A stretch of 64,000 nucleotides of DNA. It comes from an uncultured Pirellulales bacterium (GTDB taxonomy: Bacteria; Planctomycetota; Phycisphaerae; Sedimentisphaerales; Anaerobacaceae). This document shows positions 1 through 64,000 of this stretch, one piece after another. Location of the stretch: contig CAZVWH010000001.1 of assembly GCA_964631175.1 (NCBI GenBank), positions 32,952 to 96,951 on the forward strand, given 5' to 3'. The position numbers and the translations under genes are program-made. The notes beneath the pieces were generated by a model that saw nothing but the letters and a program-made list of their open reading frames with translations, made no database searches and was not told the origin of the DNA. Numbering within the stretch: position 1 is the first letter of the stretch; each line of letters starts with the position of its first letter.

Positions 1-500
1 ATATCTGCTGCTTCCATCGCCTGGTCGAGGCGGATTCGGCCGGTGGACTTTTCAAGAAATTCGATGCCTTTTGCAATTGCTGCCGCTTTCTTCTCGCCAA
101 AGCCGGGTAGATCTGCAACAGAGCCATTCCGAATAGCATTTTTCAGCTCATCAATGCTTGTGACATTTATTTTTTCATAGACCGCTTTTACGCCTTTTGG
201 CCCCATACCCGGTATAGTGAGCAGCTCCAGCAAAGATGACGGTATCTTTTTTAGCAGTTCCTGATGCACAGTTATAGTGCCGGTTTTTATAAACTGCTCG
301 ATCTTGGCCAGGCTTGATTTTCCAATGCCGGGTATTTCTGCCAACCGGCCGGTCGTCAGAAGAGTCTCGACATCGGTGGGCATATCAGAGATAATGCGTG
401 CGACTTTTCGGTATGTATTGATGCGGAAACGGTCCTCGCCGACTATCTCCATGATATCGGCCATTTGGTTAAAAAGTACACTGAGGACTGCATTTTTCAT
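1..500 (-). CDS. Family X DNA polymerase (PolX), N-terminal part; gene continues past the left edge
   Basis: Absent from the ORF track because it is truncated. Reverse translation from ATG 500..498 gives MKNAVLSVLFNQMADIMEIVGEDRFRINTYRKVARIISDM..IPGIGKSSLAKIEQFI..IPGMGPKGVKAVYE..LPGFGEKKAAAIAKGIEF. These are serial helix-hairpin-helix GhG motifs as in bacterial PolX N-termini. Confidence 0.7.
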   Translation of the reverse strand, partial: MKNAVLSVLFNQMADIMEIVGEDRFRINTYRKVARIISDMPTDVETLLTTGRLAEIPGIGKSSLAKIEQFIKTGTITVHQELLKKIPSSLLELLTIPGMGPKGVKAVYEKINVTSIDELKNAIRNGSVADLPGFGEKKAAAIAKGIEFLEKSTGRIRLDQAMEAAD

Positions 501-643
501 ATATCTTATTATACGACTCAAAACCTAATAAGAAAGCTATCAAATAGAAAAAACAAATACTTAAAAAGGCCTAATAATTTTTTGCAGCATTATTTTACTG
601 CTTATGCTTGACAAGTTTAATCGAACACTCTAATTTCTGCGTT

Positions 644-1297
644 ATGAACAAGCTAAAACAATTGCTACCAAAAAAATTGATAACTAACAGCTTTCATAAA
701 TTGTATTATTACTCGAGAAAAACCACCTGGAATAGTACATCCTGGCTGGGCTTGCCTATAAGCAAGTGTCCGTTGGATTTGTGGACTTACCAGGAAATAA
801 TCTTTGAGGTTCAGCCGGATGTCATAATTGAGACAGGCACAGGCTCCGGCGGCAGCACTTTATTTTTTGCTTCGCTTTGTGAGTTGACGAATAAGGGCAA
901 AGTCATAAGCATAGAGCTTGGAGACATGTCAGACAAACCTCAGCACAAAAGAATTACTTACTTGCTCGGCTCATCCACATCGAAAGAAATCCTGCAACAA
1001 GTCCAACAGCTAATAAGCGATGATAAGAAGGTGCTCGTTAATCTTGATTCCGAGCACACCAAAAAACACGTTTTGGAGGAACTGAAGCTCTATAGCAAGT
1101 TAGTGACTGTCGGTAGTTACATCATCGTTGAAGATACCAACATAGGAGGACATCCCGTAAAACCAGATTACTATCCCGGCCCGATGGAAGCCGTAAAGGA
1201 ATTCCTGAAAACGAATTCTGATTTCATTATAGATAAGAACAGAGAAAAATTTTACCTGACTTTCAACCCAAACGGCTATCTCAAAAGAGTGAAATAA
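644..1297 (+). CDS. CmcI/cephalosporin-hydroxylase-family SAM-dependent O-methyltransferase
   Basis: LDLWTYQEIIFEVQPDVIIETGTGSGGSTLFFA (SAM-binding GxGxG), VLVNLDSEHTKKHVLEEL, IIVEDTN. The first ATG is at 644; the track start is a TTG at 608. Confidence 0.75.
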   Translation: MNKLKQLLPKKLITNSFHKLYYYSRKTTWNSTSWLGLPISKCPLDLWTYQEIIFEVQPDVIIETGTGSGGSTLFFASLCELTNKGKVISIELGDMSDKPQHKRITYLLGSSTSKEILQQVQQLISDDKKVLVNLDSEHTKKHVLEELKLYSKLVTVGSYIIVEDTNIGGHPVKPDYYPGPMEAVKEFLKTNSDFIIDKNREKFYLTFNPNGYLKRVK

Positions 1298-1348
1298 AAT
1301 AGTCTATTTAGAAACTCACAACCTATCACCGGTCCAAAAACAACACAA

Positions 1349-1579
1349 TCACCTGCGGAAATAGTGAATGAGCCACAAGATAAGCGTGAGCACAATTGAG
1401 ATTATTATACAGCTTGCTATCGGCAAATAGATACGCCAGTTTTTGCCGCCGAACTGCAAATCGCCGGGCAATTTAAATAGGCCTATCTTGCCAAGCACTA
1501 TCATAAATACTCCCAACAGCACTACAATAACACCGGCGGCAATTAACCACTTACCGATTTGTTGCGGACCAAAATCCAT
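1349..1579 (-). CDS. DUF2905-family small membrane protein
   Basis: Two TM helices with the KLPGDLQF..NWRIYLPIASCIIISIVLTLILWL pattern typical of DUF2905. Internal Met chosen as start. Confidence 0.7.
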   Translation of the reverse strand: MDFGPQQIGKWLIAAGVIVVLLGVFMIVLGKIGLFKLPGDLQFGGKNWRIYLPIASCIIISIVLTLILWLIHYFRR

Positions 1580-1646
1580 ACTTGACTTTCTGATACACAG
1601 TTTGGTCAACTCGAAGTGATCGTTCTGTGTTCACCATCTCTGTCCA

Positions 1647-2132
1647 TTATAGGTGGCTTTCCCTATTATTTACAGGCCACACTCTTTTCCCTATAGATTT
1701 GAATTTAGATATTCCTAATGCACCACGCTCATTTCTTGCCTTTGAACCCGGTCGCAAAAGTGCCTCAGTTACAGAAGCTCGATCTGCCTCAAATATTTCA
1801 ATCGGCTCTAAATCTTCATCTAATAGAACAAGAACTACAATATCCCAGTCTTTATCCAACTGGATTCTTCCAATTCTCGCACCAGGGTTTGCCTTTTGAG
1901 GAAGGCTTCTTCCTTTAATCTGTACCTTAATTTCCTTGTTATATTGCTTCTTTATTGCATCATATCCCGCCTGCCTTGCCTCAGTCAATTCAAGATTTAG
2001 CAACTTTGCAGCAGTGAACTCAGCTATTTCACCGGTGATTCCAAGAGGTTTTCCGGTTAGTTTTTTATAGCGCTTTGCTACCTTCTTGGCGTCTTCTAAA
2101 ACAGATTCAATCTCATACATATTAAGCATCAA
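1647..2132 (-). CDS. Hypothetical protein, possible PD-(D/E)xK-like nuclease fold
   Basis: Clean 161-aa ORF. GYDAI..(11 aa)..VQIKGR resembles a D..(E/Q)xK nuclease core. No confident family assignment. Confidence 0.35.
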   Translation of the reverse strand: MMLNMYEIESVLEDAKKVAKRYKKLTGKPLGITGEIAEFTAAKLLNLELTEARQAGYDAIKKQYNKEIKVQIKGRSLPQKANPGARIGRIQLDKDWDIVVLVLLDEDLEPIEIFEADRASVTEALLRPGSKARNERGALGISKFKSIGKRVWPVNNRESHL

Positions 2133-2301
2133 TTATCCTCAAACTTCTGGTAATTATTTCGGCGCAGTGCCAAACTGAAGTTGTCAATTCTTTCTCGTAC
2201 CTATTTTTGCCAAGATTCGGGAAGAAGGCAAGACATAAAATACCGCTCGCGACTCATGAACAGTAACTCAAGAGACGAGGAACGAGCGGCTTCACACGAA
2301 T

Positions 2302-3546
2302 TTACAAGTTATTCTTGCAGTTGGGATCCTGCGGATCATTACACCGCAGCCATTGATCAGCTAAATCGGCAATATTCTTCCAGCCAAAATTATCCAGCCA
2401 GGAGTTGGCTAAAAACGCCAGGTCGTAAAAATCTACGTAACAATCTTGTGTCCAGTCCGCCGTAAGGCCTAAGCCCAGGCGGTGAACGTCTGCGCAATTC
2501 GGCTCGGTCAGGCTCGGCCAACCATCCGGTGTCCAGAACAATTCGTGAATCCGCAGATAAGACCTGCCGTTATCTTGAGCATCATAAGCATGATGAAGAA
2601 GCCAGAACCTTCCATCATTATCCAGAAAAACTGCGTTGTGTCCCGGCCCCCTCCAGCGTTCATCGGGCCAGGTCAACTGTGTTCCACCACCTTTCATCAT
2701 TGATATGCCGTCTTGGTCTATGTATGGACCGGTGACACAGTTAGCTCGGCCAAACCTGACGTTGTAGGTGCTATTGACTCCCCAACAACAATAATCAAAC
2801 GAAACAAATAGATAATAATAACCATTGTGAAAAACAACAAATGGAGCTTCAATCGCGTTAGACGAAGTGATGCGTGATGCGATTGAATAAATCGCAGGCT
2901 GATCAGAAAGCGGATGTCCTGTAACAGGATTAATCTCCGTCAATTTGATGCCGCTCCAGAATGAGCCAAAGGTAAGCCAATATCTTGTCGTTTCGCCCTG
3001 GTTATCTATAAATAAGGCTGGGTCAATAGCGTTGTATCTACTGCTCCACGTCGTAGTTACAACAGGTTCGCCGCTGTCAATCCACTTATACGCCGGATCG
3101 CAAGGATCGAGCGTTGTATTGGTCGCCAAGCCTATAGCAGAAACATTTCTGCCAAAGGTCGAGACCGAATAATACAAGTGGTACCTGCCATCAAAATAGG
3201 AGATATCCGGGGCCCAAACACTGCTACCGGTGAACGCCGGTACCGCAGTGGAGACCCACTCTGGTATGCTTTCAAGTGCCCTACCAGCCGACTGCCAGTT
3301 ATGTAAATCCATCGATTTTAAAATTGGGATGCGCCTGCCCGTGTAAAATACATAGTAGGTATCGCCCTGTCGGGCCATAACCGGGTCGTGAACCCTGTAG
3401 CTGCCGGTCAACTCTTCGTACTTTGCCTCGACCGGCCCGGCTATCAGCGCTAATAGAACAACAATGGCGTAAGCCAAGCTATGCACCGAAAACGTAAAAA
3501 GAGGTTTAATGCTCACCGTTTCAGCCTCCGTTGGAACAAAATCCAT
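2302..3546 (-). CDS. Glycoside hydrolase family 43 (endo-arabinanase-like) with signal peptide and dockerin-like C-terminal tail
   Basis: HDPVMARQGDTYYVFYTG, WAPDISYFDGRYHLYYSVS, NAIDPALF, IEAPFVVFHNGYYYLFVSFD and GPGHNAVF are five-bladed propeller GH43 motifs. Tail: DCYVDFYDLAFLANSWL. Confidence 0.9.
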   Translation of the reverse strand: MDFVPTEAETVSIKPLFTFSVHSLAYAIVVLLALIAGPVEAKYEELTGSYRVHDPVMARQGDTYYVFYTGRRIPILKSMDLHNWQSAGRALESIPEWVSTAVPAFTGSSVWAPDISYFDGRYHLYYSVSTFGRNVSAIGLATNTTLDPCDPAYKWIDSGEPVVTTTWSSRYNAIDPALFIDNQGETTRYWLTFGSFWSGIKLTEINPVTGHPLSDQPAIYSIASRITSSNAIEAPFVVFHNGYYYLFVSFDYCCWGVNSTYNVRFGRANCVTGPYIDQDGISMMKGGGTQLTWPDERWRGPGHNAVFLDNDGRFWLLHHAYDAQDNGRSYLRIHELFWTPDGWPSLTEPNCADVHRLGLGLTADWTQDCYVDFYDLAFLANSWLDNFGWKNIADLADQWLRCNDPQDPNCKNNL

Positions 3547-3611
3547 CTACATAACACGTACATAATATTATAACAGTTTCAAGAATTGCACAAAGTGTTA
3601 AAATATTTCTT

Positions 3612-4352
3612 ATGGGAAAAGCTGCTTGTAATATCCGAATAGGCACATCAGGTTGGCATTACAGCCACTGGACGGGGCCTTTTTATCCAGCAGAATTGCC
3701 AAAAAATAAGTGGTTAGAGTATTATACGCAGCATTTCGATACGGTTGAAATAAATAACACTTTCTATCATCAACCAAAACAGCAAACCTTCAAAAACTGG
3801 CGGAAACAAGCCCCTAAAAATTTTCTCTTTACGGTAAAGGCCCATCGATTTATCACTCACATTAAAAGGCTCAAAGACCCACAAGAGCCGCTTGAAAGAT
3901 TCTTCGCCGGTGCCCAACTCTTAAAAAGTAACCTTGGGCCTATTCTTTATCAGTTGCCGCCGAGCATGCACAAAGACCTTTCTCGGCTGGAAAGTTTTAT
4001 CAAGTCCCTTCCCAAAAGAAAAACCAGTATTTTTGAGTTTAGACACACCAGCTGGTTTTCAGACGACACTTACGAGCTGCTTAATAAATTTAGCATCGGC
4101 TTTTGCACTCACGATTTGGTCGGTGTCCCTACACCTCGCGTAATAACAGGCGGCGTAATTTACCTGCGCTTTCACGGCCCAACCGGAAAATACCAAGGCA
4201 ATTACACTAAGGCTATGCTAAAAAACTGGGCCGACTGGATAAAAAAGCATATCAAAGAAGTCCACAATATCTACGCTTATTTTAACAATGATATCGATGG
4301 CCACGCTATCGAAAATGCGAAGACATTAAAAGAACAATTGGGTATCTTGTGA
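3612..4352 (+). CDS. DUF72 (YecE-like) family protein
   Basis: IGTSGWHYSHWTGPFYP..WLEYYTQHFDTVEINNTFY..YLRFHG is a canonical DUF72 pattern. Confidence 0.9.
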   Translation: MGKAACNIRIGTSGWHYSHWTGPFYPAELPKNKWLEYYTQHFDTVEINNTFYHQPKQQTFKNWRKQAPKNFLFTVKAHRFITHIKRLKDPQEPLERFFAGAQLLKSNLGPILYQLPPSMHKDLSRLESFIKSLPKRKTSIFEFRHTSWFSDDTYELLNKFSIGFCTHDLVGVPTPRVITGGVIYLRFHGPTGKYQGNYTKAMLKNWADWIKKHIKEVHNIYAYFNNDIDGHAIENAKTLKEQLGIL

Positions 4353-4454
4353 AGTATGAATTGTACAGTGAATGCAATGTAACCTTTGCTCAACGAACGA
4401 CAAAGTAGCTCCTTCAAACTCGTTTTGAGATGATTTTTATATGAAATTCAACTA

Positions 4455-5345
4455 TTAAAGTAAGTTCAATTCTTTTTCGATTGCATACTGGCGGACACTG
4501 CCAATTTCTTCAAGTGTAGGTCTGCGATTTATTTTGGGGTGCGAAGAAGCCTTGTAGCAGGGACGATACTGATCCATCACGTTGATGGTAGTTTTTGGAC
4601 TAACCTGCTCCGCTAAAAAGTCTATAATCTCGAAGCTGCCAGCAAAGTTGTCCGGCAAAACTAAATGTCTTACTAAAAGGCCGCGTGTCGCCAAGCCTTT
4701 TTCTACCTGAAGGTCACCAACCTGGCGGTGCATCTCTTTGACAGCTTCTCGGTTTACCTCTGGATAGTCCGGCGCAGCAGAAAGCTGCTGGGCAACTTTA
4801 GAATCTGAATATTTCATATCCGGCATATAAATATCAATGTAGCCCTCAAGTAACCTGAGCGTTTCAACCGAATCATAGCCGCCGGTATTATAGACCGTAG
4901 GCAGTGACAAGCCGTTCTTTCTGGCTAATTCAATCGCTGCTACAATAGCAGGGACAACGTGGGTAGGAGTGACAAAATTTATATTACAGCAGCCGTAGCT
5001 TTGCAGCTCGAGCATAGATTTAGCTAACTTCTCAATAGTCACTTTGCGTCCGTGACAATGATGACTAATATCGAAATTCTGGCAGAAGATACAGCCTAAG
5101 TTGCAGCCGGCAAAAAAAATAGTGCCCGAGCCGCCCGTGCCGACAAGCACGCTTTCCTCGCCGAAATGTGGTCCTACAGAGCTAACTACCGGTAAACGAG
5201 CGATGCCGCAAAAACCAACCTCGCCCTTGCTGCGATAGACTTTGCAGTTACGCGGACAAAGCGTGCATGGATTTATCCGCTGCCACAAATGCTTAACGGT
5301 TTGGCTAAAAGAATCAAGGTCGGTCGGCAGAGATGTCATATTCAA
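4455..5345 (-). CDS. Radical SAM protein (PflX / pyruvate formate-lyase activase-like)
   Basis: CxxxCxxC cluster FFAGCNLGCIFCQN plus N-terminal CTLCPRNCKV..GFCG. TTG start. Confidence 0.85.
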   Translation of the reverse strand: MNMTSLPTDLDSFSQTVKHLWQRINPCTLCPRNCKVYRSKGEVGFCGIARLPVVSSVGPHFGEESVLVGTGGSGTIFFAGCNLGCIFCQNFDISHHCHGRKVTIEKLAKSMLELQSYGCCNINFVTPTHVVPAIVAAIELARKNGLSLPTVYNTGGYDSVETLRLLEGYIDIYMPDMKYSDSKVAQQLSAAPDYPEVNREAVKEMHRQVGDLQVEKGLATRGLLVRHLVLPDNFAGSFEIIDFLAEQVSPKTTINVMDQYRPCYKASSHPKINRRPTLEEIGSVRQYAIEKELNLL

Positions 5346-5363
5346 CCCTTTGTTTGATCAAAA

Positions 5364-5412
5364 CCCCCAAATAAACCTGTCCTGAGCTAAGCCGAAGGAT
5401 TTGGGGGCTAAA
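5364..5412 (+). repeat. REP-like element (stem-loop + CTAAA), intergenic
   Basis: CCCCCAAAT-AAACCTGTCCTGAGCTAAGCCGAAGG-ATTTGGGGG-CTAAA. Confidence 0.7.
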
Positions 5413-5422
5413 CAACCAAGCA

Positions 5423-5890
5423 TCAATCGGCAAGCAACTCCGGTGTCACCACCCAATCGATTTGCCATTTATCTGCTTCGGAACAATTCAGGCACACAAT
5501 GCCGGCGTTCTTAAAAGTCACTATGTTGGTCAATTCGCAATCGGTCAAAAGCACCGAAGCCAGCCCGCCGAGAAAAGGCAGATGCCCAACAATCATAATA
5601 TCATTAGCAGCAAAGGCAAGCTCGGTTCTTAATGCCGTGACATCATCGGTCGGGCCAAGACCTTCGTGCACGGTTGGTGTTTTATTTACCTTGATAACTT
5701 TAGCCAAAACCTCAGCAGTCTGGACAGCCCGTTTCTTTCCACTGTGCCATAAATAATCAACACATAAATTCAAAGGTTTAATGAACCGGGCTATTTTCTG
5801 CATGTCCCGCAGACCTTCTTCGGTCAGTGACCTTTCTGGGTCTAATTCTTTTGGAGCTGCCTTTGCATGTTGGACCAGGTATAGTTTCAC
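5423..5890 (-). CDS. sixA: SixA-like histidine phosphatase family protein
   Basis: MKLYLVQHAKA (phosphatase His), LTEEGLRD, SGKKRAVQTAEVLA, IMIVGHLPFL. Confidence 0.75.
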   Translation of the reverse strand: MKLYLVQHAKAAPKELDPERSLTEEGLRDMQKIARFIKPLNLCVDYLWHSGKKRAVQTAEVLAKVIKVNKTPTVHEGLGPTDDVTALRTELAFAANDIMIVGHLPFLGGLASVLLTDCELTNIVTFKNAGIVCLNCSEADKWQIDWVVTPELLAD

Positions 5891-6052
5891 TCTTCAATCT
5901 CCCATATAGAAAAATCGTTTAACTTTATTATAGCACTATCCTTCACTTTAACAATCTTGCGGACGGCTGCAGGTAATCTTAAGGCCTTTTGATATTGTGT
6001 GAATGCCAAATTTAATGTATATTGATATGTACAGAAAGATGGTTAAAAAATA

Positions 6053-6676
6053 ATGGCAAAAAATCCCAAATTGACAGAACAGAACACGGATTTGGCGCAT
6101 CCGGAAAATCAGCCGAAAACCTCTAAACAGATGCTATCGCACTCAGAAAGCAAGCAGGATTCGCTTGCAGCCCGCCTTAGGGCCGGCGAGCATGCAGCCG
6201 CAATCGAGCTTGTTGATAAAAACTACCAACAGATATATGTGTTTATGAGGAGGCTCGGTCATAGTTCTCAGGTAAGTGAAGATCTGACCCAAGAGACATT
6301 CTTACAGGCCTGGCACCATATAGGCCAACTAAGAGACAGCAAGGCGCTGAGCAGCTGGCTATATCGTATTGCCAGCAATGTATCAAAGCTTTATTGGCGT
6401 AAGCATAAAGGCAAGGAAATAACCGAAATAGAATTAACTGTTCCGCTGGTTAGCGGTATCACTGAACATCACAGAGTTGAATATAATGAAAACTTGAGCC
6501 GGTTGAAAATTGCTGTTGACAAACTTCCCTGGAAGCTGAAACAGACTATAATCTTACATTATATACAGCATTTAAGTATCGCCGAAGCCGCCGAGGCAGC
6601 AGATATAAGGCAAGGCACTTTCAAAAGCAGACTTAACAGAGCATTAAAAATTCTGAGAAAGCACATTGCCGATTAA
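6053..6676 (+). CDS. ECF-type RNA polymerase sigma-70 factor
   Basis: Region 2 (DLTQETFLQAWHHI, WLYRIASN) and region 4 HTH (LSIAEAAEAADIRQGTFKSRLNRA). Confidence 0.9.
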   Translation: MAKNPKLTEQNTDLAHPENQPKTSKQMLSHSESKQDSLAARLRAGEHAAAIELVDKNYQQIYVFMRRLGHSSQVSEDLTQETFLQAWHHIGQLRDSKALSSWLYRIASNVSKLYWRKHKGKEITEIELTVPLVSGITEHHRVEYNENLSRLKIAVDKLPWKLKQTIILHYIQHLSIAEAAEAADIRQGTFKSRLNRALKILRKHIAD

Positions 6677-6690
6677 ACAGCAGGTCAGAG

Positions 6691-7227
6691 ATGAGAGAAG
6701 AGCAATTAAAAAAATCGCTAAATGAATTGGCAAAAGCCACTGCAGAGCCTGTTCGTCCCAACCTCGCTGAGGATATAAAGAATCACATCCCAGGCACACT
6801 TAATCCACATAGACACGGTATGGATACCATCAATATTATTATAGACTTAAGAATAAATAAATTAGCCGCGGCGGCAATAATAATTACGATGATGATTCTA
6901 CTGGCGAGCTTCTTCAGCGGGCAGGATTCACTGGAAAACGGCATTTATCAAGACAGCAAGATGTTGTTAACATATATTCTGCGAAGCCGGATTGATAGAA
7001 GCGATTTATTGTCAATCAAGTCAAGATATAGTCACTTGCTTAGCAAAGGCGTGCAGGCAGAATATTATGGCGACAAAGAGTACTTGAACGATAGCAATGC
7101 GGTGCTATTGCAGTGGAAACTTCCCAACGGCAATTACACCATAATCACCGGAGATTTACGGGAAAGAACCGTCAGTCCCGAAGAACTAATAGAACTATTG
7201 GGCAAAATGCTGCAAGAGAAAATATAA
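6691..7227 (+). CDS. Putative anti-sigma factor (single-pass membrane protein)
   Basis: Starts 15 nt after the ECF sigma gene. One TM helix (LAAAAIIITMMILLASFF). Called by position only. Confidence 0.4.
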   Translation: MREEQLKKSLNELAKATAEPVRPNLAEDIKNHIPGTLNPHRHGMDTINIIIDLRINKLAAAAIIITMMILLASFFSGQDSLENGIYQDSKMLLTYILRSRIDRSDLLSIKSRYSHLLSKGVQAEYYGDKEYLNDSNAVLLQWKLPNGNYTIITGDLRERTVSPEELIELLGKMLQEKI

Positions 7228-7331
7228 TCCCTCTAGAAATATATCTACATACTGCCTGAATTTCCGCACATTTTGTTGTAACATAATCATAGTAATTATT
7301 ATTAATACAATTAACAAAAGGAGTAATAACT

Positions 7332-8105
7332 ATAAGCAAAAGAAGAGGGTTTACACTTATTGAGCTTTTGGTGGTGATCTCAATCATTGCGCTGTTAATG
7401 GCGATATTAATGCCGACGTTACAGAGTGTGAAGAATCAAGCAAGAGCGGTAGCCTGTCAGGCAAACCTACGCCAATGGAGTCTCATCTGGTCGATGTACA
7501 CAAACGATAATAACGGTTATTTTGATGTGGGTCTCGGCGGTGAGAGCCAAACGGGCAGGGACAGGTGGACTTATACTTTGCGGGACTACTATAAAGATCC
7601 TAAGATGGGTTTATGCCCTATGGCCACAAAACCTTTATCAGAGGGAGGTGTAAATCCATTCGCGGCCTGGGGCAAATTTAGCGATCATAGTTACGCCAGC
7701 TACGGTGAAAACGAGTGGCTTTGCAATCGAGGTTCAGGTGCTATAGGCGGCAACTTAGAAAACTACTGGAAGAATATTGACGTTAAACCCACTGAAAATA
7801 TACCGCTTTTTCTTGATTGCTTTTGGTACGATGTTTGGCCGTTCGATATTGATATACCACCGGCTTATGATGGATCTACGGAAGGTTTCACCGGTAGTAA
7901 TGAAATGAGGCGTGTCTGCCTTAACCGGCACAAAGCGGTGGTAAATAGCGCATTTTTGGATTGGTCTGTCAGAAAAGTCGGGCTGAAACAATTGTGGACA
8001 CTCAAATGGCATCGTAACTTCAACGTAAACGGTCCTTGGACCCAAGTCGGTGGTGTCCAGCCGGAAGACTGGCCGGAATGGATGAGAGGTTTTAAAGATT
8101 ATTAA
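7332..8105 (+). CDS. Prepilin-type N-terminal cleavage/methylation domain protein (DUF1559-like pseudopilin)
   Basis: The frame stays open upstream of the track start and encodes (I)SKRRG|FTLIELLVVISIIALLMAILMP. AAGGAG lies at 7318-7323, 8 nt before codon 7332 (ATA). There is no ATG/GTG/TTG before the GFTLIE motif. Confidence 0.75.
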   Translation: MSKRRGFTLIELLVVISIIALLMAILMPTLQSVKNQARAVACQANLRQWSLIWSMYTNDNNGYFDVGLGGESQTGRDRWTYTLRDYYKDPKMGLCPMATKPLSEGGVNPFAAWGKFSDHSYASYGENEWLCNRGSGAIGGNLENYWKNIDVKPTENIPLFLDCFWYDVWPFDIDIPPAYDGSTEGFTGSNEMRRVCLNRHKAVVNSAFLDWSVRKVGLKQLWTLKWHRNFNVNGPWTQVGGVQPEDWPEWMRGFKDY

Positions 8106-8129
8106 AAAGAAAAACAGTATAAAAAAAAA

Positions 8130-8156
8130 GCTGGTCTTCCACACCAGCCTTTTATT
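8130..8156. terminator. Bidirectional rho-independent terminator
   Basis: A9-GCTGGT-cttccac-ACCAGC-CTTTTATT between convergent genes 7332..8105 (+) and 8224..8802 (-). Confidence 0.7.
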
Positions 8157-8223
8157 AATTCACTGTTGAGAACAACTCTTTCCCACATCCATTAGGTCCA
8201 AGCCTAATTTAACCGGTGCGGGA

Positions 8224-8802
8224 CTAATATATGATAGCGATGGCTTCTTCTATCTTCTTGATGACACCGGTGATATCCGAAAAGTCGGATATACAGCCAT
8301 CGAAGCCCTTCTTTAACAATGCAGTGTACTCGGAATCGCTCAGATGATTCGCAAGGGCTATAACTTTAATGGTCTGTAAATCCTCATCGGTACGGATACT
8401 TCTGCAAATGCCTGCCGCATCTACATCATCAGCCAAGAGGTTTACCAGCAAAACGTGAGGAGCAAATCTATGAGCAATCGCACCAGTTTCAAAATCGCTC
8501 CGAACGGTTTGCACATCATAACCTGCTTTGGTTTTCAAAGTCTCGGCTAAAGCTGAAGATGCTTCCTCGTTGCTATCTACTATTAGGACCCGGATTTTGC
8601 CAACCGGCAAACCCCCTGTTGGCATATTATGCACCTTCATAAAGCGGATTAGCTCACTCAATGGTATTCTACGGTCTTTACTGCCGGGTATGCGATAACC
8701 CTTCAGCTGGCCGGTGTCAAACCATTTTGAAACTGTTCGAGCAGCAACGTTGCAAATCTTAGCCACATCACCCGTCGTTAGTACATTTTTTCCCTTTGCC
8801 AT
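8224..8802 (-). CDS. HTH (excisionase/MerR-like) DNA-binding protein fused to a degenerate receiver domain
   Basis: N-terminal LTTGDVAKICNVAARTVSKWFDTGQLKGYRIPGS.DRRI, then a CheY-like fold (RVLIVDSNEE..HVLLVNLLADD..KVIALANH). Confidence 0.75.
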   Translation of the reverse strand: MAKGKNVLTTGDVAKICNVAARTVSKWFDTGQLKGYRIPGSKDRRIPLSELIRFMKVHNMPTGGLPVGKIRVLIVDSNEEASSALAETLKTKAGYDVQTVRSDFETGAIAHRFAPHVLLVNLLADDVDAAGICRSIRTDEDLQTIKVIALANHLSDSEYTALLKKGFDGCISDFSDITGVIKKIEEAIAIIY

Positions 8803-9063
8803 TTTTTTTAGCCCTATTACTTAGGGTATTTACATTGCTTTTTACTCGGCCTTAAAGCAAAGGCCGTTTACACAAAAAGCACATTTCTCAATCTTTTCCA
8901 CAATAAACCGTTATCTTTGAGGCTCCACGTCCCATAAACGCTTCTCATTTCTTATATTTCGCTCGGATTGCCTACTTACCAAGCAGTGACGTTAATAAGC
9001 CTCTGAAAATGTTTTTGATTTATTAATTCCAAGCAGTAAAATTCAAACTTGAAGATTATGATG

Positions 9064-9089
9064 TTTAGCCCCCACCCTTGTGGTGGGGG
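9064..9089 (-). repeat. REP-like hairpin with TTTAG tail
   Basis: TTTAG-CCCCCACC-cttg-tGGTGGGGG. Confidence 0.6.
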
Positions 9090-9119
9090 TAATTGGTTCT
9101 TTTTAACAAGGATTTTATC

Positions 9120-10262
9120 ATGCGGATATATTTGTCTCGTCCGGATATCACCGAAAAAGAAATCGAGGCGGTTTGTGCAGTGCTTCGCAGTCCGGATCTG
9201 TCACTTGGTCCAAAAGTAGGAGAATTTGAACAAGCCTTCGCTAAATATATCGGTACAAAACGGGCAGTTGCTGTCAATAGCGGCACCAGCGGTTTATTCC
9301 TGTGCATGTTGGCACTGGGCATTAGCCGGGGTGATGAAATCATTACTACGCCATTTACTTTTATTGCCTCTGCGACTTCTATTATGATGACCGGTGCCAA
9401 ACCGGTCTTTGTTGACATTGACCCTGTGAGTCTGAATATTGACCCTGCAAAAATTGAATCCAAAATTACCAACAAGACGAAAGCTATTTTACCGGTAGAA
9501 GTCTTCGGTAATCCAGCCGGTTTCGATAAAATCTGTCAAATCGCTCAAAAACATAATCTCAAGGTAATTGAAGATAGTTGTGAAGCGCTTGGTTCTGAGC
9601 TGAATGGAAAAAAGGTTGGCACATTCGGCACAATGAGTGTGTTTGGCTTCTATCCTAATAAGCAAATAACCACCGGCGAGGGTGGAATGATTTTGACCGA
9701 CGACAATGATTTGGCAGATATGTGTGTGTCGCTTCGCAATCAAGGCAGGGACAAGGATAATAATTGGCTGTGCCATAAACACTTAGGCTATAATTTTCGG
9801 CTTAGTGACATTAATTGCGCGCTCGGCATTGCGCAACTCGCAAGAATCGAGCAAATCAAAGCCAAACGCCGACAGGTTGCACAATGGTATCAAGAAATGC
9901 TTGCAGACGATGACAGACTAAAAGTACCCGCTGAGCCGGATGGCTGTGATATGAGCTGGTTCGTATTTGTTGTCCAGCTTGCGGATAGATTTTCAGCTCA
10001 ACAGCGAGACAGGATTCTACAAGCAATAATAGACAGGGACATTCAGGTCGGAAACTATTTTCCGCCTGTGCATCTGCAGCCGTTAATGGTCGAGCAGTTC
10101 GGCTATAAACACGGCGATTTCCCCATCACCGAATCCGTCAGTGATCATACAATCGCCCTTCCGTTTTATAACAACCTGACAAAAGACGAAATCGCAATCG
10201 TCTGCAAGACACTAAAAGAGGTTCTCAATAAACAACTATCTACCGTATCTTTTATCTCATGA
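9120..10262 (+). CDS. DegT/DnrJ/EryC1/StrS family PLP-dependent sugar aminotransferase
   Basis: MRIYLSRPDITEKEIEAV, AVNSGTSGLFL, FGFYPNKQITTGEGGMI (PLP Lys), HLGYNFRLSDINCALG. Confidence 0.9.
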   Translation: MRIYLSRPDITEKEIEAVCAVLRSPDLSLGPKVGEFEQAFAKYIGTKRAVAVNSGTSGLFLCMLALGISRGDEIITTPFTFIASATSIMMTGAKPVFVDIDPVSLNIDPAKIESKITNKTKAILPVEVFGNPAGFDKICQIAQKHNLKVIEDSCEALGSELNGKKVGTFGTMSVFGFYPNKQITTGEGGMILTDDNDLADMCVSLRNQGRDKDNNWLCHKHLGYNFRLSDINCALGIAQLARIEQIKAKRRQVAQWYQEMLADDDRLKVPAEPDGCDMSWFVFVVQLADRFSAQQRDRILQAIIDRDIQVGNYFPPVHLQPLMVEQFGYKHGDFPITESVSDHTIALPFYNNLTKDEIAIVCKTLKEVLNKQLSTVSFIS

Positions 10263-10293
10263 TGCGTATTTCGTCGTTCGTATTTACCGGTGT

Positions 10294-10611
10294 GTGAATT
10301 ATCTTCCACTCAGCCACTGTTCGCAGAAGATAATCAGATCACTAATTCCAACGGCGTTATCTTTATCCAAATCGGCTGGGTTATTGCCACCTTCCGGTAT
10401 CATCCAGAACTGGGCTAAATAGCTGAAATCTTCCATTCCTACCCCATCCGGACAAAGCCAATCAGCCGCTGGTATCTGCCAAGTCAGCCTCGGATAATCT
10501 GTGCCTTCGCAAATCGACCAAATATCCTCAGTTCCGTTTGCTTTCTCACCGACAAAATCCCAGCCAGCATTTGTGAAAGTGCTCCTGGTTTTCATCTCGG
10601 CTGTTGTCTTA
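10294..10611 (-). repeat. 318-bp near-identical block shared by the 3-prime ends of the two GLUG genes (copy 1)
   Basis: Offset 1350 bp from 11644-11961. Differences occur only in the last 3 codons (SGR versus RTR). Confidence 0.85.
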
Positions 10612-11597
10612 TCCATCCCACCATCGCTTGTAGTCTGTTCGGAAGTTTCGACATCCCAGAAACATGTGATAATAGTACATCCCCGATTATATCCCACCAG
10701 ACCACCAACATAAAGATTACCGTTGACTGAACTAGTAGCATAACAATTGGTGATATTGGCGGATTCATAGGTAAATCCCACTAGACCACCAACATATTGA
10801 TTTCCGCTGGCCGTGCCGGTGGTATAACAGTCGGTGAGGTTGCCGCCAGAATTCTCTCCCACAAGGCCACCAACATCAGCACTGCCGATGACCAAACCGG
10901 TAGCATAACAAGTTGTAATGTTACCATAACTATTATCTCCAATCAGGCCACCGATAGAAATATCTCCTATTACAGTGCTAGTAGCGTAACAGGCTATGAA
11001 GCTGCCAAAAAAGGTGTCTCCCACCAGGCCGCCGACAGACCACTCACTACCGCTGACTAAGCCGCTGGCGGAACAGTTAGTGAGATTGCCACCCACATTT
11101 CCCCCCACCAGGCCACCAACATATTTGTTTCCACTGATCGAACCGATGGCACAACAGTCCGTAAGGCTGCCGCCATTGTCTCCTACTAAGCTACCGACAT
11201 AATTTTTGCCAGTAATCGCGATGTTATTTATGCAAAGGTTTCGTATTTGTCCAACAGACTGCACACAACTAAACAGGCCGACATAATTGCTGTTGGGCAT
11301 GTTTATCACTGCATTGCTGATGATATGGCCGTTGCCGTCAAAGACACCGGTAAACATGTTGCTAAGATTACCGATCGGAAATAAGGCGACCCCCTTCAAG
11401 TCCAGGTCGGCTGTCAGGATAAAATGTTTATTCCAGTCGTCCGAGGTATTCATCAAAGTTTGCCAGTCGGCAACCGTAGCAATTTGGTAAGGATTTTCCT
11501 CTGTGCCGGAGCCGCCGGAATAATGGGCCTGACAGACCGCGATAAAATCGAATAGAAAAATTAAGACTATTAAGAAAGTAAGACTAGACTTACACAT
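10299..11597 (-). CDS. Secreted GLUG-motif repeat protein with dockerin-like tail (paralog 1)
   Basis: Signal peptide, NPYQI..FTGVFDGNGHII head, about 9 repeats of VGGLVG.N.G..T.CYATG.V.G, FWDVETS..TTAEMK, and tail DLDKDNAVGISDLIIFCEQWL. Confidence 0.8.
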   Translation of the reverse strand: MCKSSLTFLIVLIFLFDFIAVCQAHYSGGSGTEENPYQIATVADWQTLMNTSDDWNKHFILTADLDLKGVALFPIGNLSNMFTGVFDGNGHIISNAVINMPNSNYVGLFSCVQSVGQIRNLCINNIAITGKNYVGSLVGDNGGSLTDCCAIGSISGNKYVGGLVGGNVGGNLTNCSASGLVSGSEWSVGGLVGDTFFGSFIACYATSTVIGDISIGGLIGDNSYGNITTCYATGLVIGSADVGGLVGENSGGNLTDCYTTGTASGNQYVGGLVGFTYESANITNCYATSSVNGNLYVGGLVGYNRGCTIITCFWDVETSEQTTSDGGMDKTTAEMKTRSTFTNAGWDFVGEKANGTEDIWSICEGTDYPRLTWQIPAADWLCPDGVGMEDFSYLAQFWMIPEGGNNPADLDKDNAVGISDLIIFCEQWLSGR

Positions 11598-11643
11598 TTC
11601 TTGCCCTCATAAGTAAATCAAATCCTTTCATCTTTTTCGGTTC

Positions 11644-11961
11644 GTGAATTATCTTGTCCTCAGCCACTGTTCGCAGAAGATAATCAGATCACTAATTCCA
11701 ACGGCGTTATCTTTATCCAAATCGGCTGGGTTATTGCCACCTTCCGGTATCATCCAGAACTGGGCTAAATAGCTGAAATCTTCCATTCCTACCCCATCCG
11801 GACAAAGCCAATCAGCCGCTGGTATCTGCCAAGTCAGCCTCGGATAATCTGTGCCTTCGCAAATCGACCAAATATCCTCAGTTCCGTTTGCTTTCTCACC
11901 GACAAAATCCCAGCCAGCATTTGTGAAAGTGCTCCTGGTTTTCATCTCGGCTGTTGTCTTA
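11644..11961 (-). repeat. 318-bp near-identical block (copy 2)
   Basis: Encodes ..KTTAEMKTRSTFTNAGWDFVGEKANGTEDIWSICEGTDYPRLTWQIP..DLIIFCEQWL in both genes. Confidence 0.85.
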
Positions 11962-13748
11962 CCCGTCCCACCGGCGCTGGTAGTCCATCCGGAAGCTTCA
12001 ATATCCCAGAAACACACGGTGAGGCTACCATAATTCTGCCCTAATAGACCACCGACAGAACTGTTTCCCTCGACCGAGCCGGTGGCGTAACAAGCGGTGA
12101 GGATACCCCTACTCTCACCCACCAAGCCACCGACACCTGAATTGGCTCCGCTGACCGAGCCGTTGGCATAACAGGCAGTGATGCTGCCATAACTATTATC
12201 TCCAACCAGGCCGCCGACATCCCAATTCCCATAGACTGAGCCGGTGGCATAACAGGTAGTTAAGCTGCCTCTATAATTTAATCCCACCAGAATACCGACA
12301 TCATTATCGCCGCTGACCGTGCCGGTGGCATAACAGACGGTGAGAGTGCCACTATTATTACCTACCAAGCCACCAGAATGATTTCTGCCGTTAATCACGA
12401 TGTCCTCTACGCCTAAATTTTGGATACGGCCGTCCTCGCCTAAATAACCGAATAGTCCGACGTTATCGCTGCTGGGTATATTTACATCTGCATTGCGGAC
12501 AATATGTCCATTGCCCTCGAAAGTCCCTATAAAAGGCCCCAAATCACCAATAGGGTAAAGCGTAATTCCGAATAAGTCCAAGTCGTCCAGCAAAACGATA
12601 TGTTTATCCAGAATTGAAGTATGCCAGCTCAGAAGGGCAAAATCCGAAGCTGCCCATATCTGATAAGGATCTTCTACGGTACCACTACCCAAAAGAGGAA
12701 TGGACTCGGGTTCAGGTATGGGGACACCGCCGGTATTTTCCCAGTCTAAGCGAGGACAATCCTGTCCATCGTTGATGACCCAGCCTTTTCCTGCCCATTC
12801 GGCGTTGCGGTAAATAGCCAGAGATTTCATCTCGCTGGTGGTCAAGCCTTTGCCCCCATAAGCACTGCCCGTCTGGCCAGACGTTTCGACGTCCCAGAAA
12901 CATGCGGTGAGGGAGCCAGAATTACATCCCATCAGGCCACCAGAACGGATTCCACTTATTACCGAGCCGTTGGCGTAACAGGCAGTGAGGCTGCCAGAAT
13001 TATTTCCAACCAGGCCACCGACAATTTCGTCTCCCCTGACAGAGCTGGTGGCATAACAGGCTTCAATGCCGCCGGAATTCCATCCCACCAAGCCGCCGAC
13101 ACCAAATTTTCCGCTGACCAAGCCATCAGCATAACAAGCGGTCAAAATGCTACCATATTCAATATATCCTAACAGTCCGCCAACAAAATCATCTCCTCTG
13201 ACAGAGCCGGTGGCATAACAGGCAGTGATGGTGGCACCCCAATTATACCCCACAAGGCCTCCAACATTTTCACTTCCAATGACCGAACCTTTGACGTAAC
13301 AGGTGGTGAGGCTGCTAAGATAACCAATATTTCCTACAAGGCAGCCAACATAATTTTTGCCGGTAACCTCGATGTTCTCTACGCAGAGGTCACATATTTG
13401 TCCAGGACAATCCACTCGACCAAATAGTCCGACGACATTGCTGCCGGGCATATTCACGTCTGCGTTGCGGATGATATGCCCATTGCCGTCAAAGACACCG
13501 GTAAAGTAGTTATTACTATTGCCGATGGGAGATAGATTGATCCCCTGCAAATCCAAGTCGGCTGTCAGGATAAAATGCTTATTCCAATCGTCCGGGGTAT
13601 TCATCAAACTCTGCCAGTCAGCGACCGAACTAATCTGATAAGGATTTGCCTCCGCGCCTGAGCCGCCGGGGTATTGGGCTTGGCAGATCGAAGCAAAAGT
13701 GAGTAAAAAAATCAGGACTATCAAAAGAGTAAAACGAGCCTGATACAA
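11649..13748 (-). CDS. Secreted GLUG-motif repeat protein, internally duplicated (paralog 2)
   Basis: Two head+GLUG+FWD.E.SG units in tandem. The start is placed at TTG 13748 because GGAGGGCAAGAATTG aligns with GAGGGCAAGAAATG of paralog 1. Confidence 0.8.
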   Translation of the reverse strand: MYQARFTLLIVLIFLLTFASICQAQYPGGSGAEANPYQISSVADWQSLMNTPDDWNKHFILTADLDLQGINLSPIGNSNNYFTGVFDGNGHIIRNADVNMPGSNVVGLFGRVDCPGQICDLCVENIEVTGKNYVGCLVGNIGYLSSLTTCYVKGSVIGSENVGGLVGYNWGATITACYATGSVRGDDFVGGLLGYIEYGSILTACYADGLVSGKFGVGGLVGWNSGGIEACYATSSVRGDEIVGGLVGNNSGSLTACYANGSVISGIRSGGLMGCNSGSLTACFWDVETSGQTGSAYGGKGLTTSEMKSLAIYRNAEWAGKGWVINDGQDCPRLDWENTGGVPIPEPESIPLLGSGTVEDPYQIWAASDFALLSWHTSILDKHIVLLDDLDLFGITLYPIGDLGPFIGTFEGNGHIVRNADVNIPSSDNVGLFGYLGEDGRIQNLGVEDIVINGRNHSGGLVGNNSGTLTVCYATGTVSGDNDVGILVGLNYRGSLTTCYATGSVYGNWDVGGLVGDNSYGSITACYANGSVSGANSGVGGLVGESRGILTACYATGSVEGNSSVGGLLGQNYGSLTVCFWDIEASGWTTSAGGTGKTTAEMKTRSTFTNAGWDFVGEKANGTEDIWSICEGTDYPRLTWQIPAADWLCPDGVGMEDFSYLAQFWMIPEGGNNPADLDKDNAVGISDLIIFCEQWLRTR

Positions 13749-14045
13749 TTCTTGCCCTCCTACGTAAGTCAAACCTTTTCAACCTTCTGAGCTTATGAGA
13801 GTTCCCATGCTACTCTGCGAAGCGCTATGTAGCACGAGATAATATCCGCTTGGAAGCTCTGCTTTGCCTGATAATATAATACACAATCTACCTTGAAAAA
13901 TCAATTTTTTTACCTTGATTTCAGGTCAAAATGTCGGCAGTCACATATATACAAATTCAACAATTGCTCTTATTACAGGTGACACGGAGTATATAGGATG
14001 CTTTTTTGAGTTTTAAGTCTTGAGTTTTGAATTGTGATTCCCCGC

Positions 14046-14357
14046 TTATGGGGAGGACTTGTAAATAATCTTGCCATGTTTCAGCACGTTCTCCAGAAAT
14101 CCGCTTTTGTCGTTTTCACGGCATAAGAGCACCGGTTCTATACGTTTATTTACTGTACGCACAAGATTAAACAAATCGGCGCTTGTCTTAAGATAATCAC
14201 CACGAAATTTATCCACCACAACAGCTATATCTATGTCACTGTTTTTTTTGGCGGTACCTCTAGCATGTGAGCCGTAAAGTATCACCATGCTGACAGGCAT
14301 AAAACCCTTTACTTTTTGGGCGTAAAGTTTGGCTATTTCAACAACTTTTTTATCCAT
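14046..14357 (-). CDS. Minimal nucleotidyltransferase (MNT) antitoxin-type protein
   Basis: ILYGSHARGTAKKNSDIDIAVVV is the GS-x(n)-DxD NTase motif. Confidence 0.85.
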   Translation of the reverse strand: MDKKVVEIAKLYAQKVKGFMPVSMVILYGSHARGTAKKNSDIDIAVVVDKFRGDYLKTSADLFNLVRTVNKRIEPVLLCRENDKSGFLENVLKHGKIIYKSSP

Positions 14358-14728
14358 GAGTAAAATTTCTTTGTTCTCATATAAAGCTCTTCGCACTTCC
14401 TGGCATTGAGCACTTTCAACAAAAGCTCTCTGTCTTCAGGATAACGAGCCTGTATATTAAGCGGCATAAGCTCATTGAAAAGCGAAAAATGCTCTTGGTT
14501 GGCGTGCTTGTCAAATTTTGATTTTTCTGAAAGCAACAGAAGATTATGACTATAAGGAGGTTCTTTTTTCTGAGTATGCCAGAAGTAAGATTTCAGACAT
14601 TTCTCTACCACCTAATGATAAAGAATACCAACATACAGAAACCTTTTTGATTCCAGCATCGCTTTCGCACTGGCTAAATCGTAATCCGCGATATCCAGCC
14701 AGTAATCAATTTTCTTTTTCGTATTCAT
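14333..14728 (-). pseudogene. HEPN-domain toxin-type gene interrupted by one in-frame TAG (14614..14612)
   Basis: ATG at 14728 gives MNTKKKIDYWLDIADYDLASAKAMLESKRFLYVGILYH-TAG-VVEKCLKSYFWHT..HNLLLL..ARYPED. The stop sits where HEPN proteins usually have Q (CHQ.xEK). TAG is used as a terminator by other genes in the window. Confidence 0.7.
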
Positions 14729-15024
14729 TAAATCCCTTTAAATCCAAATATTCAATCCATCTTTTCTACCCTCGATAAAATTATACTATATCCATACGGC
14801 AATAACTAAGAACAAAATGTCAAATTTGCGTTTGGCATCGGTGGTTTTTTATCTTAAATATTTAGTAGAGATGTTTGCATGGGACGGCTGGGGGGATGAC
14901 CGATGCTACTGCTGAAAAGCAGCGCTTCCACGCTCTGCAGTTCATCCTTCGCTGTACCTACTACAGAGAAGGATACTACGGAGGATGGATCGCTGCGAAG
15001 CACGAGTAAAATCGCTGCCTTTAT

Positions 15025-15297
15025 ATGTTGGGGGGATTAATGAGGCGCTGGGCAACCAAAGTGGTATTTTTTCTAATTGTCTATTTTGCAGGTTTTGCAA
15101 CCGCAATCTATACTCTTGCACCTGTACCCGAAAATCGGGTTCATAAATCTAATGAAAAAAAATTTATACATTCGCCCATTAAATCGGACGAATTTGCGAA
15201 ATCTTTCAACCAAGGGATGCACAAGTGTGTTGATTTCGGCAAAGACGCTGCCTGTCGTGCGGGCAAACTCATAAAGCAAAAGCTAAATGAAAAGTAG
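15025..15297 (+). CDS. Hypothetical small membrane-anchored protein
   Basis: ORF with one N-terminal TM helix (VVFFLIVYFAGFATAIYTLA). No recognisable family. Confidence 0.3.
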   Translation: MLGGLMRRWATKVVFFLIVYFAGFATAIYTLAPVPENRVHKSNEKKFIHSPIKSDEFAKSFNQGMHKCVDFGKDAACRAGKLIKQKLNEK

Positions 15298-15518
15298 TTC
15301 CAAGCCGTAGGGCTGAGAAGAAACGCATAATCTTATCGTTCGGAGGGGTGGTCATATAGTAGTCCCGATTTATCGGGATTGGCCGTGGGTCGGGAAGAAC
15401 CCACGGCCAAATTTTTGCGCTTCGCAAAAAACGATGCAGAAAACATGAAAAATCAACCCGCCAAAGGCGGATAAAAATGGAAAAGTCAAAATGACGTATT
15501 AAAATGCAAAATGTAATT

Positions 15519-15612
15519 GTCATTGCGAGCCCGAATAACGTGAGGACGCGGCAATCTCCTACCTTCGGATGGTCGAGATTGCTTCGTCGGCCTTTGGCCT
15601 CCTCGCAATGAC
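15519..15612. repeat. GTCATTGCGAG...CTCGCAATGAC palindromic element
   Basis: Terminal 11-bp inverted repeats plus internal GCAATCTC/GAGATTGC pairing. Confidence 0.75.
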
Positions 15613-15723
15613 GTTTTATGTCGTTGTTCTACGTGTAATCCTTCGACTTAGCTCTCGTCTCGGCAAAGCGCCTATCCGTAGCCGGACAGGACAGGTTTTG
15701 ATGTTTGATATTTAACTTTTGAT

Positions 15724-16410
15724 ATGGTGCTATTGTATGGTCTGATATTTGATGTTGACGGGGTGATTGCCGATACCGAGCCGGTAAACGCCAAAGTTAC
15801 CATCAAGGTTTTCGAGGACATGTTCGGCTTAAAAAGTGTCAAGCCGGATGATTTTGCAGCCGGTATAGGCAGAGGGGCCGAAAAATATGTTAAGGCAGCA
15901 GCCGACGTACATGGCTTGAATTTGACCGATGAGCAGATAAAAGCCGCGGCTCAGTTGCGTGAGCAGTATCTGATAAAAGCGATGCAGGAAGAACCGCTGC
16001 CTGCTTTTCCGGGTGTACTGGAGTTGATAAACGGAGCATTGCAAAGAAAGGACTTTCGTTTAGCCATTGCTACATCCGCAACGCTTGAGCTATCTCGTGC
16101 TATTTTAGAATCTGCAAAGGTCCCCTACCAAAAGATGGTCTATGTCACCGGAAGCGAAATCAAGCGAAAAAAGCCCGACCCGGAACTTTTCCTTGTCGCT
16201 GCAAGTCGTATGGGTATTTTGCCTGCCAATTGTGTGGTTTTTGAAGATGCTCCGAGCGGCGTACAGGCCGCCAAAGCCGCAGGCGCTAAGTGTATCGCAG
16301 TGACGAATTCCACAACCGCAGATAATCTCTATCAAGCTGATTTAATCTGTGATTCCCTTGAAAAGATTGACCTCCCTATAATCACAAAACTAATCGATAA
16401 AAATGTTTAG
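15724..16410 (+). CDS. HAD-superfamily hydrolase (beta-phosphoglucomutase-like subfamily IA)
   Basis: Motif I FDVDGVIADTE, motif II IATSA, motif III K..KPDPE, motif IV VFEDAPSGVQAAKAAG. Confidence 0.9.
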   Translation: MVLLYGLIFDVDGVIADTEPVNAKVTIKVFEDMFGLKSVKPDDFAAGIGRGAEKYVKAAADVHGLNLTDEQIKAAAQLREQYLIKAMQEEPLPAFPGVLELINGALQRKDFRLAIATSATLELSRAILESAKVPYQKMVYVTGSEIKRKKPDPELFLVAASRMGILPANCVVFEDAPSGVQAAKAAGAKCIAVTNSTTADNLYQADLICDSLEKIDLPIITKLIDKNV

Positions 16411-16613
16411 CCCCTGACTGTAAATAAGGTGTATGTTTTAAGCATATAGTCTTTTTGATTAATCAAAAGGACTATATCAATTTTACTGCAACATACCTTA
16501 GAGGGATTTGGAAACTATCGACAACTGACGTGTGGCAGCCCCAAGCGTAACGGCTCGACTGAGCTCGCCGAAGTCTTGGGGATGGCTGAACTCTTTAGTG
16601 ATAAGCGACCATG
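16221..16613 (+). repeat. Tandem duplication unit 1 (HAD 3-prime end + palindrome + REP-like sequence)
   Basis: Period 511 bp. Essentially identical to 16732-17124 through ~16546, then a few mismatches. Confidence 0.85.
16444..16477. terminator. 34-bp near-perfect palindrome downstream of the HAD gene (second copy at 16955-16988)
   Basis: ATATAGTCTTTTTGATT/AATCAAAAGGACTATAT with one mismatch. Candidate terminator hairpin. Confidence 0.5.
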
Positions 16614-16731
16614 GACATCCCTCAGAGATGACGCTGCCACCCTTCGCGAGATACGCCTGTCCCGAGCAAAGCCTACTCTGAGCAACGTCGAAGAGTCGAG
16701 GAAAGCGACGAGAGACGAGATACTGTTTTGT

Positions 16732-16921
16732 GCCTGCCAATTGTGTGGTTTTTGAAGATGCTCCGAGCGGCGTACAGGCCGCCAAAGCCGCAGGCGCTAA
16801 GTGTATCGCAGTGACGAATTCCACAACCGCAGATAATCTCTATCAAGCTGATTTAATCTGTGATTCCCTTGAAAAGATTGACCTCCCTATAATCACAAAA
16901 CTAATCGATAAAAATGTTTAG
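16732..16921 (+). pseudogene. Duplicated 3-prime fragment (last 63 codons) of the HAD hydrolase gene
   Basis: ORF 16730..16921 translates identically to the C-terminus of 15724..16410. It is part of a 511-bp-period tandem duplication. Confidence 0.85.
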
Positions 16922-17124
16922 CCCCTGACTGTAAATAAGGTGTATGTTTTAAGCATATAGTCTTTTTGATTAATCAAAAGGACTATATCAATTTTACTGC
17001 AACATACCTTAGAGGGATTTGGAAACTATCGACAACTGACGTGTGGCAGCCCCAAGCACAGCGGCTCGACTGAGCTCGCCGAAGTCTTGGGGATGGCTGA
17101 ATTCTTTAGTGATAAGCGACCATC
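16732..17124 (+). repeat. Tandem duplication unit 2
   Basis: See unit 1. Confidence 0.85.
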
Positions 17125-17395
17125 GACAAGTCCTTCGGCCTTGACGCTGCCAACCTCTACAAGATACGAGTGATAAAATACGAGCCGAAACTTTTTTGGC
17201 TGACCATCTTTACTTGACCAATGCGCCATGATACGCTCTTAGACATAAGTAAGTGAGAACCAGATGTATGCTAGACATAAGAGAATCATACGGACGGATC
17301 GGCGATAACGAAGGCTGCTTCGACATCGAGTTCCGGCAGCGGATTAGAAAGACACAACGTAATGGTGGAGTGGACTTTTGGCATAGGAGATAACA

Positions 17396-17689
17396 ATGGA
17401 CCGAAAGACGAAACGCTTTTTGAAATGGGTAACGCTGGCAGGTTTTGCCGTGGCTTTGCTGCTCTATGCAGAGGGCTGCAAGAGAAAATCGCCGGCGGCG
17501 ACACCCCCTACCACGACCCAACCGGAGACTCAGGCTAAACCGGCAGAGCCGCCAGACAAGGATGAAATGCCCAAGGCGGCGCATGAGCCACCAGCCCAAG
17601 AGGCAAAACCGACTCCGGTAACTCTGAAGAAGTGGCTGGAGGACAAGGAGGTTGTGGCGTTAGTCAGTAATGACTCGAATTCGCTTTGA
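17396..17689 (+). CDS. Hypothetical Pro/Thr/Ala-rich secreted or lipoprotein
   Basis: GGAGATAACAATG RBS. Signal-like WVTLAGFAVALLLYAEGC followed by low-complexity PAATPPTTTQPETQAKPAEPP. Confidence 0.4.
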   Translation: MDRKTKRFLKWVTLAGFAVALLLYAEGCKRKSPAATPPTTTQPETQAKPAEPPDKDEMPKAAHEPPAQEAKPTPVTLKKWLEDKEVVALVSNDSNSL

Positions 17690-17877
17690 CTACCTGGAGT
17701 TTTCCTTGCTGAGGTTCAGATTATACAGAGCGAATAGCCGGTTCCAAAGTTTGCCTTATGCCCGGTGTTGGGCACGATGACAGGAATGGTATGAAATCCT
17801 TTGGAGCGCCTTACACGAATACGGAAGGAAATTATAACTTTCTTTGAGGTTTGCCGAAAGAAACGTGGATTCAAGGG

Positions 17878-18606
17878 CTACGCGGAGTTTGGGGCTAGGT
17901 CAATCACGGTTGCAGAGGGAAGTTTCTGTGTGATGATCTCGGCGGCGAGGTTGGTCCATTTCTTGCAGCCATCCAGTACGACACTATCACTACTGGCTAC
18001 AATTAAATCGGTTTTTATCAACTCCGCATCGGGGCTGAATAAAAGTTGAATCTCCCAACTCCAATCATTCTTTTGAGCTAATTCACCGATTAGTTTTTTC
18101 AATCGGCCGCTATTGGAAACCGGGCTATCCAACAGCCAGAGGACTTTTATTACGCCAATATCTTTTAGAAATCCGCCTATAAGCTGCACAGCCGGTATTG
18201 TTTCCGTTACTTTGCGGTATGTTCCATGGATGCTCGCCAAATCCCGGAAACAGCCGTCACGGCCTTTGAAAATCACGCCGCTGCTCATTGCAGCCTCGAT
18301 GGTTATAAGGATATTGTAGCCATCAATGGCAATAGGTTGACCAACCAAGTCAGAAATTTTAACTTCACGCTGGTTGCGAGAGGCAAGCTGCTGGTCGGAG
18401 CAGGCACTTCGCATAATAGCTAATCTTTGTCTCTCGGTAAGTGAGAATCTGTCACCGACTAATTTCAGGGCACTTTTTTTTGCATAACCCTTCGTCAGTA
18501 AAAGCGAGAAGTCACTCAGCGCAGACCTCAAATCGCCGATTTTGTCGTCGGCGAATAATTTCTCATCTGCCGGATGCGGCCCCCTATGGATACGCCTATC
18601 AGGCAT
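17878..18606 (-). CDS. DUF434-like protein with C-terminal PIN/NYN-like region
   Basis: HRGPHPADEKLF..DLRSALSDFSLLLTKGYAKKSALKLVGDRFSLTERQRLAIMR matches my recollection of DUF434. IAIDGYNILITIE suggests a PIN-like acidic core. Confidence 0.5.
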   Translation of the reverse strand: MPDRRIHRGPHPADEKLFADDKIGDLRSALSDFSLLLTKGYAKKSALKLVGDRFSLTERQRLAIMRSACSDQQLASRNQREVKISDLVGQPIAIDGYNILITIEAAMSSGVIFKGRDGCFRDLASIHGTYRKVTETIPAVQLIGGFLKDIGVIKVLWLLDSPVSNSGRLKKLIGELAQKNDWSWEIQLLFSPDAELIKTDLIVASSDSVVLDGCKKWTNLAAEIITQKLPSATVIDLAPNSA

Positions 18607-18621
18607 GAGGTGTCTCCTGGA

Positions 18622-20271
18622 TTACTTTTTATTATCTTGCTTATTTTTAAACAAGATGCCGAATTTCCCAAGCATTGCTTGACTAAACTGGCCGCCGCTT
18701 GTTACCACGTCCTGCAAAAAACCTACCGTGCCGTCTTTAATATCCTTTATCGGCTCTTTCGTTATTAGTTTATTCGGCGGATCCGACCACTGTCCCTCAA
18801 TGTGCAGGCGAGTAAGCTTGTCTTTGAGGTTGGTAAAAATATCGACGATGGGTATGCGTCTCATCAACGAGTCGAGCTGTTTAAGCGGTATCGCCACAAC
18901 GCGCATATCTATGTGCTCAGTTTGCAGGTTAACTGTTCCGCCGGGCTCAGCTTCTATGGCCGCGAAACGATTAGCAATGTGTGCATTTTTTATCGTTACG
19001 ATTGGCCCGGCCGTGCTGAAGGTTGCCTGAGCATCGGACATTGTAAGTGGATCGTAGCTCGATAATCCTACAGCACCAAATATATTAGGAATTACAGGCA
19101 AAACACTAATATCCGCATCATCAAAGAAGACCAGCCCTTCGCCTTGTTGGTTTTTCCAATCACTACCGCTGGCAGTAAATTTGTAATTGAGCGTGATCGC
19201 GCCCTTTGTTGCCTTTTTTTTCGCAGCTAACACCGAAGTCAATTGCACCAAATCGACATCCATAGCCAAGATTTGGCCGCCGAATTCGGTAGGCTGGCTT
19301 AATCTAAGCTCGGCGTAAAATGAACCGTTTACCCATCCTTTACAGAAATTCGCGGTGAAATTCTCAAAATCCAAGCGTTGGTTATTCAGTTTAATTTGGG
19401 TCGTTACGTTTTGTGCAATTAGATTATTTTTTGTCTCCGCGATCCAATCGTCCAGGTTTATCTTGCCCTTGGCCTTTAGAGCCTTTGGCTCTTTTAGAGG
19501 GCCGGCAATTGTTAAGTCGGCTGATATTTTGCCCTCGGCTGAAATGTTTGGTTGATTCAATACGGCCAAAAGTTCGTTCATTTCAGCTTTGCTGACCGTA
19601 TGTTTCATTTGTAAAGAAAGGTCGGCCTGAAGAGTCTTTGAATTGATTGTGCCCTTAGCTACAAGCAACTCTGAAGCCTGGGGGATTAGACGTTCCAGCA
19701 AGATATCATAAAATCCTTCTCGTTTTGCTACTGATAAATGTATGTTGTCATATCTCACCGCCGAGTCATTGCTATTAGACACCAAAATTGAGGCTTTTTT
19801 GACTATAAGTTTGTGGATGTCCGAATACCCGGAGGATAAATCGCCTGGCTGCTTTGAAAAAAGTAGAAATGGCGTTGTGAATTTGCCGTCTTCTTCAAAA
19901 ATTTGCAGGTTTAAGTTGTCAACTTCGATCCCGGTTATCAGAGGACTCAGGCTCGGCCAATTAGTCAAAGTCGCCTTTACCTTGTCGGCTAACAGCCACT
20001 GGCGTTTTGTCTTGTCGTAAAACCTAATTCTCTCAAGATAAATCTGTCCAGAGCGTTTCACCTCGACGGTGTCAATTTCAACCGTACCTTTGCAAAATTC
20101 CGACAATCTTCGTTCTGCTTCCTGCCGGATTAGACCAGGAACAAGCCAGAGCTTAGCTGCGACAAAAATTACCAACATTACGAGGATAATGCTACCGACT
20201 ATCCAAACCAGCCGTTTTAACCGACCTTTCTTATCGGTAATCACTTTGTCGTCAGCTTTACCAGCAGGCAT
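18622..20271 (-). CDS. AsmA-like membrane-anchored protein
   Basis: N-terminal TM anchor (LVWIVGSIILVMLVIFVAA) followed by a long beta-rich periplasmic region. Weak family call. Confidence 0.4.
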   Translation of the reverse strand: MPAGKADDKVITDKKGRLKRLVWIVGSIILVMLVIFVAAKLWLVPGLIRQEAERRLSEFCKGTVEIDTVEVKRSGQIYLERIRFYDKTKRQWLLADKVKATLTNWPSLSPLITGIEVDNLNLQIFEEDGKFTTPFLLFSKQPGDLSSGYSDIHKLIVKKASILVSNSNDSAVRYDNIHLSVAKREGFYDILLERLIPQASELLVAKGTINSKTLQADLSLQMKHTVSKAEMNELLAVLNQPNISAEGKISADLTIAGPLKEPKALKAKGKINLDDWIAETKNNLIAQNVTTQIKLNNQRLDFENFTANFCKGWVNGSFYAELRLSQPTEFGGQILAMDVDLVQLTSVLAAKKKATKGAITLNYKFTASGSDWKNQQGEGLVFFDDADISVLPVIPNIFGAVGLSSYDPLTMSDAQATFSTAGPIVTIKNAHIANRFAAIEAEPGGTVNLQTEHIDMRVVAIPLKQLDSLMRRIPIVDIFTNLKDKLTRLHIEGQWSDPPNKLITKEPIKDIKDGTVGFLQDVVTSGGQFSQAMLGKFGILFKNKQDNKK

Positions 20272-20407
20272 TGAGACAGCTCCCTCAACTAAAAGTTGCT
20301 TGTGATTTGTTATTGTGTGCCGACATTACAAAAGAAAAACTATATAGCCTTCAACTGCCAATGTCAAAAACAAATTGACATAACTGCAACAGCACTCTAC
20401 TATGTCG

Positions 20408-20497
20408 TTTAGCCGTCGCCGGAATTCATCCTTCGTAGTGCCTACTTCCCTAAGGGACTACGAAGGCTGGAACTACTATGGAGAAGGACGGCGACGA
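20408..20497 (-). repeat. Long REP/MITE-like palindromic element with TTTAG tail
   Basis: TTTAG-CCGTCGCC...CCTTCGTAGT..ACTACGAAGG...GGCGACG nested inverted repeats. Confidence 0.45.
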
Positions 20498-20538
20498 AAT
20501 TTCAGTGTATCCAAAATATTTAGTCGTTATGAAATCAA

Positions 20539-21393
20539 ATGCCCAGTCATAGATTAGCATATATAAAGATAGATAACCTGGAAATCATCGGCTACTCAAT
20601 CGCAGGTGAAGAGACCGTAGTTGCAATCCCGCAGTTGGACGTGTGCTTCGACATCGGAAAGGCCCCGGACCAGATTATATCAATAAATAACATGCTGCTG
20701 ACGCATGGACATATGGACCATGCTGCGGGTTTCGCATATTACCTATCGCAACGGAACTTTTGCGGCATATCTGCCGGTACGATATATGCTCCGCAAAATC
20801 TGCTTGGACCGATGAGAGATATAATCGAGGCCTGGGGCAGATTAGACGGAAATCAAGTGCCGGGCAAACTAATTGGCGTAAAAGCCGGCGATGAACACCA
20901 AATAAAGCCGAATTTGTTCGTTCGGGTATTTCCCACCAGGCACTGTAGCGGCTCTGTCAGCTATAGCGTAATCGAAAAGCGAAAAAAACTTAAACCCGAG
21001 TATGCTCAGCTTGCCGGGGCACAACTCGTCGAGCTAAAAAAACAGGGAATCCAAATTGACTATCCGCTTGAGGTACCGATTGTCACCTATATCGGTGACA
21101 CTCAGTATGCCGATTTTTCACAGTTGGATTACATTGTGGAAAGCAAAATCCTGATCGCCGAGTGCACGTTTTACGAGACAGATCATACCGGAAGGGCTGA
21201 GGCCGGCAAACATATGCACATCAACGAATTTGCACAGCTAATTGAAAAGCTGCAAAACGAGCACATCATCATCACTCATACAACACAGCGCACACCGATG
21301 CGAGAGATTCGTAAAATACTAAAGGAGTCTCTGTCACCGGAGAAATACGGCCGAACGACCCTGCTGATGGACAACAGACCGAACCTATGGTAA
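20539..21393 (+). CDS. MBL-fold metallo-hydrolase (RNase Z-like)
   Basis: HxHxDH motif LTHGHMDHAAG; further His/Asp ligands at PTRHCSGS, YIGDT and ITHTT. Confidence 0.85.
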   Translation: MPSHRLAYIKIDNLEIIGYSIAGEETVVAIPQLDVCFDIGKAPDQIISINNMLLTHGHMDHAAGFAYYLSQRNFCGISAGTIYAPQNLLGPMRDIIEAWGRLDGNQVPGKLIGVKAGDEHQIKPNLFVRVFPTRHCSGSVSYSVIEKRKKLKPEYAQLAGAQLVELKKQGIQIDYPLEVPIVTYIGDTQYADFSQLDYIVESKILIAECTFYETDHTGRAEAGKHMHINEFAQLIEKLQNEHIIITHTTQRTPMREIRKILKESLSPEKYGRTTLLMDNRPNLW

Positions 21394-21421
21394 ACTTTCC
21401 CTGCTAAAGCATGGAACCGCA

Positions 21422-21512
21422 GGCTAAACATTTAGAAAAGAACCCCCCAACCTCGCTCCGCTAAAGCGGCTACGCAAAGGCGAGTAAATTGGGAGGCTAA
21501 ATAGTTAGCCCC
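21422..21512. repeat. Cluster of REP-like motifs
   Basis: GGCTAAACATTTAG and GGGAGGCTAAATAGTTAGCCCC are head-to-head CTAAA/TTTAG junctions. Confidence 0.45.
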
Positions 21513-21606
21513 ACTCGTCAGGGCGGCTCGCTCCGTCGGAGGCCTACGCCGAGCCTGAGAGCCTGCCGGAGCACGGCGTTTCACGTGGATTTTTACCTCA
21601 AATCAG

Positions 21607-21635
21607 TTGACTTTTTCACTGAAGCTGTTTATTCT
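21607..21635 (+). promoter_or_regulatory. Sigma70-like promoter module upstream of GH5
   Basis: TTGACT-N17-TATTCT, embedded in a ~47-bp block that recurs upstream of the PLD gene. Confidence 0.45.
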
Positions 21636-21690
21636 TCAACGGTGGCAAAATGCTGGAAGGACCTGAATTGATAAGATAATTGGAGGCTAT

Positions 21691-22779
21691 ATGAAAAATA
21701 TCATTACACTCTCAATTCTTTGCCTGATGTTTATAATGATTTCAAATAATCCACTGCTTGCCTCACAACATGACCAAAGCACTCCAAAAGAATGGTGGTA
21801 TATACCGTACCCGGATACTTTTGATGCCAGTCAGATTAGTAAACCGCTGGATTTTATACACGTCGAAGGAAATAAGTTTGTCGATGAAAAAGGTAAGAGC
21901 ATACTTTTTAGAGGAGTTAATATTTCCGACCCGGACAAAATCCAGAAAAACGGCCGTTGGACCAAGAAACATTTTGAAGTAATAAAACAATGGGGTGCGA
22001 ATATCGTTAGAGTGCCGGTGCATCCTATGGCCTGGCGGCAGCGCGGCAAAGAAGAATACTTTAAGCTATTAGACCAGGCTGTTACCTGGGCCTCTGAGCT
22101 TGAGCTGTACTTAATTATCGAGTGGCACTCCATCGGGAATCTAAAAACAGGTCTTTTTCAACATCCAATGTATGACACCACCAAACAGCAGACCCTTAAT
22201 TTCTGGAGGAGCGTTGCTTATCGTTATAAAAATGTTCCGACTATTGCCTTCTATGAAATTTTTAATGAGCCTACAACCTACAATGGACAGTTGGGACGCA
22301 TGACCTGGCCGGAATGGAAAAAAATCAACGAAGAAATCATTCAAATCATTTTTGCCCACGATAAAAAGGTTATTCCGTTAGCTGCCGGTTTTAACTGGGG
22401 CTATGATATTAAACCCGTTAAAGCTGATCCGATTGAAATAGAAGGAATCGGATATGTTTCTCATCCATACCCGCAAAAAACTACAGAGCCGTTTGAAAAG
22501 AACTGGGAGAGGGACTTTGGCTTCGTAGCCGATAAATATCCTTTATTCGCCACAGAGTTTGGATTTATGTCCGCCGATGATCCAGGAGCACATGTCCCTG
22601 TGATTAGTGATGAAGAATACGGCAAAACAATAATTAAGTATTTTAAGAAAAAGGGTATATCATGGACGGCTTGGTGCTTCGATCCCGATTGGCCGCCGCA
22701 ATTGATTTCAGACTGGAATTACACCCCCACAAAGCAAGGCGCATTCTTCAAAAATGTTATGCTGAATTGGGAGAAGTAA
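21691..22779 (+). CDS. Glycoside hydrolase family 5 (cellulase/mannanase-like), secreted
   Basis: Signal peptide, FRGVNI, GANIVRVPV, IIEWHS, acid/base FYEIFNEP, nucleophile LFATEFG. Confidence 0.9.
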   Translation: MKNIITLSILCLMFIMISNNPLLASQHDQSTPKEWWYIPYPDTFDASQISKPLDFIHVEGNKFVDEKGKSILFRGVNISDPDKIQKNGRWTKKHFEVIKQWGANIVRVPVHPMAWRQRGKEEYFKLLDQAVTWASELELYLIIEWHSIGNLKTGLFQHPMYDTTKQQTLNFWRSVAYRYKNVPTIAFYEIFNEPTTYNGQLGRMTWPEWKKINEEIIQIIFAHDKKVIPLAAGFNWGYDIKPVKADPIEIEGIGYVSHPYPQKTTEPFEKNWERDFGFVADKYPLFATEFGFMSADDPGAHVPVISDEEYGKTIIKYFKKKGISWTAWCFDPDWPPQLISDWNYTPTKQGAFFKNVMLNWEK

Positions 22780-22927
22780 CCGGGGGCTTGAACCCTCAGT
22801 GACCACACTAATGTAGTCTGTGCTCTGCATAAGCTTTTTGATAAATCCAAATGTTCTGTGCGCCGCACCTCCGGCACATTAAATCAGAAATTATTTGGTC
22901 TTAACGACCAATCGCAAGAAAAAAGCT

Positions 22928-22959
22928 CATACGTAAAGCGCGTACGCGCTTTACGTATG
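22928..22959. repeat. 32-bp perfect palindrome
   Basis: CATACGTAAAGCGCGTACGCGCTTTACGTATG, between GH5 and the PLD promoter module. Confidence 0.8.
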
Positions 22960-23074
22960 TCGTATATGATATGTGAATGCGGAAAAATGATTTATACCAA
23001 TCAATAAGAATCATAAAAATTAAATGCACCAAGCAATAAAGCTCGAGAAAACGTTTAATTTTGCTCCAAATCAA

Positions 23075-23103
23075 TTGACTTTTTCGCTGGTGCAGTTTAT
23101 TCT
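23075..23103 (+). promoter_or_regulatory. Second copy of the same promoter module, upstream of the PLD gene
   Basis: CAAATCAATTGACTTTTTCGCTGGTGCAGTTTATTCTTCA versus CAAATCAGTTGACTTTTTCACTGAAGCTGTTTATTCTTCA at 21599. Confidence 0.45.
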
Positions 23104-23216
23104 TCAGTGCTGGTGAGATAATCCTAGTCAATCTGTAGATCGGCGAGTAATACAGTAAGCACTTTGTAATCCATTAAAAAGTTAGGATATTATACAGATA
23201 AATAGAGAGGAAAAAT

Positions 23217-24671
23217 ATGCCTATCCCATCAGCATCACAAGCTCCATGTTATCCTCAAAGAGAAGGTAATATTGCAATCCCGTATATAGATGGCCAAGAG
23301 GCTATGAGGCACATTTTTAATGCGATATTGAAAGCCCAAGCTAAAGTGTGGCTAACGATGTGCTACGTTGATATTGATTTTATAATTCCATCATTTGATA
23401 ATAAAATAATAAAGATTGTCTCAGAGGTCAGCCAAAAGGAAAACATGGATTTCAAAGTTCTAGCCTGGCGAAGTAAAGCAATAAGAGGTGATTTTGAAGG
23501 GACAAAAGAGGATTTCGAGAGATTAAAGGGGCTTAATTGTAAAGCCAAATTCAGATGGGATTATAATAAACTTGGTTGTCATCATCAGAAGATTTTTATT
23601 ATAGATGACAAAATTGCATTTGTTGGTGGCATTAACATGGATAAAACTCATATTGATACAAGTGCTCACGATAGAAAGGAACCGCATCCTACACATGACC
23701 TTTTTTGTGAGATTAGAGGACCTGTAGTAAGAGATGTAATTCATAATTTTGTACAAAGATGGGATAAAGCAACTGAAAAAAATAAGAAATATGGCTCATT
23801 CCCACAGGATATCAAGCCAGCTGACCTTCCGTACCCTCCAGAACAGCCACCTCAAGAAAACGAAGGTAATATTAAGATTCAAGTTACAAGAACAATTCCC
23901 AGTAATATATATCCAAATATAAGTGATGGTGAATATAGCATCCGAGAGAGCTACTTAAACGCCATCAATAATGCAAAAAGGTATATTTATCTTGAAAATC
24001 AATACTTTTTTGACAAAGTATCCCACCACTCAATAATAAGAGCATTGATTTATGCCGCATATAGAGGAGTTAAGATTTTTATCATTCTCCCCGGTAATCC
24101 TGATTTCACAAAACTATTTTCCAAAGAATTTTTAATAGAAGTCAAGAATCATCCCAATATTTATGTGTATACTCTTGCAACATCATACAAAGATAATGGA
24201 GAAAACAAGGAAATATATAGTTACAATGATATCTATGTACATGCCAAATTATTCATTGTTGATGATGAATGGTATTCTATCGGCTCAGCAAATATTAGTT
24301 ACCAAAGTTTAAGAACCGATTCAGAAATAAACGTTGCTGTTTGGGATCGCAATGGTGCTAAAAAATTGAGACAAGACTTATGGAAGGAGCATCTTGAATA
24401 TTCTAATAATAAAATACAATACAACCAAGAAGTGATTATTGACAACAAAATTGAAGATGCATTCGAACAGTGGCGGTTTTTTGCAAGAGCTAATAGATAC
24501 AATCGTATGACAAAGGCAAGAGCAGAAAATCGATTGATGCCTTTAGATATAAAGAAATACACTTTATTCAAAAAAGGGGTTGGATATTTAAAAGATATAT
24601 GTGAGAAACCAAAAAAGCGGCTCTCCGGCTTACTTGGGAGTTTAATAGAGATAATTAGAGAACATACTTAA
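23217..24671 (+). CDS. Phospholipase D / cardiolipin synthase-like protein (two HKD motifs)
   Basis: HHQKIFIIDDKIAFVGGINM and VHAKLFIVDDEWYSIGSANI. The gene is visibly more AT-rich than its neighbours. Confidence 0.9.
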   Translation: MPIPSASQAPCYPQREGNIAIPYIDGQEAMRHIFNAILKAQAKVWLTMCYVDIDFIIPSFDNKIIKIVSEVSQKENMDFKVLAWRSKAIRGDFEGTKEDFERLKGLNCKAKFRWDYNKLGCHHQKIFIIDDKIAFVGGINMDKTHIDTSAHDRKEPHPTHDLFCEIRGPVVRDVIHNFVQRWDKATEKNKKYGSFPQDIKPADLPYPPEQPPQENEGNIKIQVTRTIPSNIYPNISDGEYSIRESYLNAINNAKRYIYLENQYFFDKVSHHSIIRALIYAAYRGVKIFIILPGNPDFTKLFSKEFLIEVKNHPNIYVYTLATSYKDNGENKEIYSYNDIYVHAKLFIVDDEWYSIGSANISYQSLRTDSEINVAVWDRNGAKKLRQDLWKEHLEYSNNKIQYNQEVIIDNKIEDAFEQWRFFARANRYNRMTKARAENRLMPLDIKKYTLFKKGVGYLKDICEKPKKRLSGLLGSLIEIIREHT

Positions 24672-24831
24672 TCCCGCATTAACAAATAAGAACGGAATTT
24701 CTCTCAATATCCTTCTTGATTCATTATCTTTAATTAGGTTAGTATTTAGAACAACAATTAGGAGGAGAACTCAAGAGAATATGTCACGGATGGCTTTGCT
24801 TCATAAAATCCTGATTGCTTTGTAGGAGGAT

Positions 24832-24935
24832 GTCATTTCGACCGAAGTGAGCGCAGCAAACGCAGCGGAGAAATCTATTCAAAACAGATTTCTCGACTTC
24901 ATCCCGATTCTGATCGGGACTCCGCTCGAAATGAC
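24832..24935. repeat. GTCATTTCGA...TCGAAATGAC palindromic element (variant)
   Basis: Terminal inverted repeats. Internal GAGAAATCT/AGATTTCTC and TCCCGAT/ATCGGGA hairpins. Confidence 0.7.
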
Positions 24936-24946
24936 CCCCGCCTGGA

Positions 24947-25882
24947 TTACATCGCAGGCCGAGAGTCCGTCAGGCAAAGCTCAACAAGCTCATCTATTAC
25001 CGCTGTGCCGGCGCACATTACCTTGTCGGCTCCGCCCCAATATAATTTCAACGTCCCATCATCCTCCGGGACCGCACCGCATGTAAAGACAACATTGTGC
25101 ACGTAGCCGACAACTTCCCACGGGTCCTCCGGCTGCAAAATCCATCTGTCACTAACGCCGAGTATCACAGCGGGATTATCGAGCTTATGCAATGCGACGC
25201 CAAGCCGATATATATGGCCGTCCATTGTGGGAAAAACGCCGTGATAAATATTCAGCCAGCCTTTGTCGGTGCGAATCGGCGGAGCGCCGGGACCGATCTT
25301 CATCTCGTCCCAATGGTACGGCACGGGTTTTAACACGACGCGTGAGTCGCCCCAGTGACGCAGGTCCGGCGAGTAACTTATCCAGATCGACCAGGGACTG
25401 ATGTCGGAATGAGGTCTATCCAGCTTGACATATCTGCCACCAATCTTTTCAGGGAAAAGAACCGTATTGCGATAATCAGCCTGGGTAATAAAGGCAACCC
25501 TTTCGACCGATTCAAAATCCATAGTCTTAGCCAAGCCGATGCGGACGCCATACCTGGAGTACGCACTATAAGTGATATAATAAACTCCTTCCAAAGGTGT
25601 AATCCGCGGGTCTTCAACGCCAAACTCTTCATATTCACAAAATATCGGCTCTTTACTCGGCATAATAAAAGGTTCAGGCCTCGCCTTGAATTTGAAGCCG
25701 TCGTCGCTTTCAGCTAAGCCGATTAGGGACCTTCCGGTATCGAGGTGCGAACGAAACAGCATTATGTATCTGTCATTAAATTTCGTAACGCCGGCGTTGT
25801 GAACCGTCTGCACCGGATACGGAATATCATCCTTTGTCAGGATAGGATTGTTTGTGTATCTTTTTACAATTTCTTTTCTCAT
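24947..25882 (-). CDS. Glycoside hydrolase family 130 (beta-mannoside phosphorylase/hydrolase-like)
   Basis: NPILTKDDIP..VHNAGV..RYIMLFR, GVEDPRIT..YYITYSAYS, RNTVLFPEKIGGRY, GPGAPPIRTDKGWLNIYHGV. Confidence 0.85.
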   Translation of the reverse strand: MRKEIVKRYTNNPILTKDDIPYPVQTVHNAGVTKFNDRYIMLFRSHLDTGRSLIGLAESDDGFKFKARPEPFIMPSKEPIFCEYEEFGVEDPRITPLEGVYYITYSAYSRYGVRIGLAKTMDFESVERVAFITQADYRNTVLFPEKIGGRYVKLDRPHSDISPWSIWISYSPDLRHWGDSRVVLKPVPYHWDEMKIGPGAPPIRTDKGWLNIYHGVFPTMDGHIYRLGVALHKLDNPAVILGVSDRWILQPEDPWEVVGYVHNVVFTCGAVPEDDGTLKLYWGGADKVMCAGTAVIDELVELCLTDSRPAM

Positions 25883-25891
25883 TTGTTTTTT

Positions 25892-26033
25892 CGTAAGCGT
25901 TCACGGGAAAACCGCATTTTTGTCATTGCGAGCGAAGCGAAGCAATCTAAAATCGTACGTTTTTGAGATTGCTTCGGCCTAAAGGCCTCGCAATGACACA
26001 AAAACGCCTTATTTTCTGTGTGAACGGTTACGT
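25892..26033. repeat. Compound palindromic element with core GTCATTGCGAG..CTCGCAATGAC (25922-25997)
   Basis: Outer inverted repeat CGTAAGCGTTCAC..GTGAACGGTTACG. The core shares AGCAATCT/AGATTGCT with 15519-15612. Confidence 0.75.
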
Positions 26034-26046
26034 TTTTTCTAAGTAA

Positions 26047-26562
26047 CCCCAGATTCAAGAATCTGGGGCTAAATAAATTTACTTTAACCATGTCTTAAAA
26101 CATAATTTATTCTGATTCTTAAATCTTTTACACTGAAACAATATCTTTTATCATAACCTTTAGTCCATACTTTGCCGTTAAATCCATTTTTTTGCAAGGC
26201 ATAAGTGCTTACACGTTTGTATCGTTGTACTATTTGCGATATTGATTCTGAACAGGATTCGGCAACTATATGAATATGATCACTGCAGACAGTAAAGGCG
26301 CATATTTTCTGATTTATCCTTTTTGATTCGGCAAGAATAATCTCTTTTACTAACCTTTTTTGCGCTTCTTTTAATTTGACAGGCGTTCCATTTAGTTTTT
26401 GTTTATTCGTCAAATATAACTTGTTATCAGGTTGTAATATTCTTCCGTTTTTGACCCAGCCTCTTTCATCTCCCTGAAGCCAACTACCATAGGTTGTCCA
26501 TGTCAACATATATCCAATCATTTATATTTTTCTTTTTTAGCCCCCGATTCTTGAATCGGGGG
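26047..26562 (-). mobile_element. RAYT gene plus its two flanking inverted REP hairpins (REPtron-like unit)
   Basis: Left: CCCCAGATTCAAGAATCTGGGG-CTAAA (26047-26073). Right: TTTAG-CCCCCGATTCTTGAATCGGGGG (26536-26562). Same hairpin in inverted orientation, with a compensatory A:T to C:G change. Confidence 0.65.
26084..26521 (-). CDS. IS200/IS605-type HUH Y1 transposase-like protein, probably a REP-associated tyrosine transposase (RAYT)
   Basis: 145 aa with HUH motif SDHIHIV, then SQIVQRYKRVS..VWTKGYDKRY..INYVLRH (C-terminal Tyr helix). Single gene with no tnpB, flanked by inverted hairpins. Confidence 0.7.
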   Translation of the reverse strand: MIGYMLTWTTYGSWLQGDERGWVKNGRILQPDNKLYLTNKQKLNGTPVKLKEAQKRLVKEIILAESKRINQKICAFTVCSDHIHIVAESCSESISQIVQRYKRVSTYALQKNGFNGKVWTKGYDKRYCFSVKDLRIRINYVLRHG

Positions 26563-26609
26563 TTATTGTATGGAGAATTCATTATTTTGGTTGTTTTAAT
26601 TCATGTATT

Positions 26610-27647
26610 TCAGTACTTTCCTTCTCTGCGAAAGATTTCCGCATATACCTTTTCGTATCCTTCGACCATACGGTCGATGGTGAAATTATCTTCCACGCGC
26701 AGGCGGCATTTTTTGCGGTCTATTCTATCAATTTTGCCCACAGCCTCCACCGCCTCATCGACATTATTGACCAAATAGCCGGTTTCCTTATCCGCGATGA
26801 CCTCACGACATGAGCCTAAATCCATCGCAATTACCGGCACGCCCGCGGCCATTGATTCAGCCATCACCAAGCCGAACCGTTCAGGAATTGTGTTAAGGTG
26901 AATGACCACATACGCTTCTTTAAGAAGCGCGTCACGCTGGACGGGATTAACGGGGCCTATATACTGAATCGAGGATTGGTTTAGATAAGGTTTGACAAGC
27001 GTGTCGAAGTAATTTTGGTCCTGAATTATGCCGGCTATTATTAAATCCATACCGCACTTTTTTGCGACTTCAATCGCCAGGTGTGTCCCTTTGTCGTTGT
27101 GTATTCGTCCGTAATGGACGAGCTTGTCTCCAGGCGTCTCCCTAAACGTAAGATTAGAAAGGTCAATACCATTGTAAACAGTCGCCAAATACGGTAGCTC
27201 TTTGTCCCTATCCGAATCGCTGATCGAAACATAGTAAGAATCTTTATGGTCGTGGTAAACCCGCAGTATGTCCGGGTCTGAAAAGCCATGGATTGTGGTC
27301 AGAATCGGCGTTTTTACGAAAGGTAGATAGGTCAATGGCAGATAGTCAAAATTGTTATGAATCAGGTCAAACTCACAAGATCGCTGCATAACCTTGGAAA
27401 TATGCAGACACGTCGAGACCAGCGGGATTTGGGTCTTATCTTCCTCGTAACCTTTTTCAACAAAACCAACAAGCTTTGCGTTAGTGATGGAATCTTTTGT
27501 GGCGAACAGCGTTACATTCTTCCAGCCACGGGCAATCAGACCTTCGGTGATATTGCTCGCCACGGTCTCCCATGCGCCGTAGGCCCGTGGCGGAGTCCGC
27601 CATGCAACCGGCGACAGAATTGCTATGCGTTTGTTTTTAAAGTCCAT
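26610..27647 (-). CDS. Glycosyltransferase family 4 (GT-B fold)
   Basis: ERFGLVMAESMAAGVPVIAMDLGSCREVI (E-x7-E region). N-terminal AILSPVAWRTPP. Confidence 0.85.
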   Translation of the reverse strand: MDFKNKRIAILSPVAWRTPPRAYGAWETVASNITEGLIARGWKNVTLFATKDSITNAKLVGFVEKGYEEDKTQIPLVSTCLHISKVMQRSCEFDLIHNNFDYLPLTYLPFVKTPILTTIHGFSDPDILRVYHDHKDSYYVSISDSDRDKELPYLATVYNGIDLSNLTFRETPGDKLVHYGRIHNDKGTHLAIEVAKKCGMDLIIAGIIQDQNYFDTLVKPYLNQSSIQYIGPVNPVQRDALLKEAYVVIHLNTIPERFGLVMAESMAAGVPVIAMDLGSCREVIADKETGYLVNNVDEAVEAVGKIDRIDRKKCRLRVEDNFTIDRMVEGYEKVYAEIFRREGKY

Positions 27648-27679
27648 CTTTAGTCAGAAATCAGAAATGTAGTCATTCA

Positions 27680-27705
27680 CCGGCACCACAGGTGTGCCGG
27701 CTAAA
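27680..27705 (+). repeat. REP-like hairpin + CTAAA between the GT4 and dehydrogenase genes
   Basis: CCGGCAC-cacag-GTG(T)GCCGG-CTAAA. Confidence 0.55.
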
Positions 27706-27721
27706 CGTCTTTCGTCTTCTG

Positions 27722-29371
27722 TCATCTGCCTTCTGTCCTCTGTCTTCTCACTTCCTCTTTTATTCTCTGGATATGTCCCCTACCTAAGCCTTTGACCTCA
27801 CAGCCAAGCTGGAAATACCGGCGAATTTTATCATCATCTAATATGCCGAAACAATCAATCACGGCTAAAGGCCCGCCCGCCCACTTGACTATCTGGCCGG
27901 GGTCAAGCTTCAAATAAGGTTCGTGCGGCACAGCTAAGATAAGTGCTTCAGCACCTTTTATGGCAGTAGCAATATCCTGTTGGACAGTAATATTCACCAA
28001 GTAATCCTGGTTGCGGAAAAATCTTGCTAACGAGTGGCCCGGTGCCGGATAGGTATCCTGTTTTTCCAGCTCGTACCAATGCTCGACATACGGATCGTGT
28101 ACCCTCATCTCTGCTCCCATCTCAGTCAGCTTTCGGACTACTACTTCCGAGCCGCTGTAACGAGTATCAGCGACATCCTGGCGATAGCTGGCCCCGCATA
28201 AAAGTACCGGTGCGCCGGCGATTAACCGGCCCATGTTCCGAAGCGCATCCCTTGTCAATTCCGCTACGTGAAGACCCCGCGTGTCATTTATATCGATGGC
28301 CGAAGTGGTTATCTTAAATATATCGTCATCGAAACCAAGAATGTGCCTGTACGCCCAATATCCCAGACCACCATCCTTCGGCAGACAGTATCCGCCGATA
28401 CCTGGACCTGGGAATATGATGTTATTGTGAGTAGGCCGGACCTTAATTGCTTTGATGACCTTAATCAAATCCACGCCGTTTCGCTCAGCAAACAAGCTCC
28501 ACTCATTCAAAAAAGCCAGCATTGTGGCACGGAAAGAATTTTCAACTATTTTAGCAGTCTCTGATTCGATAGGCCGATCCATAACCGTCAAAGGGAATTT
28601 GGCGGTGTTCAACACTTCTCGAAGAAATTTCTCGACGCGCTCTTTTGCTTCTTCATTACAGCCGGAGCAGACCCGCCAGAAATCTCGTATCGATGATACA
28701 TACTGTCTGCCTGGCATAACACGCTCATAACTGTGCGCCAGCAGTGGCTCTGAATCAATTTGGCGGGCTGCAAATGCCCTCTTCAAAATCGGCCAGGCGA
28801 CGAACTCTGTGGTACCGGGTGCAACAGTTGTTTCGATTAAGGTCAAACATTTGGGCGGTATAAATTTGCCGATGGTTTTTATTGTCGCTTCCAATGCCTC
28901 CATCTCCACCCAGCCGGTTCGCATATTTCCAAGGTCGTTTTTTGTATAGTCACATTGGACATCCACAACAACACAGTCGGCCAACTTAAGACACTCACTG
29001 TTGTAGGTGGCGATGAGGGTCTTTTTTTCGAGCACACAACGAGCGATCATCGGCTCGACCTCGGGGTCCTCGGCTTTAACCGGTGATTGTCCTCTGTTAA
29101 GCAATGGAATCTTCCAGTAGCTGCGAGTGCTGGGCCGCTGACAACCGATGACCAATTTGCCGGGCTTGCCGGTCTGCCGGTCAATACTGTCGGCGATAAT
29201 AGCCGCCATAACGGCACCAACAAAACCGACACCCATTACTACGACAATTTCCTTACCATCCTTGCGTGCCGCTGCCGCCAGCGACTCCACGCGATTGAAT
29301 TCTGTAGAATACTCCTCCTTGCTGGGAATTGGAAACCTTTCACCAGCCGAACTTATCGAATAATCAACCAT
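27722..29371 (-). CDS. Nucleotide-sugar dehydrogenase (UDP-glucose/GDP-mannose dehydrogenase family), long form
   Basis: Rossmann VVVMGVGFVGAVMAAIIA and catalytic Cys motif GIGGYCLPKD. 549 aa. Confidence 0.8.
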   Translation of the reverse strand: MVDYSISSAGERFPIPSKEEYSTEFNRVESLAAAARKDGKEIVVVMGVGFVGAVMAAIIADSIDRQTGKPGKLVIGCQRPSTRSYWKIPLLNRGQSPVKAEDPEVEPMIARCVLEKKTLIATYNSECLKLADCVVVDVQCDYTKNDLGNMRTGWVEMEALEATIKTIGKFIPPKCLTLIETTVAPGTTEFVAWPILKRAFAARQIDSEPLLAHSYERVMPGRQYVSSIRDFWRVCSGCNEEAKERVEKFLREVLNTAKFPLTVMDRPIESETAKIVENSFRATMLAFLNEWSLFAERNGVDLIKVIKAIKVRPTHNNIIFPGPGIGGYCLPKDGGLGYWAYRHILGFDDDIFKITTSAIDINDTRGLHVAELTRDALRNMGRLIAGAPVLLCGASYRQDVADTRYSGSEVVVRKLTEMGAEMRVHDPYVEHWYELEKQDTYPAPGHSLARFFRNQDYLVNITVQQDIATAIKGAEALILAVPHEPYLKLDPGQIVKWAGGPLAVIDCFGILDDDKIRRYFQLGCEVKGLGRGHIQRIKEEVRRQRTEGR

Positions 29372-29549
29372 TTCTGTCCTCTCCTATAAATAGTCTTTGC
29401 TCAGATTTTAACAAGCGTCCTCAAAGACCGTTTGTCTCTTGTCTTTTCCAATAAACGCCGCAAGTTTATCAGTAACACCCCGTATATCAAGGTTTTTTTG
29501 CTTCGTTATCGCCAAAACCATACTCAATCTCAGATAAATACATGTTATA

Positions 29550-29578
29550 TTGAATTATAAATACAAAAATGATATAAT
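29550..29578 (+). promoter_or_regulatory. Extended -10 promoter upstream of 29653
   Basis: TTGAAT-N17 (spacer includes TGa)-TATAAT, 75 nt before the ATG. Confidence 0.5.
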
Positions 29579-29652
29579 CTGCTTAATCCATTGTATTACC
29601 TGAAATCGCTATTTTCTAAACCGCACTTTTAGATGGGCTTCAGGACAAAAAA

Positions 29653-31968
29653 ATGCAAAAAGTCAGCACATTCACCTTGTCTGTTATAGCATTAACTCTC
29701 TTATGCAGTGGGAGTATTTCAACAGGACAAGAAGCATTTCGATACCCGGATTATTTGCTTGATATATATAACCCGGACGATGCTTGTTGGAAAGGTGTTG
29801 GTGCTGATGGACGCTGGCCGGTTCCGGTAGATCCCGAAAAATGGCTTGTTGGCCCGCCGCTGTCGGACCAGTCAGGTGTTACCGTGCCTATAGACCAATG
29901 GATCGAGCTAAAGTTTCCAGGCAGAATTGTTGACGGTCCTGGCGATGATATACTGCTTATAGAGCTGGGTCAAGTAGGTGAACAAGCTCTCCTTTTCATT
30001 ACAGATAGTGCCAACCAAGAGTATCTGCTTGGTAAAGCTACAGCATTAAATTCCGGCCTGGACACGGACTCCGAGATCGGCTTCGATATCACAGGTATCT
30101 GCCTGCCGTTTTTACCGAGTGCTGTTCGCATCGTAGCATTAGACACAGGAGGAGGCTCACCCGGATTTGACATAGCTAATATACGTGCTCGAACGTACAT
30201 CGAACAAAGTAAAGCTGCCACCGGCCCCATTCCCTTCAACGGCGCTAAAAACGTGCTGGTTGACACAGTCCTCAGATGGTTGCCGGGATATTCCGCAGAT
30301 AAACACATCGTTTACTTCGGCACTGCTATTGCTAATGTAGATGCAAATGCAAATCCCATCAGTAGTCCAGAGCAGCCGCAGGACGCCAACAGCTTCGACC
30401 CCGGAGGCCTTGAATTAAGCCGAACCTACTACTGGCGAATAGATGAAGTTAATAGCACCGACCCCAATAATCCCGTTACAGGCGATATCTGGAAATTCAC
30501 AGTAGCCGACCATCTTGTTTTAGACGATTTTGAGTCCTACAACAACTACGATAATCAGATATATAAGAGCTGGAAAGAAACCGGCGAAGCATTCGTGGGT
30601 GTCTCGACGTATCCGCTTAGCACATGCCAGCAATCTATGGCGTTTGTTTACTACTATGACGTAAGTTATTCTTCCGAAGCTGTACGTACGTTTAGCCCTG
30701 CGTTGGATTGGGCTACAATCGGCACCAAGACTTTGGAATTGCTATTTTATGGTCGAAGAAGCAATGCTGCCGACGTACAAATGTATATTAGCCTTGGCGA
30801 CGGCGATGTCGATTTGATTGTGCCGTACAACGCCGACCCGAACGACATCAAAGAGCAAGCATGGCAGCGCTGGAGAATTAATATTCAAGACTTAGCCAGC
30901 CTGAATCTGAGCAATATTAAGACTTTCTCCATCGGCTTTCGTGTCGGTCAAACCCAACCCCTAAAGGGTGGTGGCGGCACTGTCTATTTCGATGATATCA
31001 AGCTATACCCGTCCAGATGCCTCGAACAAAATAGACCCCAAGCCGATTTCAATAGCGATTGTAGTGTTGACTTTGAGGACCTTAAAGAAATTGTTTACAA
31101 CTGGCTTGACAGAAGCCCTAAAACTTATGCGGTTGTACATCCCAATGCACCTTTGGCCTGGTATAAATTCGACGGCGATACCACCGATAATTCCAACAAC
31201 GGCTACCATGGCCAGCCGTTCGGCAGCCCAACATACGTCCCAGGCATATATAACCAAGCGATAAGTTTCGACGGATATAGAGACTCTGTGAATATAACCA
31301 AAGCTGCCGAGATGTTTGAAAGAATCAGCACTGGGATCACCATTACTTTTTGGCAATATGGTACGGATTCGGCGCATCGCAATGACACGCTATGCTGCTC
31401 AAATTACGAATATGACAAGAACACAACCTTGATTTCGATGAGCTCAGTCGAGCCGCGGGAACACGTCAATAATCCTGTGATAGCTATTAATCTTGGTTGC
31501 TGGATCCGCCCAAGAGGGGCCGGCCTGTACAGCTGGGATTGCGGCTATCCATGGTCTTTCGATAACCGCCTTAGTGGAGACCACAAATATAAAAGCGAAT
31601 GGGTGGGCCGATGGAACCACTGGGCGTTCACCAAAAACGTCTATCAGGGCATAATGCAAATATTTCTCAATGGCGCTCTTTATGACAGCCGAACGGATGC
31701 AAACTCACCTATTTCGTCAATCACGTCATTCGAAATAGGCTCCGGATGGTATGGCGGATATGACGGTTTAATCGACAACTTCCGCATTTACGACTATGCT
31801 CTCAGCCAGCCGGAAGTCGCCTATATTGCAACCAACGGCATGGGCCTTTTCGATCCCCCCGGCGGTGGGCTTATGTCGCCGGCTGATTTAGACGCTAACA
31901 ATGAGATAAACTTCAGCGATTTTGCTATCTTAGCTGATAGCTGGCTTGAAGAACAACTCTGGCCATAA
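29653..31968 (+). CDS. Secreted mosaic lectin-like protein: unknown N-domain, TYYWRIDE repeat, uninterrupted CBM-like sandwich, LamG, two dockerin-like segments
   Basis: Signal peptide. HIVYFGT..TYYWRIDEVN..GDIWKFTV; LDDFESYNNYDNQIYKSW..LELLFYGRR..MYISLGDGD..GGGGTVYFDDIKLYP; ADFNSDCSVDFEDL; LamG YHGQPFG..ISFDG..WNHWAF..IDNFRIYDYALS; tail DLDANNEINFSDFAILADSWL. Confidence 0.8.
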   Translation: MQKVSTFTLSVIALTLLCSGSISTGQEAFRYPDYLLDIYNPDDACWKGVGADGRWPVPVDPEKWLVGPPLSDQSGVTVPIDQWIELKFPGRIVDGPGDDILLIELGQVGEQALLFITDSANQEYLLGKATALNSGLDTDSEIGFDITGICLPFLPSAVRIVALDTGGGSPGFDIANIRARTYIEQSKAATGPIPFNGAKNVLVDTVLRWLPGYSADKHIVYFGTAIANVDANANPISSPEQPQDANSFDPGGLELSRTYYWRIDEVNSTDPNNPVTGDIWKFTVADHLVLDDFESYNNYDNQIYKSWKETGEAFVGVSTYPLSTCQQSMAFVYYYDVSYSSEAVRTFSPALDWATIGTKTLELLFYGRRSNAADVQMYISLGDGDVDLIVPYNADPNDIKEQAWQRWRINIQDLASLNLSNIKTFSIGFRVGQTQPLKGGGGTVYFDDIKLYPSRCLEQNRPQADFNSDCSVDFEDLKEIVYNWLDRSPKTYAVVHPNAPLAWYKFDGDTTDNSNNGYHGQPFGSPTYVPGIYNQAISFDGYRDSVNITKAAEMFERISTGITITFWQYGTDSAHRNDTLCCSNYEYDKNTTLISMSSVEPREHVNNPVIAINLGCWIRPRGAGLYSWDCGYPWSFDNRLSGDHKYKSEWVGRWNHWAFTKNVYQGIMQIFLNGALYDSRTDANSPISSITSFEIGSGWYGGYDGLIDNFRIYDYALSQPEVAYIATNGMGLFDPPGGGLMSPADLDANNEINFSDFAILADSWLEEQLWP

Positions 31969-31984
31969 TCCAAAGGCGCTCTAA

Positions 31985-32776
31985 ATGAAAGTAGCTACCT
32001 TTAATGTCAATTCCTTACGCGCTCGTTTGACGCTTGTCCTTCAATGGTTGGTCGAACATCAGCCCGATGTTTTATGCCTGCAAGAAACAAAGGTCCAGGA
32101 TATTGATTTTCCAACAGGTGAGCTCGACCAGACCGGATACAAATGGGCCTGGCCATTCTGCGAATATGTTTTTAAGGGACAAAAGAGCTATAACGGCGTA
32201 GCAACTTTTAGTAAAAGCCCGATTACAAATGTAGAATTCGGCTTTCACGATGAGCCAAGGGACGAGGCTCGTCTGATTAAGGTAGAAACAAACGGCATTG
32301 TGATTGTCAATACCTATGTTCCGCAGGGCGTTTCACCCGACTCGGACAAATTTCAGTACAAATTAGAATGGTTCGAGCGCCTTTATGCCCTTTTCAAAAA
32401 ACATTTCTCTCCGACAGATCCCATCATCTGGGTAGGAGATTTAAACATCGCACCGCAGCCGATAGATGTTTACGATCCGGTTGCCTTGCAGGGTCACGTT
32501 TGTTTCCATCCGGAGGTTCACAAAGCGCTGGATAAAGTTATGCAGTGGGGATTTGTTGATGTATTCAGACTCCATTGCAGCGAGGCAGGCCATTATACAT
32601 TCTGGGATTATAGATTACCGAACTCCTTCAAACGCAATCTCGGCTGGCGCCTTGACCACATTATGGCGACAAAGCAATTGGCTGAAAACTGCACTGCTTG
32701 TTATATAGATAAGGAACCTCGCACCGCAGAGCGCCCCAGCGACCACACCCCAATTATCGCTGAATTTGACTGGTAA
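31985..32776 (+). CDS. xth: Exodeoxyribonuclease III
   Basis: MKVATFNVNSLRARL, LCLQETK, WVGDLNIAP, FWDYR, DHIM and PSDHTPI are canonical EEP/ExoIII motifs. Confidence 0.95.
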   Translation: MKVATFNVNSLRARLTLVLQWLVEHQPDVLCLQETKVQDIDFPTGELDQTGYKWAWPFCEYVFKGQKSYNGVATFSKSPITNVEFGFHDEPRDEARLIKVETNGIVIVNTYVPQGVSPDSDKFQYKLEWFERLYALFKKHFSPTDPIIWVGDLNIAPQPIDVYDPVALQGHVCFHPEVHKALDKVMQWGFVDVFRLHCSEAGHYTFWDYRLPNSFKRNLGWRLDHIMATKQLAENCTACYIDKEPRTAERPSDHTPIIAEFDW

Positions 32777-32989
32777 ACACAGGACGCCGTGCACCACCCA
32801 AACGGTAGGATATGCTACGCATACCATCTTCCATTCCGGATATTCAATAGTCGATCCGGTGGCAAGATAGTAAAGCCATACATGAACCACAGTGGAAAGC
32901 CGCGTCAAAGCGCAGTTTTTTAATGTCATGGTCGATGCATTTGTTATGCCGTACAGTCTAAACCAATGTGGCTCCACACACAAATTTTT

Positions 32990-34333
32990 CTACCGCAATG
33001 GCATTTCATCACTGGCCGGTATCTCGCCGCGGATGGCTCTGCCCGCGATGCCGGTCAGCCAGAGGTAGTGGTCCGTAGGTAATCCCTCATACGTCAAGAA
33101 TGGACTGGAGCCGATAGGCTGATCGTTCGTACATTTAAAAATTGCCGTGCCCTCATCCATTTCGTCAAACATTGCTACGTATATCATCGCAGCACCACTT
33201 CTCCTTGCTTCCACAATCTGCCGCCAGAGAAACCGGCCTGTCAATCTCGGGATTGCATTCAGAGGTGACTCAGGAAACGTATTATGCCGACTGAAGCCCG
33301 GAAAGACAACAGGAAGGTAGTCTTTTCCATGAGATGCGCACCAGGACATATCCGGACGCCAACGAGTACGAGCATGGCAAGAGATACCTGCAAGCGAATT
33401 GTAGCGTCCAACTGTCCACGGACTAATAATGTCCGCCGCGTTTATAATATCATGCAAGCTTGGATCGGAAACGCTCTCCCAGTCGAGCGTCCGCCAACCA
33501 CTGGGCACGCCTACCATGACGATACATCCACCATACTGGGTATCACTTTTGAAAAAGTTGACGAGCTCGAGGCACTCGTGAAGAGTGTAAGCTCTGTTAT
33601 CATTGAAACCGATTCCCCAGATGGCAACCACAGGTTTTAGCTGGTGGTGTAGATAGGCTTTGTCATTAGGGTCTCGTGTGAGCCACATTTCGTCGATAAG
33701 GCGCTTCCAGTCGCTCTTGACATGCTCAATCTGGCCTCTATGCAAACCGGAAAGGTCATACATCAGAGCGTACAATCGCCCATATCGATTTGCACCTTCT
33801 CGACAACTTGACAGAACTGTATCAACATGCCTCAGGTCTGGCTGGCTGTACGTCGCTACGGCGAATCGCTGGACGAAGGCCCCGTCAATGCCATACTTCT
33901 GCATCCAGTAGAAGTGTCGAAGAACGCTCTTGCGGTTATAAGAACTAAAGACTTCAGCCGCTCTGCCGTCGGCGTGCCTAAAGGAGGTCGCGTATTTTTC
34001 GCCTTCGTCCAGGTCTCTGACATCAGGCCATAGGTCAATAGTGCAGAAGCCCGGTTCAAAGCGTCCGCGTTTCTCGTAATGTGTCCATCCTTTGCCAGCT
34101 CTGTCGCCCGGAGCATTAAACCAACCCTGATAACCACACATGACCCTCCCATTCAGTGTTTCGTTGCCAACACCTTTAATACTGGGTCCGTTATACGGAT
34201 GTAAAACTTCCTCCCTTCCGTTGTCACTTTCGCCGCTATCTTCGCATCCCACGATTACACACATAGACATAAAAAGAAAGAAGTAGCTCAGCAAATCAAT
34301 TACTCTTATGTCACCTCCTTCATTTAGAATCAT
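32990..34333 (-). CDS. Putative glycoside hydrolase lipoprotein, GH99/GH71-like TIM barrel
   Basis: Lipobox-like VIVGC. GYQGWFNAPGD..GWTHY and VAMFDEMDEGTAIFK resemble the GH99 FNEWHEGT catalytic segment. Family assignment tentative. Confidence 0.5.
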   Translation of the reverse strand: MILNEGGDIRVIDLLSYFFLFMSMCVIVGCEDSGESDNGREEVLHPYNGPSIKGVGNETLNGRVMCGYQGWFNAPGDRAGKGWTHYEKRGRFEPGFCTIDLWPDVRDLDEGEKYATSFRHADGRAAEVFSSYNRKSVLRHFYWMQKYGIDGAFVQRFAVATYSQPDLRHVDTVLSSCREGANRYGRLYALMYDLSGLHRGQIEHVKSDWKRLIDEMWLTRDPNDKAYLHHQLKPVVAIWGIGFNDNRAYTLHECLELVNFFKSDTQYGGCIVMVGVPSGWRTLDWESVSDPSLHDIINAADIISPWTVGRYNSLAGISCHARTRWRPDMSWCASHGKDYLPVVFPGFSRHNTFPESPLNAIPRLTGRFLWRQIVEARRSGAAMIYVAMFDEMDEGTAIFKCTNDQPIGSSPFLTYEGLPTDHYLWLTGIAGRAIRGEIPASDEMPLR

Positions 34334-34645
34334 AGTCTTATATGGTTCCGCATTTGCATTCTCTCAACCATGCTCTGCCGTGAGGCATCCACGCAGTGTG
34401 GCTTGCGCCACTGTGGAGAGACAGGCCTGCATTTTTCCAGTCAGCGCAGTAAGGCGCCCTGCGAACAAAAATCATACCATGCTCGCTGAATACATCAAAT
34501 GGAATCTTGGGGATTCTTCCTGGCAGACAAAATACTTTTGTGGATTGTCGATTACCAGCTTGTGCTGAGTAAGTCCGTAGGCCGAGTCGAACACATTTGA
34601 CTTTGCTCAGTGTTCGACCCTGAGTAAAATCGAAGGGTCGAAGCA

Positions 34646-34909
34646 CTACAGTTTCTTCAGCAGCGCCAGGTCTCCACTGATCAGTGCCAATTTCTTTCTT
34701 CTCGTCCAGTCCTTTAACTGTGCCTCTCGCTTGAGCGCATCAAACCGAACAGAGAACTTTTCGCGATAAAGCAACCTTTTGGCGCCAAATATTTTTGTAA
34801 AGCGCCCGCCCTGGCCGCTTTTATGCTTTTCGAGTCTTTTTTCTATATTATCCGTTACTCCCGTATAAAAGCGGCCATCAGAGCATTCAATGATATAGAC
34901 ATACCACAT
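34646..34909 (-). CDS. GIY-YIG nuclease superfamily protein (UPF0213-like)
   Basis: MWYVYIIECSDGRFYTGVTDNIEKRLEKHKSGQG is the GIY..YIG/R..H motif layout. Confidence 0.9.
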   Translation of the reverse strand: MWYVYIIECSDGRFYTGVTDNIEKRLEKHKSGQGGRFTKIFGAKRLLYREKFSVRFDALKREAQLKDWTRRKKLALISGDLALLKKL

Positions 34910-35050
34910 ATTTTTGGCATCCTTCGACTCCCTCGCTGTTGCTCGGTCGCTCAGGATACTTCTCCTCGTTCACCTCAACGCTTCATATCGAACCACTTGT
35001 ACTGAGCGAGTAAGCCCTTTGTGAAAACGAAGGGCGAACGAGTCGAAGTA

Positions 35051-35121
35051 CTGGGGAACCAGGATTCGGACCTGGACTAACTGATCCAGAGTCAGTCGTG
35101 CTACCGTTACACTATTCCCCA
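35051..35121 (-). tRNA. tRNA-Gln (anticodon CUG)
   Basis: Hand-folded cloverleaf. Acceptor UGGGGAA/UUCCCCA with U1:A72 and discriminator G73 (typical of bacterial tRNA-Gln). D arm GUGU-AACGGUA-GCAC. Anticodon arm ACUGA-CUCUGGA-UCAGU. T arm CCAGG-UCCGAAU-CCUGG. No encoded CCA. Confidence 0.85.
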
Positions 35122-35595
35122 ATAATTAGTCCAAAACAAAAAACTTATGATTATAGCTTCCAGAGATATTCTTTCTGGGTATAGCAACACCTCTTGTTAT
35201 TTTCAGCTTATTCTATATAAAAAATAGTCTGATATTGCAAGATTATTAAGAAAAAGCTGTACTACCGGGCAATAATTTGGTATAAATAAAATGTGTAAAT
35301 TTGTGGTTTTGCTTTTCAGCGAATCAAAATAATGTGTTTTTTTGTATAGATCAGCTCTGCTGAAAGTGAAGGAAGGAGGTAGTAAATCAGGCCAGTTACA
35401 AATTCTTTTTTCAGCGTAAAATTGAGTGCTTGTCCGGCGAAGCCCCCGGCTCTGCATAGCCCTTCACCGAAGCAGGATGGCCATAGTCAGATAGATTTAA
35501 CCTTTTTAGAAATCGGTATTCTTATTCTAAGTTGTTGTTTTGGTGTCTAACTAAATTACCATTATTATCATTTTTGCTTTTGAAGGAGGATTATT

Positions 35596-38466
35596 ATGTG
35601 TAAGAAATTGTGTTTTTTAATCCTTTCTGTTTTGATGCTAAGTCTGGCGTGCACCAGTTACGGTGAAGTTGTGATAGGCAACTTTGAGCAGCAAATGGAC
35701 AGATGGACATCATGCACCTGGAGTCCTCCCGGGAATCCTACTTTTGATTACGGCACGACCGGGGTCACATTAGGCAGCTACAGTCTCAAGGCGGTGCAGC
35801 CGACCGATGGATTCAATTGGTTTTTGATAAATACCAATGTGAGTGGTAATGACTTCAGGGCTAACAACATCATCTCGATAGACATCACGCGGTTAGCTAA
35901 CGAGTGGACACGTGGAACCGGAGACCATGGGTGCAACCTCGACTTGCGTTTCCAAGACACCTCTAACTATAACTTGGTGGGCTTAGGCAACAGTGGTGAT
36001 TGGGATAGTAATGACCTCAACGCTAACGATACGATGACAGCTACCTGGGACTACACTGTATATAAAGATCAACCTGACGTGCTGTCCCCTGACGCTACGT
36101 CGGTACAGATTGTAATCGCCACCAATACCAATGGTTACACCGGCAACGGGACCTGGTACATTGACAATATAAAACTACTGGCCAGCCGTCACGAGCAACC
36201 GCGAAACGGTGCGTGGGGTATGGAGCTTAATCCCACCCTTAAGTGGGATGAAGCATCACCGTCTGACACATTCGATGTATATGTCGGCACCGATTTTAAC
36301 AATGTGAACGACGCCGACAGAACAGACCAAACGGGCTTGCTGTTTTATAGCGAGAACCAGGATCCTAACAACTATCCTTTAAGCGGAACCACTAATGGTA
36401 CGACTTATTACTGGCGGATCGATGATGTTGTTGACGGCACCCCCGTGAAAGGTACTGTCTGGCACTTTACGACTTTTCTTCTGGGCGCAAAAAGCACTGT
36501 TATCGGCGACTGGGAACAGCAGATGGACGGATGGGTTGACGCAGAGCCCGATGACGCCAATATGGTGTTAGGCTACAGTACTGTCGGGGCCACGTTGAAC
36601 AACTACAGCCTCACGGTGGAAGCTCCGATAGAATGGTATGAGACTGTGCAAATCCCGATTAACGAAACTGGTTTTACTCACCAACTTATGGCTAACAACC
36701 GATTCTCATTGGACGTGACATGGGATACTACCATGTTTGGAGGGGATATCGAAAGTATTGTTATCGATGGCGACGGGATTGGAGGGTTGCAGTTAGCACC
36801 TATAAGTGAAACGATTATTGGTTCTGCTGGTGGCTTGGATACGACGACGTTTACATGGGACTACTCTGCTGTTGATTTTAGTTTGCTTCCTGCTGAACCT
36901 GAGAACCTGACGTTGAGTATCGCCACAATGGCAGATGACAGAGGTCTTTATCACTTCGACAATGCGCGATTGTACAGCTCGAAAGTTGCCTCTCTCCCAA
37001 TGCCGGGCGACAATGAGGCAGAAGCACAGAGGGAACCGACACTTAGCTGGAGTCCTGGGGAAGGTGCCGGCACACACGACGTATATTTCGGCACCGATTA
37101 TGACAAAGTAAACGACGCCAGCAAAGCAGACCACCCTGACTTGCTATTTTACGGTGAGGACCGGGACTACGACGCTAACAATATTGATATCACAGGTGAG
37201 CTCGGATATCCTTTGTCATTTGGCACAACCTACTACTGGAGGATTGACGAGGTCAATGAAACCGTCTGGAAAGGTACTGTCTGGAGCTTTACGGTAGGCT
37301 GGTATCTTGTTATGGACGATTTCGAGGACTACAATGACTATGAGCTTAACAGGATATTCGATGTGTGGTCAGACTACGCCGTGAATAATACTGGTATGAC
37401 TGTGGGATATCTTGATCCTCCGTTTGCCGAGAAGAGCATAGTTCACGGTGGTTCTCAAGCAATGTACATGACTTACGACAACGATGGTACTGTAAACGAG
37501 GACACCAATTTCGAACAGAGCGGGACATTGCTTTACTCAGAAGCCGAGCGCCAGTGGGCGGACCCGCAGGACTGGACCGCAAATGAAGCTGAGTCCTTAA
37601 CGCTGTGGTTCAGAGGCTATCGAGAACCTGTTGGTAGCTTCGCAGAAGGCCCGCCAATCACGATGACTGCTGCCGGTATGGACATCTGGGATACGGCTGA
37701 CGAGTTCCACTTCGCCTATAAGCAGCTCTCCGGTCTTGGGAGCATAACAGCTAAGATCCTCAGCGTTAGTAATACCGACCCATGGGCCAAAGCAGGTGTA
37801 ATGATTCGCCAGTCACTTGAGCCCAGCTCTCCACATGCTTCAGTAGTCATCACGCCTGAGAGTGGAGTTTCCTTCCAACGCCGAGCTGCTGTGAGTGCCG
37901 TTAGCGAGCAAACTCAGCAAACCGATATCACCGCTCCACAATGGGTCAGATTAATCCGCGCCGGCAACTCCTTTATAGGGCAGTATTCAGCTAACGGAGC
38001 TACATGGACAACACTGGGTACTGTGAATATGCCTATGCTTTCGGAGGTCTATGCAGGCTTATGTCTGACCGGCCATAACGTTAATGCAACGTGCACAGCT
38101 GAACTCTCTAATGTTGCCATATCCGGCACGGTTACAGGCGGCTGGCAGTCGCAGGACATTGGTATAGAAAGTAACATTGCCGAGCCGATGTATGTAGTTC
38201 TGGCTGATAGCGCCGGTAATAGTATTGTGGTCACACACCCGGATCCAGGCGTATCGGCTACACCAAGCTGGACGGAGTGGAATATCCCCTTTGCTGATTT
38301 TACCAACGTGAATATGCAGGCTGTCAAGCGTATGGTCATAGGCGTCGGCGATCAGTCAAATACGCTGCAACCCGGTGGTGCAGGTACAATGTTCATTGAT
38401 GATATCAGGCTGTATCTTCCGACACCTGAACCTGAACAAGAGCCGGATGAAGGTGGAGACGGTTGA
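35596..38466 (+). CDS. Array paralog A: secreted protein with 2 CBM-like sandwiches, 2 TYYWRIDE repeats and the shared C-terminal nested module
   Basis: GAAGGAGGA RBS, signal peptide MCKKLCFLILSVLMLSLA. Two VIG[ND][FW]EQQMD[RG]W domains. FDVYVGT..TYYWRIDDV and HDVYFGT..TYYWRIDEV. C-module DDFEDYND..ITMTAAGMDIWD..WAKAGVMIRQS..FIDDIRLYLP. Confidence 0.9.
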   Translation: MCKKLCFLILSVLMLSLACTSYGEVVIGNFEQQMDRWTSCTWSPPGNPTFDYGTTGVTLGSYSLKAVQPTDGFNWFLINTNVSGNDFRANNIISIDITRLANEWTRGTGDHGCNLDLRFQDTSNYNLVGLGNSGDWDSNDLNANDTMTATWDYTVYKDQPDVLSPDATSVQIVIATNTNGYTGNGTWYIDNIKLLASRHEQPRNGAWGMELNPTLKWDEASPSDTFDVYVGTDFNNVNDADRTDQTGLLFYSENQDPNNYPLSGTTNGTTYYWRIDDVVDGTPVKGTVWHFTTFLLGAKSTVIGDWEQQMDGWVDAEPDDANMVLGYSTVGATLNNYSLTVEAPIEWYETVQIPINETGFTHQLMANNRFSLDVTWDTTMFGGDIESIVIDGDGIGGLQLAPISETIIGSAGGLDTTTFTWDYSAVDFSLLPAEPENLTLSIATMADDRGLYHFDNARLYSSKVASLPMPGDNEAEAQREPTLSWSPGEGAGTHDVYFGTDYDKVNDASKADHPDLLFYGEDRDYDANNIDITGELGYPLSFGTTYYWRIDEVNETVWKGTVWSFTVGWYLVMDDFEDYNDYELNRIFDVWSDYAVNNTGMTVGYLDPPFAEKSIVHGGSQAMYMTYDNDGTVNEDTNFEQSGTLLYSEAERQWADPQDWTANEAESLTLWFRGYREPVGSFAEGPPITMTAAGMDIWDTADEFHFAYKQLSGLGSITAKILSVSNTDPWAKAGVMIRQSLEPSSPHASVVITPESGVSFQRRAAVSAVSEQTQQTDITAPQWVRLIRAGNSFIGQYSANGATWTTLGTVNMPMLSEVYAGLCLTGHNVNATCTAELSNVAISGTVTGGWQSQDIGIESNIAEPMYVVLADSAGNSIVVTHPDPGVSATPSWTEWNIPFADFTNVNMQAVKRMVIGVGDQSNTLQPGGAGTMFIDDIRLYLPTPEPEQEPDEGGDG

Positions 38467-38617
38467 TCCTGGCAATGAGGGTCTGGTACAATGCATGTGA
38501 GAATAATACTGAGGATACCTCTGGCAACAGTACAGTGGTCGCACATCCGGACATGGGTGCAGCAACCACAGACATCTGGAACCAGTGGAATATTCCCTCG
38601 GCAGATTTTGTTAACAT
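38467..38617 (+). pseudogene. Decayed relic of a paralog C-terminus (copy 1)
   Basis: Frame of ORF 38463 reads EDTSGNSTVVAHPDMGAATTDIWNQWNIPSADFVNM, aligning with family ADSAGNS.VV.HPDP.A....WT.WNIPFADF.NVNM. It has no start or N-terminal part and ends in a hairpin. Confidence 0.7.
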
Positions 38618-38650
38618 GGCGGTCCCACGGGCAAAGCCCGTGGGACCGCC
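38618..38650 (+). terminator. Perfect 15-bp stem hairpin between paralogs A and B
   Basis: GGCGGTCCCACGGGC-AAA-GCCCGTGGGACCGCC followed by ATTT. The weak U-tract means it could be a terminator or an RNA-stability/REP hairpin. Confidence 0.55.
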
Positions 38651-38786
38651 ATTTGCATTCATCATCCGACGCCACAGTTCGGCTATGGAAAGCAGCTTCC
38701 ACGGCTAAAACCCCTGGTTTTCTGCGAAAGATGTTAGATTAAAGTACTGTTATTTGTTAGTGTAGCTTTTTTGAAGGAGGAATATT

Positions 38787-41030
38787 ATGTGTAGAAAGTC
38801 GAAGTTCCACTATGGGGGGCAAAGATCCGGTCCGGCATACAGACGGAACGGATTGATTTATATGATTTCCTTTGTATTGGTGCTGGGCCTCGCTGGAGCA
38901 AGCGCAGCGGAAGAAATTGACCCCTCACTTGTCGGCTGGTGGAAGCTCAATGAGGATTTTGGCTCCACCGCTATTGATTGGTCCGGTCATGACAATCATG
39001 GCAGCCTCGTGGGTGACCCGCAATGGGTGTCCGGGTACATAGGCGGCACACTGGATTTTGACGGTGATGGCGACTACATCGACTGCGGATATGATCCGAT
39101 CTTTGATATCACCGACGAGATTACGCTCGCTGCATGGGTAAATATTAGGTCGATCTCCGTTCAGTGGATGGCTATCGTCGCTAAGGGTGAATACGCTTGG
39201 AGACTTAGTAACGATGATAGCGACCCGAGGTTTCACTTTGGTATCACTATCTGGTCGGACGATAATCCTTCAGTCAATGGAAGCACTGCGGTCGGCTACG
39301 ACGAATGGCATCACGTCGCCGGAATGTATGATGGTTCAAACATCAACTTATATTTGGACGGAGTGCTTGACGTGAACATTTCCAATGATACTGGCATAGG
39401 TACCAATACCGAAAACCTACTTATTGGCGAAAACCCAGAAGCAGCAGAACGCTACTGGGATGGCTTCATCGACGATGTCCGGGTTTACAATGTAGCACTG
39501 ACGGAAGATGAGATAGCGGCAGTGATGTCATATATGGGAGATGACCCCTCACTTGCCTGGGGAGCGAATCCGATTAACGGTCAAACAGATGTACTACAGG
39601 ATGTGGTTCTTAGATGGAAAGCCGGAATCTATACCGAGACGCATAATGTGTACTTAGGAACAGTTTTCGATGATGTCAACGAGGCGAGTACAGACGATAC
39701 GCGGGGTGTTCTTCTCAGCCAAAACCTGGCCGAATCCACTTTTGACCCTCCCGTCTATCTGGATTTTGATCAGACCTACTACTGGCGGATCGATGAGGTT
39801 AATGACACAGAGCCAAATAGTCCCTGGAAAGGTAACATCTGGAGTTTTACAGTTGCCAACTTCACTACAGTGGACGACTTTGAAGACTATAATGACGCTA
39901 CTAACAGGATATACGATACGTGGGCGGACTATGTCGTGAATAACACCGGCATGACTGTGGGTCACTTTAATCCTCCGTATGCCGAGCAAACTATAGTTCA
40001 CACCGGCTTTCAAGCCATGTACATGCGTTACGACAACGATGGTACCGTCAACGAGGGGACCGACTACGAACAAAGCGGAACACTGTTTTATTCTGAAGTT
40101 GAACGCCAGTGGGAGACTCCGCAGGATTGGACCGCGAACGACATTGAGTCCTTAACGCTGTGGTTCAGAGGCTTACCTGCATCTGTTGGCAGCTTCGTCC
40201 CTGAGGGACAAGCAGAAGGGCCACCAATCACGATGACCGCTAATGGTAAGGACATCTACGATACGGCTGACGAGTTCCACTTTGCCTATAAACGGTTTTC
40301 TGGTGCTGGTAGCATAACAGCCAAGGTTCTCAGCGTTAGCAATACACACCTATGGGCCAAGGCGGGTGTAATGATTCGCCAGTCGCTTGAGCCCGGCTCT
40401 CTGCATGCTGCGATGGTAGTCACGCCTGGCAGTGGAGTTTCCTTCCAACGCCGAACAGCCGTGAACGGCGGCAGCGAAGAAACTCAACAAGAAGATATCA
40501 CAGCGCCACATTGGGTCAGATTAATCCGCGCCGGCAACACCCTAATCGGACAGCATTCTGATAACGGAGCTACCTGGACAACACTGGGTACTGTGAATAT
40601 ACCTATGCTTCTGGAAGTTTATGCAGGCTTATGCCTGACCAGCCATAACGTTGATGAAACGTGCACAGCCGAATTCTCTGATGTTACCATATCCGGCATG
40701 GTTACAGGCGACTGGCTGTCACAGGACATCGGTATAGAGAGTAACATTGCCGAGCCGATGTATGTAGCTCTGGCCGATAGTGCCGGTAATAGTGCATTGG
40801 TCAACTACCCAGACCCGGCTGCATCTCTCATAGGAAGCTGGACGGAGTGGAATATCCCCTTTGCTGATTTTACCGACGTGAATATACAGGCTATCAAGCG
40901 CTTGGCCATAGGTATCGGCGATCAGTCAAATATGCTGCAACCCGGTGGTGCAGGTACAATGTTCATTGACGATATCAGGCTGTATCTTCCAACACCCGAA
41001 CCGGAACCAGAGCCAAGTGGAGCCAATTGA
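38787..41030 (+). CDS. Array paralog B: LamG + 1 TYYWRIDE repeat + shared C-terminal module
   Basis: Cassette TTTTTTGAAGGAGGAATATTATGTG, long n-region signal peptide. LamG WWKLNEDFGSTAIDWSGHDNHGSLVGDPQWVSGYIGGTLDFDG..IDDVRVYNVAL. HNVYLGT..TYYWRIDEVN. C-module. Confidence 0.9.
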   Translation: MCRKSKFHYGGQRSGPAYRRNGLIYMISFVLVLGLAGASAAEEIDPSLVGWWKLNEDFGSTAIDWSGHDNHGSLVGDPQWVSGYIGGTLDFDGDGDYIDCGYDPIFDITDEITLAAWVNIRSISVQWMAIVAKGEYAWRLSNDDSDPRFHFGITIWSDDNPSVNGSTAVGYDEWHHVAGMYDGSNINLYLDGVLDVNISNDTGIGTNTENLLIGENPEAAERYWDGFIDDVRVYNVALTEDEIAAVMSYMGDDPSLAWGANPINGQTDVLQDVVLRWKAGIYTETHNVYLGTVFDDVNEASTDDTRGVLLSQNLAESTFDPPVYLDFDQTYYWRIDEVNDTEPNSPWKGNIWSFTVANFTTVDDFEDYNDATNRIYDTWADYVVNNTGMTVGHFNPPYAEQTIVHTGFQAMYMRYDNDGTVNEGTDYEQSGTLFYSEVERQWETPQDWTANDIESLTLWFRGLPASVGSFVPEGQAEGPPITMTANGKDIYDTADEFHFAYKRFSGAGSITAKVLSVSNTHLWAKAGVMIRQSLEPGSLHAAMVVTPGSGVSFQRRTAVNGGSEETQQEDITAPHWVRLIRAGNTLIGQHSDNGATWTTLGTVNIPMLLEVYAGLCLTSHNVDETCTAEFSDVTISGMVTGDWLSQDIGIESNIAEPMYVALADSAGNSALVNYPDPAASLIGSWTEWNIPFADFTDVNIQAIKRLAIGIGDQSNMLQPGGAGTMFIDDIRLYLPTPEPEPEPSGAN

Positions 41031-41051
41031 TTTTTTTGAAGGAGGAATATT

Positions 41052-44000
41052 ATGTGCAAGAAATTGATTTATCTGATGTTGTGTGTCTTAGTTCTTGGGG
41101 TGACCGGCTCAGCTTCAGCCGAACTGATTGCGCACTGGCCCTTTGACGAGGGCTCAGGAACCACGTTGAATGATGTCGTCGGCGGCAATAACGGCACCTT
41201 GCAGGGAGATCCCACGTGGATTGTCGGCCCGGTCAATGGTGCCCTTGACTTTGACGGCAATGAAGACCTTGTGACTATCCCAAATAGCTCGGCACTGCAA
41301 TTGCGTAGTACTGGGCAATATACGGTGGCGGTCTGGGTGAATGTCGTGAACCCGGACGGCGGACTCATTTTATTCAGTGGCGAGGGGTGTGTTGCATGGG
41401 CAAACTGGTACCTGGGTGTGACGGAAGGTGAGCCCGATGCCCGTAATCTTGGTGGTCCCCCAAAGCAGGAGGGCAGCTTGGTCTTCGGTGTCCGCACGGT
41501 AAATTGGGGTACTGTTGCTGGCTATGTCGCAGCTCCATTCGTACCCGAAACGTGGATGCATGTGGCTGCCACGTATGACGGTGTCACACTGAGAATATAC
41601 ATAGATGGTCAAGAAGTAGACAGCGCCGAGGAAGTCCCTCTGCCGCGTGACAACACCAATATGCCCTTAAATATCGCCGGCGATAACGGCTGTAGCGCTA
41701 TCGGACGCAACTGGTTCACGGGCAAGATTGACGACTTGCGGATTTATGACGTGGCGTTATGGGAGGACGAAATACAAGATATAATGACGCCTGCCAGTGC
41801 CTGGAAACCGAATCCGGCTGATAATGGCTCTGTGGCAGGTATTGACCCTATTCTGAGCTGGAATCCCGGAAAGCAGGCCGTAACCCATAATGTCTATCTG
41901 GGAACAACAATGGAGGACGTCAGTGCAGCCACCGCCGATAATCATCCGAATGTCGAGGTCAGCCTGGGTCAGAGCGAAAACACGTACAGCCCAGCCGAGT
42001 CCCTGGTGTACGGACAAACCTATTACTGGCGAGTGGATGAGGCCAATGATGTTCAAGTTTGGCGGGGTGATGTCTGGAGCTTCCTGGTTCAGCCATTGAC
42101 TGCCTATATGCCGACGCCAGCGAACGGAGCCAAATACCTGGATCCTGATATCGTTCTTTCCTGGAGCCCGGGCTTGGGGGCAGAGTCACATGATGTGTAC
42201 TTAGGTACCGACCCGAATAATCTGACACTGGAATCGACAGCTCAAACAACAACCACGTACGAGCCGGAGACATTGAATTATGACACGACTTATTACTGGC
42301 GTATCGATGAGTTTGATGGTTCGGACACGCATGTGGGTGATGTCTGGAGTTTCTCAATCCTGCCGGATATACCTATCAGAGATCCCAGCCTTGTGGGTTG
42401 GTGGAAGCTTGATGAGGGCTTGGGTACTCGGGCCGTGGACTGGTCCGGCTATAATAGACATGGCACCATCTACGGCGGTCCAATCTGGGTGGACGGTTAT
42501 GATGGCGGCGCGCTCGAGTTCGACGGCATAAACAACTACGTAGATTTGCCGATTGACTCGCTTATCCCCTCTCTAACCAGTTGCACCATCACAACGTGGG
42601 TCGATTTCTCCAACACAGGTGGTCCTTGGCAGCGCATATTCGGCTTTTTCAACCCCAACGGATTCACTTCTTACATGACCCTGACACCGCGCTCTGGAGA
42701 TAGCGGACCCATGACTTTTGCTATCGTAACCGATTTCGCTAGCCCGTACCCGGGTAATGAGACGGATCAATTAATTGCCCCTTCAACACTTGTAAGCGGC
42801 TGGCATCATGTAGCTGTTGCGATAGATGGACAGAGCGACCCTCACTCTATGCAGCTTTACCTTGACGGTACGGTTGTTGCAGAAGATATAACGGAAACCC
42901 TACCGGCAGACCTCAACGACATCACAAGCAACATGCTTGGCCATACGGTGCACGGCCTTGAAGCATACTTTACCGGGCTATTGGATGATTTCCGCATCTA
43001 CAATTATGCAATGACACAGGATGAGATTACGGATGTGATGCGAATTGACACGCTGCGTGCCTGGAATCCGATTCCATCCAATGGAGCATTAACAGATGTA
43101 GAAAATGTGTTGCCTCTTAGCTGGTCGCCCGGAGATGAGGCTGTACAGCACGATGTGTACTTAGGTACAAATGCACTGGCTGTAGAAAGTGCTGATGCAT
43201 CTGATACCACAGGCATATATCGAGGCCAGCAGGATGCCAACAGTTACATGCCACCTGAAGGTGTAGAACCTAACCAGGTTTACTACTGGCGTATCGATGA
43301 GATCAATACCGATGCGATGGTAAACAAAGGTAAAATCTGGGCCTTTACAGTACTGCCATATCTTATTGTGGATGACTTTGAAAGCTATGACGATGTCGAT
43401 AATAGAATATACAATACCTGGGCAGATTACTACGTGAATAATACCGGTATGACTGTAGGGCACATTGAGCCTTCGTTTGCTGAGCTTGGTATTGTTCACA
43501 GCGGCTCACAATCAATGTATATGCACTACGACAATGATGGCACTGTAAATGAGGGCACTAGCTATGAACAGAGCGGAACACTCACTTTTTCTGAAGCAGA
43601 GCGAACGTGGGCAGATGCACAGGATTGGACCAGAAGAGATGTTGAGTCCTTAACACTGTGGTTCAGAGGCGTACCAGCATCTGTCGGCAGCTTTACAGAA
43701 GGGCCACCGATTACGATGACCGCTGGTGGTGCAGATATCTGGGATCTGGCTGACGAATTCCACTTTGCTTATAAGCAGTTATCCGGCGAAGGCAGCATAA
43801 CAGCGAGAGTAGTCAGCATCAGTAACACTAACGTCTGGGCCAAGGCGGGAGTTATGATCCGCGAGGGACTTTCGCCAGGTTCTGTACATGTTATGATAGT
43901 TGTCACTCCGGGTAGTGGAGTTTCCTTCCAGCGCCGTATTACCATGGACGCTGGTTCAGAGGAAACTACACAAGCAGATATCACCGCTCCACAATGGGTC

Positions 44001-44510
44001 AGACTTAGCCGCAGTGGTAACACATTTACCGGCGAGTATTCTGCTAACGGCTCTAACTGGACAACGCTGGGCTCCATTGATATAGCTATGCTTCCTGATA
44101 CCTACATAGGCTTATGCCTGACCAGCCACAACGTCGATGCGACGTGCACAGCCGAATTCTCTAATGTTACCACCGACGGCACAGGCCAGTGGCAATCACA
44201 GGATATCGGCATAGAAAGCAATATTGGTGAGCAGCTTTACGTAGTATTACAGGATAGCGCCGGCAATAGTGCGGTTGTAACTAATCCCGATCCCGCTGCA
44301 ACGATTATAGACACTTGGACACCTTGGAATATTCCGTTTACAGACTTTGCTAGCGTGAATATGCAGGCTATCAAGAAGATGGCTATCGGCGTCGGCGATA
44401 GGGCCAATACACAACCTGGTGGTGCAGGTAATTTGTACATTGATGATATTGGGCTGTATCTTCCGACACCTGAACCTGAACAAGAGCCGGATGAAGGTGG
44501 AGACGGTTGA
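41052..44510 (+). CDS. Array paralog C: LamG + 2 repeats + LamG + 1 repeat + shared C-terminal module
   Basis: Starts 21 nt after B with the same cassette. Two LamG domains (HWPFDEGSGTTLND.., WWKLDEGLGTRAVDWSGYNRHG..) and three H[ND]VYLGT..YYWR[VI]DE repeats. Confidence 0.9.
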   Translation: MCKKLIYLMLCVLVLGVTGSASAELIAHWPFDEGSGTTLNDVVGGNNGTLQGDPTWIVGPVNGALDFDGNEDLVTIPNSSALQLRSTGQYTVAVWVNVVNPDGGLILFSGEGCVAWANWYLGVTEGEPDARNLGGPPKQEGSLVFGVRTVNWGTVAGYVAAPFVPETWMHVAATYDGVTLRIYIDGQEVDSAEEVPLPRDNTNMPLNIAGDNGCSAIGRNWFTGKIDDLRIYDVALWEDEIQDIMTPASAWKPNPADNGSVAGIDPILSWNPGKQAVTHNVYLGTTMEDVSAATADNHPNVEVSLGQSENTYSPAESLVYGQTYYWRVDEANDVQVWRGDVWSFLVQPLTAYMPTPANGAKYLDPDIVLSWSPGLGAESHDVYLGTDPNNLTLESTAQTTTTYEPETLNYDTTYYWRIDEFDGSDTHVGDVWSFSILPDIPIRDPSLVGWWKLDEGLGTRAVDWSGYNRHGTIYGGPIWVDGYDGGALEFDGINNYVDLPIDSLIPSLTSCTITTWVDFSNTGGPWQRIFGFFNPNGFTSYMTLTPRSGDSGPMTFAIVTDFASPYPGNETDQLIAPSTLVSGWHHVAVAIDGQSDPHSMQLYLDGTVVAEDITETLPADLNDITSNMLGHTVHGLEAYFTGLLDDFRIYNYAMTQDEITDVMRIDTLRAWNPIPSNGALTDVENVLPLSWSPGDEAVQHDVYLGTNALAVESADASDTTGIYRGQQDANSYMPPEGVEPNQVYYWRIDEINTDAMVNKGKIWAFTVLPYLIVDDFESYDDVDNRIYNTWADYYVNNTGMTVGHIEPSFAELGIVHSGSQSMYMHYDNDGTVNEGTSYEQSGTLTFSEAERTWADAQDWTRRDVESLTLWFRGVPASVGSFTEGPPITMTAGGADIWDLADEFHFAYKQLSGEGSITARVVSISNTNVWAKAGVMIREGLSPGSVHVMIVVTPGSGVSFQRRITMDAGSEETTQADITAPQWVRLSRSGNTFTGEYSANGSNWTTLGSIDIAMLPDTYIGLCLTSHNVDATCTAEFSNVTTDGTGQWQSQDIGIESNIGEQLYVVLQDSAGNSAVVTNPDPAATIIDTWTPWNIPFTDFASVNMQAIKKMAIGVGDRANTQPGGAGNLYIDDIGLYLPTPEPEQEPDEGGDG

Positions 44511-44661
44511 TCCTGGCAATGAGGGTCTGGTACAATGCATGTGAGAATAATACTGAGGATACCTCTGGCAACAGTACAGTGGTCGCACATCCGGACATGG
44601 GTGCAGCAACCACAGACATCTGGAACCAGTGGAATATTCCCTCGGCAGATTTTGTTAACAT
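44511..44661 (+). pseudogene. Decayed relic of a paralog C-terminus (copy 2, identical to 38467-38617)
   Basis: Lies inside the 739-bp perfect repeat, offset 6044 bp from copy 1. Confidence 0.7.
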
Positions 44662-44694
44662 GGCGGTCCCACGGGCAAAGCCCGTGGGACCGCC
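44662..44694 (+). terminator. Perfect 15-bp stem hairpin between paralogs C and D (identical to 38618-38650)
   Basis: Same sequence as copy 1. Confidence 0.55.
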
Positions 44695-44830
44695 ATTTGC
44701 ATTCATCATCCGACGCCACAGTTCGGCTATGGAAAGCAGCTTCCACGGCTAAAACCCCTGGTTTTCTGCGAAAGATGTTAGATTAAAGTACTGTTATTTG
44801 TTAGTGTAGCTTTTTTGAAGGAGGAATATT

Positions 44831-47800
44831 ATGTGTAGAAAGTCGAAGTTCCACTATGGGGGGCAAAGATCCGGTCCGGCATACAGACGGAACGGATTGA
44901 TTTATATGATTTCCTTTGTATTGGTGCTGGGCCTCGCTGGAGCAAGCGCAGCGGAAGAAATTGACCCCTCACTTGTCGGCTGGTGGAAGCTCAATGAGGA
45001 TTTTGGCTCCACCGCTATTGATTGGTCCGGTCATGACAATCATGGCAGCCTCGTGGGTGACCCGCAATGGGTGTCCGGGTACATAGGCGGCACACTGGAT
45101 TTTGACGGTGATGGCGACTACATCGACTGCGGATATGATCCGATCTTTGATATCACCGACGAGATTACGCTCGCTGCATGGGTAAATATCAGGTCGATCC
45201 CCGTTCAGTGGGTATCTATCGTCACTAAGGGTGAATACGCTTGGAGACTTAGTAACGTGGAGAGCGACCCGAGGTTTCACTTTGGTATCACTATCTGGTC
45301 GGACGCTAACCCTTCAGTCAATGGAAGCACTGCGGTCGGCTACAACGAGTGGCATCACGTTGCCGGAACGCATGATGGTTCAGAGCTCAACCTATATTTG
45401 GACGGAGTGCCTGACGGGACACTCTCAAGTACTACTGCCATAGGTACCAATACCGCAAACCTATTTATTGGCGAAAACCCAGAGGCAGCAGGACGCTATT
45501 GGGACGGCCTCATCGACGATGTGCGTCTTTACAACCGGGCGTTGTCACAGACCGAGATAAATGAGCTGATGCCTCTGCAGCCCAGGGCCACGGCGCCCGA
45601 GCCGTATGACAAGGCAATACTTGTCACAACAGAGGTCACGCTTAGCTGGATCCCCGGAGATGGTGCTGCTTCACACTACTTATATTTTGGCGAGAACTTT
45701 GAAGATGTACAAAACGGAACCGAAGGCACCGACAAAGGCTTAACCAATCTGAACAATTACTCACCTCAGAGCTTGGAAACCGGCAAGACCTATTACTGGC
45801 GGGTCGATGAGGTCGAAGCCGATGGCACTACTACCCACACAGGCGATGTTTGGAGCTTTACTATTCCCTCGAAGTACGCCTATAATCCCGTCCCCCCCGA
45901 TAGTGCTGAATTTATAGACCCAAATGTCACGCTGAGCTGGGCTGCAGGTACAGGCTCGATTATACATTTTGTGTATTTCGGCGATAACCTCGAAGATGTG
46001 CAAGCCGGCACCGGCGGCACAAATAAAGGTTCTGTTACTACAGATCCGAATTATATCCCCGGCCCGCTCGAATTTGCGAAGACTTATTATTGGCGGATCG
46101 ACGAGTTCGATGGCATGAGAAGATATACAGGCGATGTCTGGAGTTTTACTACTGTCGGTCCCACTAATGGTGCAAAGGGCCAGTACTATAACAACGTAGA
46201 TTTGACAGGCCAACCAGTACTCACCCGTATAGACCCAAAAATAGATTTTACCTGGGGTGAGGATTCTCCGCATGATTTGGTTAATGCAAATAACTTCTCG
46301 GTCAGGTGGACCGCTGAGTTAGATGTGCCATTTACCGAGACTTATACCTTCTATACCTTAAGCGATGATTGCGTCCGATTGTGGATAGATGGAGAACTGA
46401 TTATTGACAACTGGACTGTTGTAAATGCTTGGGCTATAGAAGATAAGGGCGTTATCGACCTTGTTGCCGGGCAGGTATTCCTTAAGATGGAGTTCTTTGA
46501 TAGCGACGGAGCAGCGTCGGTACAGTTAAGATGGCAAAGTCCATCCTTACCACGACAAATTATTTCGCCTAGTGCATTATCACAACCACTAAGCGCCTCA
46601 GGTGGAAGACCAGATAACGGCGCCACAGAAATCAGACAGATACCTACGCTTCGATGGACTGCGGGAGATCAAGCTGCTCAGCATGATGTGTACTTCGGCA
46701 TTGATGAGACGGCTGTGAACAATGCTGATACAACAACACCAGATATCTATCGCGGCCGGCAAGACCTTGAAAATACCACATATATCCCCACCGAAGCTCC
46801 TCTTCTGTGGGGCCAGACTTACTACTGGCGAATAGATGAGGTCGAGGCTGATGGCGTGACGATAAATAAAGGCCGTGTCTGGAGCTTCACGGTAGCTGAC
46901 TATGCCGTAGTGGAAGACTTTGAATACTACAACGATGATGATAATAGAATATACCATACGTGGTCAGACTATGCCGTGAATAATACCGGCATGACTGTGG
47001 GGCACTTTGAGCCTCCGTATGCCGAGCAAAGTATAGTTCACGGCGGCTATCAAGCTATGTACATGCATTACGACAACGATGGTACCGTCAACGAGGGTAC
47101 TGCTTATGAACAGAGCGGGACACTCACTTTTTCTGAAGTCGAACGCCAGTGGGACGATCCGCAGGATTGGACCATAAACGGAGTTAACTCCTTAACACTG
47201 TGGTTCAGAGGCACACCGGCGTCTGTCGGCAGCTTTACAGAAGGGCCACCAATCACGATGACCGCTAATGGTACGGATATCTGGGATACGGCTGACGAGT
47301 TCCACTTTGCCTATAAACGGCTTTCCGGTGCTGGGAGCATAACAGCCAAGGTTCTCAGCGTTAGTAATACCAACTCATGGGCCAAGGCGGGTGTGATGAT
47401 TCGCCAGTCGCTGGAGCCCGGCTCCCTGCATGCTGCGATGGTCGTCACGCCTGGTAGTGGAGTTTCTTTCCAACGCCGAATGGCTGTGAACGGTGGCAGC
47501 GAGGAAACTTCACAAGACGACATCACCGCTCCACAATGGGTCAGATTAATCCGCGCCGGCAACAGCTTTATCGGACAATATTCAGCTAACGGAGCTACCT
47601 GGACAACACTGGAGACTGTGAATATGCCTATCTTGCTGGATGTTTATGTAGGCTTATGCCTGACCAGCCATAACGTTGATGAAACGTGCACAGCCGAATT
47701 CTCTGATGTTACCATATCCGGCACGGTTACAGGCGACTGGCTGTCGCAGGACATCGGCATTAAAAGTAACATTGCCGAGCCGATGTATGTAGTTCTGGCC

Positions 47801-48052
47801 GATAGCGCCGATAATAGTGCGTTGGTCAACCACCCAGATCCGGCTGCATCCATCATAGGAATCTGGACACAGTGGAATATTCCCTTTGCTGATTTTGCTG
47901 GCGTCAATATGCAGGCTATCAAGAAGATATCCATTGGTGTCGGTGATAGAGCGAGTACACAGCCCGGCACCGCCGGTGATTTGTACATTGATGATATTGG
48001 GCTGTATCTTCCAACACCCGAACCAGAACCAGAGCCAAGTGGAGCCAGTTGA
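44831..48052 (+). CDS. Array paralog D: LamG + 2 repeats + PA14 + 1 repeat + shared C-terminal module
   Basis: The first ~120 codons are identical to B. PA14 segment: GAKGQYYNNVDLTGQPVLTRIDPKIDFTWGEDSP..NNFSVRWTAEL..YTFYTLSDDCVRLWIDGELIIDNW. Confidence 0.9.
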   Translation: MCRKSKFHYGGQRSGPAYRRNGLIYMISFVLVLGLAGASAAEEIDPSLVGWWKLNEDFGSTAIDWSGHDNHGSLVGDPQWVSGYIGGTLDFDGDGDYIDCGYDPIFDITDEITLAAWVNIRSIPVQWVSIVTKGEYAWRLSNVESDPRFHFGITIWSDANPSVNGSTAVGYNEWHHVAGTHDGSELNLYLDGVPDGTLSSTTAIGTNTANLFIGENPEAAGRYWDGLIDDVRLYNRALSQTEINELMPLQPRATAPEPYDKAILVTTEVTLSWIPGDGAASHYLYFGENFEDVQNGTEGTDKGLTNLNNYSPQSLETGKTYYWRVDEVEADGTTTHTGDVWSFTIPSKYAYNPVPPDSAEFIDPNVTLSWAAGTGSIIHFVYFGDNLEDVQAGTGGTNKGSVTTDPNYIPGPLEFAKTYYWRIDEFDGMRRYTGDVWSFTTVGPTNGAKGQYYNNVDLTGQPVLTRIDPKIDFTWGEDSPHDLVNANNFSVRWTAELDVPFTETYTFYTLSDDCVRLWIDGELIIDNWTVVNAWAIEDKGVIDLVAGQVFLKMEFFDSDGAASVQLRWQSPSLPRQIISPSALSQPLSASGGRPDNGATEIRQIPTLRWTAGDQAAQHDVYFGIDETAVNNADTTTPDIYRGRQDLENTTYIPTEAPLLWGQTYYWRIDEVEADGVTINKGRVWSFTVADYAVVEDFEYYNDDDNRIYHTWSDYAVNNTGMTVGHFEPPYAEQSIVHGGYQAMYMHYDNDGTVNEGTAYEQSGTLTFSEVERQWDDPQDWTINGVNSLTLWFRGTPASVGSFTEGPPITMTANGTDIWDTADEFHFAYKRLSGAGSITAKVLSVSNTNSWAKAGVMIRQSLEPGSLHAAMVVTPGSGVSFQRRMAVNGGSEETSQDDITAPQWVRLIRAGNSFIGQYSANGATWTTLETVNMPILLDVYVGLCLTSHNVDETCTAEFSDVTISGTVTGDWLSQDIGIKSNIAEPMYVVLADSADNSALVNHPDPAASIIGIWTQWNIPFADFAGVNMQAIKKISIGVGDRASTQPGTAGDLYIDDIGLYLPTPEPEPEPSGAS
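46169..46544 (+). other. PA14 domain-coding segment of paralog D
   Basis: G.YY.N..L.G.PV..R.D..I.F.WG...P......FSVRW.. ..Y.F....DD..RLW.... is the classic PA14 signature. Confidence 0.8.
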
Positions 48053-48073
48053 CTTTTTTGAAGGAGGAATATT

Positions 48074-51000
48074 ATGTGTGGAAAGTCGAAGTTCCGTTAT
48101 GAGGGGGCGAAGATTCGCTATGGCGGATTGATTCCTGTCCTGAGCCGTGTCGAAGGATATCTAATATCTTTTGTTTTACTGCTCGGGCTGGCCGCGGGCG
48201 TGGCAACAGCAGACATCGACACAGGTCTGGTCGGGCACTGGAAGTTAGATGAGGGCTCCGGTGATACTGCCTATGATTCAAGTGGAAATGGCAACTACGG
48301 TATACTTGAAGGTGACCCACAGTGGGTAGCTGGCTGGATAGGCGGCGCTTTGGAATTTGACGGAGTTGATGATTACGTTGATTGTGGAGATGGTAGTAGC
48401 TTAGATATTAATGATGTAGTTACAATTGCAACCTGGGTAAAAACAAATGATAGTGGTGGTGGTGAGTGGAACCCCTACGTGCACAAAGGCGACCACAGTT
48501 ATGGATTGAAGCACGGCGAGCGTAACGCCGTAGAATTTGTTATTTACGATGGAACCTGGTACACGACTGAATATTCTGTAGATGCTTCGTTTAATGACGA
48601 ATGGCACCATCTGGTTGGAACTTATGACGGAAGTATGCTTAGACTTTACGTCGATGGCATATTAAAAGTTACTTCTGCGCACACAGGATCTATAGACAGC
48701 CAGCCTACGTACCCTATCTATATAGGAAGCAATTCTGAGGAAACTAGCCGCCTCTACGAAGGCAAGATAGACGAAGCCCGCATTTACAACCGCGCGTTGC
48801 CAGGAGCCGATATTGTGTGGCTGTTTACTGGGAAGCCACCGACAAAGGCTCTTAATCCCATCCCCCTAAATGATAGCGTGGTTGAGCAAACTACGCCGAC
48901 TCTTACCTGGGTGGCTGGAGTGTATGCCGCCTCGCACGATGTGTATTTAAGCGACAGTTTTGCCAAGGTAAATGCTGCTACCAGCAGCAGTCCAATGGGC
49001 CCCGGTGAAGTTTACAAAGCACGCAACGATGCTAATAGTTTTACGGTCGAGAATCTAACTGAAGGCGTGACTTATTACTGGCGAGCCGATGAGGTAAATG
49101 ACCTGCAACCCGGTAGTCCGTGGAGAGGCGATATCTGGAGCTTTACGATTGCCTCGAAGTCTGCCTTCCAACCCATTCCGGGCAATGGCTCTCTGTTTGT
49201 TGACCCAAATGTCACGCTAAGCTGGACTGCAGGTACAGGTTCGGTTATACATTTCTTTTATTTCGGTGATAACCTTGAAGATGTGCAAGCCGGCACCGGC
49301 GGCACAAGTAAAGGTACTGTTGGTGAACTGAATTATCACCCCGGCCTGCTCGAACGTGAGAAGACTTATTATTGGAGAGTAGATGAGTTCGATGGCATGA
49401 GAAGACATACAGGCAATGTCTGGAGCTTTACAACTGCTCGTCCTGGCGGAGGCCTGAAAGGGTCGTATTATAACGGGATAGCCTTTGAGCAACTGGTGCT
49501 GGAGCGCATAGACCCTCAGATCAACTTTGACTGGGGCAATGACTCACCGGCTCCGGGTGTCAACACCGATGCTTTCTCAGTTATATGGGCCGGGGAGTTA
49601 GAGATACCGTTTTCTGGCATCTGGACCTTCTATACCAATATCAACGACGGCGTGCGTCTATGGGTAAATAACGAACTGATTGTTGAGAACTGGGCCGACC
49701 GCTACTCGGCCACCGAGAACTGGGGCGACCTAATTGAACTTGTCGCCGGGAAATGTGACCTTAAGATGGAGTATTATGAAAACTGGGAGATTGCAACAGC
49801 ACAACTGCTCTGGGAAGGCCCCAAAACGCCAAAGCAATTGATTCCACAGGCGGCATTCTCGCCGACATTAAGGGCCAGCAACCCGAACCCATATGATGGT
49901 GCGGTAGCTGTAAAGCAGACACCTACTCTTCAGTGGACTGCGGGAGATAACGCAGCCCATCACGAAGTGTACTTCGGTGATGATCAGACTACTGTAGAAA
50001 ACGCCCACACAACAACAATAGGTATCTACCATGGCCAACAGGAGCTCGATCAAACCAAGTACACTCCCATCGAAGCGCCTCTCGAATGGAATAAGACTTA
50101 TTACTGGCGAATAGATGAGGTCGAGGCTGATGGCGTGACGATAAATAAAAGCCTTGTCTGGAGCTTCACGGTAGCTGACTATGTCGTGGTGGAGGACTTT
50201 GAAGACTACAACGATTTCGACAATAGGATATTCGATGTGTGGGCAGACTACCCTGTGAATAATACCGGCATGACTGTGGGCCACTTTGATCTTCCTTTTG
50301 CGGAGCGAAGGATAGTTCACAATGGCTTTCAATCCATGTACATGCTTTACGACAACGATGGTACGGTGAACGAGGGTACCAACTATGAACAGAGCGGTAC
50401 ACTGTTTTATTCTGAAGCCGAACGAGAGTGGGCCGATGCCCAGGATTGGACCAGAGACGGTGTTAACTCTTTAACGCTGTGGTTCAGAGGCATATCGGCA
50501 TCTGTTGGCAGCTTCGCCCCTCAGGGACAAGCAGAAGGGCCACCAATCACGATGACCGCTAATGGTACGGATATCTGGGGAAATTCTGACCAGTTCCACT
50601 TTGCCTATAAGAAGCTCTCTGGCGAGGGGAGCATAACAGCGAAGGTAGTCAGCGTTAGTAACACCGACCCCTGGGCCAAGGTGGGTGTAATGATTCGCCA
50701 GTCGCTGGATCCCGGTTCCGTAAATACTGCCATAGTCATCACACCTGAGAATGGAGTTTCCTTCCAGCGTCGGCCCCTCATAGATGCTGGTAGTGAAGAC
50801 ACCACGATAGAGGGGATCACCGCTCCACACTGGGTGAGATTGACCCGCAGCGGGAACACCTTTATAGGGCAGTATTCAGCTAACGGAGCTACCTGGACAA
50901 CACTGGACTCTGTGAATATGCCTATCTTGCTGGATGTTTATGTAGGCTTATGCCTGACCAGCCATAACGTCGATGCAACGTGCACAGCCGAATTCTCCAA

Positions 51001-51331
51001 CGTTACTATGACCGGCACGGTTACAGACCCCGATCAAGCCGGGGGTTGGCTGTCGCAGGACATTGGTATAGAGAGTAACATTGCCGAGCCGATGTATGTA
51101 GTTCTGGCCGATAGCGCCGGCAACAGTGCAACAGCCAAACATCCTGATCCTGCTGCAACGATTATAGACACTTGGACACCTTGGAATATTCCGTTCACAG
51201 ACTTTGCTAGCGTGAATATGCAGGCTATCAAGAAGATGGCTATTGGCGTCGGCGATAGGGCCAATACACAACCTGGTGGTGCAGGTGATTTGTACATTGA
51301 TGATATTGGGCTGATGCTGCCTGCGGAATAG
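48074..51331 (+). CDS. Array paralog E: LamG + 2 repeats + PA14 + 1 repeat + shared C-terminal module
   Basis: Starts 21 nt after D with the same cassette. The N-region contains IPVLSRVEGY, encoded by a REP-like core. Ends IDDIGLMLPAE without the PEPEP tail. Confidence 0.9.
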   Translation: MCGKSKFRYEGAKIRYGGLIPVLSRVEGYLISFVLLLGLAAGVATADIDTGLVGHWKLDEGSGDTAYDSSGNGNYGILEGDPQWVAGWIGGALEFDGVDDYVDCGDGSSLDINDVVTIATWVKTNDSGGGEWNPYVHKGDHSYGLKHGERNAVEFVIYDGTWYTTEYSVDASFNDEWHHLVGTYDGSMLRLYVDGILKVTSAHTGSIDSQPTYPIYIGSNSEETSRLYEGKIDEARIYNRALPGADIVWLFTGKPPTKALNPIPLNDSVVEQTTPTLTWVAGVYAASHDVYLSDSFAKVNAATSSSPMGPGEVYKARNDANSFTVENLTEGVTYYWRADEVNDLQPGSPWRGDIWSFTIASKSAFQPIPGNGSLFVDPNVTLSWTAGTGSVIHFFYFGDNLEDVQAGTGGTSKGTVGELNYHPGLLEREKTYYWRVDEFDGMRRHTGNVWSFTTARPGGGLKGSYYNGIAFEQLVLERIDPQINFDWGNDSPAPGVNTDAFSVIWAGELEIPFSGIWTFYTNINDGVRLWVNNELIVENWADRYSATENWGDLIELVAGKCDLKMEYYENWEIATAQLLWEGPKTPKQLIPQAAFSPTLRASNPNPYDGAVAVKQTPTLQWTAGDNAAHHEVYFGDDQTTVENAHTTTIGIYHGQQELDQTKYTPIEAPLEWNKTYYWRIDEVEADGVTINKSLVWSFTVADYVVVEDFEDYNDFDNRIFDVWADYPVNNTGMTVGHFDLPFAERRIVHNGFQSMYMLYDNDGTVNEGTNYEQSGTLFYSEAEREWADAQDWTRDGVNSLTLWFRGISASVGSFAPQGQAEGPPITMTANGTDIWGNSDQFHFAYKKLSGEGSITAKVVSVSNTDPWAKVGVMIRQSLDPGSVNTAIVITPENGVSFQRRPLIDAGSEDTTIEGITAPHWVRLTRSGNTFIGQYSANGATWTTLDSVNMPILLDVYVGLCLTSHNVDATCTAEFSNVTMTGTVTDPDQAGGWLSQDIGIESNIAEPMYVVLADSAGNSATAKHPDPAATIIDTWTPWNIPFTDFASVNMQAIKKMAIGVGDRANTQPGGAGDLYIDDIGLMLPAE
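49451..49822 (+). other. PA14 domain-coding segment of paralog E
   Basis: GLKGSYYNGIAFEQLVLERIDPQINFDWGNDSPAPGVNTDAFSVIWAGEL..WTFYTNINDGVRLWVNNELIVENW. Confidence 0.8.
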
Positions 51332-51528
51332 TGGCTGGCGGCTCCCCTAAGGGGCAAAACCGCAGAGAACTGAGCATGGCTCAAATTAAAGTGCGATTTC
51401 GGGGCCTATACTAATTGGTTTGGTATAGGCCTCGATTGCTTATATAAGTGGCCTTGCCAAACCGCTCCCCCGCCGCAAAGCGGTAGCGAACGAAAAAAAG
51501 GTAAGCTCCATTGCTGCTTAACTGCCTT

Positions 51529-52917
51529 CTACATTTTTTTCTGAAGCCGGCGGTTTATAGCAGTGGCAGCTTCGCGTCCACTCTTGATGGCGGTTACTAC
51601 CAGAGAAGGACCATTGACGATGTCACCGGCTGCAAAAATCCCCGGCCTGCTTGCCTGACAGTCATTTACCGCCACGTTGCCTTGGTCGTCGAGCTGCAAG
51701 TCGAGATTAGCGATAAGACCTTCTTGAACCACATGCAAAAATCCCATTGCCAAAATCACAAGGTCCGTTTTAATAACGAAATCGTTGTCTGACAGCTCAT
51801 TTACCTTCCAGCCATTCGAATCTTTAATCCACTGCACCTCACAGCCGTGTAGCTGCTCAACGCGTTTATTTCCTGTCAACCGTTTGGTCATAACCGACCA
51901 GCGTCGATGACAGCCTTCTTCGTGTGACGAAGAAGTCCGCATAATTCGCGGCCACATAGGCCAAGGTGTATCAACCGGCCGATTCTCCGGAGGTTTGGGT
52001 AGAATTTCAAGCTGGTAAATCTCCTTTGCCCCCTGCCGACGCGCAGTGCCGACACAATCACTACCTGTATCACCCCCGCCTATCACAACCGCAGCTTTGT
52101 CTTTTGTCCGCCACGGCGGATTCTGAGCGGTCAAAAAATCCATCGCATATACAACATTTTGTAAATCCGCACCTGGGACATCGAGAGGCCGTGGCTGGCG
52201 TGCCCCCATCGCCAGCAAGATGCAATCGAACATCTTGAGCAAATAATGTACAGAAATATCACTTCCCACATCGACGTCGGTTTGAAATTCAATACCTTCG
52301 GCGATTAGCTGTTTCAGTCTTCGGTCGATGATCCTTTTTTCCAGCTTAAAATCCGGAATTCCGTAACGCAGAATGCCTCCGAGCTGCTGGTCTTTTTCAA
52401 AAACGGTCACCGCGTGCCCTGCCCTTGCCAATTGCTGCGCAGCAGCCAATCCAGCGGGGCCAGAGCCTATTATAGCCACCCGCTTGCCGGTTCTTTCTAC
52501 AGCCGGCAAAGGTTCAATCCAACCTTCAGAAAAACCTCTCTCGACAATCTGGTATTCGATTTGTCTGATTGTCACAGGCTCATCGTTAATCGAAAGAGTA
52601 CATGCGGTTTCACAGGGAGCAGGACAGACCCTACCCGTGATCTCAGGAAAGTTATTAGTAGCATGAAGCAACTGACAAGCACGTTCCCACTGACCTTTGT
52701 ATATAAAATCGTTAAGATCAGGAATAGAGTTTCCCAGAGGACAGCCGACACCATGACAGAACGGTATTCCACAGTCCATACAGCGTGCCGCCTGCTGGCG
52801 GATTTGGTTCGGCGTAAGATGCAGGTCCAACTCGCGAAAATCGTGTATCCGCTGCTCAACCGGACGAAGACCTGCGTCCTGTCGTTTATACTTTAGAAAA
52901 CCTTTTACTTCACCCAT
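51529..52917 (-). CDS. gltD: Glutamate synthase small (beta) subunit
   Basis: CMDCGIPFCH..GCPLGN Fe-S ligands, VAIIGSGPAGLAAA and VIGGGDTGSDC dinucleotide folds. GAGGA RBS 7 nt before ATG 52917. Confidence 0.95.
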   Translation of the reverse strand: MGEVKGFLKYKRQDAGLRPVEQRIHDFRELDLHLTPNQIRQQAARCMDCGIPFCHGVGCPLGNSIPDLNDFIYKGQWERACQLLHATNNFPEITGRVCPAPCETACTLSINDEPVTIRQIEYQIVERGFSEGWIEPLPAVERTGKRVAIIGSGPAGLAAAQQLARAGHAVTVFEKDQQLGGILRYGIPDFKLEKRIIDRRLKQLIAEGIEFQTDVDVGSDISVHYLLKMFDCILLAMGARQPRPLDVPGADLQNVVYAMDFLTAQNPPWRTKDKAAVVIGGGDTGSDCVGTARRQGAKEIYQLEILPKPPENRPVDTPWPMWPRIMRTSSSHEEGCHRRWSVMTKRLTGNKRVEQLHGCEVQWIKDSNGWKVNELSDNDFVIKTDLVILAMGFLHVVQEGLIANLDLQLDDQGNVAVNDCQASRPGIFAAGDIVNGPSLVVTAIKSGREAATAINRRLQKKM

Positions 52918-52978
52918 TCTCGATCCTCGTCTTTCGCTTCTCAATGCTCGTCGAGTATCGAGCATCCAGAATCAAGTA

Positions 52979-55900
52979 TCAACGGAATACTTCCTCTGTA
53001 GCAGGGGTGGTTTCCGTGTCACGCTGCTCTGCTGCGCGCATCTTTTCCAAAGACAGTCGGTAATCTATTGGCATCACCTTTACGAATTTTCCCACCATAT
53101 CCGGCCAAGCATCCAAAATATATTTTGCACGCTGACTATTGGTCCACTTCAGATGTTGCTTAACCAAATCGTGCAGTAACTCTTTATCTTCCCGCTGCCA
53201 AACGCTCTCCAGCTCCACCATATCAAGATTGCAAAGAGTGTCGAATAGCTGAACCTCGTCAAGAACGTAAGCAACACCGCCGCTCATGCCGGCGGCGAAA
53301 TTACAGCCGGTCTGACCCAAAACTGCGACTACACCACCGGTCATATACTCGCAGCCGTGGTCGCCGAGGCCCTCGACAACCGCTATTGCCCCGCTATTGC
53401 GCACGGCAAACCGCTCGCCCGCCACGCCGTTTATAAAGACCTCGCCGGCGGTCGCACCATAAAGCAAAGTGTTTCCAACGATGATATTCTCGTGGGCCAT
53501 AAACGGGCTATCTTGCGGCGTCTGGACTATGATTCGTCCACCGGAAAGTCCTTTGCCAAGGTAATCATTACTTTCGCCGATAAGCCGCAGTGTAACGCCC
53601 GGTGCAAGAAATGCGCCGAAGCTCTGCCCTGCCGATCCGTGAAAAACAATCTCCAGCGTCCCATCCGGCAGGCCTTTCGGGCCATATTTGAGAACTATCC
53701 TATTACTGAGAATCGCACCTACAGTTCGATTAATATTACAAATAGGCATTTCGATTACAGACCTTTTTTTGTGCTCAATTGCCTCTTTTGCCTTTTCCAG
53801 AATCTGCCAATCGAGATTGTCGTTAATTGATTTCGACCCCGCAATAAACTTGTCCTGAGCAGAGTCGAAGGATTGCGGGGCTAAATGTTTAGCCCCCAAA
53901 TTTATTTGGGGGTTTTTGGGCTTATTGAAGATGGCAGAAAAATCCAGCCCCTTGGCCTTATAGTGGTCGATGGCTTTGCGAACGCTCAATCGATGAACCA
54001 CACCAACCATATCCTCAAAGCATCTTATGCCCAGCTCAGCCATAATCCGGCGGACTTCCTCAGCCACAAAGTGCATAAATCGTTCAACGTACTCAGGCTT
54101 ACCGGCGAATCGTTTTCGAAGCTCAGGGTCCTGAGTACCAATCCCAAACGGACAGGCGCCTTCGTGACACTTGCGTAAGAGCGTACAGCCCAGTGCTACC
54201 AGAGCTGCGGTGCCGAAACCAAACCGCTCGGCTCCCAGCATCGCCGCCACGACCACGTCTCTGCCGGTTTTCATCTGGCCGTCAACCTGAATCCTGATCC
54301 TGTCGCGCAATCCGTTCATCACAAGCACTTGCTGTGTCTCAGCCAATCCAAGCTCCCATGGACAGCCGGTGTGCTTGATTGAAGAAAGCGGACTTGCACC
54401 GGTTCCACCGTCACGGCCACTGATAAGAAGCTCATCGGCATTGCCTTTGGCAACGCCTGCGGCAATCGTACCCACACCAGCTTCCGCCACAAGTTTGACC
54501 GATACTTTTGCTGCAGGATTGCCGCACTTGAGGTCATATATAAGCTGCGCCAAATCTTCAATCGAATATATGTCGTGATGAGGTGGCGGTGATATAAGTG
54601 TCACGCCGGGTGTCGAGTATCTTAACGCAGCAATTTCATCGGTCACTTTATGCCCGGGTAATTGACCACCTTCGCCCGGCTTGGCCCCTTGAGCAATTTT
54701 AATCTGCAGCTCCTTGGCGTGTGCGAGATAGTTGATTGTAACACCAAACCTACCGCTGGCCACTTGCTTGATAGCGCAGCTCTTCGAATCGCCATTTTTT
54801 TCAGGTATATATCGATCTGGATCTTCACCACCTTCACCGGTGTTGCTCATCGCACCGATGCGATTCATCGCAACAGCCAGGCACTCGTGTGCCTCCTTGC
54901 TGATTGAGCCATGACTCATCGCTCCGGTGCAGAACCTCTTGACTATTTCAGCGGCGGATTCAACCTCATCAATATCTATAGGTTCACCAGGGACAAATTC
55001 AAACAGTCCCCGCAGGGTGCACAACTTTTGGGACTGATCGTTTACGGCCTGTGCATAGTCAGCGTATGCCTTTGCATCATCATATTTGACTGCGTGCTGC
55101 AACCGAGACACCGTAGTAGGGTTCCAAAGATGGTACTCGCCGTTGCGTCGATAATGATAATCTCCACCAAATTCCAATTCCAAATTTGTTGAGTATTTAG
55201 CCCCCCAATTTATCGTCAAGATGCCTTGCGGCATTGGGGGGTTCTCAAACGCAGATTTATGGCGAGCGACGGCATCATGTGCAATTTCCTGAAGCCCAAT
55301 TCCTTGGATGCGTGAGCTCGTACCCGTAAAGTATTTTTCAATAAAAGACTGATTCAGTCCAATCGCCTCAAAAAGCTGAGCAGCGTGATAGCTGCGAAGG
55401 GTCGATATGCCCATCTTGCTCATCGTCTTTAGAATGCCTTTTTTAATCGCAGCTATATAATTATCAGCTATCCGGACCGATTCCAGCTTCTCAGACAGAT
55501 CACCTTGCCGATGTAATTGATCGAGCAGCTCAAATACCAGGTATGGATTAATCGCGTTGGCACCGTAGCCACACAGGAGGCAAAAGTGCATCACCTCTCT
55601 GGGCTCGCCGCTTTCGACAATCAAACCGGCTTCGCCACGAAGTCTGCGATTAAGCAGACCATAATGAACTGCTGCCGTTGCCAAAAGCGACGGAATTGGC
55701 ACTTTAGTCTGCGAAGCATCACGGTCACTGATGATGAGCAGTGACGCCCCGCTCCTAACCTCTTTTTCCGCGGTATCGATTAATGAATCCAACGCACAAC
55801 TGAGGCTGTTAGCGGCATCCTGCCTATAGGCGGTACCGGCCTCGAAAACGGCTGAAAGAGTAGCGACCTTAAAGCCGTCACGTCTAACCTGACGCAATCG

Positions 55901-57649
55901 CTCAACGTCTTCATCGGTCAAAATCGGGTGCGGCAGCTTAAGCTGCCTGCAATGCTGGGCAGTCTCGTCCAGAATATTTAGCTTTTTGCCCGTAAACATC
56001 ATAAGGCTCATAACCAGCCCTTCGCGAAGGGGGTCAATTGCCGGATTTGTGACCTGTGCGAATAGCTGTTTGAAATAATCGAACAGCAACTTCGGCCTAT
56101 CAGACAGCACCGCAAGGGGAGTATCATCACCCATCGAACCTATAGGTTCCTGACCATTGACGGCCATTGGCGTCAGGATCATCTTAAGCTCTTCTCTTGT
56201 GTATCCGAACGCGCGCATTCGCTGGGCTATAGTCTCAGGATTACTTCTGACAAGCTTTGGCGTATCAAATAGACCACGAAGCTCAATTCGATTTTCCTCA
56301 AGCCATCTACGGTACGGCTTCTGCCGGGCAACCTTGCTCTTCATCTCATTATCGGTAATAATCCGACCATCAACGGTATCAACCAAAAACATATGTCCGG
56401 GCTGTAAACGTCCTTTTCTTCTGATCTTTTCCGGCGGAAACTCTATAACTCCGGCCTCGCTGGCCAGGATTGCCAGCCCGTCGGTCGTAATCAGGTAACG
56501 ACAAGGCCTTAAGCCGTTGCGGTCCAATGTCCCACCAATAACTCGGCCGTCGGTAAATACCATCGCCGCTGGGCCATCCCACGGCTCCATTATTGATGCG
56601 TGGTACTCATAAAATGCTCGCTTGTCCGTGCTAATGTGATACTTGGAGCCGAAAGCTTCCGGAATCATCATCATCATTGCATGTGGCATACTTCGACCAG
56701 CCTGAACGAGAAGCTCAAGCGCACTATCAAAACATGCCGAGTCACTCATCTCAGGCGATAGAACCGGCAGTAAATCACTAATATCATCACCAAATAGTTG
56801 ACTTGCCATTTCCCTTTCACGAGCGTGCATGTGATTACGGTTGCCGCTAAGCGTGTTTATCTCACCGTTATGGGCTATGCACCGAAACGGCTGAGCAAGC
56901 TGCCAGTTTGGAAACGTATTGGTGCTGTATCGCTGATGGACAATTGCAAGTGCAGACTTGACCCGCTCATCAGCCAAATCCGGATAATAAGCGAACAACT
57001 GCCAGGCCATGAACATGCCTTTATAGCAGATGGTCTTGCACGAAAGTGAGGTTACATAGAAATCTCCGCCTTTGTCTGCGAACTTATCATGGATGAGCCG
57101 CTCCGCTCGCCTGCGAGCTAAATATAGGCGCCGCTCCAGCTCTTCACCTTCAAAGCCGCCGCCATGAACAAATATTTGTTTTATCGAAGGCTCAACAGAC
57201 AGCGCTATCCGGCCAAGGCAACTGTTATCTGTTGGTACATCTCGCCAACCAAGTACCTTCATGCCATAGTAGGTAATCGCAGACTCCAAGATTTGGTCGC
57301 ATTGCTCTCTGAGCTTTGTATCTTGCGAGCCGAAGACCATTCCTACACCATATTGCGAGGGCTGCGGCAGCGAAAAGCCCAATTTCTCTTCACATTCCAC
57401 AAAGAAGAGCTCGTGTGGAATCTGAAAAAGAATGCCGGCACCATCACCTGTAGTCTCATCAGCTCCTGCAGCTCCACGGTGGCGTAAGTTAATAATAATC
57501 TGCTTGCCATATTCGATAATCGTATGGTCACGCTTACCAGATATGTTTACAACCGCACCTATGCCACAGCTACCCTTCTTGCTTTCGCCAGAAAGCAAGG
57601 GAGGATGCTCGTACTGCGATTCATATAAACCCTTGTTTTTCAACTTCAT
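52979..57649 (-). CDS. gltB: Glutamate synthase large (alpha) subunit, carrying an in-frame REP-derived insert
   Basis: N-terminal amidotransferase Cys (GSCGIGAVVN), FMN/Fe-S central domains and a C-terminal GXGXG beta-helix (GSAGQSFGAF..). Start set at the first ATG (57649). Confidence 0.95.
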   Translation of the reverse strand: MKLKNKGLYESQYEHPPLLSGESKKGSCGIGAVVNISGKRDHTIIEYGKQIIINLRHRGAAGADETTGDGAGILFQIPHELFFVECEEKLGFSLPQPSQYGVGMVFGSQDTKLREQCDQILESAITYYGMKVLGWRDVPTDNSCLGRIALSVEPSIKQIFVHGGGFEGEELERRLYLARRRAERLIHDKFADKGGDFYVTSLSCKTICYKGMFMAWQLFAYYPDLADERVKSALAIVHQRYSTNTFPNWQLAQPFRCIAHNGEINTLSGNRNHMHAREREMASQLFGDDISDLLPVLSPEMSDSACFDSALELLVQAGRSMPHAMMMMIPEAFGSKYHISTDKRAFYEYHASIMEPWDGPAAMVFTDGRVIGGTLDRNGLRPCRYLITTDGLAILASEAGVIEFPPEKIRRKGRLQPGHMFLVDTVDGRIITDNEMKSKVARQKPYRRWLEENRIELRGLFDTPKLVRSNPETIAQRMRAFGYTREELKMILTPMAVNGQEPIGSMGDDTPLAVLSDRPKLLFDYFKQLFAQVTNPAIDPLREGLVMSLMMFTGKKLNILDETAQHCRQLKLPHPILTDEDVERLRQVRRDGFKVATLSAVFEAGTAYRQDAANSLSCALDSLIDTAEKEVRSGASLLIISDRDASQTKVPIPSLLATAAVHYGLLNRRLRGEAGLIVESGEPREVMHFCLLCGYGANAINPYLVFELLDQLHRQGDLSEKLESVRIADNYIAAIKKGILKTMSKMGISTLRSYHAAQLFEAIGLNQSFIEKYFTGTSSRIQGIGLQEIAHDAVARHKSAFENPPMPQGILTINWGAKYSTNLELEFGGDYHYRRNGEYHLWNPTTVSRLQHAVKYDDAKAYADYAQAVNDQSQKLCTLRGLFEFVPGEPIDIDEVESAAEIVKRFCTGAMSHGSISKEAHECLAVAMNRIGAMSNTGEGGEDPDRYIPEKNGDSKSCAIKQVASGRFGVTINYLAHAKELQIKIAQGAKPGEGGQLPGHKVTDEIAALRYSTPGVTLISPPPHHDIYSIEDLAQLIYDLKCGNPAAKVSVKLVAEAGVGTIAAGVAKGNADELLISGRDGGTGASPLSSIKHTGCPWELGLAETQQVLVMNGLRDRIRIQVDGQMKTGRDVVVAAMLGAERFGFGTAALVALGCTLLRKCHEGACPFGIGTQDPELRKRFAGKPEYVERFMHFVAEEVRRIMAELGIRCFEDMVGVVHRLSVRKAIDHYKAKGLDFSAIFNKPKNPQINLGAKHLAPQSFDSAQDKFIAGSKSINDNLDWQILEKAKEAIEHKKRSVIEMPICNINRTVGAILSNRIVLKYGPKGLPDGTLEIVFHGSAGQSFGAFLAPGVTLRLIGESNDYLGKGLSGGRIIVQTPQDSPFMAHENIIVGNTLLYGATAGEVFINGVAGERFAVRNSGAIAVVEGLGDHGCEYMTGGVVAVLGQTGCNFAAGMSGGVAYVLDEVQLFDTLCNLDMVELESVWQREDKELLHDLVKQHLKWTNSQRAKYILDAWPDMVGKFVKVMPIDYRLSLEKMRAAEQRDTETTPATEEVFR
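53837..53912 (+). repeat. REP-like double hairpin located inside the gltB reading frame
   Basis: CCCCGCAAT-AAACTTGTCCTGAGCAGAGTCGAAGG-ATTGCGGGG-CTAAATGTTTAG-CCCCCAAAT-tt-ATTTGGGGG. Homologous to 5364-5412 with compensatory stem changes. Confidence 0.8.
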
Positions 57650-57952
57650 ATTTTTCAAATTCCCCGATTGGCCACTGTACCCTAAAAATCCTCGAATAAA
57701 TTAAGGGCTAAATATTCAACTACCTTAGGCAAATCTAACAGGTTCTATAAAAATAGAAACTGTCTTGTAATAATATACTCTGATTTTCAGAGTTCAGAAT
57801 GAAAATTGCTTTAATAAACAATATAAGAATAATAGATAATATCCGCAAATATTCTAATAATCGTATATGGGCGCAAAAAAAACACCATTAAATGAGAGAA
57901 TAAGTGAACTAAAGCCCGGAGTGCCTAAAGTGCCTAAATTTGGAGTCGGTTT

Positions 57953-58031
57953 TAACTTTAGCTCACTTTAGGCACTTTAGCCCACTTTAGACACTTTAGC
58001 TCACTTTAGGCACTTTAGCTCACTTTAGGCA
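57953..58031. repeat. Tandem CACTTTAG(G/C) repeat (9-10 bp units, 19-bp super-unit x ~4) abutting the glnA stop codon
   Basis: CTCACTTTAGGCACTTTAG / CCCACTTTAGACACTTTAG / CTCACTTTAGGCACTTTAG / CTCACTTTAGGCAC. Inverted copies GTGCCTAAAGTGCCTAAA at 57921-57938. Confidence 0.85.
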
Positions 58032-59444
58032 CTAACTATCATAATACAGATTGAACTCATACGGATGCGGTCTTAAGGCAAGCTCATTGAGCTCATTGTC
58101 TCGTTTCCATTTAATCCATGTTTCGATCAAATCGTCGGTGAACACATCACTTGCTGTTAGAAACTTATGGTCTTTTTCCAAAGCGTCAATCGCCTCAGCT
58201 AATGAGCCGGGTGTTTTTGGATATTTTTCCAATTCTTCCGGCGTCATTTCGTAGATATCGCGATCCAGCGGCTCGCCTGGATCAATTTTCTTTTGTATTC
58301 CATCTATTGCTGCCATTAGCATTGCTGTCCAGGCTATGTAACCGTTGCAGGTTGGGTCCGGACAGCGGAACTCAAGGCGTTTCGCCCTTGGATTATCCGA
58401 ATACATCGGAATACGAACGCCTGCTGAGCGGTTTCGCTTCGACATTACCAGGTTAACCGGAGCCTCAAAGCCCGGCACTAAACGACGGTAGGAATTTGTC
58501 GTCGGAGCAGCAAAGGCCAAAATTGACGGCGCATGTTTGAGAATTCCGCCTATTGAATACAGACCAATGTCACTAAGCCCGGCGTATCCGTTATCCGCAA
58601 ATAGCGGCTTTCGGCCTTTCCAAAGCGAAAAATGCGTATGCATACCGCTGCCGTTATCCTCGAAGACCGGCTTTGGCATGAACGTCACCGTCTTGCCGTT
58701 ACGTTTAGCTACGTTCTTTACTATATATTTGTACCACATAAAGTTGTCGGCCATTTTGACCAGCTCATCAAACTTCATATCGATCTCAGCCTGCCCGGCT
58801 GTGGCAACTTCGTGATGGTGTGCTTCAACCACAATACCAACCTTTCGCATCTCATTAACCATCTCACCTCGCAGGTCGTGATACGTATCAGTAGGGCTTA
58901 CGGGGAAGTAGCCACCCTTAAAGCTCGGCTTGTATCCTAAGTTCGGCTCTTCAAAGCGAGCGGTATTCCATGCACCTTCTACCGAATCAATCCGATAGAA
59001 ACCCGTGTGCTGATTCTGCTCATAGCGAACCTCGTCAAATATAAAGAATTCCGGCTCAGGACCAATATAGCAGATGTCGGCGATTCCTGTCGCTTTCAGA
59101 TACGCTGCACCCTTTCTGGCAACGTGTCGAGGGTCACGAGAGTAATCGATTTTCGTAATGGGATCGACAATATTAGCTATAACACTGACAGTAGGTTCCT
59201 TAAAAAAAGGATCGATAACCGCGGTGTCAGGATCCGGCACCGCCAGCATATCGGAGACATGAATTCCCTGCCAGCCGCGTATCGATGAACCGTCAAATCC
59301 GACGCCGTCTTTGAACGTTTGTTCGTCCCATGTCTCAATAGGAAACGAGCAATGCTGCCATGTACCCAATAGATCCGTAAATTTTAAATCAACCATTTCT
59401 GCATCGTGCTTTTTTGCAAATTCAAAAAATTCTTTCGGCGTCAT
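58032..59444 (-). CDS. glnA: Glutamine synthetase type I
   Basis: [44 protein letters not shown] before ATG 59444. Confidence 0.95.
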
Positions 59445-59470
59445 TATTAAGCTCCTTTCAAGAACCAAAA

Positions 59471-59520
59471 CCCCGTGTAAAACACGGGGCTAAATATTTA
59501 GCCCCACATTTTAGGTGGGG
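59471..59520. repeat. Head-to-head REP hairpin pair between glnK and glnA
   Basis: CCCCGTGT-aaa-ACACGGGG-CTAAATATTTAG-CCCCAC-attttag-GTGGGG. Confidence 0.65.
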
Positions 59521-59525
59521 TCTTA

Positions 59526-59867
59526 TTACCCAATTGCTTTTTTACCTTTTTCACCAGTCCGAATGCGGATGCACTCAGCTAAATCCAGAACAAATATTTT
59601 TCCATCACCAATCTGGCCTGTCTTTGCACCTTCAGTAATTGCTTCGACAGCTCTTTCGACGAAGTCCTCGTTGACCGTTATTTCGAGCCTGACCTTTTTA
59701 AGCAGGTTGACCTCGAATTTTATACCACGGTAGCTCTCGGTATAACCCTGCTGCTCACCACAGCCAAGAGCATTAGTCACGGACATCTTGAATACTTCAT
59801 TTTTATACAAGGCCTTTTTGACATCCTGCAATTTGTGAGGTTGAATATATGCGATTATCAGCTTCAT
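59526..59867 (-). CDS. glnK: Nitrogen regulatory protein P-II
   Basis: [21 protein letters not shown]-loop ..YTESYRG..; [17 protein letters not shown]. Immediately downstream of amtB. Confidence 0.95.
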
Positions 59868-59889
59868 TTTAGCTTTCCTTCATCAAGAG

Positions 59890-61251
59890 TTAGCTTGTAC
59901 TGAATATCTGGAAGCCACCGTACGCTTCCATCCCATGTTCGCCGATGTCGAGGCCGCGGAGTTCTTCTTCGCGTGAGACTCTCAGGCCGATAGTCATGTC
60001 TATTAGCTTGAATAACAGTCCCATTGTTATGATAACAAATGCAATTGTTGTAACAGAGCCGACAATCTGTACGCCAAGCTGCATCGGATTCGCGCTGTAT
60101 ATGAAGCCTTCATTTGCCAGGCCGAGTGCTTTTTTACCAAAGATACCTATGCAGATCGTGCCCCAGACTCCACATATACCGTGTACCGGAACGGCACCGA
60201 CGGGATCATCTATTTTCAGTTTGTCGAGCAGCTCAACGCCTCTTACGACGATATAACCTGCGATGCCTCCAATCACAATTGATGCCCAGGGATCTACATA
60301 CGCACATGGAGCAGTGATTGCGACCAGCCCTGCCAATGCGCCGTTCATAGCCATCGACAGATCCGGCTTTCCGAACCTTTTCCACACGGTGAACATTGCA
60401 ACGATACCACCAAGAGCTGCTGCCATGTTGGTGTTCAGCGCTACACGTCCAATCATCATACCATCACCGACACTTAACGTTGAGCCTGAATTAAAGCCAA
60501 ACCACGCGAACCACAGGATAAATACACCAAGCGAGGCCAACGGAATGCTATGACCTGCAAGAACGTTTGGCGTTCCGTCTATGTTGTACTTTCCTTCCCG
60601 CGGACCAAGTATGCTGGTGCCAGCTAAGGCAGCAAAACCACCGACCGTATGAACGACGGTCGAGCCGGCAAAATCGGCAAAACCCATTCTCGCGAGCCAA
60701 CCGCCACCCCAAATCCAGTGCCCGACAATAGGATAAATAAGAGCAGAAATAGTAAAAGAATAAATAAGGTATCCGATAAATTTCATTCGCTCAGCCATAC
60801 CACCGGCAACAATAGTAGCGGCTGCACCACAAAACGCCGCTTGGAAAAGCCAAAAAGCATAGAGAGGGACACCGTTAGCTATCGGCTCAATGCCGAGCAG
60901 ACACCAGCCTTTTGTGCCTATAAAGCCGTTTCCATCACCGAACATAAATGCGTAACCCACTAAGAAAAAAACCAGCGATGCCATGCAGAAATCGAGAAAG
61001 TTTTTCGTTAAAATATTGCACGTGTTTTTTGCGCGAATGAATCCTGCTTCTACCATTCCAAATCCGGGCTGCATAAAAAATACAAGAAAAGCGGCAACGA
61101 GGACCCAAACAGTATCAAGACCCATCGTTATTTTTTCTTGTGAATCATGCGTCTCCGCTGCAAGCGAAATATTAGATAGACCAAATAGCACGACAATTAC
61201 AAGAAATACAAGCCGGCGTAGTGATAGATTGTGACTTGTCTTTTTAATCAT
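59890..61251 (-). CDS. amtB: Ammonium transporter (Amt family)
   Basis: About 11 TM helices, with FQAAFCGAAATIVAGGMAER, DFAGSTVVHTVGGFAAL, AVPVHGICGVWG. Start set at the internal ATG (MIKKTSHN..). Confidence 0.9.
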   Translation of the reverse strand: MIKKTSHNLSLRRLVFLVIVVLFGLSNISLAAETHDSQEKITMGLDTVWVLVAAFLVFFMQPGFGMVEAGFIRAKNTCNILTKNFLDFCMASLVFFLVGYAFMFGDGNGFIGTKGWCLLGIEPIANGVPLYAFWLFQAAFCGAAATIVAGGMAERMKFIGYLIYSFTISALIYPIVGHWIWGGGWLARMGFADFAGSTVVHTVGGFAALAGTSILGPREGKYNIDGTPNVLAGHSIPLASLGVFILWFAWFGFNSGSTLSVGDGMMIGRVALNTNMAAALGGIVAMFTVWKRFGKPDLSMAMNGALAGLVAITAPCAYVDPWASIVIGGIAGYIVVRGVELLDKLKIDDPVGAVPVHGICGVWGTICIGIFGKKALGLANEGFIYSANPMQLGVQIVGSVTTIAFVIITMGLLFKLIDMTIGLRVSREEELRGLDIGEHGMEAYGGFQIFSTS

Positions 61252-61433
61252 CACTTCAATATCTCCCAAATTCTGGTACCGGTTAATCAAAATTTTCACT
61301 CTTGGTGAAGCGGCATAAATGCACCAATAAATTAGAAAACATATATGCAACTACTGTGCCAAATCAATAAAATTCACCCATAAATTACGTAACGATTTAT
61401 ATTAAGGGCACTTACAAATACTTAGCAAGTCTG

Positions 61434-61495
61434 CTACATTTTGTGTATAATCTACATATTTGTAAGTATTAGCAAATAAAACTACAATATTGTAG
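61434..61495. promoter_or_regulatory. Three CTACA-N4/5-TGTA(G) palindromic boxes upstream of amtB
   Basis: CTACATTTTGTGTA (61434), CTACATATTTGTAAG (61452), perfect CTACAATATTGTAG (61482). Confidence 0.4.
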
Positions 61496-61672
61496 GTATT
61501 TGTTTAGCCAAGGCAAAACCCTCCCCATCCCTAAGGGATGAGGATGCCACCCAAAAAAAATTGATAAATAAATGGATGCATCCCCAAGCGAAAGTATGTG
61601 TTTATTGATTCCTGCATAAATATCGCAGATTCCAAGGGAAATAATAAAACACAAGAATAATAGAATAACAAT

Positions 61673-61742
61673 GTCATTCCCGCGAAAGCGGGAATCCAGT
61701 ATTCTATGGCTTTTTATGGACTCCCGCCTGCGCGGGAGTGAC
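61673..61742. repeat. GTCATTCCCGCGAAAGCGGGAAT...CTCCCGCCTGCGCGGGAGTGAC palindromic element
   Basis: Two internal hairpins with GTCAT/GTGAC ends. Accounts for spurious ORF 61469..61765. Confidence 0.65.
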
Positions 61743-61779
61743 AGAAAGTAAGATATACTATTCATTCTGTTAGACGCTA

Positions 61780-62547
61780 TTAGAAACTCTTACTCAAGCC
61801 GATACCGAAGAACAGATAATCACTGTCTTTGGAATAGGTGTCGGATTTCTTAATATCACCGCTGAGAAGCGTGACATAGTTCACACTCGGTGTTAAGATC
61901 CAGCCGCCTATCTCTATAGGTAAAGATAGCGACAGCGACAAATCGTTGGCTTTGCTGCCTTCTACAGCCCAGTAATACTTATTATAACTGTTACTACCCC
62001 AGCCCAAACCGGCGCCGATCTCCAAACCTACTGGCATATCACCGCTCAGCTCAATGAGCTTTTCAATCGAATAGCTCAGGCCGGTCGATACATAAGTACC
62101 TTCTGCTTCGTCGAGGTCATGGTAAACAGTTACAGAAGGACTTACAGGCCAATCCAGTGAAAATCCCCAATACAACTCAGTTGTGTCAGGAACACTGGTG
62201 TTGGGGAAGTCATAATAAATCGTTCCAATTGAGTAGTTAAGTCCCTCAAAAAAAGGAAACGCTTCCGTATAATCGAGCGTATAATCAAACTCGGTGAATT
62301 CGTGCTCGTGGTCGGTATCGCCGGTCAATTCAAGGTCGCCCCAAATTGATACACTTAGCGGACCGACAGCGGCACTTAAGCCCGGCTGAAAGACCGGCTC
62401 ATTATCCAGGTCCTGCCCACGCCAAATATATTTACCGAAATAATCGGCTGTCAGCTCAAAATCGACAGCCCAGGCTGTTCCGGCCAATGTCACATAAACA
62501 ACCGCACTAAGAACTATTACCTTTCCTTTGTTTTTTTCCATTGTCAC
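61780..62547 (-). CDS. Outer-membrane beta-barrel porin, TorF/Gcw_chp-like
   Basis: Signal peptide ..GTAWA, then ELTADYFGKYIWRGQDL..PVFQPGLSA..SIWG and alternating beta-strand pattern, ending in F. Porins of this type are commonly upstream of amtB. Confidence 0.55.
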   Translation of the reverse strand: MTMEKNKGKVIVLSAVVYVTLAGTAWAVDFELTADYFGKYIWRGQDLDNEPVFQPGLSAAVGPLSVSIWGDLELTGDTDHEHEFTEFDYTLDYTEAFPFFEGLNYSIGTIYYDFPNTSVPDTTELYWGFSLDWPVSPSVTVYHDLDEAEGTYVSTGLSYSIEKLIELSGDMPVGLEIGAGLGWGSNSYNKYYWAVEGSKANDLSLSLSLPIEIGGWILTPSVNYVTLLSGDIKKSDTYSKDSDYLFFGIGLSKSF

Positions 62548-62736
62548 TTTCCCTTCGCTATTTGATTAAAAAATCTTCAACGTTGCTGCTTACACAAACA
62601 ACGCTTCCGGAAACATGAACTTTTATTTGCGCAAAGACTGTGCCAAAGATTGGTATGGCTGGATGAAATAAACGTAAGTAATTCTATAAGCAGAAGATAT
62701 AAAATTTCTGCTAAAAATGGCTTACTATATCTTTAT

Positions 62737-62750
62737 CTACAATATTGTAA
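62737..62750. promoter_or_regulatory. Fourth CTACAATATTGTAA box upstream of the porin gene
   Basis: 13/14 identical to the 61482 box, 190 nt upstream of start 62547. Confidence 0.4.
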
Positions 62751-63050
62751 ATATAGCGTTTTGTCCCGACATAAATGTAGATAATCCACATGATTAGATG
62801 TATTTTAGGTAGATGTTGTATTTATTAACTTGATAATCCTCTGTGGCTTGCTACAGGGTCAAGAACAGCATATTTCCTTATAAAATTTTTGGATACTCTG
62901 CGGTCTTGTAGCAGAGTTCTTCATTTTTTTGAACTTTTAGCTTGAATTTTGCGAATAAAATATTATGTTATATATGTAGAAGGGAATCGCAATTTTTATA
63001 ATCAGGAAGCCATGAAAGGTTGAATTTTGTCTGCAAAAATTCCTAAATCC

Positions 63051-63410
63051 ATGTTGTTTCGAGTATGTTTGTATCTGTCCCCAGATATAGAAGGGGTTTT
63101 TGTTGCACATTGCTTGGAACTCGACTTAATTGGAGAAGGGAATACCCCTGAAGAAGCTATTATCGAGCTTATACAAGCAATTGAACTTCAAGTTGAAACC
63201 TGCGAAAGTCCTTCCCAGCTTTTTTTCCCAGCGCCTGGTTGGGTATGGAAAAGATATAAGGAATCTAAACGAGCTGGGCGTGTTGTTTTGCAAAGAATTA
63301 TCGACCACGCCTTGCAAAGCCTTCCACAATTACATTACAAAGCAAGTTTTGAAGATATAGTAGCAACCAGCACTGTTCCACAAGAATACGTTAATGTGGC
63401 AAGTGTGTGA
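63051..63410 (+). CDS. hicB: HicB-like antitoxin (UPF0150 fold)
   Basis: GVFVAHCLELDLIGEGNTPEEAIIELIQAIELQVE matches the HicB N-domain pattern. 1-nt overlap (TGATG) with the next gene. Confidence 0.6.
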   Translation: MLFRVCLYLSPDIEGVFVAHCLELDLIGEGNTPEEAIIELIQAIELQVETCESPSQLFFPAPGWVWKRYKESKRAGRVVLQRIIDHALQSLPQLHYKASFEDIVATSTVPQEYVNVASV

Positions 63411-63649
63411 TGAAAGTTCCCCATATCTACTCTATTCGTGAATTAAAGAAGAAGGCCAAAAAGAAAGGTATTATTTGGATTGCGCAAAGAGGAAAGGGTG
63501 GTCATGGTATATTCAAAGGACCAGACACAAATGGCAAAATTAGGTCTTACCCTTTGCCAAGTGGTCAGCATAAAAACGAGGTAACCGGCATTTATTTAAG
63601 GGGATTTCTTCGCCGGTTTGGATTGACTGGGGATTTTCTTAATAATTAA
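63410..63649 (+). CDS. hicA: HicA-like mRNA interferase toxin
   Basis: About 80 aa and basic. RGKGGHGIFKGPD..GKIRSYPLPSGQHKNEVTGIYLRGFLRRFGL resembles HicA (G.H......vP.H..e...g.l..il...gl). Confidence 0.55.
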   Translation: MKVPHIYSIRELKKKAKKKGIIWIAQRGKGGHGIFKGPDTNGKIRSYPLPSGQHKNEVTGIYLRGFLRRFGLTGDFLNN

Positions 63650-63771
63650 AATCCTTTCAAATTAGGACACTACCCAAATTTGTATGTTATGCCAATTTAA
63701 ATGTACTTAGGATGGATGTCGTATTTTTTTATCTTGTAGTCCGTAACAAGATCTAACTTGCCCTATAGCGT

Positions 63772-64000
63772 TATGGGTCATTTAAATATACCGGTCTGTA
63801 ATTCAATATAAAGTCGCGTATCTTTTTCCGTTTCGGGTCATTCAGTTTATGACCAAACATAGGCAATTCTTTCAGTGTTTCCTTGTTATCTTTCTGTAAG
63901 AATTCCATTTCATAGACAGCAACCATTACCCCGGTGCGGGTAACTCCCTGGGCACAGTGAACGAGAGGAGGAACCTTGTCTGGCTCTTTAAATAAACCCA
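63772..64000 (-). CDS. Protein tyrosine/dual-specificity phosphatase, C-terminal part (gene runs off the right edge)
   Basis: Absent from the track. The reverse frame reads ..PPLVHCAQGVTRTGVMVAVYEMEF.., the HCx5R(T) P-loop signature. Stop TAA at 63774..63772. Confidence 0.6.

Follow-up and report, generated by a model that had tools for sequence, protein, structure and literature searches.

A tandem array of five modular, predicted Sec-exported proteins that share a nested beta-sandwich module in a sediment planctomycete

Five neighboring same-strand genes (A-E) encode secreted proteins of a sediment planctomycete (Phycisphaerae/Sedimentisphaerales) that we consider, with a probability of about 0.6, to be Sec-exported, non-catalytic, multivalent glycan-binding proteins, in an array generated by duplication and reshuffled between paralogues. 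It is the fold class of the domains that points to glycan binding. The genes lie within a 64,000-nucleotide stretch of DNA (the window), in which the open reading frames of A-E and of a sixth gene, F, exactly matched the coordinates of the preliminary description (Table 1). The host is a member of the PVC group, as the preliminary description implied; the nearest named homologues of the window glnA were found in Sedimentisphaerales/Phycisphaerae MAGs (∼90% identity). Pfam analysis revealed no recognizable catalytic, transporter, or regulatory domain in A-E, which as initially proposed carry beta-sandwiches of the lectin/CBM type instead.

Table 1. Positions of the array genes, their predicted domains (residue numbers, aa), and associated features in the window
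Feature	Position	Strand	Description
Gene F	29653..31968	+	771 aa; signal peptide; N-domain without assigned family; FN3-like 190-286; predicted uninterrupted CBM11-like outer domain 291-453; LamG Pfam match aa 651-723
tRNA-Gln (CTG)	35050..35122	-	directly upstream of array
Translation-initiation cassette of A	35580..35600	+	T-run, GAAGGAGG Shine-Dalgarno, 7-nt spacer, ATG TG
Identical cassette copies	38771-38791, 41036-41056, 44815-44835, 48058-48078		before B, C, D, E
Gene A	35596..38466	+	956 aa; signal peptide 1-23; X1 24-198; FN3-like 199-295; X2 296-470; FN3-like 474-570; C-module 573-942 (outer-N 573-675; inner 684-852; outer-C 857-942)
Gene B	38787..41030	+	747 aa; long signal peptide 1-42; LamG ~45-248; FN3-like 259-357; C-module 362-735
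Gene C	41052..44510	+	1152 aa; signal peptide 1-23; LamG 26-245; two FN3-like 252-440; LamG 445-665; FN3-like 672-768; C-module 773-1138
Gene D	44831..48052	+	1073 aa; signal peptide and LamG 1-248; two FN3-like 254-445; PA14 446-572; FN3-like 592-690; C-module 694-1061
Gene E	48074..51331	+	1085 aa; signal peptide; LamG ~55-250; two FN3-like 262-457; PA14 460-592; FN3-like 604-702; C-module 706-1083
A/B spacer	38467..38786	+	320 nt; same sequence as C/D spacer 44511-44830
C-module tail relic in spacers	38514-38636; second copy 44558-44680		41% identity to outer-C, E 1e-9
Spacer hairpin	38616-38652; second copy 44660-44696		17 bp, GC-rich; -38.3 kcal/mol, z -7.2
Hairpin 3' of E	51399..51435	+	-29.4 kcal/mol, z -6.3
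Near-identical tract	38400..39150 vs 44444-45194	+	3 differences in 751 nt

All five proteins share a C-terminal module (C-module), which spans ∼370 aa rather than the ∼330 aa first estimated and is 71-83% identical between copies. The inner domain of its AF2 model (pLDDT 87.8) matched the DUF1349 structures 3mep and 3o12 with a Foldseek probability of 1.0 and an E-value of 1e-8 (TM on target 0.69-0.75). The Pfam scores for DUF1349 (PF07081) were 22.6, 26.0, 24.9, 31.9, and 32.3 bits in A, B, C, D, and E, respectively, none of which reached the gathering threshold of 32.4 bits; 27 of 46 relatives matched this family at E ≤ 1e-4. Arg, Tyr, Asp, and Lys residues are invariant in the inner domain, and a His is nearly so. 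A profile from which the insertion had been removed yielded one contiguous match on F 291-453 (E 7e-28) and, on A-E, two halves located either side of the inner domain. The outer-domain model from F (pLDDT 84.2) resembled CBM11, a xanthanase module, CBM27, CBM4, CBM22, and CBM30 (TM ∼0.65, E-values of 1e-6 to 1e-5; TM on query of 0.64-0.67 for 1V0A, 6R3M, 6FHJ, and 1WKY), and no CBM Pfam family matched the outer domain, including residues 286-452 of F, even at E ≤ 1. The AlphaFold and Foldseek results identify the C-module as a nested pair, in which a DUF1349-like ConA-fold domain is inserted in a loop of a CBM11-like beta-sandwich (jelly roll); 86 ORFs from related loci preserve this domain order. 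Both the C-module and the whole architecture fell outside any characterized family, as the preliminary description had held.

The N-terminal regions differ in composition. Laminin_G_3 (PF13385; gathering threshold of 27.6 bits) scored 104.7 bits in B, 147.8 in C (two stretches), 113.1 in D, 93.9 in E, and 48.5 in F, with no Pfam match in A, and PA14 (PF07691; threshold of 24 bits) scored 90.6 bits in D and 71.1 in E, with no match in A, B, C, or F; these values bear out the LamG and PA14 assignments made earlier. The TYYWR repeat described previously was real, with 13 units in A-F. Its similarities to Pur_ac_phosph_N (E 2.5e-5; 25.2 bits versus a cut-off of 30), Big_5 (E 0.033), and titin FN3 (E 0.005, with a YxFRV-type motif aligned) were all weak, and on these matches the repeat is probably a divergent FN3-like spacer. 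X1 and X2 of A are paralogues of each other that had no Pfam match even at E ≤ 1 and no PDB sequence match, so their earlier label of "CBM-like" was not substantiated; the architecture of A recurs in five loci of other MAGs (L001, L020, L024, L011, and L037). Each protein would thus present two to four binding-type beta-sandwich modules (LamG, PA14, and putatively X of A) on FN3-like spacers.

Signal peptides, called by eye and hydropathy, were evident in A-F as a K/R-rich start, a hydrophobic core (12 aa, KD 2.4-2.9), and AxA-like sites, with no TM-like segment after the N-terminus according to hydropathy. The M[CY][KR]K start of the signal peptide, like the initiation cassette described below, is conserved across MAGs. 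A Sec signal peptide brings a protein as far as the periplasm in a diderm cell. Searches of A-E against Pfam and NCBIfam identified neither a route of export across the outer membrane nor a signal for anchoring, and no C-terminal match to T9SS CTD, PEP-CTERM, LPXTG, SLH, or dockerin profiles; therefore, A-E could be periplasmic. The claim of export made in the preliminary description agrees with these N-termini, but the term "extracellular" holds only as far as the predicted Sec signal, and a location at the surface or outside the cell is presumptive. A-E are acidic (D+E is two to three times K+R), and their C-termini either lie immediately behind the module or form an acidic, Pro-rich tail.

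The 21-nt sequence TTGAAGGAGGAnTATTATGTG matched the window five times with no mismatches (0 expected by chance), only at the starts of A-E, in accord with the common initiation cassette reported before; among loci from other MAGs, 24 of 28 matches were upstream of family genes. The 21-nt gaps between B and C and between D and E, and the hairpins separating A from B and C from D (one in each 320-nt gap), were likewise as claimed. In each spacer the relic and hairpin precede the cassette, and the hairpin after E is likely the terminator of a D-E unit. We infer that A, B-C, and D-E constitute transcription units, which would combine strong ribosome-binding sites with hairpin terminators between units.

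Glycoside hydrolase genes were indeed present in the window, but they are scattered among unrelated genes and the context is not conserved. The GH43, GH5, and GH130 genes lie 33, 13, and 10 kb from the array, respectively, and the nearest, GH99-like, is 1.3 kb upstream on the opposite strand, beyond the tRNA. Downstream of the array is gltD-gltB-glnA-amtB, and in other genomes the family members mostly had unrelated housekeeping and transport genes around them. Neither the window nor related genomes exhibited conserved linkage to a glycoside hydrolase, sulfatase, or transporter, and SusC/D was absent from the window and related loci. The layout of a polysaccharide utilization locus or CAZyme gene cluster, in which binding proteins sit beside, and in the same orientation as, degradative enzymes, transporters, and a regulator, was absent.

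The family is very large and without a characterized member, and the array is not a new kind of system. The C-module profile retrieved 25,744 cluster representatives at E ≤ 1e-3, of which 7,447 also passed E ≤ 1e-30; in a genome collection it was found in 375 stretches, with about a dozen or more copies in single MAGs. Tandem sets of two to three genes recur in 19 of 78 loci. The N-terminal domains of 46 diverse members were almost all of binding type (LamG 24, PA14 6, F5/8-C 4, pentaxin 3, along with CBM9, CBM4_9, and the like). GH, PL, and peptidase domains were absent; Dockerin_1 occurred in one of the 46. Giant proteins contained up to 11 copies of the inner domain. Gene F, introduced as a sixth relative, is a partial one that possesses neither the cassette nor the DUF1349-like insertion. 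Its orthologues adjoin family genes in two loci (L015 and L029), and its translation includes two Asp/Asn-rich, dockerin-like stretches, the first of which gave a non-significant EF-hand_1 match as its sole database signal.

Comparison of the paralogues showed purifying selection on the C-module (dN/dS of 0.19-0.30 at dS of 0.35-1.0). The near-identical tract takes in the end of A or C, crosses the spacer, and extends ∼120 codons into B or D; residues 1-100 of B and D are identical. Upstream of the tract the identity was 63-77%; downstream it was 94-95% to ∼39300, then 80-84%, and it collapsed beyond ∼39500, where D has domains missing from B. Comparison of A with its L001 orthologue gave dS of 0.02 in the N-terminal half versus 0.38 in the C-module. 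The fast-changing part is thus the combination of segments, which is altered as paralogues recombine and undergo gene conversion with each other; the preliminary description of a "rapidly diversifying" repertoire applies to these combinations, but not to the selectively constrained C-module, nor to the A-type and F-type architectures that recur in other MAGs. The array probably grew by tandem duplication, with the conserved C-module, spacer, and 5' cassette serving as homology tracts for reshuffling. The variable N-terminal modules could each recognize a different glycan or surface, whereas a common function could reside in the conserved C-module (e.g., recognition of a single shared ligand or attachment to the envelope glycan of the cell itself), and the whole set might mediate polysaccharide capture or the sticking of cells to particles.

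We regard as highly improbable that the tandem order or copy number reflects mis-joined or duplicated repeats in the metagenome assembly, even though the near-exact repeat has copies 6 kb apart and many database family members end at contig edges. Five JGI contigs from separate samples were collinear with the window stretches they covered (within 38074-61331; 99.7-99.97% identity, no gaps), two of which extend from the end of A across B, C, D, and E. The differing N-terminal architectures and the 71-83% identity of the shared module are incompatible with a single gene whose copies were collapsed, and tandem sets are also seen in other MAGs. In five other assemblies 38 of the 751 sites distinguish the two tract copies (95% identical), in clustered patches, and the differences between samples are concentrated in two short patches inside the tract; one assembly may hold a consensus error, and the 100% identical tract could in part stem from consensus building in the assembly of the window.

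Quite unlikely, in our estimation, is that A-E are cryptic enzymes, with the DUF1349-like or LamG domain acting as a new ConA-fold polysaccharide lyase or hydrolase, the other domains targeting it, and the array supplying isozymes. The ConA-like fold also includes enzymes (PL7, GH16). The C-module model had weaker Foldseek matches to PL7 alginate/glucuronan lyases and a GH16-type glucanase (E 1e-5 to 1e-4), and the conserved residues of the inner domain fit this proposal, but the PL7 alignments were of low quality (TM on query 0.2-0.3, rmsd 8-22 Å), and the best folds were non-enzymatic DUF1349 structures and non-catalytic C-terminal domains of GH43 xylosidases. Although Sedimentisphaerales are rich in CAZymes (PMC11131199), there was no match to any CAZy-type Pfam catalytic family, and the repetition of the inner domain in giant proteins is typical of binding repeats, not catalytic domains. 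It is somewhat more plausible, yet still possible rather than probable, that these are highly expressed surface-coat, S-layer-like, or biofilm-matrix proteins that bind to one another or to polymers of the same cell, with the paralogues affording surface variation, e.g., against phages or grazers, instead of nutrient capture. A Shine-Dalgarno cassette this strong and conserved points to high expression, and the acidity, the many segment-exchanging paralogues per genome, the lack of conserved linkage to degradation genes, and the frequency of ConA-like and LamG folds in phage tail and receptor-binding proteins are compatible with such a role; however, we found no S-layer or lipoprotein signal in addition to the surface-anchoring signals noted above, and no evidence of phase-variable switches (invertible segments, simple repeats), and the C-module is constrained. 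This proposal overlaps with our preferred reading and still requires lectin-type binding. We are doubtful of a further proposal, that the nested C-module is a Phycisphaerae surface-attachment (or outer-membrane export) module and the arrays are recombination-driven contingency loci. If so, the module would act like dockerins or T9SS C-terminal domains while carrying lectin domains only, and swaps of N-terminal binding cassettes would let a population vary what the cell surface sticks to or what phages can grip.

Several known systems resemble parts of these multivalent, putatively glycan-binding proteins. The inner domain shares its ConA-like fold with DUF1349/PF07081 (3MEP, ECA2234; 3O12, yeast YJL217W), a family with the COG name "regulation of enolase protein 1, ConA-like"; its solved members are single-domain proteins of ∼180-200 aa, whereas here the domain sits inside another beta-sandwich at the end of secreted proteins of 750-1150 aa. 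The outer domain shares the fold of CBM11 (Clostridium thermocellum Lic26A-Cel5E, 1V0A), CBM27, CBM4, CBM22, and CBM30, but it is without an attached enzyme and in A-E is split by a 180-aa insertion. Dockerin-bearing proteins of cellulosomes are likewise modular, secreted, and from anaerobic polysaccharide degraders; in contrast, A-E contain no dockerin or cohesin, and no scaffoldin was seen. SusE/SusF-type SGBPs of Bacteroidota are similarly non-catalytic strings of CBM-like beta-sandwiches, thought to catch polysaccharide at the surface, but they are lipoproteins within SusC/SusD loci, and A-E have no canonical lipobox, SusC/D, or other conserved partner. Although A-E possess neither a cell-wall anchor nor a long repetitive stalk, and their nested C-terminal module has no counterpart there, the yeast Flo/Epa adhesins and bacterial giant adhesins also display PA14/LamG domains on repeated Ig/FN3-type spacers and, as here, belong to recombining paralogous families.

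The five tandem genes A to E and their partial relative F, further upstream, were recovered as plus-strand open reading frames at exactly the positions assigned to them in the preliminary description, which a model had drawn up from sequence alone. A 21-nt translation-initiation cassette, TTGAAGGAGGAnTATTATGTG, preceded each of A–E, as had been claimed, without a mismatch, and had no other occurrence in the 64-kb window beyond these five; it was absent from shuffled sequence used as a chance control and from the start of F. In other MAGs, 24 of 28 matches to the form GAAGGAGGnnTnnTATG lay ahead of genes of the same family (i.e., those encoding the shared C-terminal module), with M-[CY]-[KR]-K and a signal peptide coming next. 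The cassette is a trait of the family, beyond a side effect of local duplication. The N-termini of all six proteins carried K/R residues, then a 12-residue strongly hydrophobic stretch (mean KD 2.4–2.9) and small-residue cleavage motifs, in agreement with the signal peptides proposed earlier; the n-regions of B, D, and E were unusually long and basic. No downstream segment of A–F was as hydrophobic as a transmembrane helix, and A–E were strongly acidic. Export of A–F is well indicated by these predicted features.

Positions of the tandem genes, their upstream relative, and neighboring features in the window
Feature	Position	Strand	Remark
A	35596-38466	+	ORF
B	38787-41030	+	ORF
C	41052-44510	+	ORF
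D	44831-48052	+	ORF
E	48074-51331	+	ORF
F	29653-31968	+	ORF
GH43	2302-3546		
GH5	21691-22779		
GH130	24947-25882		
GH99-like	32990-34333		weak
tRNA-Gln (CTG)	35050-35122	-	between GH99-like gene and A, in 1.26-kb gap

The C-terminal module first described as ~330 residues long is indeed common to A–E, but its length is ~370 residues. The AlphaFold2 model (45 sequences, mean pLDDT 87.8) displayed two beta-sandwiches. Foldseek comparison of the central part with the PDB, a step already proposed in the preliminary description, revealed a DUF1349-type ConA fold (3MEP and 3O12; E 1e-8, TM on target 0.69–0.75), followed by non-catalytic C-terminal domains of GH43 xylosidases and then other ConA-like folds; the search against viral structures gave generic ConA-fold matches and nothing more specific. 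Pfam DUF1349 scored 22.6–32.3 bits on A–E, just under the 32.4 threshold, and searching PDB sequences with the profile of the module returned nothing beyond a marginal match to 3MEP (E 0.086). An "outer" profile, prepared from the family alignment minus the central ~180 residues, aligned to residues 291–453 of F as one unbroken domain (E 7e-28) and to A–E as two halves, either side of the inner domain. As modelled (pLDDT 84.2), the F domain resembled CBM11, a xanthanase module, CBM27, CBM4, CBM22, and CBM30 (TM about 0.65). The unbroken domain in F versus the split halves in A–E, together with the fold matches, shows a domain-in-domain architecture, in which a DUF1349-like ConA-fold domain interrupts a CBM11-like jelly roll at one of its loops. 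Among 82 related loci, the order outer-N, inner, outer-C was kept in 86 ORFs, and the uninterrupted F-like form was found in seven. The analysis supplies a structural context for DUF1349, nested inside a CBM-like fold.

Toward the N-termini, Pfam placed Laminin_G_3 far above threshold in B, C (two copies), D, E, and F, and PA14 equally clearly in D and E, consistent with the original assignments. Partial, far-sub-threshold NCBIfam matches to TafC and Xyl3A, the only ones obtained with the proteins, stem from these LamG and PA14 domains. The repeat containing TYYWR (~95 residues, 13 copies, one of them always directly N-terminal to the C-terminal module) showed only a weak resemblance to FN3-type domains, matching Pur_ac_phosph_N at E 2.5e-5, Big_5 at E 0.033, and titin FN3 at E 0.005 with TYYWR over the YxFRV motif; it is plausibly a divergent FN3-like spacer. 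The domains of A that had been called CBM-like exist as a pair of N-terminal paralogues, X1 (residues 24–198) and X2 (residues 296–470), and domains of this type were found again in five proteins of other MAGs; the label itself found no backing, as neither matched a Pfam family and a PDB sequence search with the X1-X2 region gave no match. Alignment of the X-domain and outer-domain profiles by hhalign yielded a probability of 7.9%, over the last strand only. Residues 452–771 of F (31006–31965) contained two short Asp/Asn-rich stretches, DFNSDCSVDFEDL and DLDANNEINFSDF, that resemble the loops of dockerins or EF-hands; the lone database signal was a non-significant EF-hand_1 match on the first.

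The gaps between B and C and between D and E were 21 nt each, and those between A and B and between C and D were 320 nt each and identical in sequence. Both longer spacers contained the strong hairpin that had been described (17 bp, GC-rich, -38.3 kcal/mol, z -7.2), and another followed the 3′ end of E; this layout suggests an operon structure for the array. The 320-nt spacer also contained a relic of the C-terminal module's tail (41% identical over 41 residues, E 1e-9), the scar of a past deletion. An 81-codon ORF annotated by gene callers at 38463–38708 and 44507–44752 overlaps the stops of A and C; it is this relic followed by the hairpin, and probably not a gene. Rfam matched the tRNA alone, and a sigma-70 promoter scan performed no better on the window than on shuffled sequence.

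Tandem repeats can arise in assembly, and we considered this explanation for the array. At least 20 contigs in public assemblies carried a gene call for the exact E product, and five JGI contigs, each from a different sample, were collinear and gapless with the window stretches that they covered (within 38074–61331, 99.7–99.97% identity), two of them spanning the end of A and then B, C, D, and E. The common modules of A–E were just 71 to 83% identical, and the architectures differed. Collinear independent contigs and divergent paralogues make an artefact very unlikely, and we give it almost no weight; the doubt that speaks for it is confined to a near-identical tract around the A-B and C-D junctions. 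That tract (38400–39150 versus 44444–45194) differed at three of 751 sites and runs from the end of A or C across the spacer into B or D, where it takes in the first ~120 codons; identity was just 63 to 77% upstream and 94 to 95% downstream to about 39300, where it dropped. In five further assemblies of this population (L079–L083), 38 of the 751 sites differed between the two copies. Most differences between the window and these assemblies (35 of 43 for L079) were grouped in short patches within the two tract copies, and the densest patches against the five assemblies, ~80 nt each, lay at 38889–38974 and 45061–45133 in the 5′ tracts of B and D. These patches look like patchy gene conversion whose state varies from population to population or, less probably, a consensus artefact of one assembly.

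The preliminary description had pictured a rapidly diversifying repertoire. For the C-terminal modules of A–E this did not hold: dS of 0.35–1.0 and dN/dS of 0.19–0.30 argue for old copies under purifying selection, with no runaway diversification. Segment exchange between paralogues, however, left three signs. One is the near-identical tract, along with D, which was B-like over its first 100–250 residues and had the architecture of E thereafter; another is the set of patches that differ between samples. The third came from comparing A with its orthologue in MAG CAZQKO (35578–38527 versus L001 4440–7379). Over X1-FN3-X2, dS was 0.02 and protein identity 92 to 100%, versus 0.38 and 72 to 78% over the C-terminal module, and the high identity began exactly at the cassette; this disparity suggests that one of the two lineages replaced its C-terminal module by a paralogous one. 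Housekeeping genes on other contigs of MAG CAZQKO were just 87 to 92% identical to their window counterparts, and the near-identical N-terminal half thus points to recent lateral exchange of a half-gene or to a binning error. In X1/X2, dN/dS was 1.5–2.0 on few substitutions (dS 0.02), which is suggestive of positive selection. The A-type gene of L001 was solitary, and 450 nt located 3′ of it (7441–7891) shared 74% identity with the LamG region of B and D and may be the remnant of a lost B-like neighbor. The order GH130-GT1-UGDH-F was syntenic in L015 and L029, where the family genes lie on the opposite side of F; in L015, F and xth flank two of them, which are encoded on the opposite strand.

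All four glycoside hydrolase genes named earlier are present in the window, but they are scattered among unrelated genes with no PUL-like organization. A complete nitrogen-assimilation cluster, gltD-gltB-glnA-glnB(P-II)-amtB (51529–61350, minus strand), lies directly 3′ of the array and convergent with E; its glnA was ~90% identical to those of Sedimentisphaerales/Phycisphaerae MAGs, confirming the presumed PVC host. Two adjoining GLUG-motif genes (10299–13772, minus strand) encode 432 and 707 residues; GLUG motifs usually occur in large secreted or adhesin-like proteins. On three long contigs from other organisms, family members were flanked mostly by unrelated housekeeping and transport genes, and related contigs held no conserved neighbors besides small genes with LamG, CBM4_9/CBM, or discoidin domains and a prepilin-type gene in a single instance. 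On one ENA contig (L086, 3215–12201), a short protein with the C-terminal module stood among a LamG protein of 1,201 residues, a LamG/PEP-CTERM protein, and a prepilin-type (N_methyl) protein, which faintly suggests that export related to pili or pseudopili may be involved.

A word-indexed search with the C-terminal module matched more than 1,200 proteins, chiefly encoded in MAGs of Phycisphaerae and Sedimentisphaerales and for the most part truncated where a contig ends, under the names "hypothetical," "DUF1349 domain-containing," and "regulation of enolase protein 1 (ConA-like)." At E<=1e-3, exhaustive profile searching gave 25,744 cluster representatives; the stricter cut-off of E<=1e-30 left 7,447. 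Many hits carried the full nested module at the C-terminus; others were giant proteins in which the inner domain occurred up to 11 times (e.g., P0121–P0133, 1,300–3,900 residues with 5–11 copies; P0122 is MCG8698318.1). One giant came from a Bacteroidales MAG, and the inner domain is therefore a widespread repeat unit that extends outside Planctomycetota. A species-representative genome collection held 375 family stretches, with about a dozen or more copies in single MAGs, and the search for comparable arrays that had been recommended found tandem sets of two or three copies at 19 of 78 loci. As supposed at the outset, no characterized family covers the whole proteins or the module. Full-text literature searches (DUF1349 with Planctomycetes or alone, Phycisphaerae LamG, and Planctomycetes secreted laminin G/polysaccharide) found nothing on the family; the matches for DUF1349 alone concerned unrelated subjects, judged from the titles and abstracts of those listed.

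Our preferred reading, to which we assign a probability of about 0.6, is that A–E are lectin-like proteins, multivalent and non-catalytic, that the cell exports. Different glycans or surfaces would be the targets of the variable N-terminal modules, and binding or attachment of a kind common to all five would fall to the conserved nested module; glycan binding is presumed from the folds, and the proteins could reside at the surface, in the medium, or in the periplasm. In a diverse set of 46 members with the full module, the partners at the N-terminus were LamG (24), PA14 (6), discoidin F5/8-C (4), pentaxin (3), HpiC1-like, CBM9, CBM4_9, and GH115_C domains, one Dockerin_1, and one thioredoxin. 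Glycoside hydrolase, lyase, and peptidase domains were absent from all 46, and we rejected a generic "sorting tag" role for the module, in which it would have enzyme passengers. The ConA fold would also suit cryptic enzymes, a proposal that we consider improbable given this family-wide lack of recognizable catalytic domains. Somewhat less doubtful is a role of the C-terminal module as a lineage-specific surface anchor or export module, with arrays acting as contingency loci driven by recombination. Structural coat or matrix proteins with surface variation form the strongest of these still unlikely alternatives, and they overlap with the lectin-like reading.

Sedimentisphaerales are among the most CAZyme-rich anaerobes of sediments and digesters (PMC11131199). 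The family could represent a major share of the polysaccharide-binding machinery of this order, which would operate without Sus-like systems or cellulosomes, or of its cell surface; thousands of members, a dozen-plus copies per genome, strong ribosome-binding sites, and exclusively lectin-type domains are the grounds for this importance. The array also offers a clean natural example of segment exchange between paralogues across metagenome samples. New here are the domain-in-domain module, how large the family is, the conservation of the start cassette, and the segment exchange documented between paralogues, whereas every building block is an already known binding-type fold. Large secreted LamG/PA14/CBM proteins are common in PVC genomes, and the array is a local instance of a family that is widespread; it is not a singular structure, points to no new mechanism, and does not amount to a new kind of system.

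Follow-up and report, generated by a model that had tools for sequence, protein, structure and literature searches.

Structure of the gltB locus

The window, that is, the whole 64-kb stretch of DNA that was analysed, contains glnA, gltB and gltD in intact synteny, and the relatives of its GltB place the host in Planctomycetota. The genes and repeats of the gltB region are listed below.

51529..52965, minus strand: gltD-like small subunit gene, directly downstream of gltB, with Pfam Fer4_20 and Pyr_redox_2
52979..57658, minus strand: gltB, glutamate synthase large subunit, an intact ORF of 1559 codons (likely start ATG 57649) that hosts both in-frame repeats
53837..53917, minus strand: REPIN-like doublet plus A-run, 81 nt or 27 codons, GltB residues 1248-1274, KNPQINLGAKHLAPQSFDSAQDKFIAG
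53837..53885, unstranded: REP unit B, 9-bp stem CCCCGCAAT/ATTGCGGGG (arms at 53837-45 and 53872-80) with CTAAA tag, its 26-nt loop occupied by a 24-nt module
53849..53872, plus strand: 24-nt module CTTGTCCTGAGCAGAGTCGAAGGA, exactly codons 1263-1270 (SFDSAQDK)
53881..53892: centre of the doublet, CTAAA-TG-TTTAG, with the tags facing each other
53888..53912, unstranded: REP unit A, TTTAG tag, then CCCCCAAAT (53893-901), TT and ATTTGGGGG (53904-12), loop empty, followed by TTTTT
55196..55241, unstranded: second tagged REP in gltB, in frame, TTTAG-CCCCCCAAT-23 nt-ATTGGGGGG

The original prediction described 53837-53912 as a REP-type double hairpin lying in frame within gltB, in the linker between the FMN/synthase domain and the C-terminal GXGXG beta-helix, and our reading of the sequence agrees exactly with its letters and coordinates. 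The frame is unbroken over 1559 aa and contains all four GltB domains (GATase_2, Glu_syn_central, Glu_synthase and GXGXG; Pfam, 275-587 bits), and PDB entry 7mfm matches the protein with E=0 across residues 24-1549. With no stops and full domain scores, this gltB is not a pseudogene. By Pfam coordinates the doublet sits between Glu_synthase (846-1211) and GXGXG (1305-1492), just where the linker had been placed. Since the gltD-like gene follows in an operon context, transcription must read through the repeat.

We also considered whether the arrangement could be an artefact, either an assembly join through the repeat or a decaying gene. Repeats can produce chimeric joins, the GltD sequence of the window is absent from the gene-position collection, and the best protein-database match to the C-terminal fragment of its GltB is 83% identical. 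Such an origin is nevertheless very unlikely, because gltB continues collinearly on either side of the insert, in one frame and with full-length domain matches, the glnA-gltB-gltD synteny is unbroken and the same arrangement is found in an independent assembly (L001, discussed below).

On the coding strand the doublet reads AAAAA-(CCCCCAAAT aa ATTTGGGGG-CTAAA)-ca-(TTTAG-CCCCGCAAT..ATTGCGGGG), with two perfect 9-bp stems in units that are inverted and head-to-head. The predicted double hairpin is borne out by the stems, the tags and folding beyond that of shuffled sequences: the RNA sense fold reached -31.7 kcal/mol (z -3.6) and the fold of the DNA plus strand -18.8 kcal/mol (z -3.9), with 0 of 200 shuffles better in either case. 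Unit A together with TTTTT is terminator-like on the plus strand, antisense to gltB. The middle hairpin is flagged as well in the evidence on unit A. Only one of the six frames of the doublet is free of stops, and it is exactly the one that gltB reads.

The size of the added segment, originally given as about 25-28 aa, holds for the insert itself (27 codons), but the linker exceeds orthologue length by just 13 aa, the net gain, because it has lost approximately 14 canonical residues. Fragment residues 114-145 (GltB 1245-1276) had a pLDDT of less than 50 with AF2/AlphaFold, as against 85-98 for the beta-helix. Solved GltB sequences align poorly at the insert, with gaps in 7mfm and with Azospirillum alignments that begin downstream, and unrelated inserts occur near the same linker in other GltB orthologues. 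Together with the structural models, the site appears to be permissive to changes of length and sequence. The GltB peptide stretches tied to inserts are HLAPQSFDSAQDK and the INWGAK region.

The second repeat, situated between the central domain and the FMN domain, encodes GltB residues ~806-822 (..PPMPQGILTINWGAKY), and the corresponding 14-aa segment is missing in all 118 homologues that cover the site and in 7mfm. Both repeats are located exactly at domain boundaries; gltB appears to have been colonised by two in-frame repeats, each at such a boundary.

Several other explanations of the doublet were tried and rejected. A self-splicing intron or a known structured RNA found no matching Rfam family: the gathering-level scan of the whole window returned a tRNA elsewhere as its sole match, and a scan of 53600-54150 at E<=10 yielded sub-threshold chance matches and no family. 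A MITE was rejected as well, as no direct repeat was present beside the element (aaaaa / tcgaa), nor was there any sign of an IS whose ends match.

A family of tagged repeats and a RAYT-like transposase

Further members of the repeat family, and a transposase gene that lies between two of them, were found elsewhere in the window.

5364..5412, unstranded: intergenic homologue, CCCCCAAAT-loop-ATTTGGGGG-CTAAA, with a 24-nt module at 5376-5399 (plus strand)
9064..9089, unstranded: single tagged REP, intergenic, TTTAG-CCCCCACC cttgt GGTGGGGG
26047..26073, unstranded: tagged REP beside the RAYT-like gene, CCCCAGATTC aa GAATCTGGGG-CTAAA
26084..26521, minus strand: RAYT-like Y1 (HUH) transposase, 145 aa, Pfam Y1_Tnp at 37.3 bits
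26536..26562, unstranded: tagged REP on the other side of the RAYT-like gene, inverted relative to 26047..26073, TTTAG-CCCCCGATTC tt GAATCGGGGG
59471..59520, unstranded: empty REPIN-like doublet, CCCCGTGT aaa ACACGGGG-CTAAA-ta-TTTAG-CCCCACAT ttt AGGTGGGG

The element at 5364-5412, to which the gltB element had been likened, is a true homologue, and the two compensatory stem differences (C:G to G:C and A:T to C:G) are evident from the sequence itself. Compared with shuffled sequences, the stem CCCCCAAAT occurred 4 times in the window versus 0.77 expected, and the tag with the start of the stem, TTTAGCCCC, 11 times versus 0.58 expected. Nine of these 11 tagged sites were confirmed hairpins, six of them extragenic, and three of the 11 lay within coding sequence and were read in frame. 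A TTAG head was present on 87 of 183 strand-instances of perfect CCCC hairpins (about one per hairpin), and loop lengths in the family were bimodal, either 2-3 nt or 26-28 nt. The empty doublet lies ~25 nt upstream of the glnA ATG and is terminator-like on the minus strand. In addition, the doublet backbone was identified at 35 metagenome loci of the same series, in varied contexts but mainly at gene ends; in L131 a doublet lies in frame within a PabB homologue, and L137 shows a C-terminal extension. A resemblance among these repeats by chance is excluded.

The protein encoded at 26084-26521 exceeded the Pfam Y1_Tnp cut-off (23 bits), whereas its best NCBIfam match, REP_Tyr_transpos, scored 35.9 bits and remained under the cut-off of 80. 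Its relatives carry the JGI name 'REP element-mobilizing transposase RayT', and the locus is conserved on 24 contigs; a tblastn search of the protein against all fetched loci found the window copy alone. The stems that flank the gene (CCCCAGATTC and CCCCCGATTC) are related to, but unlike, those in gltB (CCCCCAAAT and CCCCGCAAT). From this circumstantial evidence we infer that the tagged repeats most likely spread through single-stranded DNA by means of this RAYT-type Y1 transposase.

Distribution of the insert among GltB orthologues

A comparison of orthologues, as the original prediction had proposed, revealed that the segment is lineage-restricted. A canonical linker of ~19 aa, conserved in length and motif, was present in 118 of 120 GltB orthologues, including the closest one, P0002 (86-93% identity), and DNA alignment indicated that the doublet stands in place of canonical linker codons. 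In P0001/L001, gltB has this doublet at the identical codon position, together with one extra 24-nt module. A homologous peptide in a distant GltB, which the original prediction would have taken as a sign of an ancestral segment, is formally present here, but the DNA that encodes it is the same repeat element and not an ancestral peptide. The reading that an old variable linker merely came to look like a repeat can point to the variation of linker sequence among orthologues; it is refuted by the steady length and motif of the canonical linker, by the L001 DNA alignment and by nucleotide homology, including tags and compensatory stem changes, to the intergenic copies of the window and the 35 metagenome loci. 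With motif counts far above those of shuffles as well, we assign it a negligible probability.

The inserts of L001 and the window share an identical left junction (between P and KNPQ), an equal distance to the DxLDW anchor and the same composite architecture, and in L001 too only one of the six frames is open and is used by gltB. Between the two genes, the doublet backbone is 100% identical, whereas fourfold degenerate sites are saturated (33% identity), and all differences between the inserts are confined to those positions of the 24-nt module that vary within the family. The shared junction and architecture would be expected from one ancient insertion inherited vertically by both lineages. 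However, the window GltB clustered with the insert-free P0002 in 200 of 200 resamplings and resembled it more closely both before and after the insert. The canonical linker, which could not be regenerated from the insert state, is retained in P0002, in P0010 and in about a dozen sequences that are just as distant. In addition, a fully identical backbone stands against 33% identity at fourfold sites. A single ancient insertion is accordingly quite improbable in our view. A recombination tract as the source of the shared insert was rejected, since the flanks diverge right up to the element and P0002 is nearer to the window on both sides. As far as can be judged from the sequences, vertical descent after a simple random insertion does not explain the presence of the insert in the non-sister L001, and the recurrence could reflect site-specific targeting or selection for the insert.

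Selection would be at work if the element had been exapted, that is, if its hairpins were kept for a benefit to gltB, be it as terminator of an antisense transcript, as mRNA stabiliser, as useful linker peptide or by making ribosomes pause at a domain boundary and so aiding co-translational folding. An identical backbone at the same codon position of two deeply diverged lineages with saturated synonymous sites is consistent with this idea, and so are the strong mRNA structure, the resemblance of unit A plus TTTTT to an intrinsic terminator on the antisense strand and the position of both gltB repeats exactly at domain boundaries. On the other hand, 118 of 120 orthologues manage without the insert, and domain boundaries are in any case the sole sites at which insertions survive. 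Moreover, dozens of unrelated intergenic copies show the same degree of backbone conservation, for which gltB therefore need not be responsible, and the restriction of differences between the gltB copies to the family-variable positions of the module points to the element, rather than the protein, as the level of constraint or turnover. On balance, exaptation seems unlikely, although less so than a single ancient insertion.

A 24-nt module within and outside the repeats

The conserved "loop" of the gltB element appears to behave as a separate 24-nt module, a discrete and frame-neutral insertion unit of eight codons. Besides the copies in hairpin loops, one further copy was observed in a coding sequence of the window.

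48134..48157, plus strand: 24-nt module in the LamG/PA14 ORF 48074..51331, 8 codons (PVLSRVEG) in the signal-peptide region

This copy is missing from the paralogues 44831 and 38787, and no direct repeat surrounds it in ORF 48074 (GATT on one side, TATC on the other). The module core GTCCTGAGCnnAGnCGAAGG occurred 4 times in the window versus 0.11 expected from shuffles. The module consensus is C[CT]TGTCCTGAGC-NNN-G[TC]CGAAGG[AG], and a hairpin of 4 bp, a tandem G.A and then GC-NNN-G is supported by covariation within the family; in gltB the folding strand is antisense to the gene. Gain or loss of exactly 24 nt was observed at matching sites, and the module occurs within hairpin loops in either orientation, nested within itself and in head-to-tail 24-nt arrays.

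In a scan across at least 120 genomes, near-identical copies of the module came, among the matches listed, from most bacterial phyla as well as from viral contigs. Flank complementarity around the module was weakly enriched (p=0.013, among the 120 genomes listed); the idea that the module always resides in a hairpin loop is unsupported outside the window lineage. Its orientation showed no clear bias relative to neighbouring ORFs, as delimited with a crude ORF caller, and a literature search with the core in both orientations and with its peptides returned nothing relevant. The pair L148 and L138 was rejected as an orthologous empty/filled site because the alignment shares ~90 nt upstream only, probably a section of some larger repeat. 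Two readings of the core were discarded on inspection, both with no Rfam match: a hammerhead ribozyme, as there is no CUGANGA/GAAA core, and a K-turn, as the bulge is 1 nt and not 3 nt.

It is conceivable, though we hold it to be somewhat doubtful, that the module is an ultra-small mobile or templated element, which we have not found described, with universal mobilising machinery. If so, it would represent a new class of bacterial genome parasite and a widespread source of 8-residue protein insertions. If confirmed as discrete, it would account for many of the short "hypothetical peptide" motifs that are conserved among bacterial genomes and raise the question of what moves it.

Origin and implications of the gltB insertion

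Taking these data together, we consider it likely that a REPIN-like doublet spread by RAYT landed in the gltB linker, replaced ~14 codons, was tolerated and is read through. The genome would harbor a genome-specific family of tagged palindromic repeats (TTTAG plus a C4-5 stem hairpin), presumably spread through single-stranded DNA by the transposase at 26084-26521. One copy, composed of two head-to-head REP units with a 24-nt module nested in one loop, would have inserted after the FMN domain and ahead of the C-terminal beta-helix, displacing ~14 old linker codons. It may have survived because the sole stop-free frame is used, there is no terminator on the sense strand and the segment tolerates change. 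The element would be transcribed and probably translated, forming a 27-residue surface loop that is predicted to be disordered, as a tolerated passenger rather than a designed part of the enzyme. The second, single REP may have followed the same route at the central/FMN boundary.

REPIN-type selfish DNA, "extragenic" by definition, would then be present twice in an essential nitrogen-assimilation gene and be read as linker peptide, which suggests a direct path from a genome parasite to lineage-specific protein sequence. Annotators and phylogeneticists should be aware that repeat-encoded segments are not homologous protein characters. In addition, the target choice of the element becomes testable through its recurrence at a single codon position of two deeply diverged lineages.

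Comparison with known repeat systems

The family shares several properties with REP/REPIN-RAYT systems (Bertels and Rainey, 2011; PMC3116915). It consists of short G+C-rich palindromes that form hairpins (in gltB, 9-bp stems with z -3.6 and -3.9), inverted units form doublets that fold into a longer hairpin (53837-53912 and 59471-59520), and copies at gene ends are terminator-like. The REP units of such systems also carry a conserved short tag at one end, occur in many dispersed and mainly extragenic copies per genome and accompany a single-copy RAYT gene that lies between inverted units. A conserved tag exists in the window family too, but it is TTTAG and not GTAG or CGTC, the tags in the title of the study of tagged REPs by Di Nocera et al. 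(2013; PMC3733652). In the 64-kb window, six of the nine confirmed hairpins were extragenic, and the Y1 gene between inverted tagged hairpins is a putative RAYT on which the repeats may depend. Further differences are the planctomycete host, the three of the 11 TTTAGCCCC-tagged sites that lie in frame inside coding sequence and the occupation of loops by a distinct 24-nt module.

Rickettsia palindromic elements (RPE), with which the insert was originally compared, are Rickettsia-specific and, according to PMC3184786, which cites Ogata et al. (2000), ~105-146 bp long. The functional side of this comparison stands: in both cases a palindromic selfish repeat lies in frame in a conserved gene, is tolerated and adds a peptide at a function-compatible site. 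Its size (76-81 bp), two-unit structure, unrelated sequence and organism set the gltB element apart from the RPE family. To our knowledge, no transposase is associated with RPE; REP/REPIN-RAYT fits better because a hairpin-flanked RAYT-like gene is present in the window.

In-frame insertions are on record for a number of bacterial repeat families (review PMC3184786), including repeats fused to or inserted in ORFs such as BRE of Bordetella, RUP/BOX/SPRITE of S. pneumoniae and ERIC/YPAL. The C-terminal extension at L137 and the internal gltB insertions are of the same type, whereas the family and size are different and two independent insertions affect one essential multidomain enzyme. The kind of event has precedents, and the gltB doublet joins a known repeat type; in-frame REP insertion into a core enzyme, at first regarded as unusual, is so in a relative sense, given these precedents and the two repeats in gltB.

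The 24-nt module alone resembles, when compared by description, the SDRs of Nostocaceae in its size within 21-27 nt, its nesting, its presence or absence at matching sites and the lack of an encoded protein. SDRs are said to be very small (21-27 nt), dispersed, nested in repeats or hairpins and without encoded protein, and reportedly come from Nostocaceae only. In contrast, the matches listed for the module extend over most bacterial phyla and include viral contigs. SDR1-8 (Elhai et al., 2008) are cited in passages of PMC5861425 and PMC3116915. As a lead, the 24-nt module offers greater novelty than the gltB insertion.

Structure of the gltB element

The REP-type double hairpin at 53837-53912 was found as originally read, with two perfect 9-bp stems arranged as follows.

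53837-53845 and 53872-53880: left hairpin, CCCCGCAAT, 26-nt loop, ATTGCGGGG; perfect 9-mer stem
53881-53892: middle tags, CTAAA-TG-TTTAG
53893-53901 and 53904-53912: right hairpin, CCCCCAAAT, TT, ATTTGGGGG, then TTTTT; perfect 9-mer stem

On the gltB coding strand, the layout is AAAAA-(CCCCCAAAT aa ATTTGGGGG-CTAAA)-ca-(TTTAG-CCCCGCAAT..ATTGCGGGG). By its sequence, a pair of tagged units in head-to-head arrangement makes up the element, a REPIN-like doublet. Both its sense RNA fold (-31.7 kcal/mol, z -3.6) and its + strand DNA fold (z -3.9) beat 200 of 200 shuffles. The predicted homology to the intergenic copy at 5364-5412 was borne out by comparison, both stem differences being compensatory. 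Chance could be excluded for the repeat motifs because the window contains four copies of the core of the 24-nt module (the conserved sequence inside the hairpins; 0.11 expected), four of CCCCCAAAT (0.77 expected) and 11 of TTTAGCCCC (0.58 expected).

Host gene and insertion site

The host ORF (52979..57658, - strand) encodes an intact GltB of 1559 aa in which all four Pfam domains were found and which matches B. subtilis GltA (PDB 7mfm) over its full length; the insert is in frame within it, as proposed. It is clustered on the - strand with glnA before and gltD after it, and its nearest relatives are from Planctomycetota (Phycisphaerae/Sedimentisphaerales-type MAGs). When 120 GltB orthologues were aligned, 118 had the canonical linker of ~19 residues without the insert, which agrees with a lineage-restricted insert. 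The closest orthologue, P0002 (86% identity overall, 89-95% near the site), reads HRP-GTCDGRAIRLTNAQPVKIN-DNLDWQ, versus KP-KNPQINLGAKHLAPQSFDSAQDKFIAG-SKSIN-DNLDWQ in the window. P0002 is the sister of the window GltB in 200 of 200 resamplings and lacks the insert, and by this comparison the insert is derived rather than ancestral. The original estimate of a segment of ~25-28 aa held for the inserted length (27 codons, or 81 nt when the A-run is counted) but not for the gain, which is a net 13 aa since ~14 canonical codons were replaced.

The site is a permissive inter-domain linker, as expected from its proposed location, on three grounds. First, AlphaFold2, run for the C-terminal 428 aa from an alignment of 60 sequences, gave pLDDT <50 at fragment residues 114-145 (GltB 1245-1276), versus 85-98 in the beta-helix. 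Second, solved GltB sequences align poorly at the insert, with gaps in 7mfm and Azospirillum alignments beginning downstream. Third, near the same FMN/beta-helix junction, 10-75 aa of unrelated sequence have been inserted in frame in each of four other orthologues (P0009, P0029, P0083 and P0118); from these alignments, the junction seems to collect insertions in general. Some planctomycete inserts at this junction look repeat-derived (for example, ENGGCPRFS..). The finding is genuine and the original reading essentially right: a REP-type selfish repeat has been inserted, with the frame kept, into a permissive linker of gltB.

Only one of the six frame-and-orientation combinations of the doublet is free of stop codons, the tags forcing TAA or TAG in the others, and gltB uses that one. 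In addition, a T-run follows the last hairpin on the antisense strand and is absent on the sense strand. No other configuration, therefore, would have been survivable for an essential gene that is followed by a partner gene (gltD), and we infer that the insert is translated.

The same site in a non-sister lineage

In the orthologue P0001 (locus L001; 79% identical), this doublet recurs at the matching codon, likewise read in its single stop-free frame, with one additional 24-nt unit in the middle hairpin. Resampling and identity comparison revealed that L001 is not the sister of the window GltB; at four-fold degenerate sites, the window is 33% identical to L001 (saturated) versus 53% to the locus L002. 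Had the shared insert descended vertically, the canonical linker must have re-formed on many occasions. Transfer in a recombination tract would have brought flanking sequence along, whereas the flanks diverge right up to the element around a doublet backbone of ~55 nt that is identical, and the residues after the insert are SKSIN in the window (canonical VKIN retained) versus FRRHA in L001. This leaves independent site-specific insertion or element-limited transfer as the candidate readings of this sharing.

A second insertion and the tagged hairpin family

Another in-frame tagged REP hairpin, TTTAG-CCCCCCAAT-23 nt-ATTGGGGGG, was identified in gltB at 55196-55241, between the central and FMN domains; it encodes ..PPMPQGILTINWGAKY (residues 806-822). 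None of the 118 homologues covering the site has its 14-aa segment, nor does 7mfm. Both gltB insertions lie at domain boundaries.

The window was surveyed for C4-5...G4-5 hairpins with a TTTAG head (or a CTAAA tail on the other strand), and nine were found, at 5364, 9064, 26047, 26536, 53837, 53888, 55196, 59471 and 59497. Two further tagged sites, 16406 and 16917, came from the TTTAGCCCC motif scan alone. With the doublet counted as two and 55196-55241 as one, 3 of these 11 sites are inside gltB. Sites 16406 and 16917 belong to a ~511-bp tandem duplication (16406-17092) with identical palindromes (16444-16477 and 16955-16988) and hairpins (16539-16581 and 17050-17092) whose loops (GGCTCGACTGAGCTCGCCGAAG) resemble a diverged 24-nt module. 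Details of loci outside gltB are listed below.

59471-59520: empty REPIN-like doublet of the same design as in gltB, ~25 nt upstream of the start codon (ATG) of glnA
26084..26521, - strand: Y1/HUH transposase ORF, 145 aa (Pfam Y1_Tnp, 37.3 bits versus a cut-off of 23)
26047-26073 and 26536-26562: tagged hairpins flanking this ORF, mutually inverted

The last hairpin of 59471-59520 with its TTTT (- strand) looks like a terminator of the gene upstream. For the transposase, the best NCBIfam model was "REP-associated tyrosine transposase", with a score below its cut-off, and its relatives are labelled "REP element-mobilizing transposase RayT" by JGI. The protein is identical on 24 metagenome contigs, all representing one conserved locus with GT1 and GH130 neighbours. 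A different hairpin repeat family (25915-25998 and 15545-15615; GTCATTGCGAG..GAAGCAATC / GATTGCTTCG..CTCGCAATGAC) adjoins this locus and also occurs in the ORF-poor stretch at 13.8-15.7 kb.

A scan of metagenome contigs for TTTGGGGGCTAAAC-N(0-30)-TTTAGCCCC matched 35 loci, nearly all of them in the same sample series as the RAYT-like transposase locus. The doublet backbone was found in many unrelated contexts, mostly a few codons or less from gene ends; at locus L137 it lengthens the C-terminus of a membrane-protein ORF. At L131 (~5290-5440, - strand), the doublet and the 24-nt module lie in frame within a PabB (aminodeoxychorismate synthase I) homologue, directly upstream of the conserved GGxxGYxSY motif.

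The 24-nt module

On sequence comparison, the 24-nt module (consensus C[CT]TGTCCTGAGC-NNN-G[TC]CGAAGG[AG]) appears to behave as a separate unit. Exact 24-nt differences were observed between the middle hairpins of the window and L001, and between loci L124 and L139, whose flanks are ~96% identical. ORF 48074 likewise has GGATTGATT|24 nt|TAT.. where its paralogues 44831 and 38787 lack the module.

48134-48157: 24-nt module, exactly 8 codons (PVLSRVEG), in LamG/PA14 ORF 48074..51331, signal-peptide region

No target-site duplication was seen around this copy. The large LamG/PA14 ORFs 38787 and 44831 have identical N-termini, and 38616-38652 and 44660-44696 are identical perfect 17-nt palindromes; these identities indicate that a segment was recently duplicated in this group of five secreted paralogues (35596-51331).

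In gltB, the module is exactly codons 1263-1270. Within doublets, each of the three hairpin loops can hold it, in both orientations, and loop length has a bimodal distribution (2-3 nt or 26-28 nt). Module-in-module nesting occurs in both orientations (L148, L126/L138/L145 and L048), with 50-nt loops in the third hairpin. At 15640-15700 (- strand), a module is interrupted by a ~34-nt insertion (CCTGTCC|...|GAGCTAAGTCGAAGGA), suggesting that other small units may nest into it. The module is free of stop codons in five of six frames.

The core TGTCCTGAGCNNNGNCGAAGG, searched in one genome per species, matched at least 120 genomes (L003-L122) spread over most bacterial phyla; the phyla among the matches listed include Acidobacteriota, Chloroflexota, Pseudomonadota, Bacteroidota, Verrucomicrobiota, Planctomycetota, Cyanobacteria, Nitrospirota, CPR and others. 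It is also present in 92 viral contigs (L161-L240 among those fetched), and head-to-tail copies at exact 24-nt spacing occur in L014, L038 and L215.

A structure-blind search (up to five mismatches, 1.14 Mb of fetched loci) yielded 143 distinct versions, in which the internal 4-bp helix displayed compensatory changes and clear covariation: pair 8:21 was UA in 123, CG in 13 and UG in 4; pair 7:22 was CG in 129 and UA in 6; and pair 5:24 was UG in 61, UA in 60 and CG in 14. Double-change cells numbered 24 versus 2.3 in shuffles (0/500). Because of the G.U wobbles, the folding strand is that written here, which is antisense in gltB. Outside this lineage, flank complementarity was only weakly enriched, and the module showed no clear preference for one orientation with respect to genes. 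Neither the module nor the element matched an Rfam family, and a literature text search for the module sequence and its peptides returned no match.

Relationship to known systems

The gltB insertion belongs to a documented class, in-frame repeat insertions having been described for Rickettsia palindromic elements, BRE, RUP and others (PMC3184786). The RAYT-like ORF with inverted flanking tagged hairpins has, at the sequence level, the layout that would be expected of a REP/REPIN-RAYT system (PMC3116915). Two differences should be noted: the window tag is TTTAG, whereas GTAG and CGTC are named in the title of PMC3733652, and the stems flanking the RAYT-like ORF are related, but not identical, to the gltB stems.

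Our data extended the first reading by the second gltB insertion, the RAYT setting, the reappearance of the doublet at one site in a lineage that is not the sister, and the 24-nt module, the last being the lead most worth pursuing. The small dispersed repeats (SDRs) of Nostocaceae described by Elhai in 2008 are reportedly confined to that family. By description, SDRs would be the nearest known concept to the 24-nt module.
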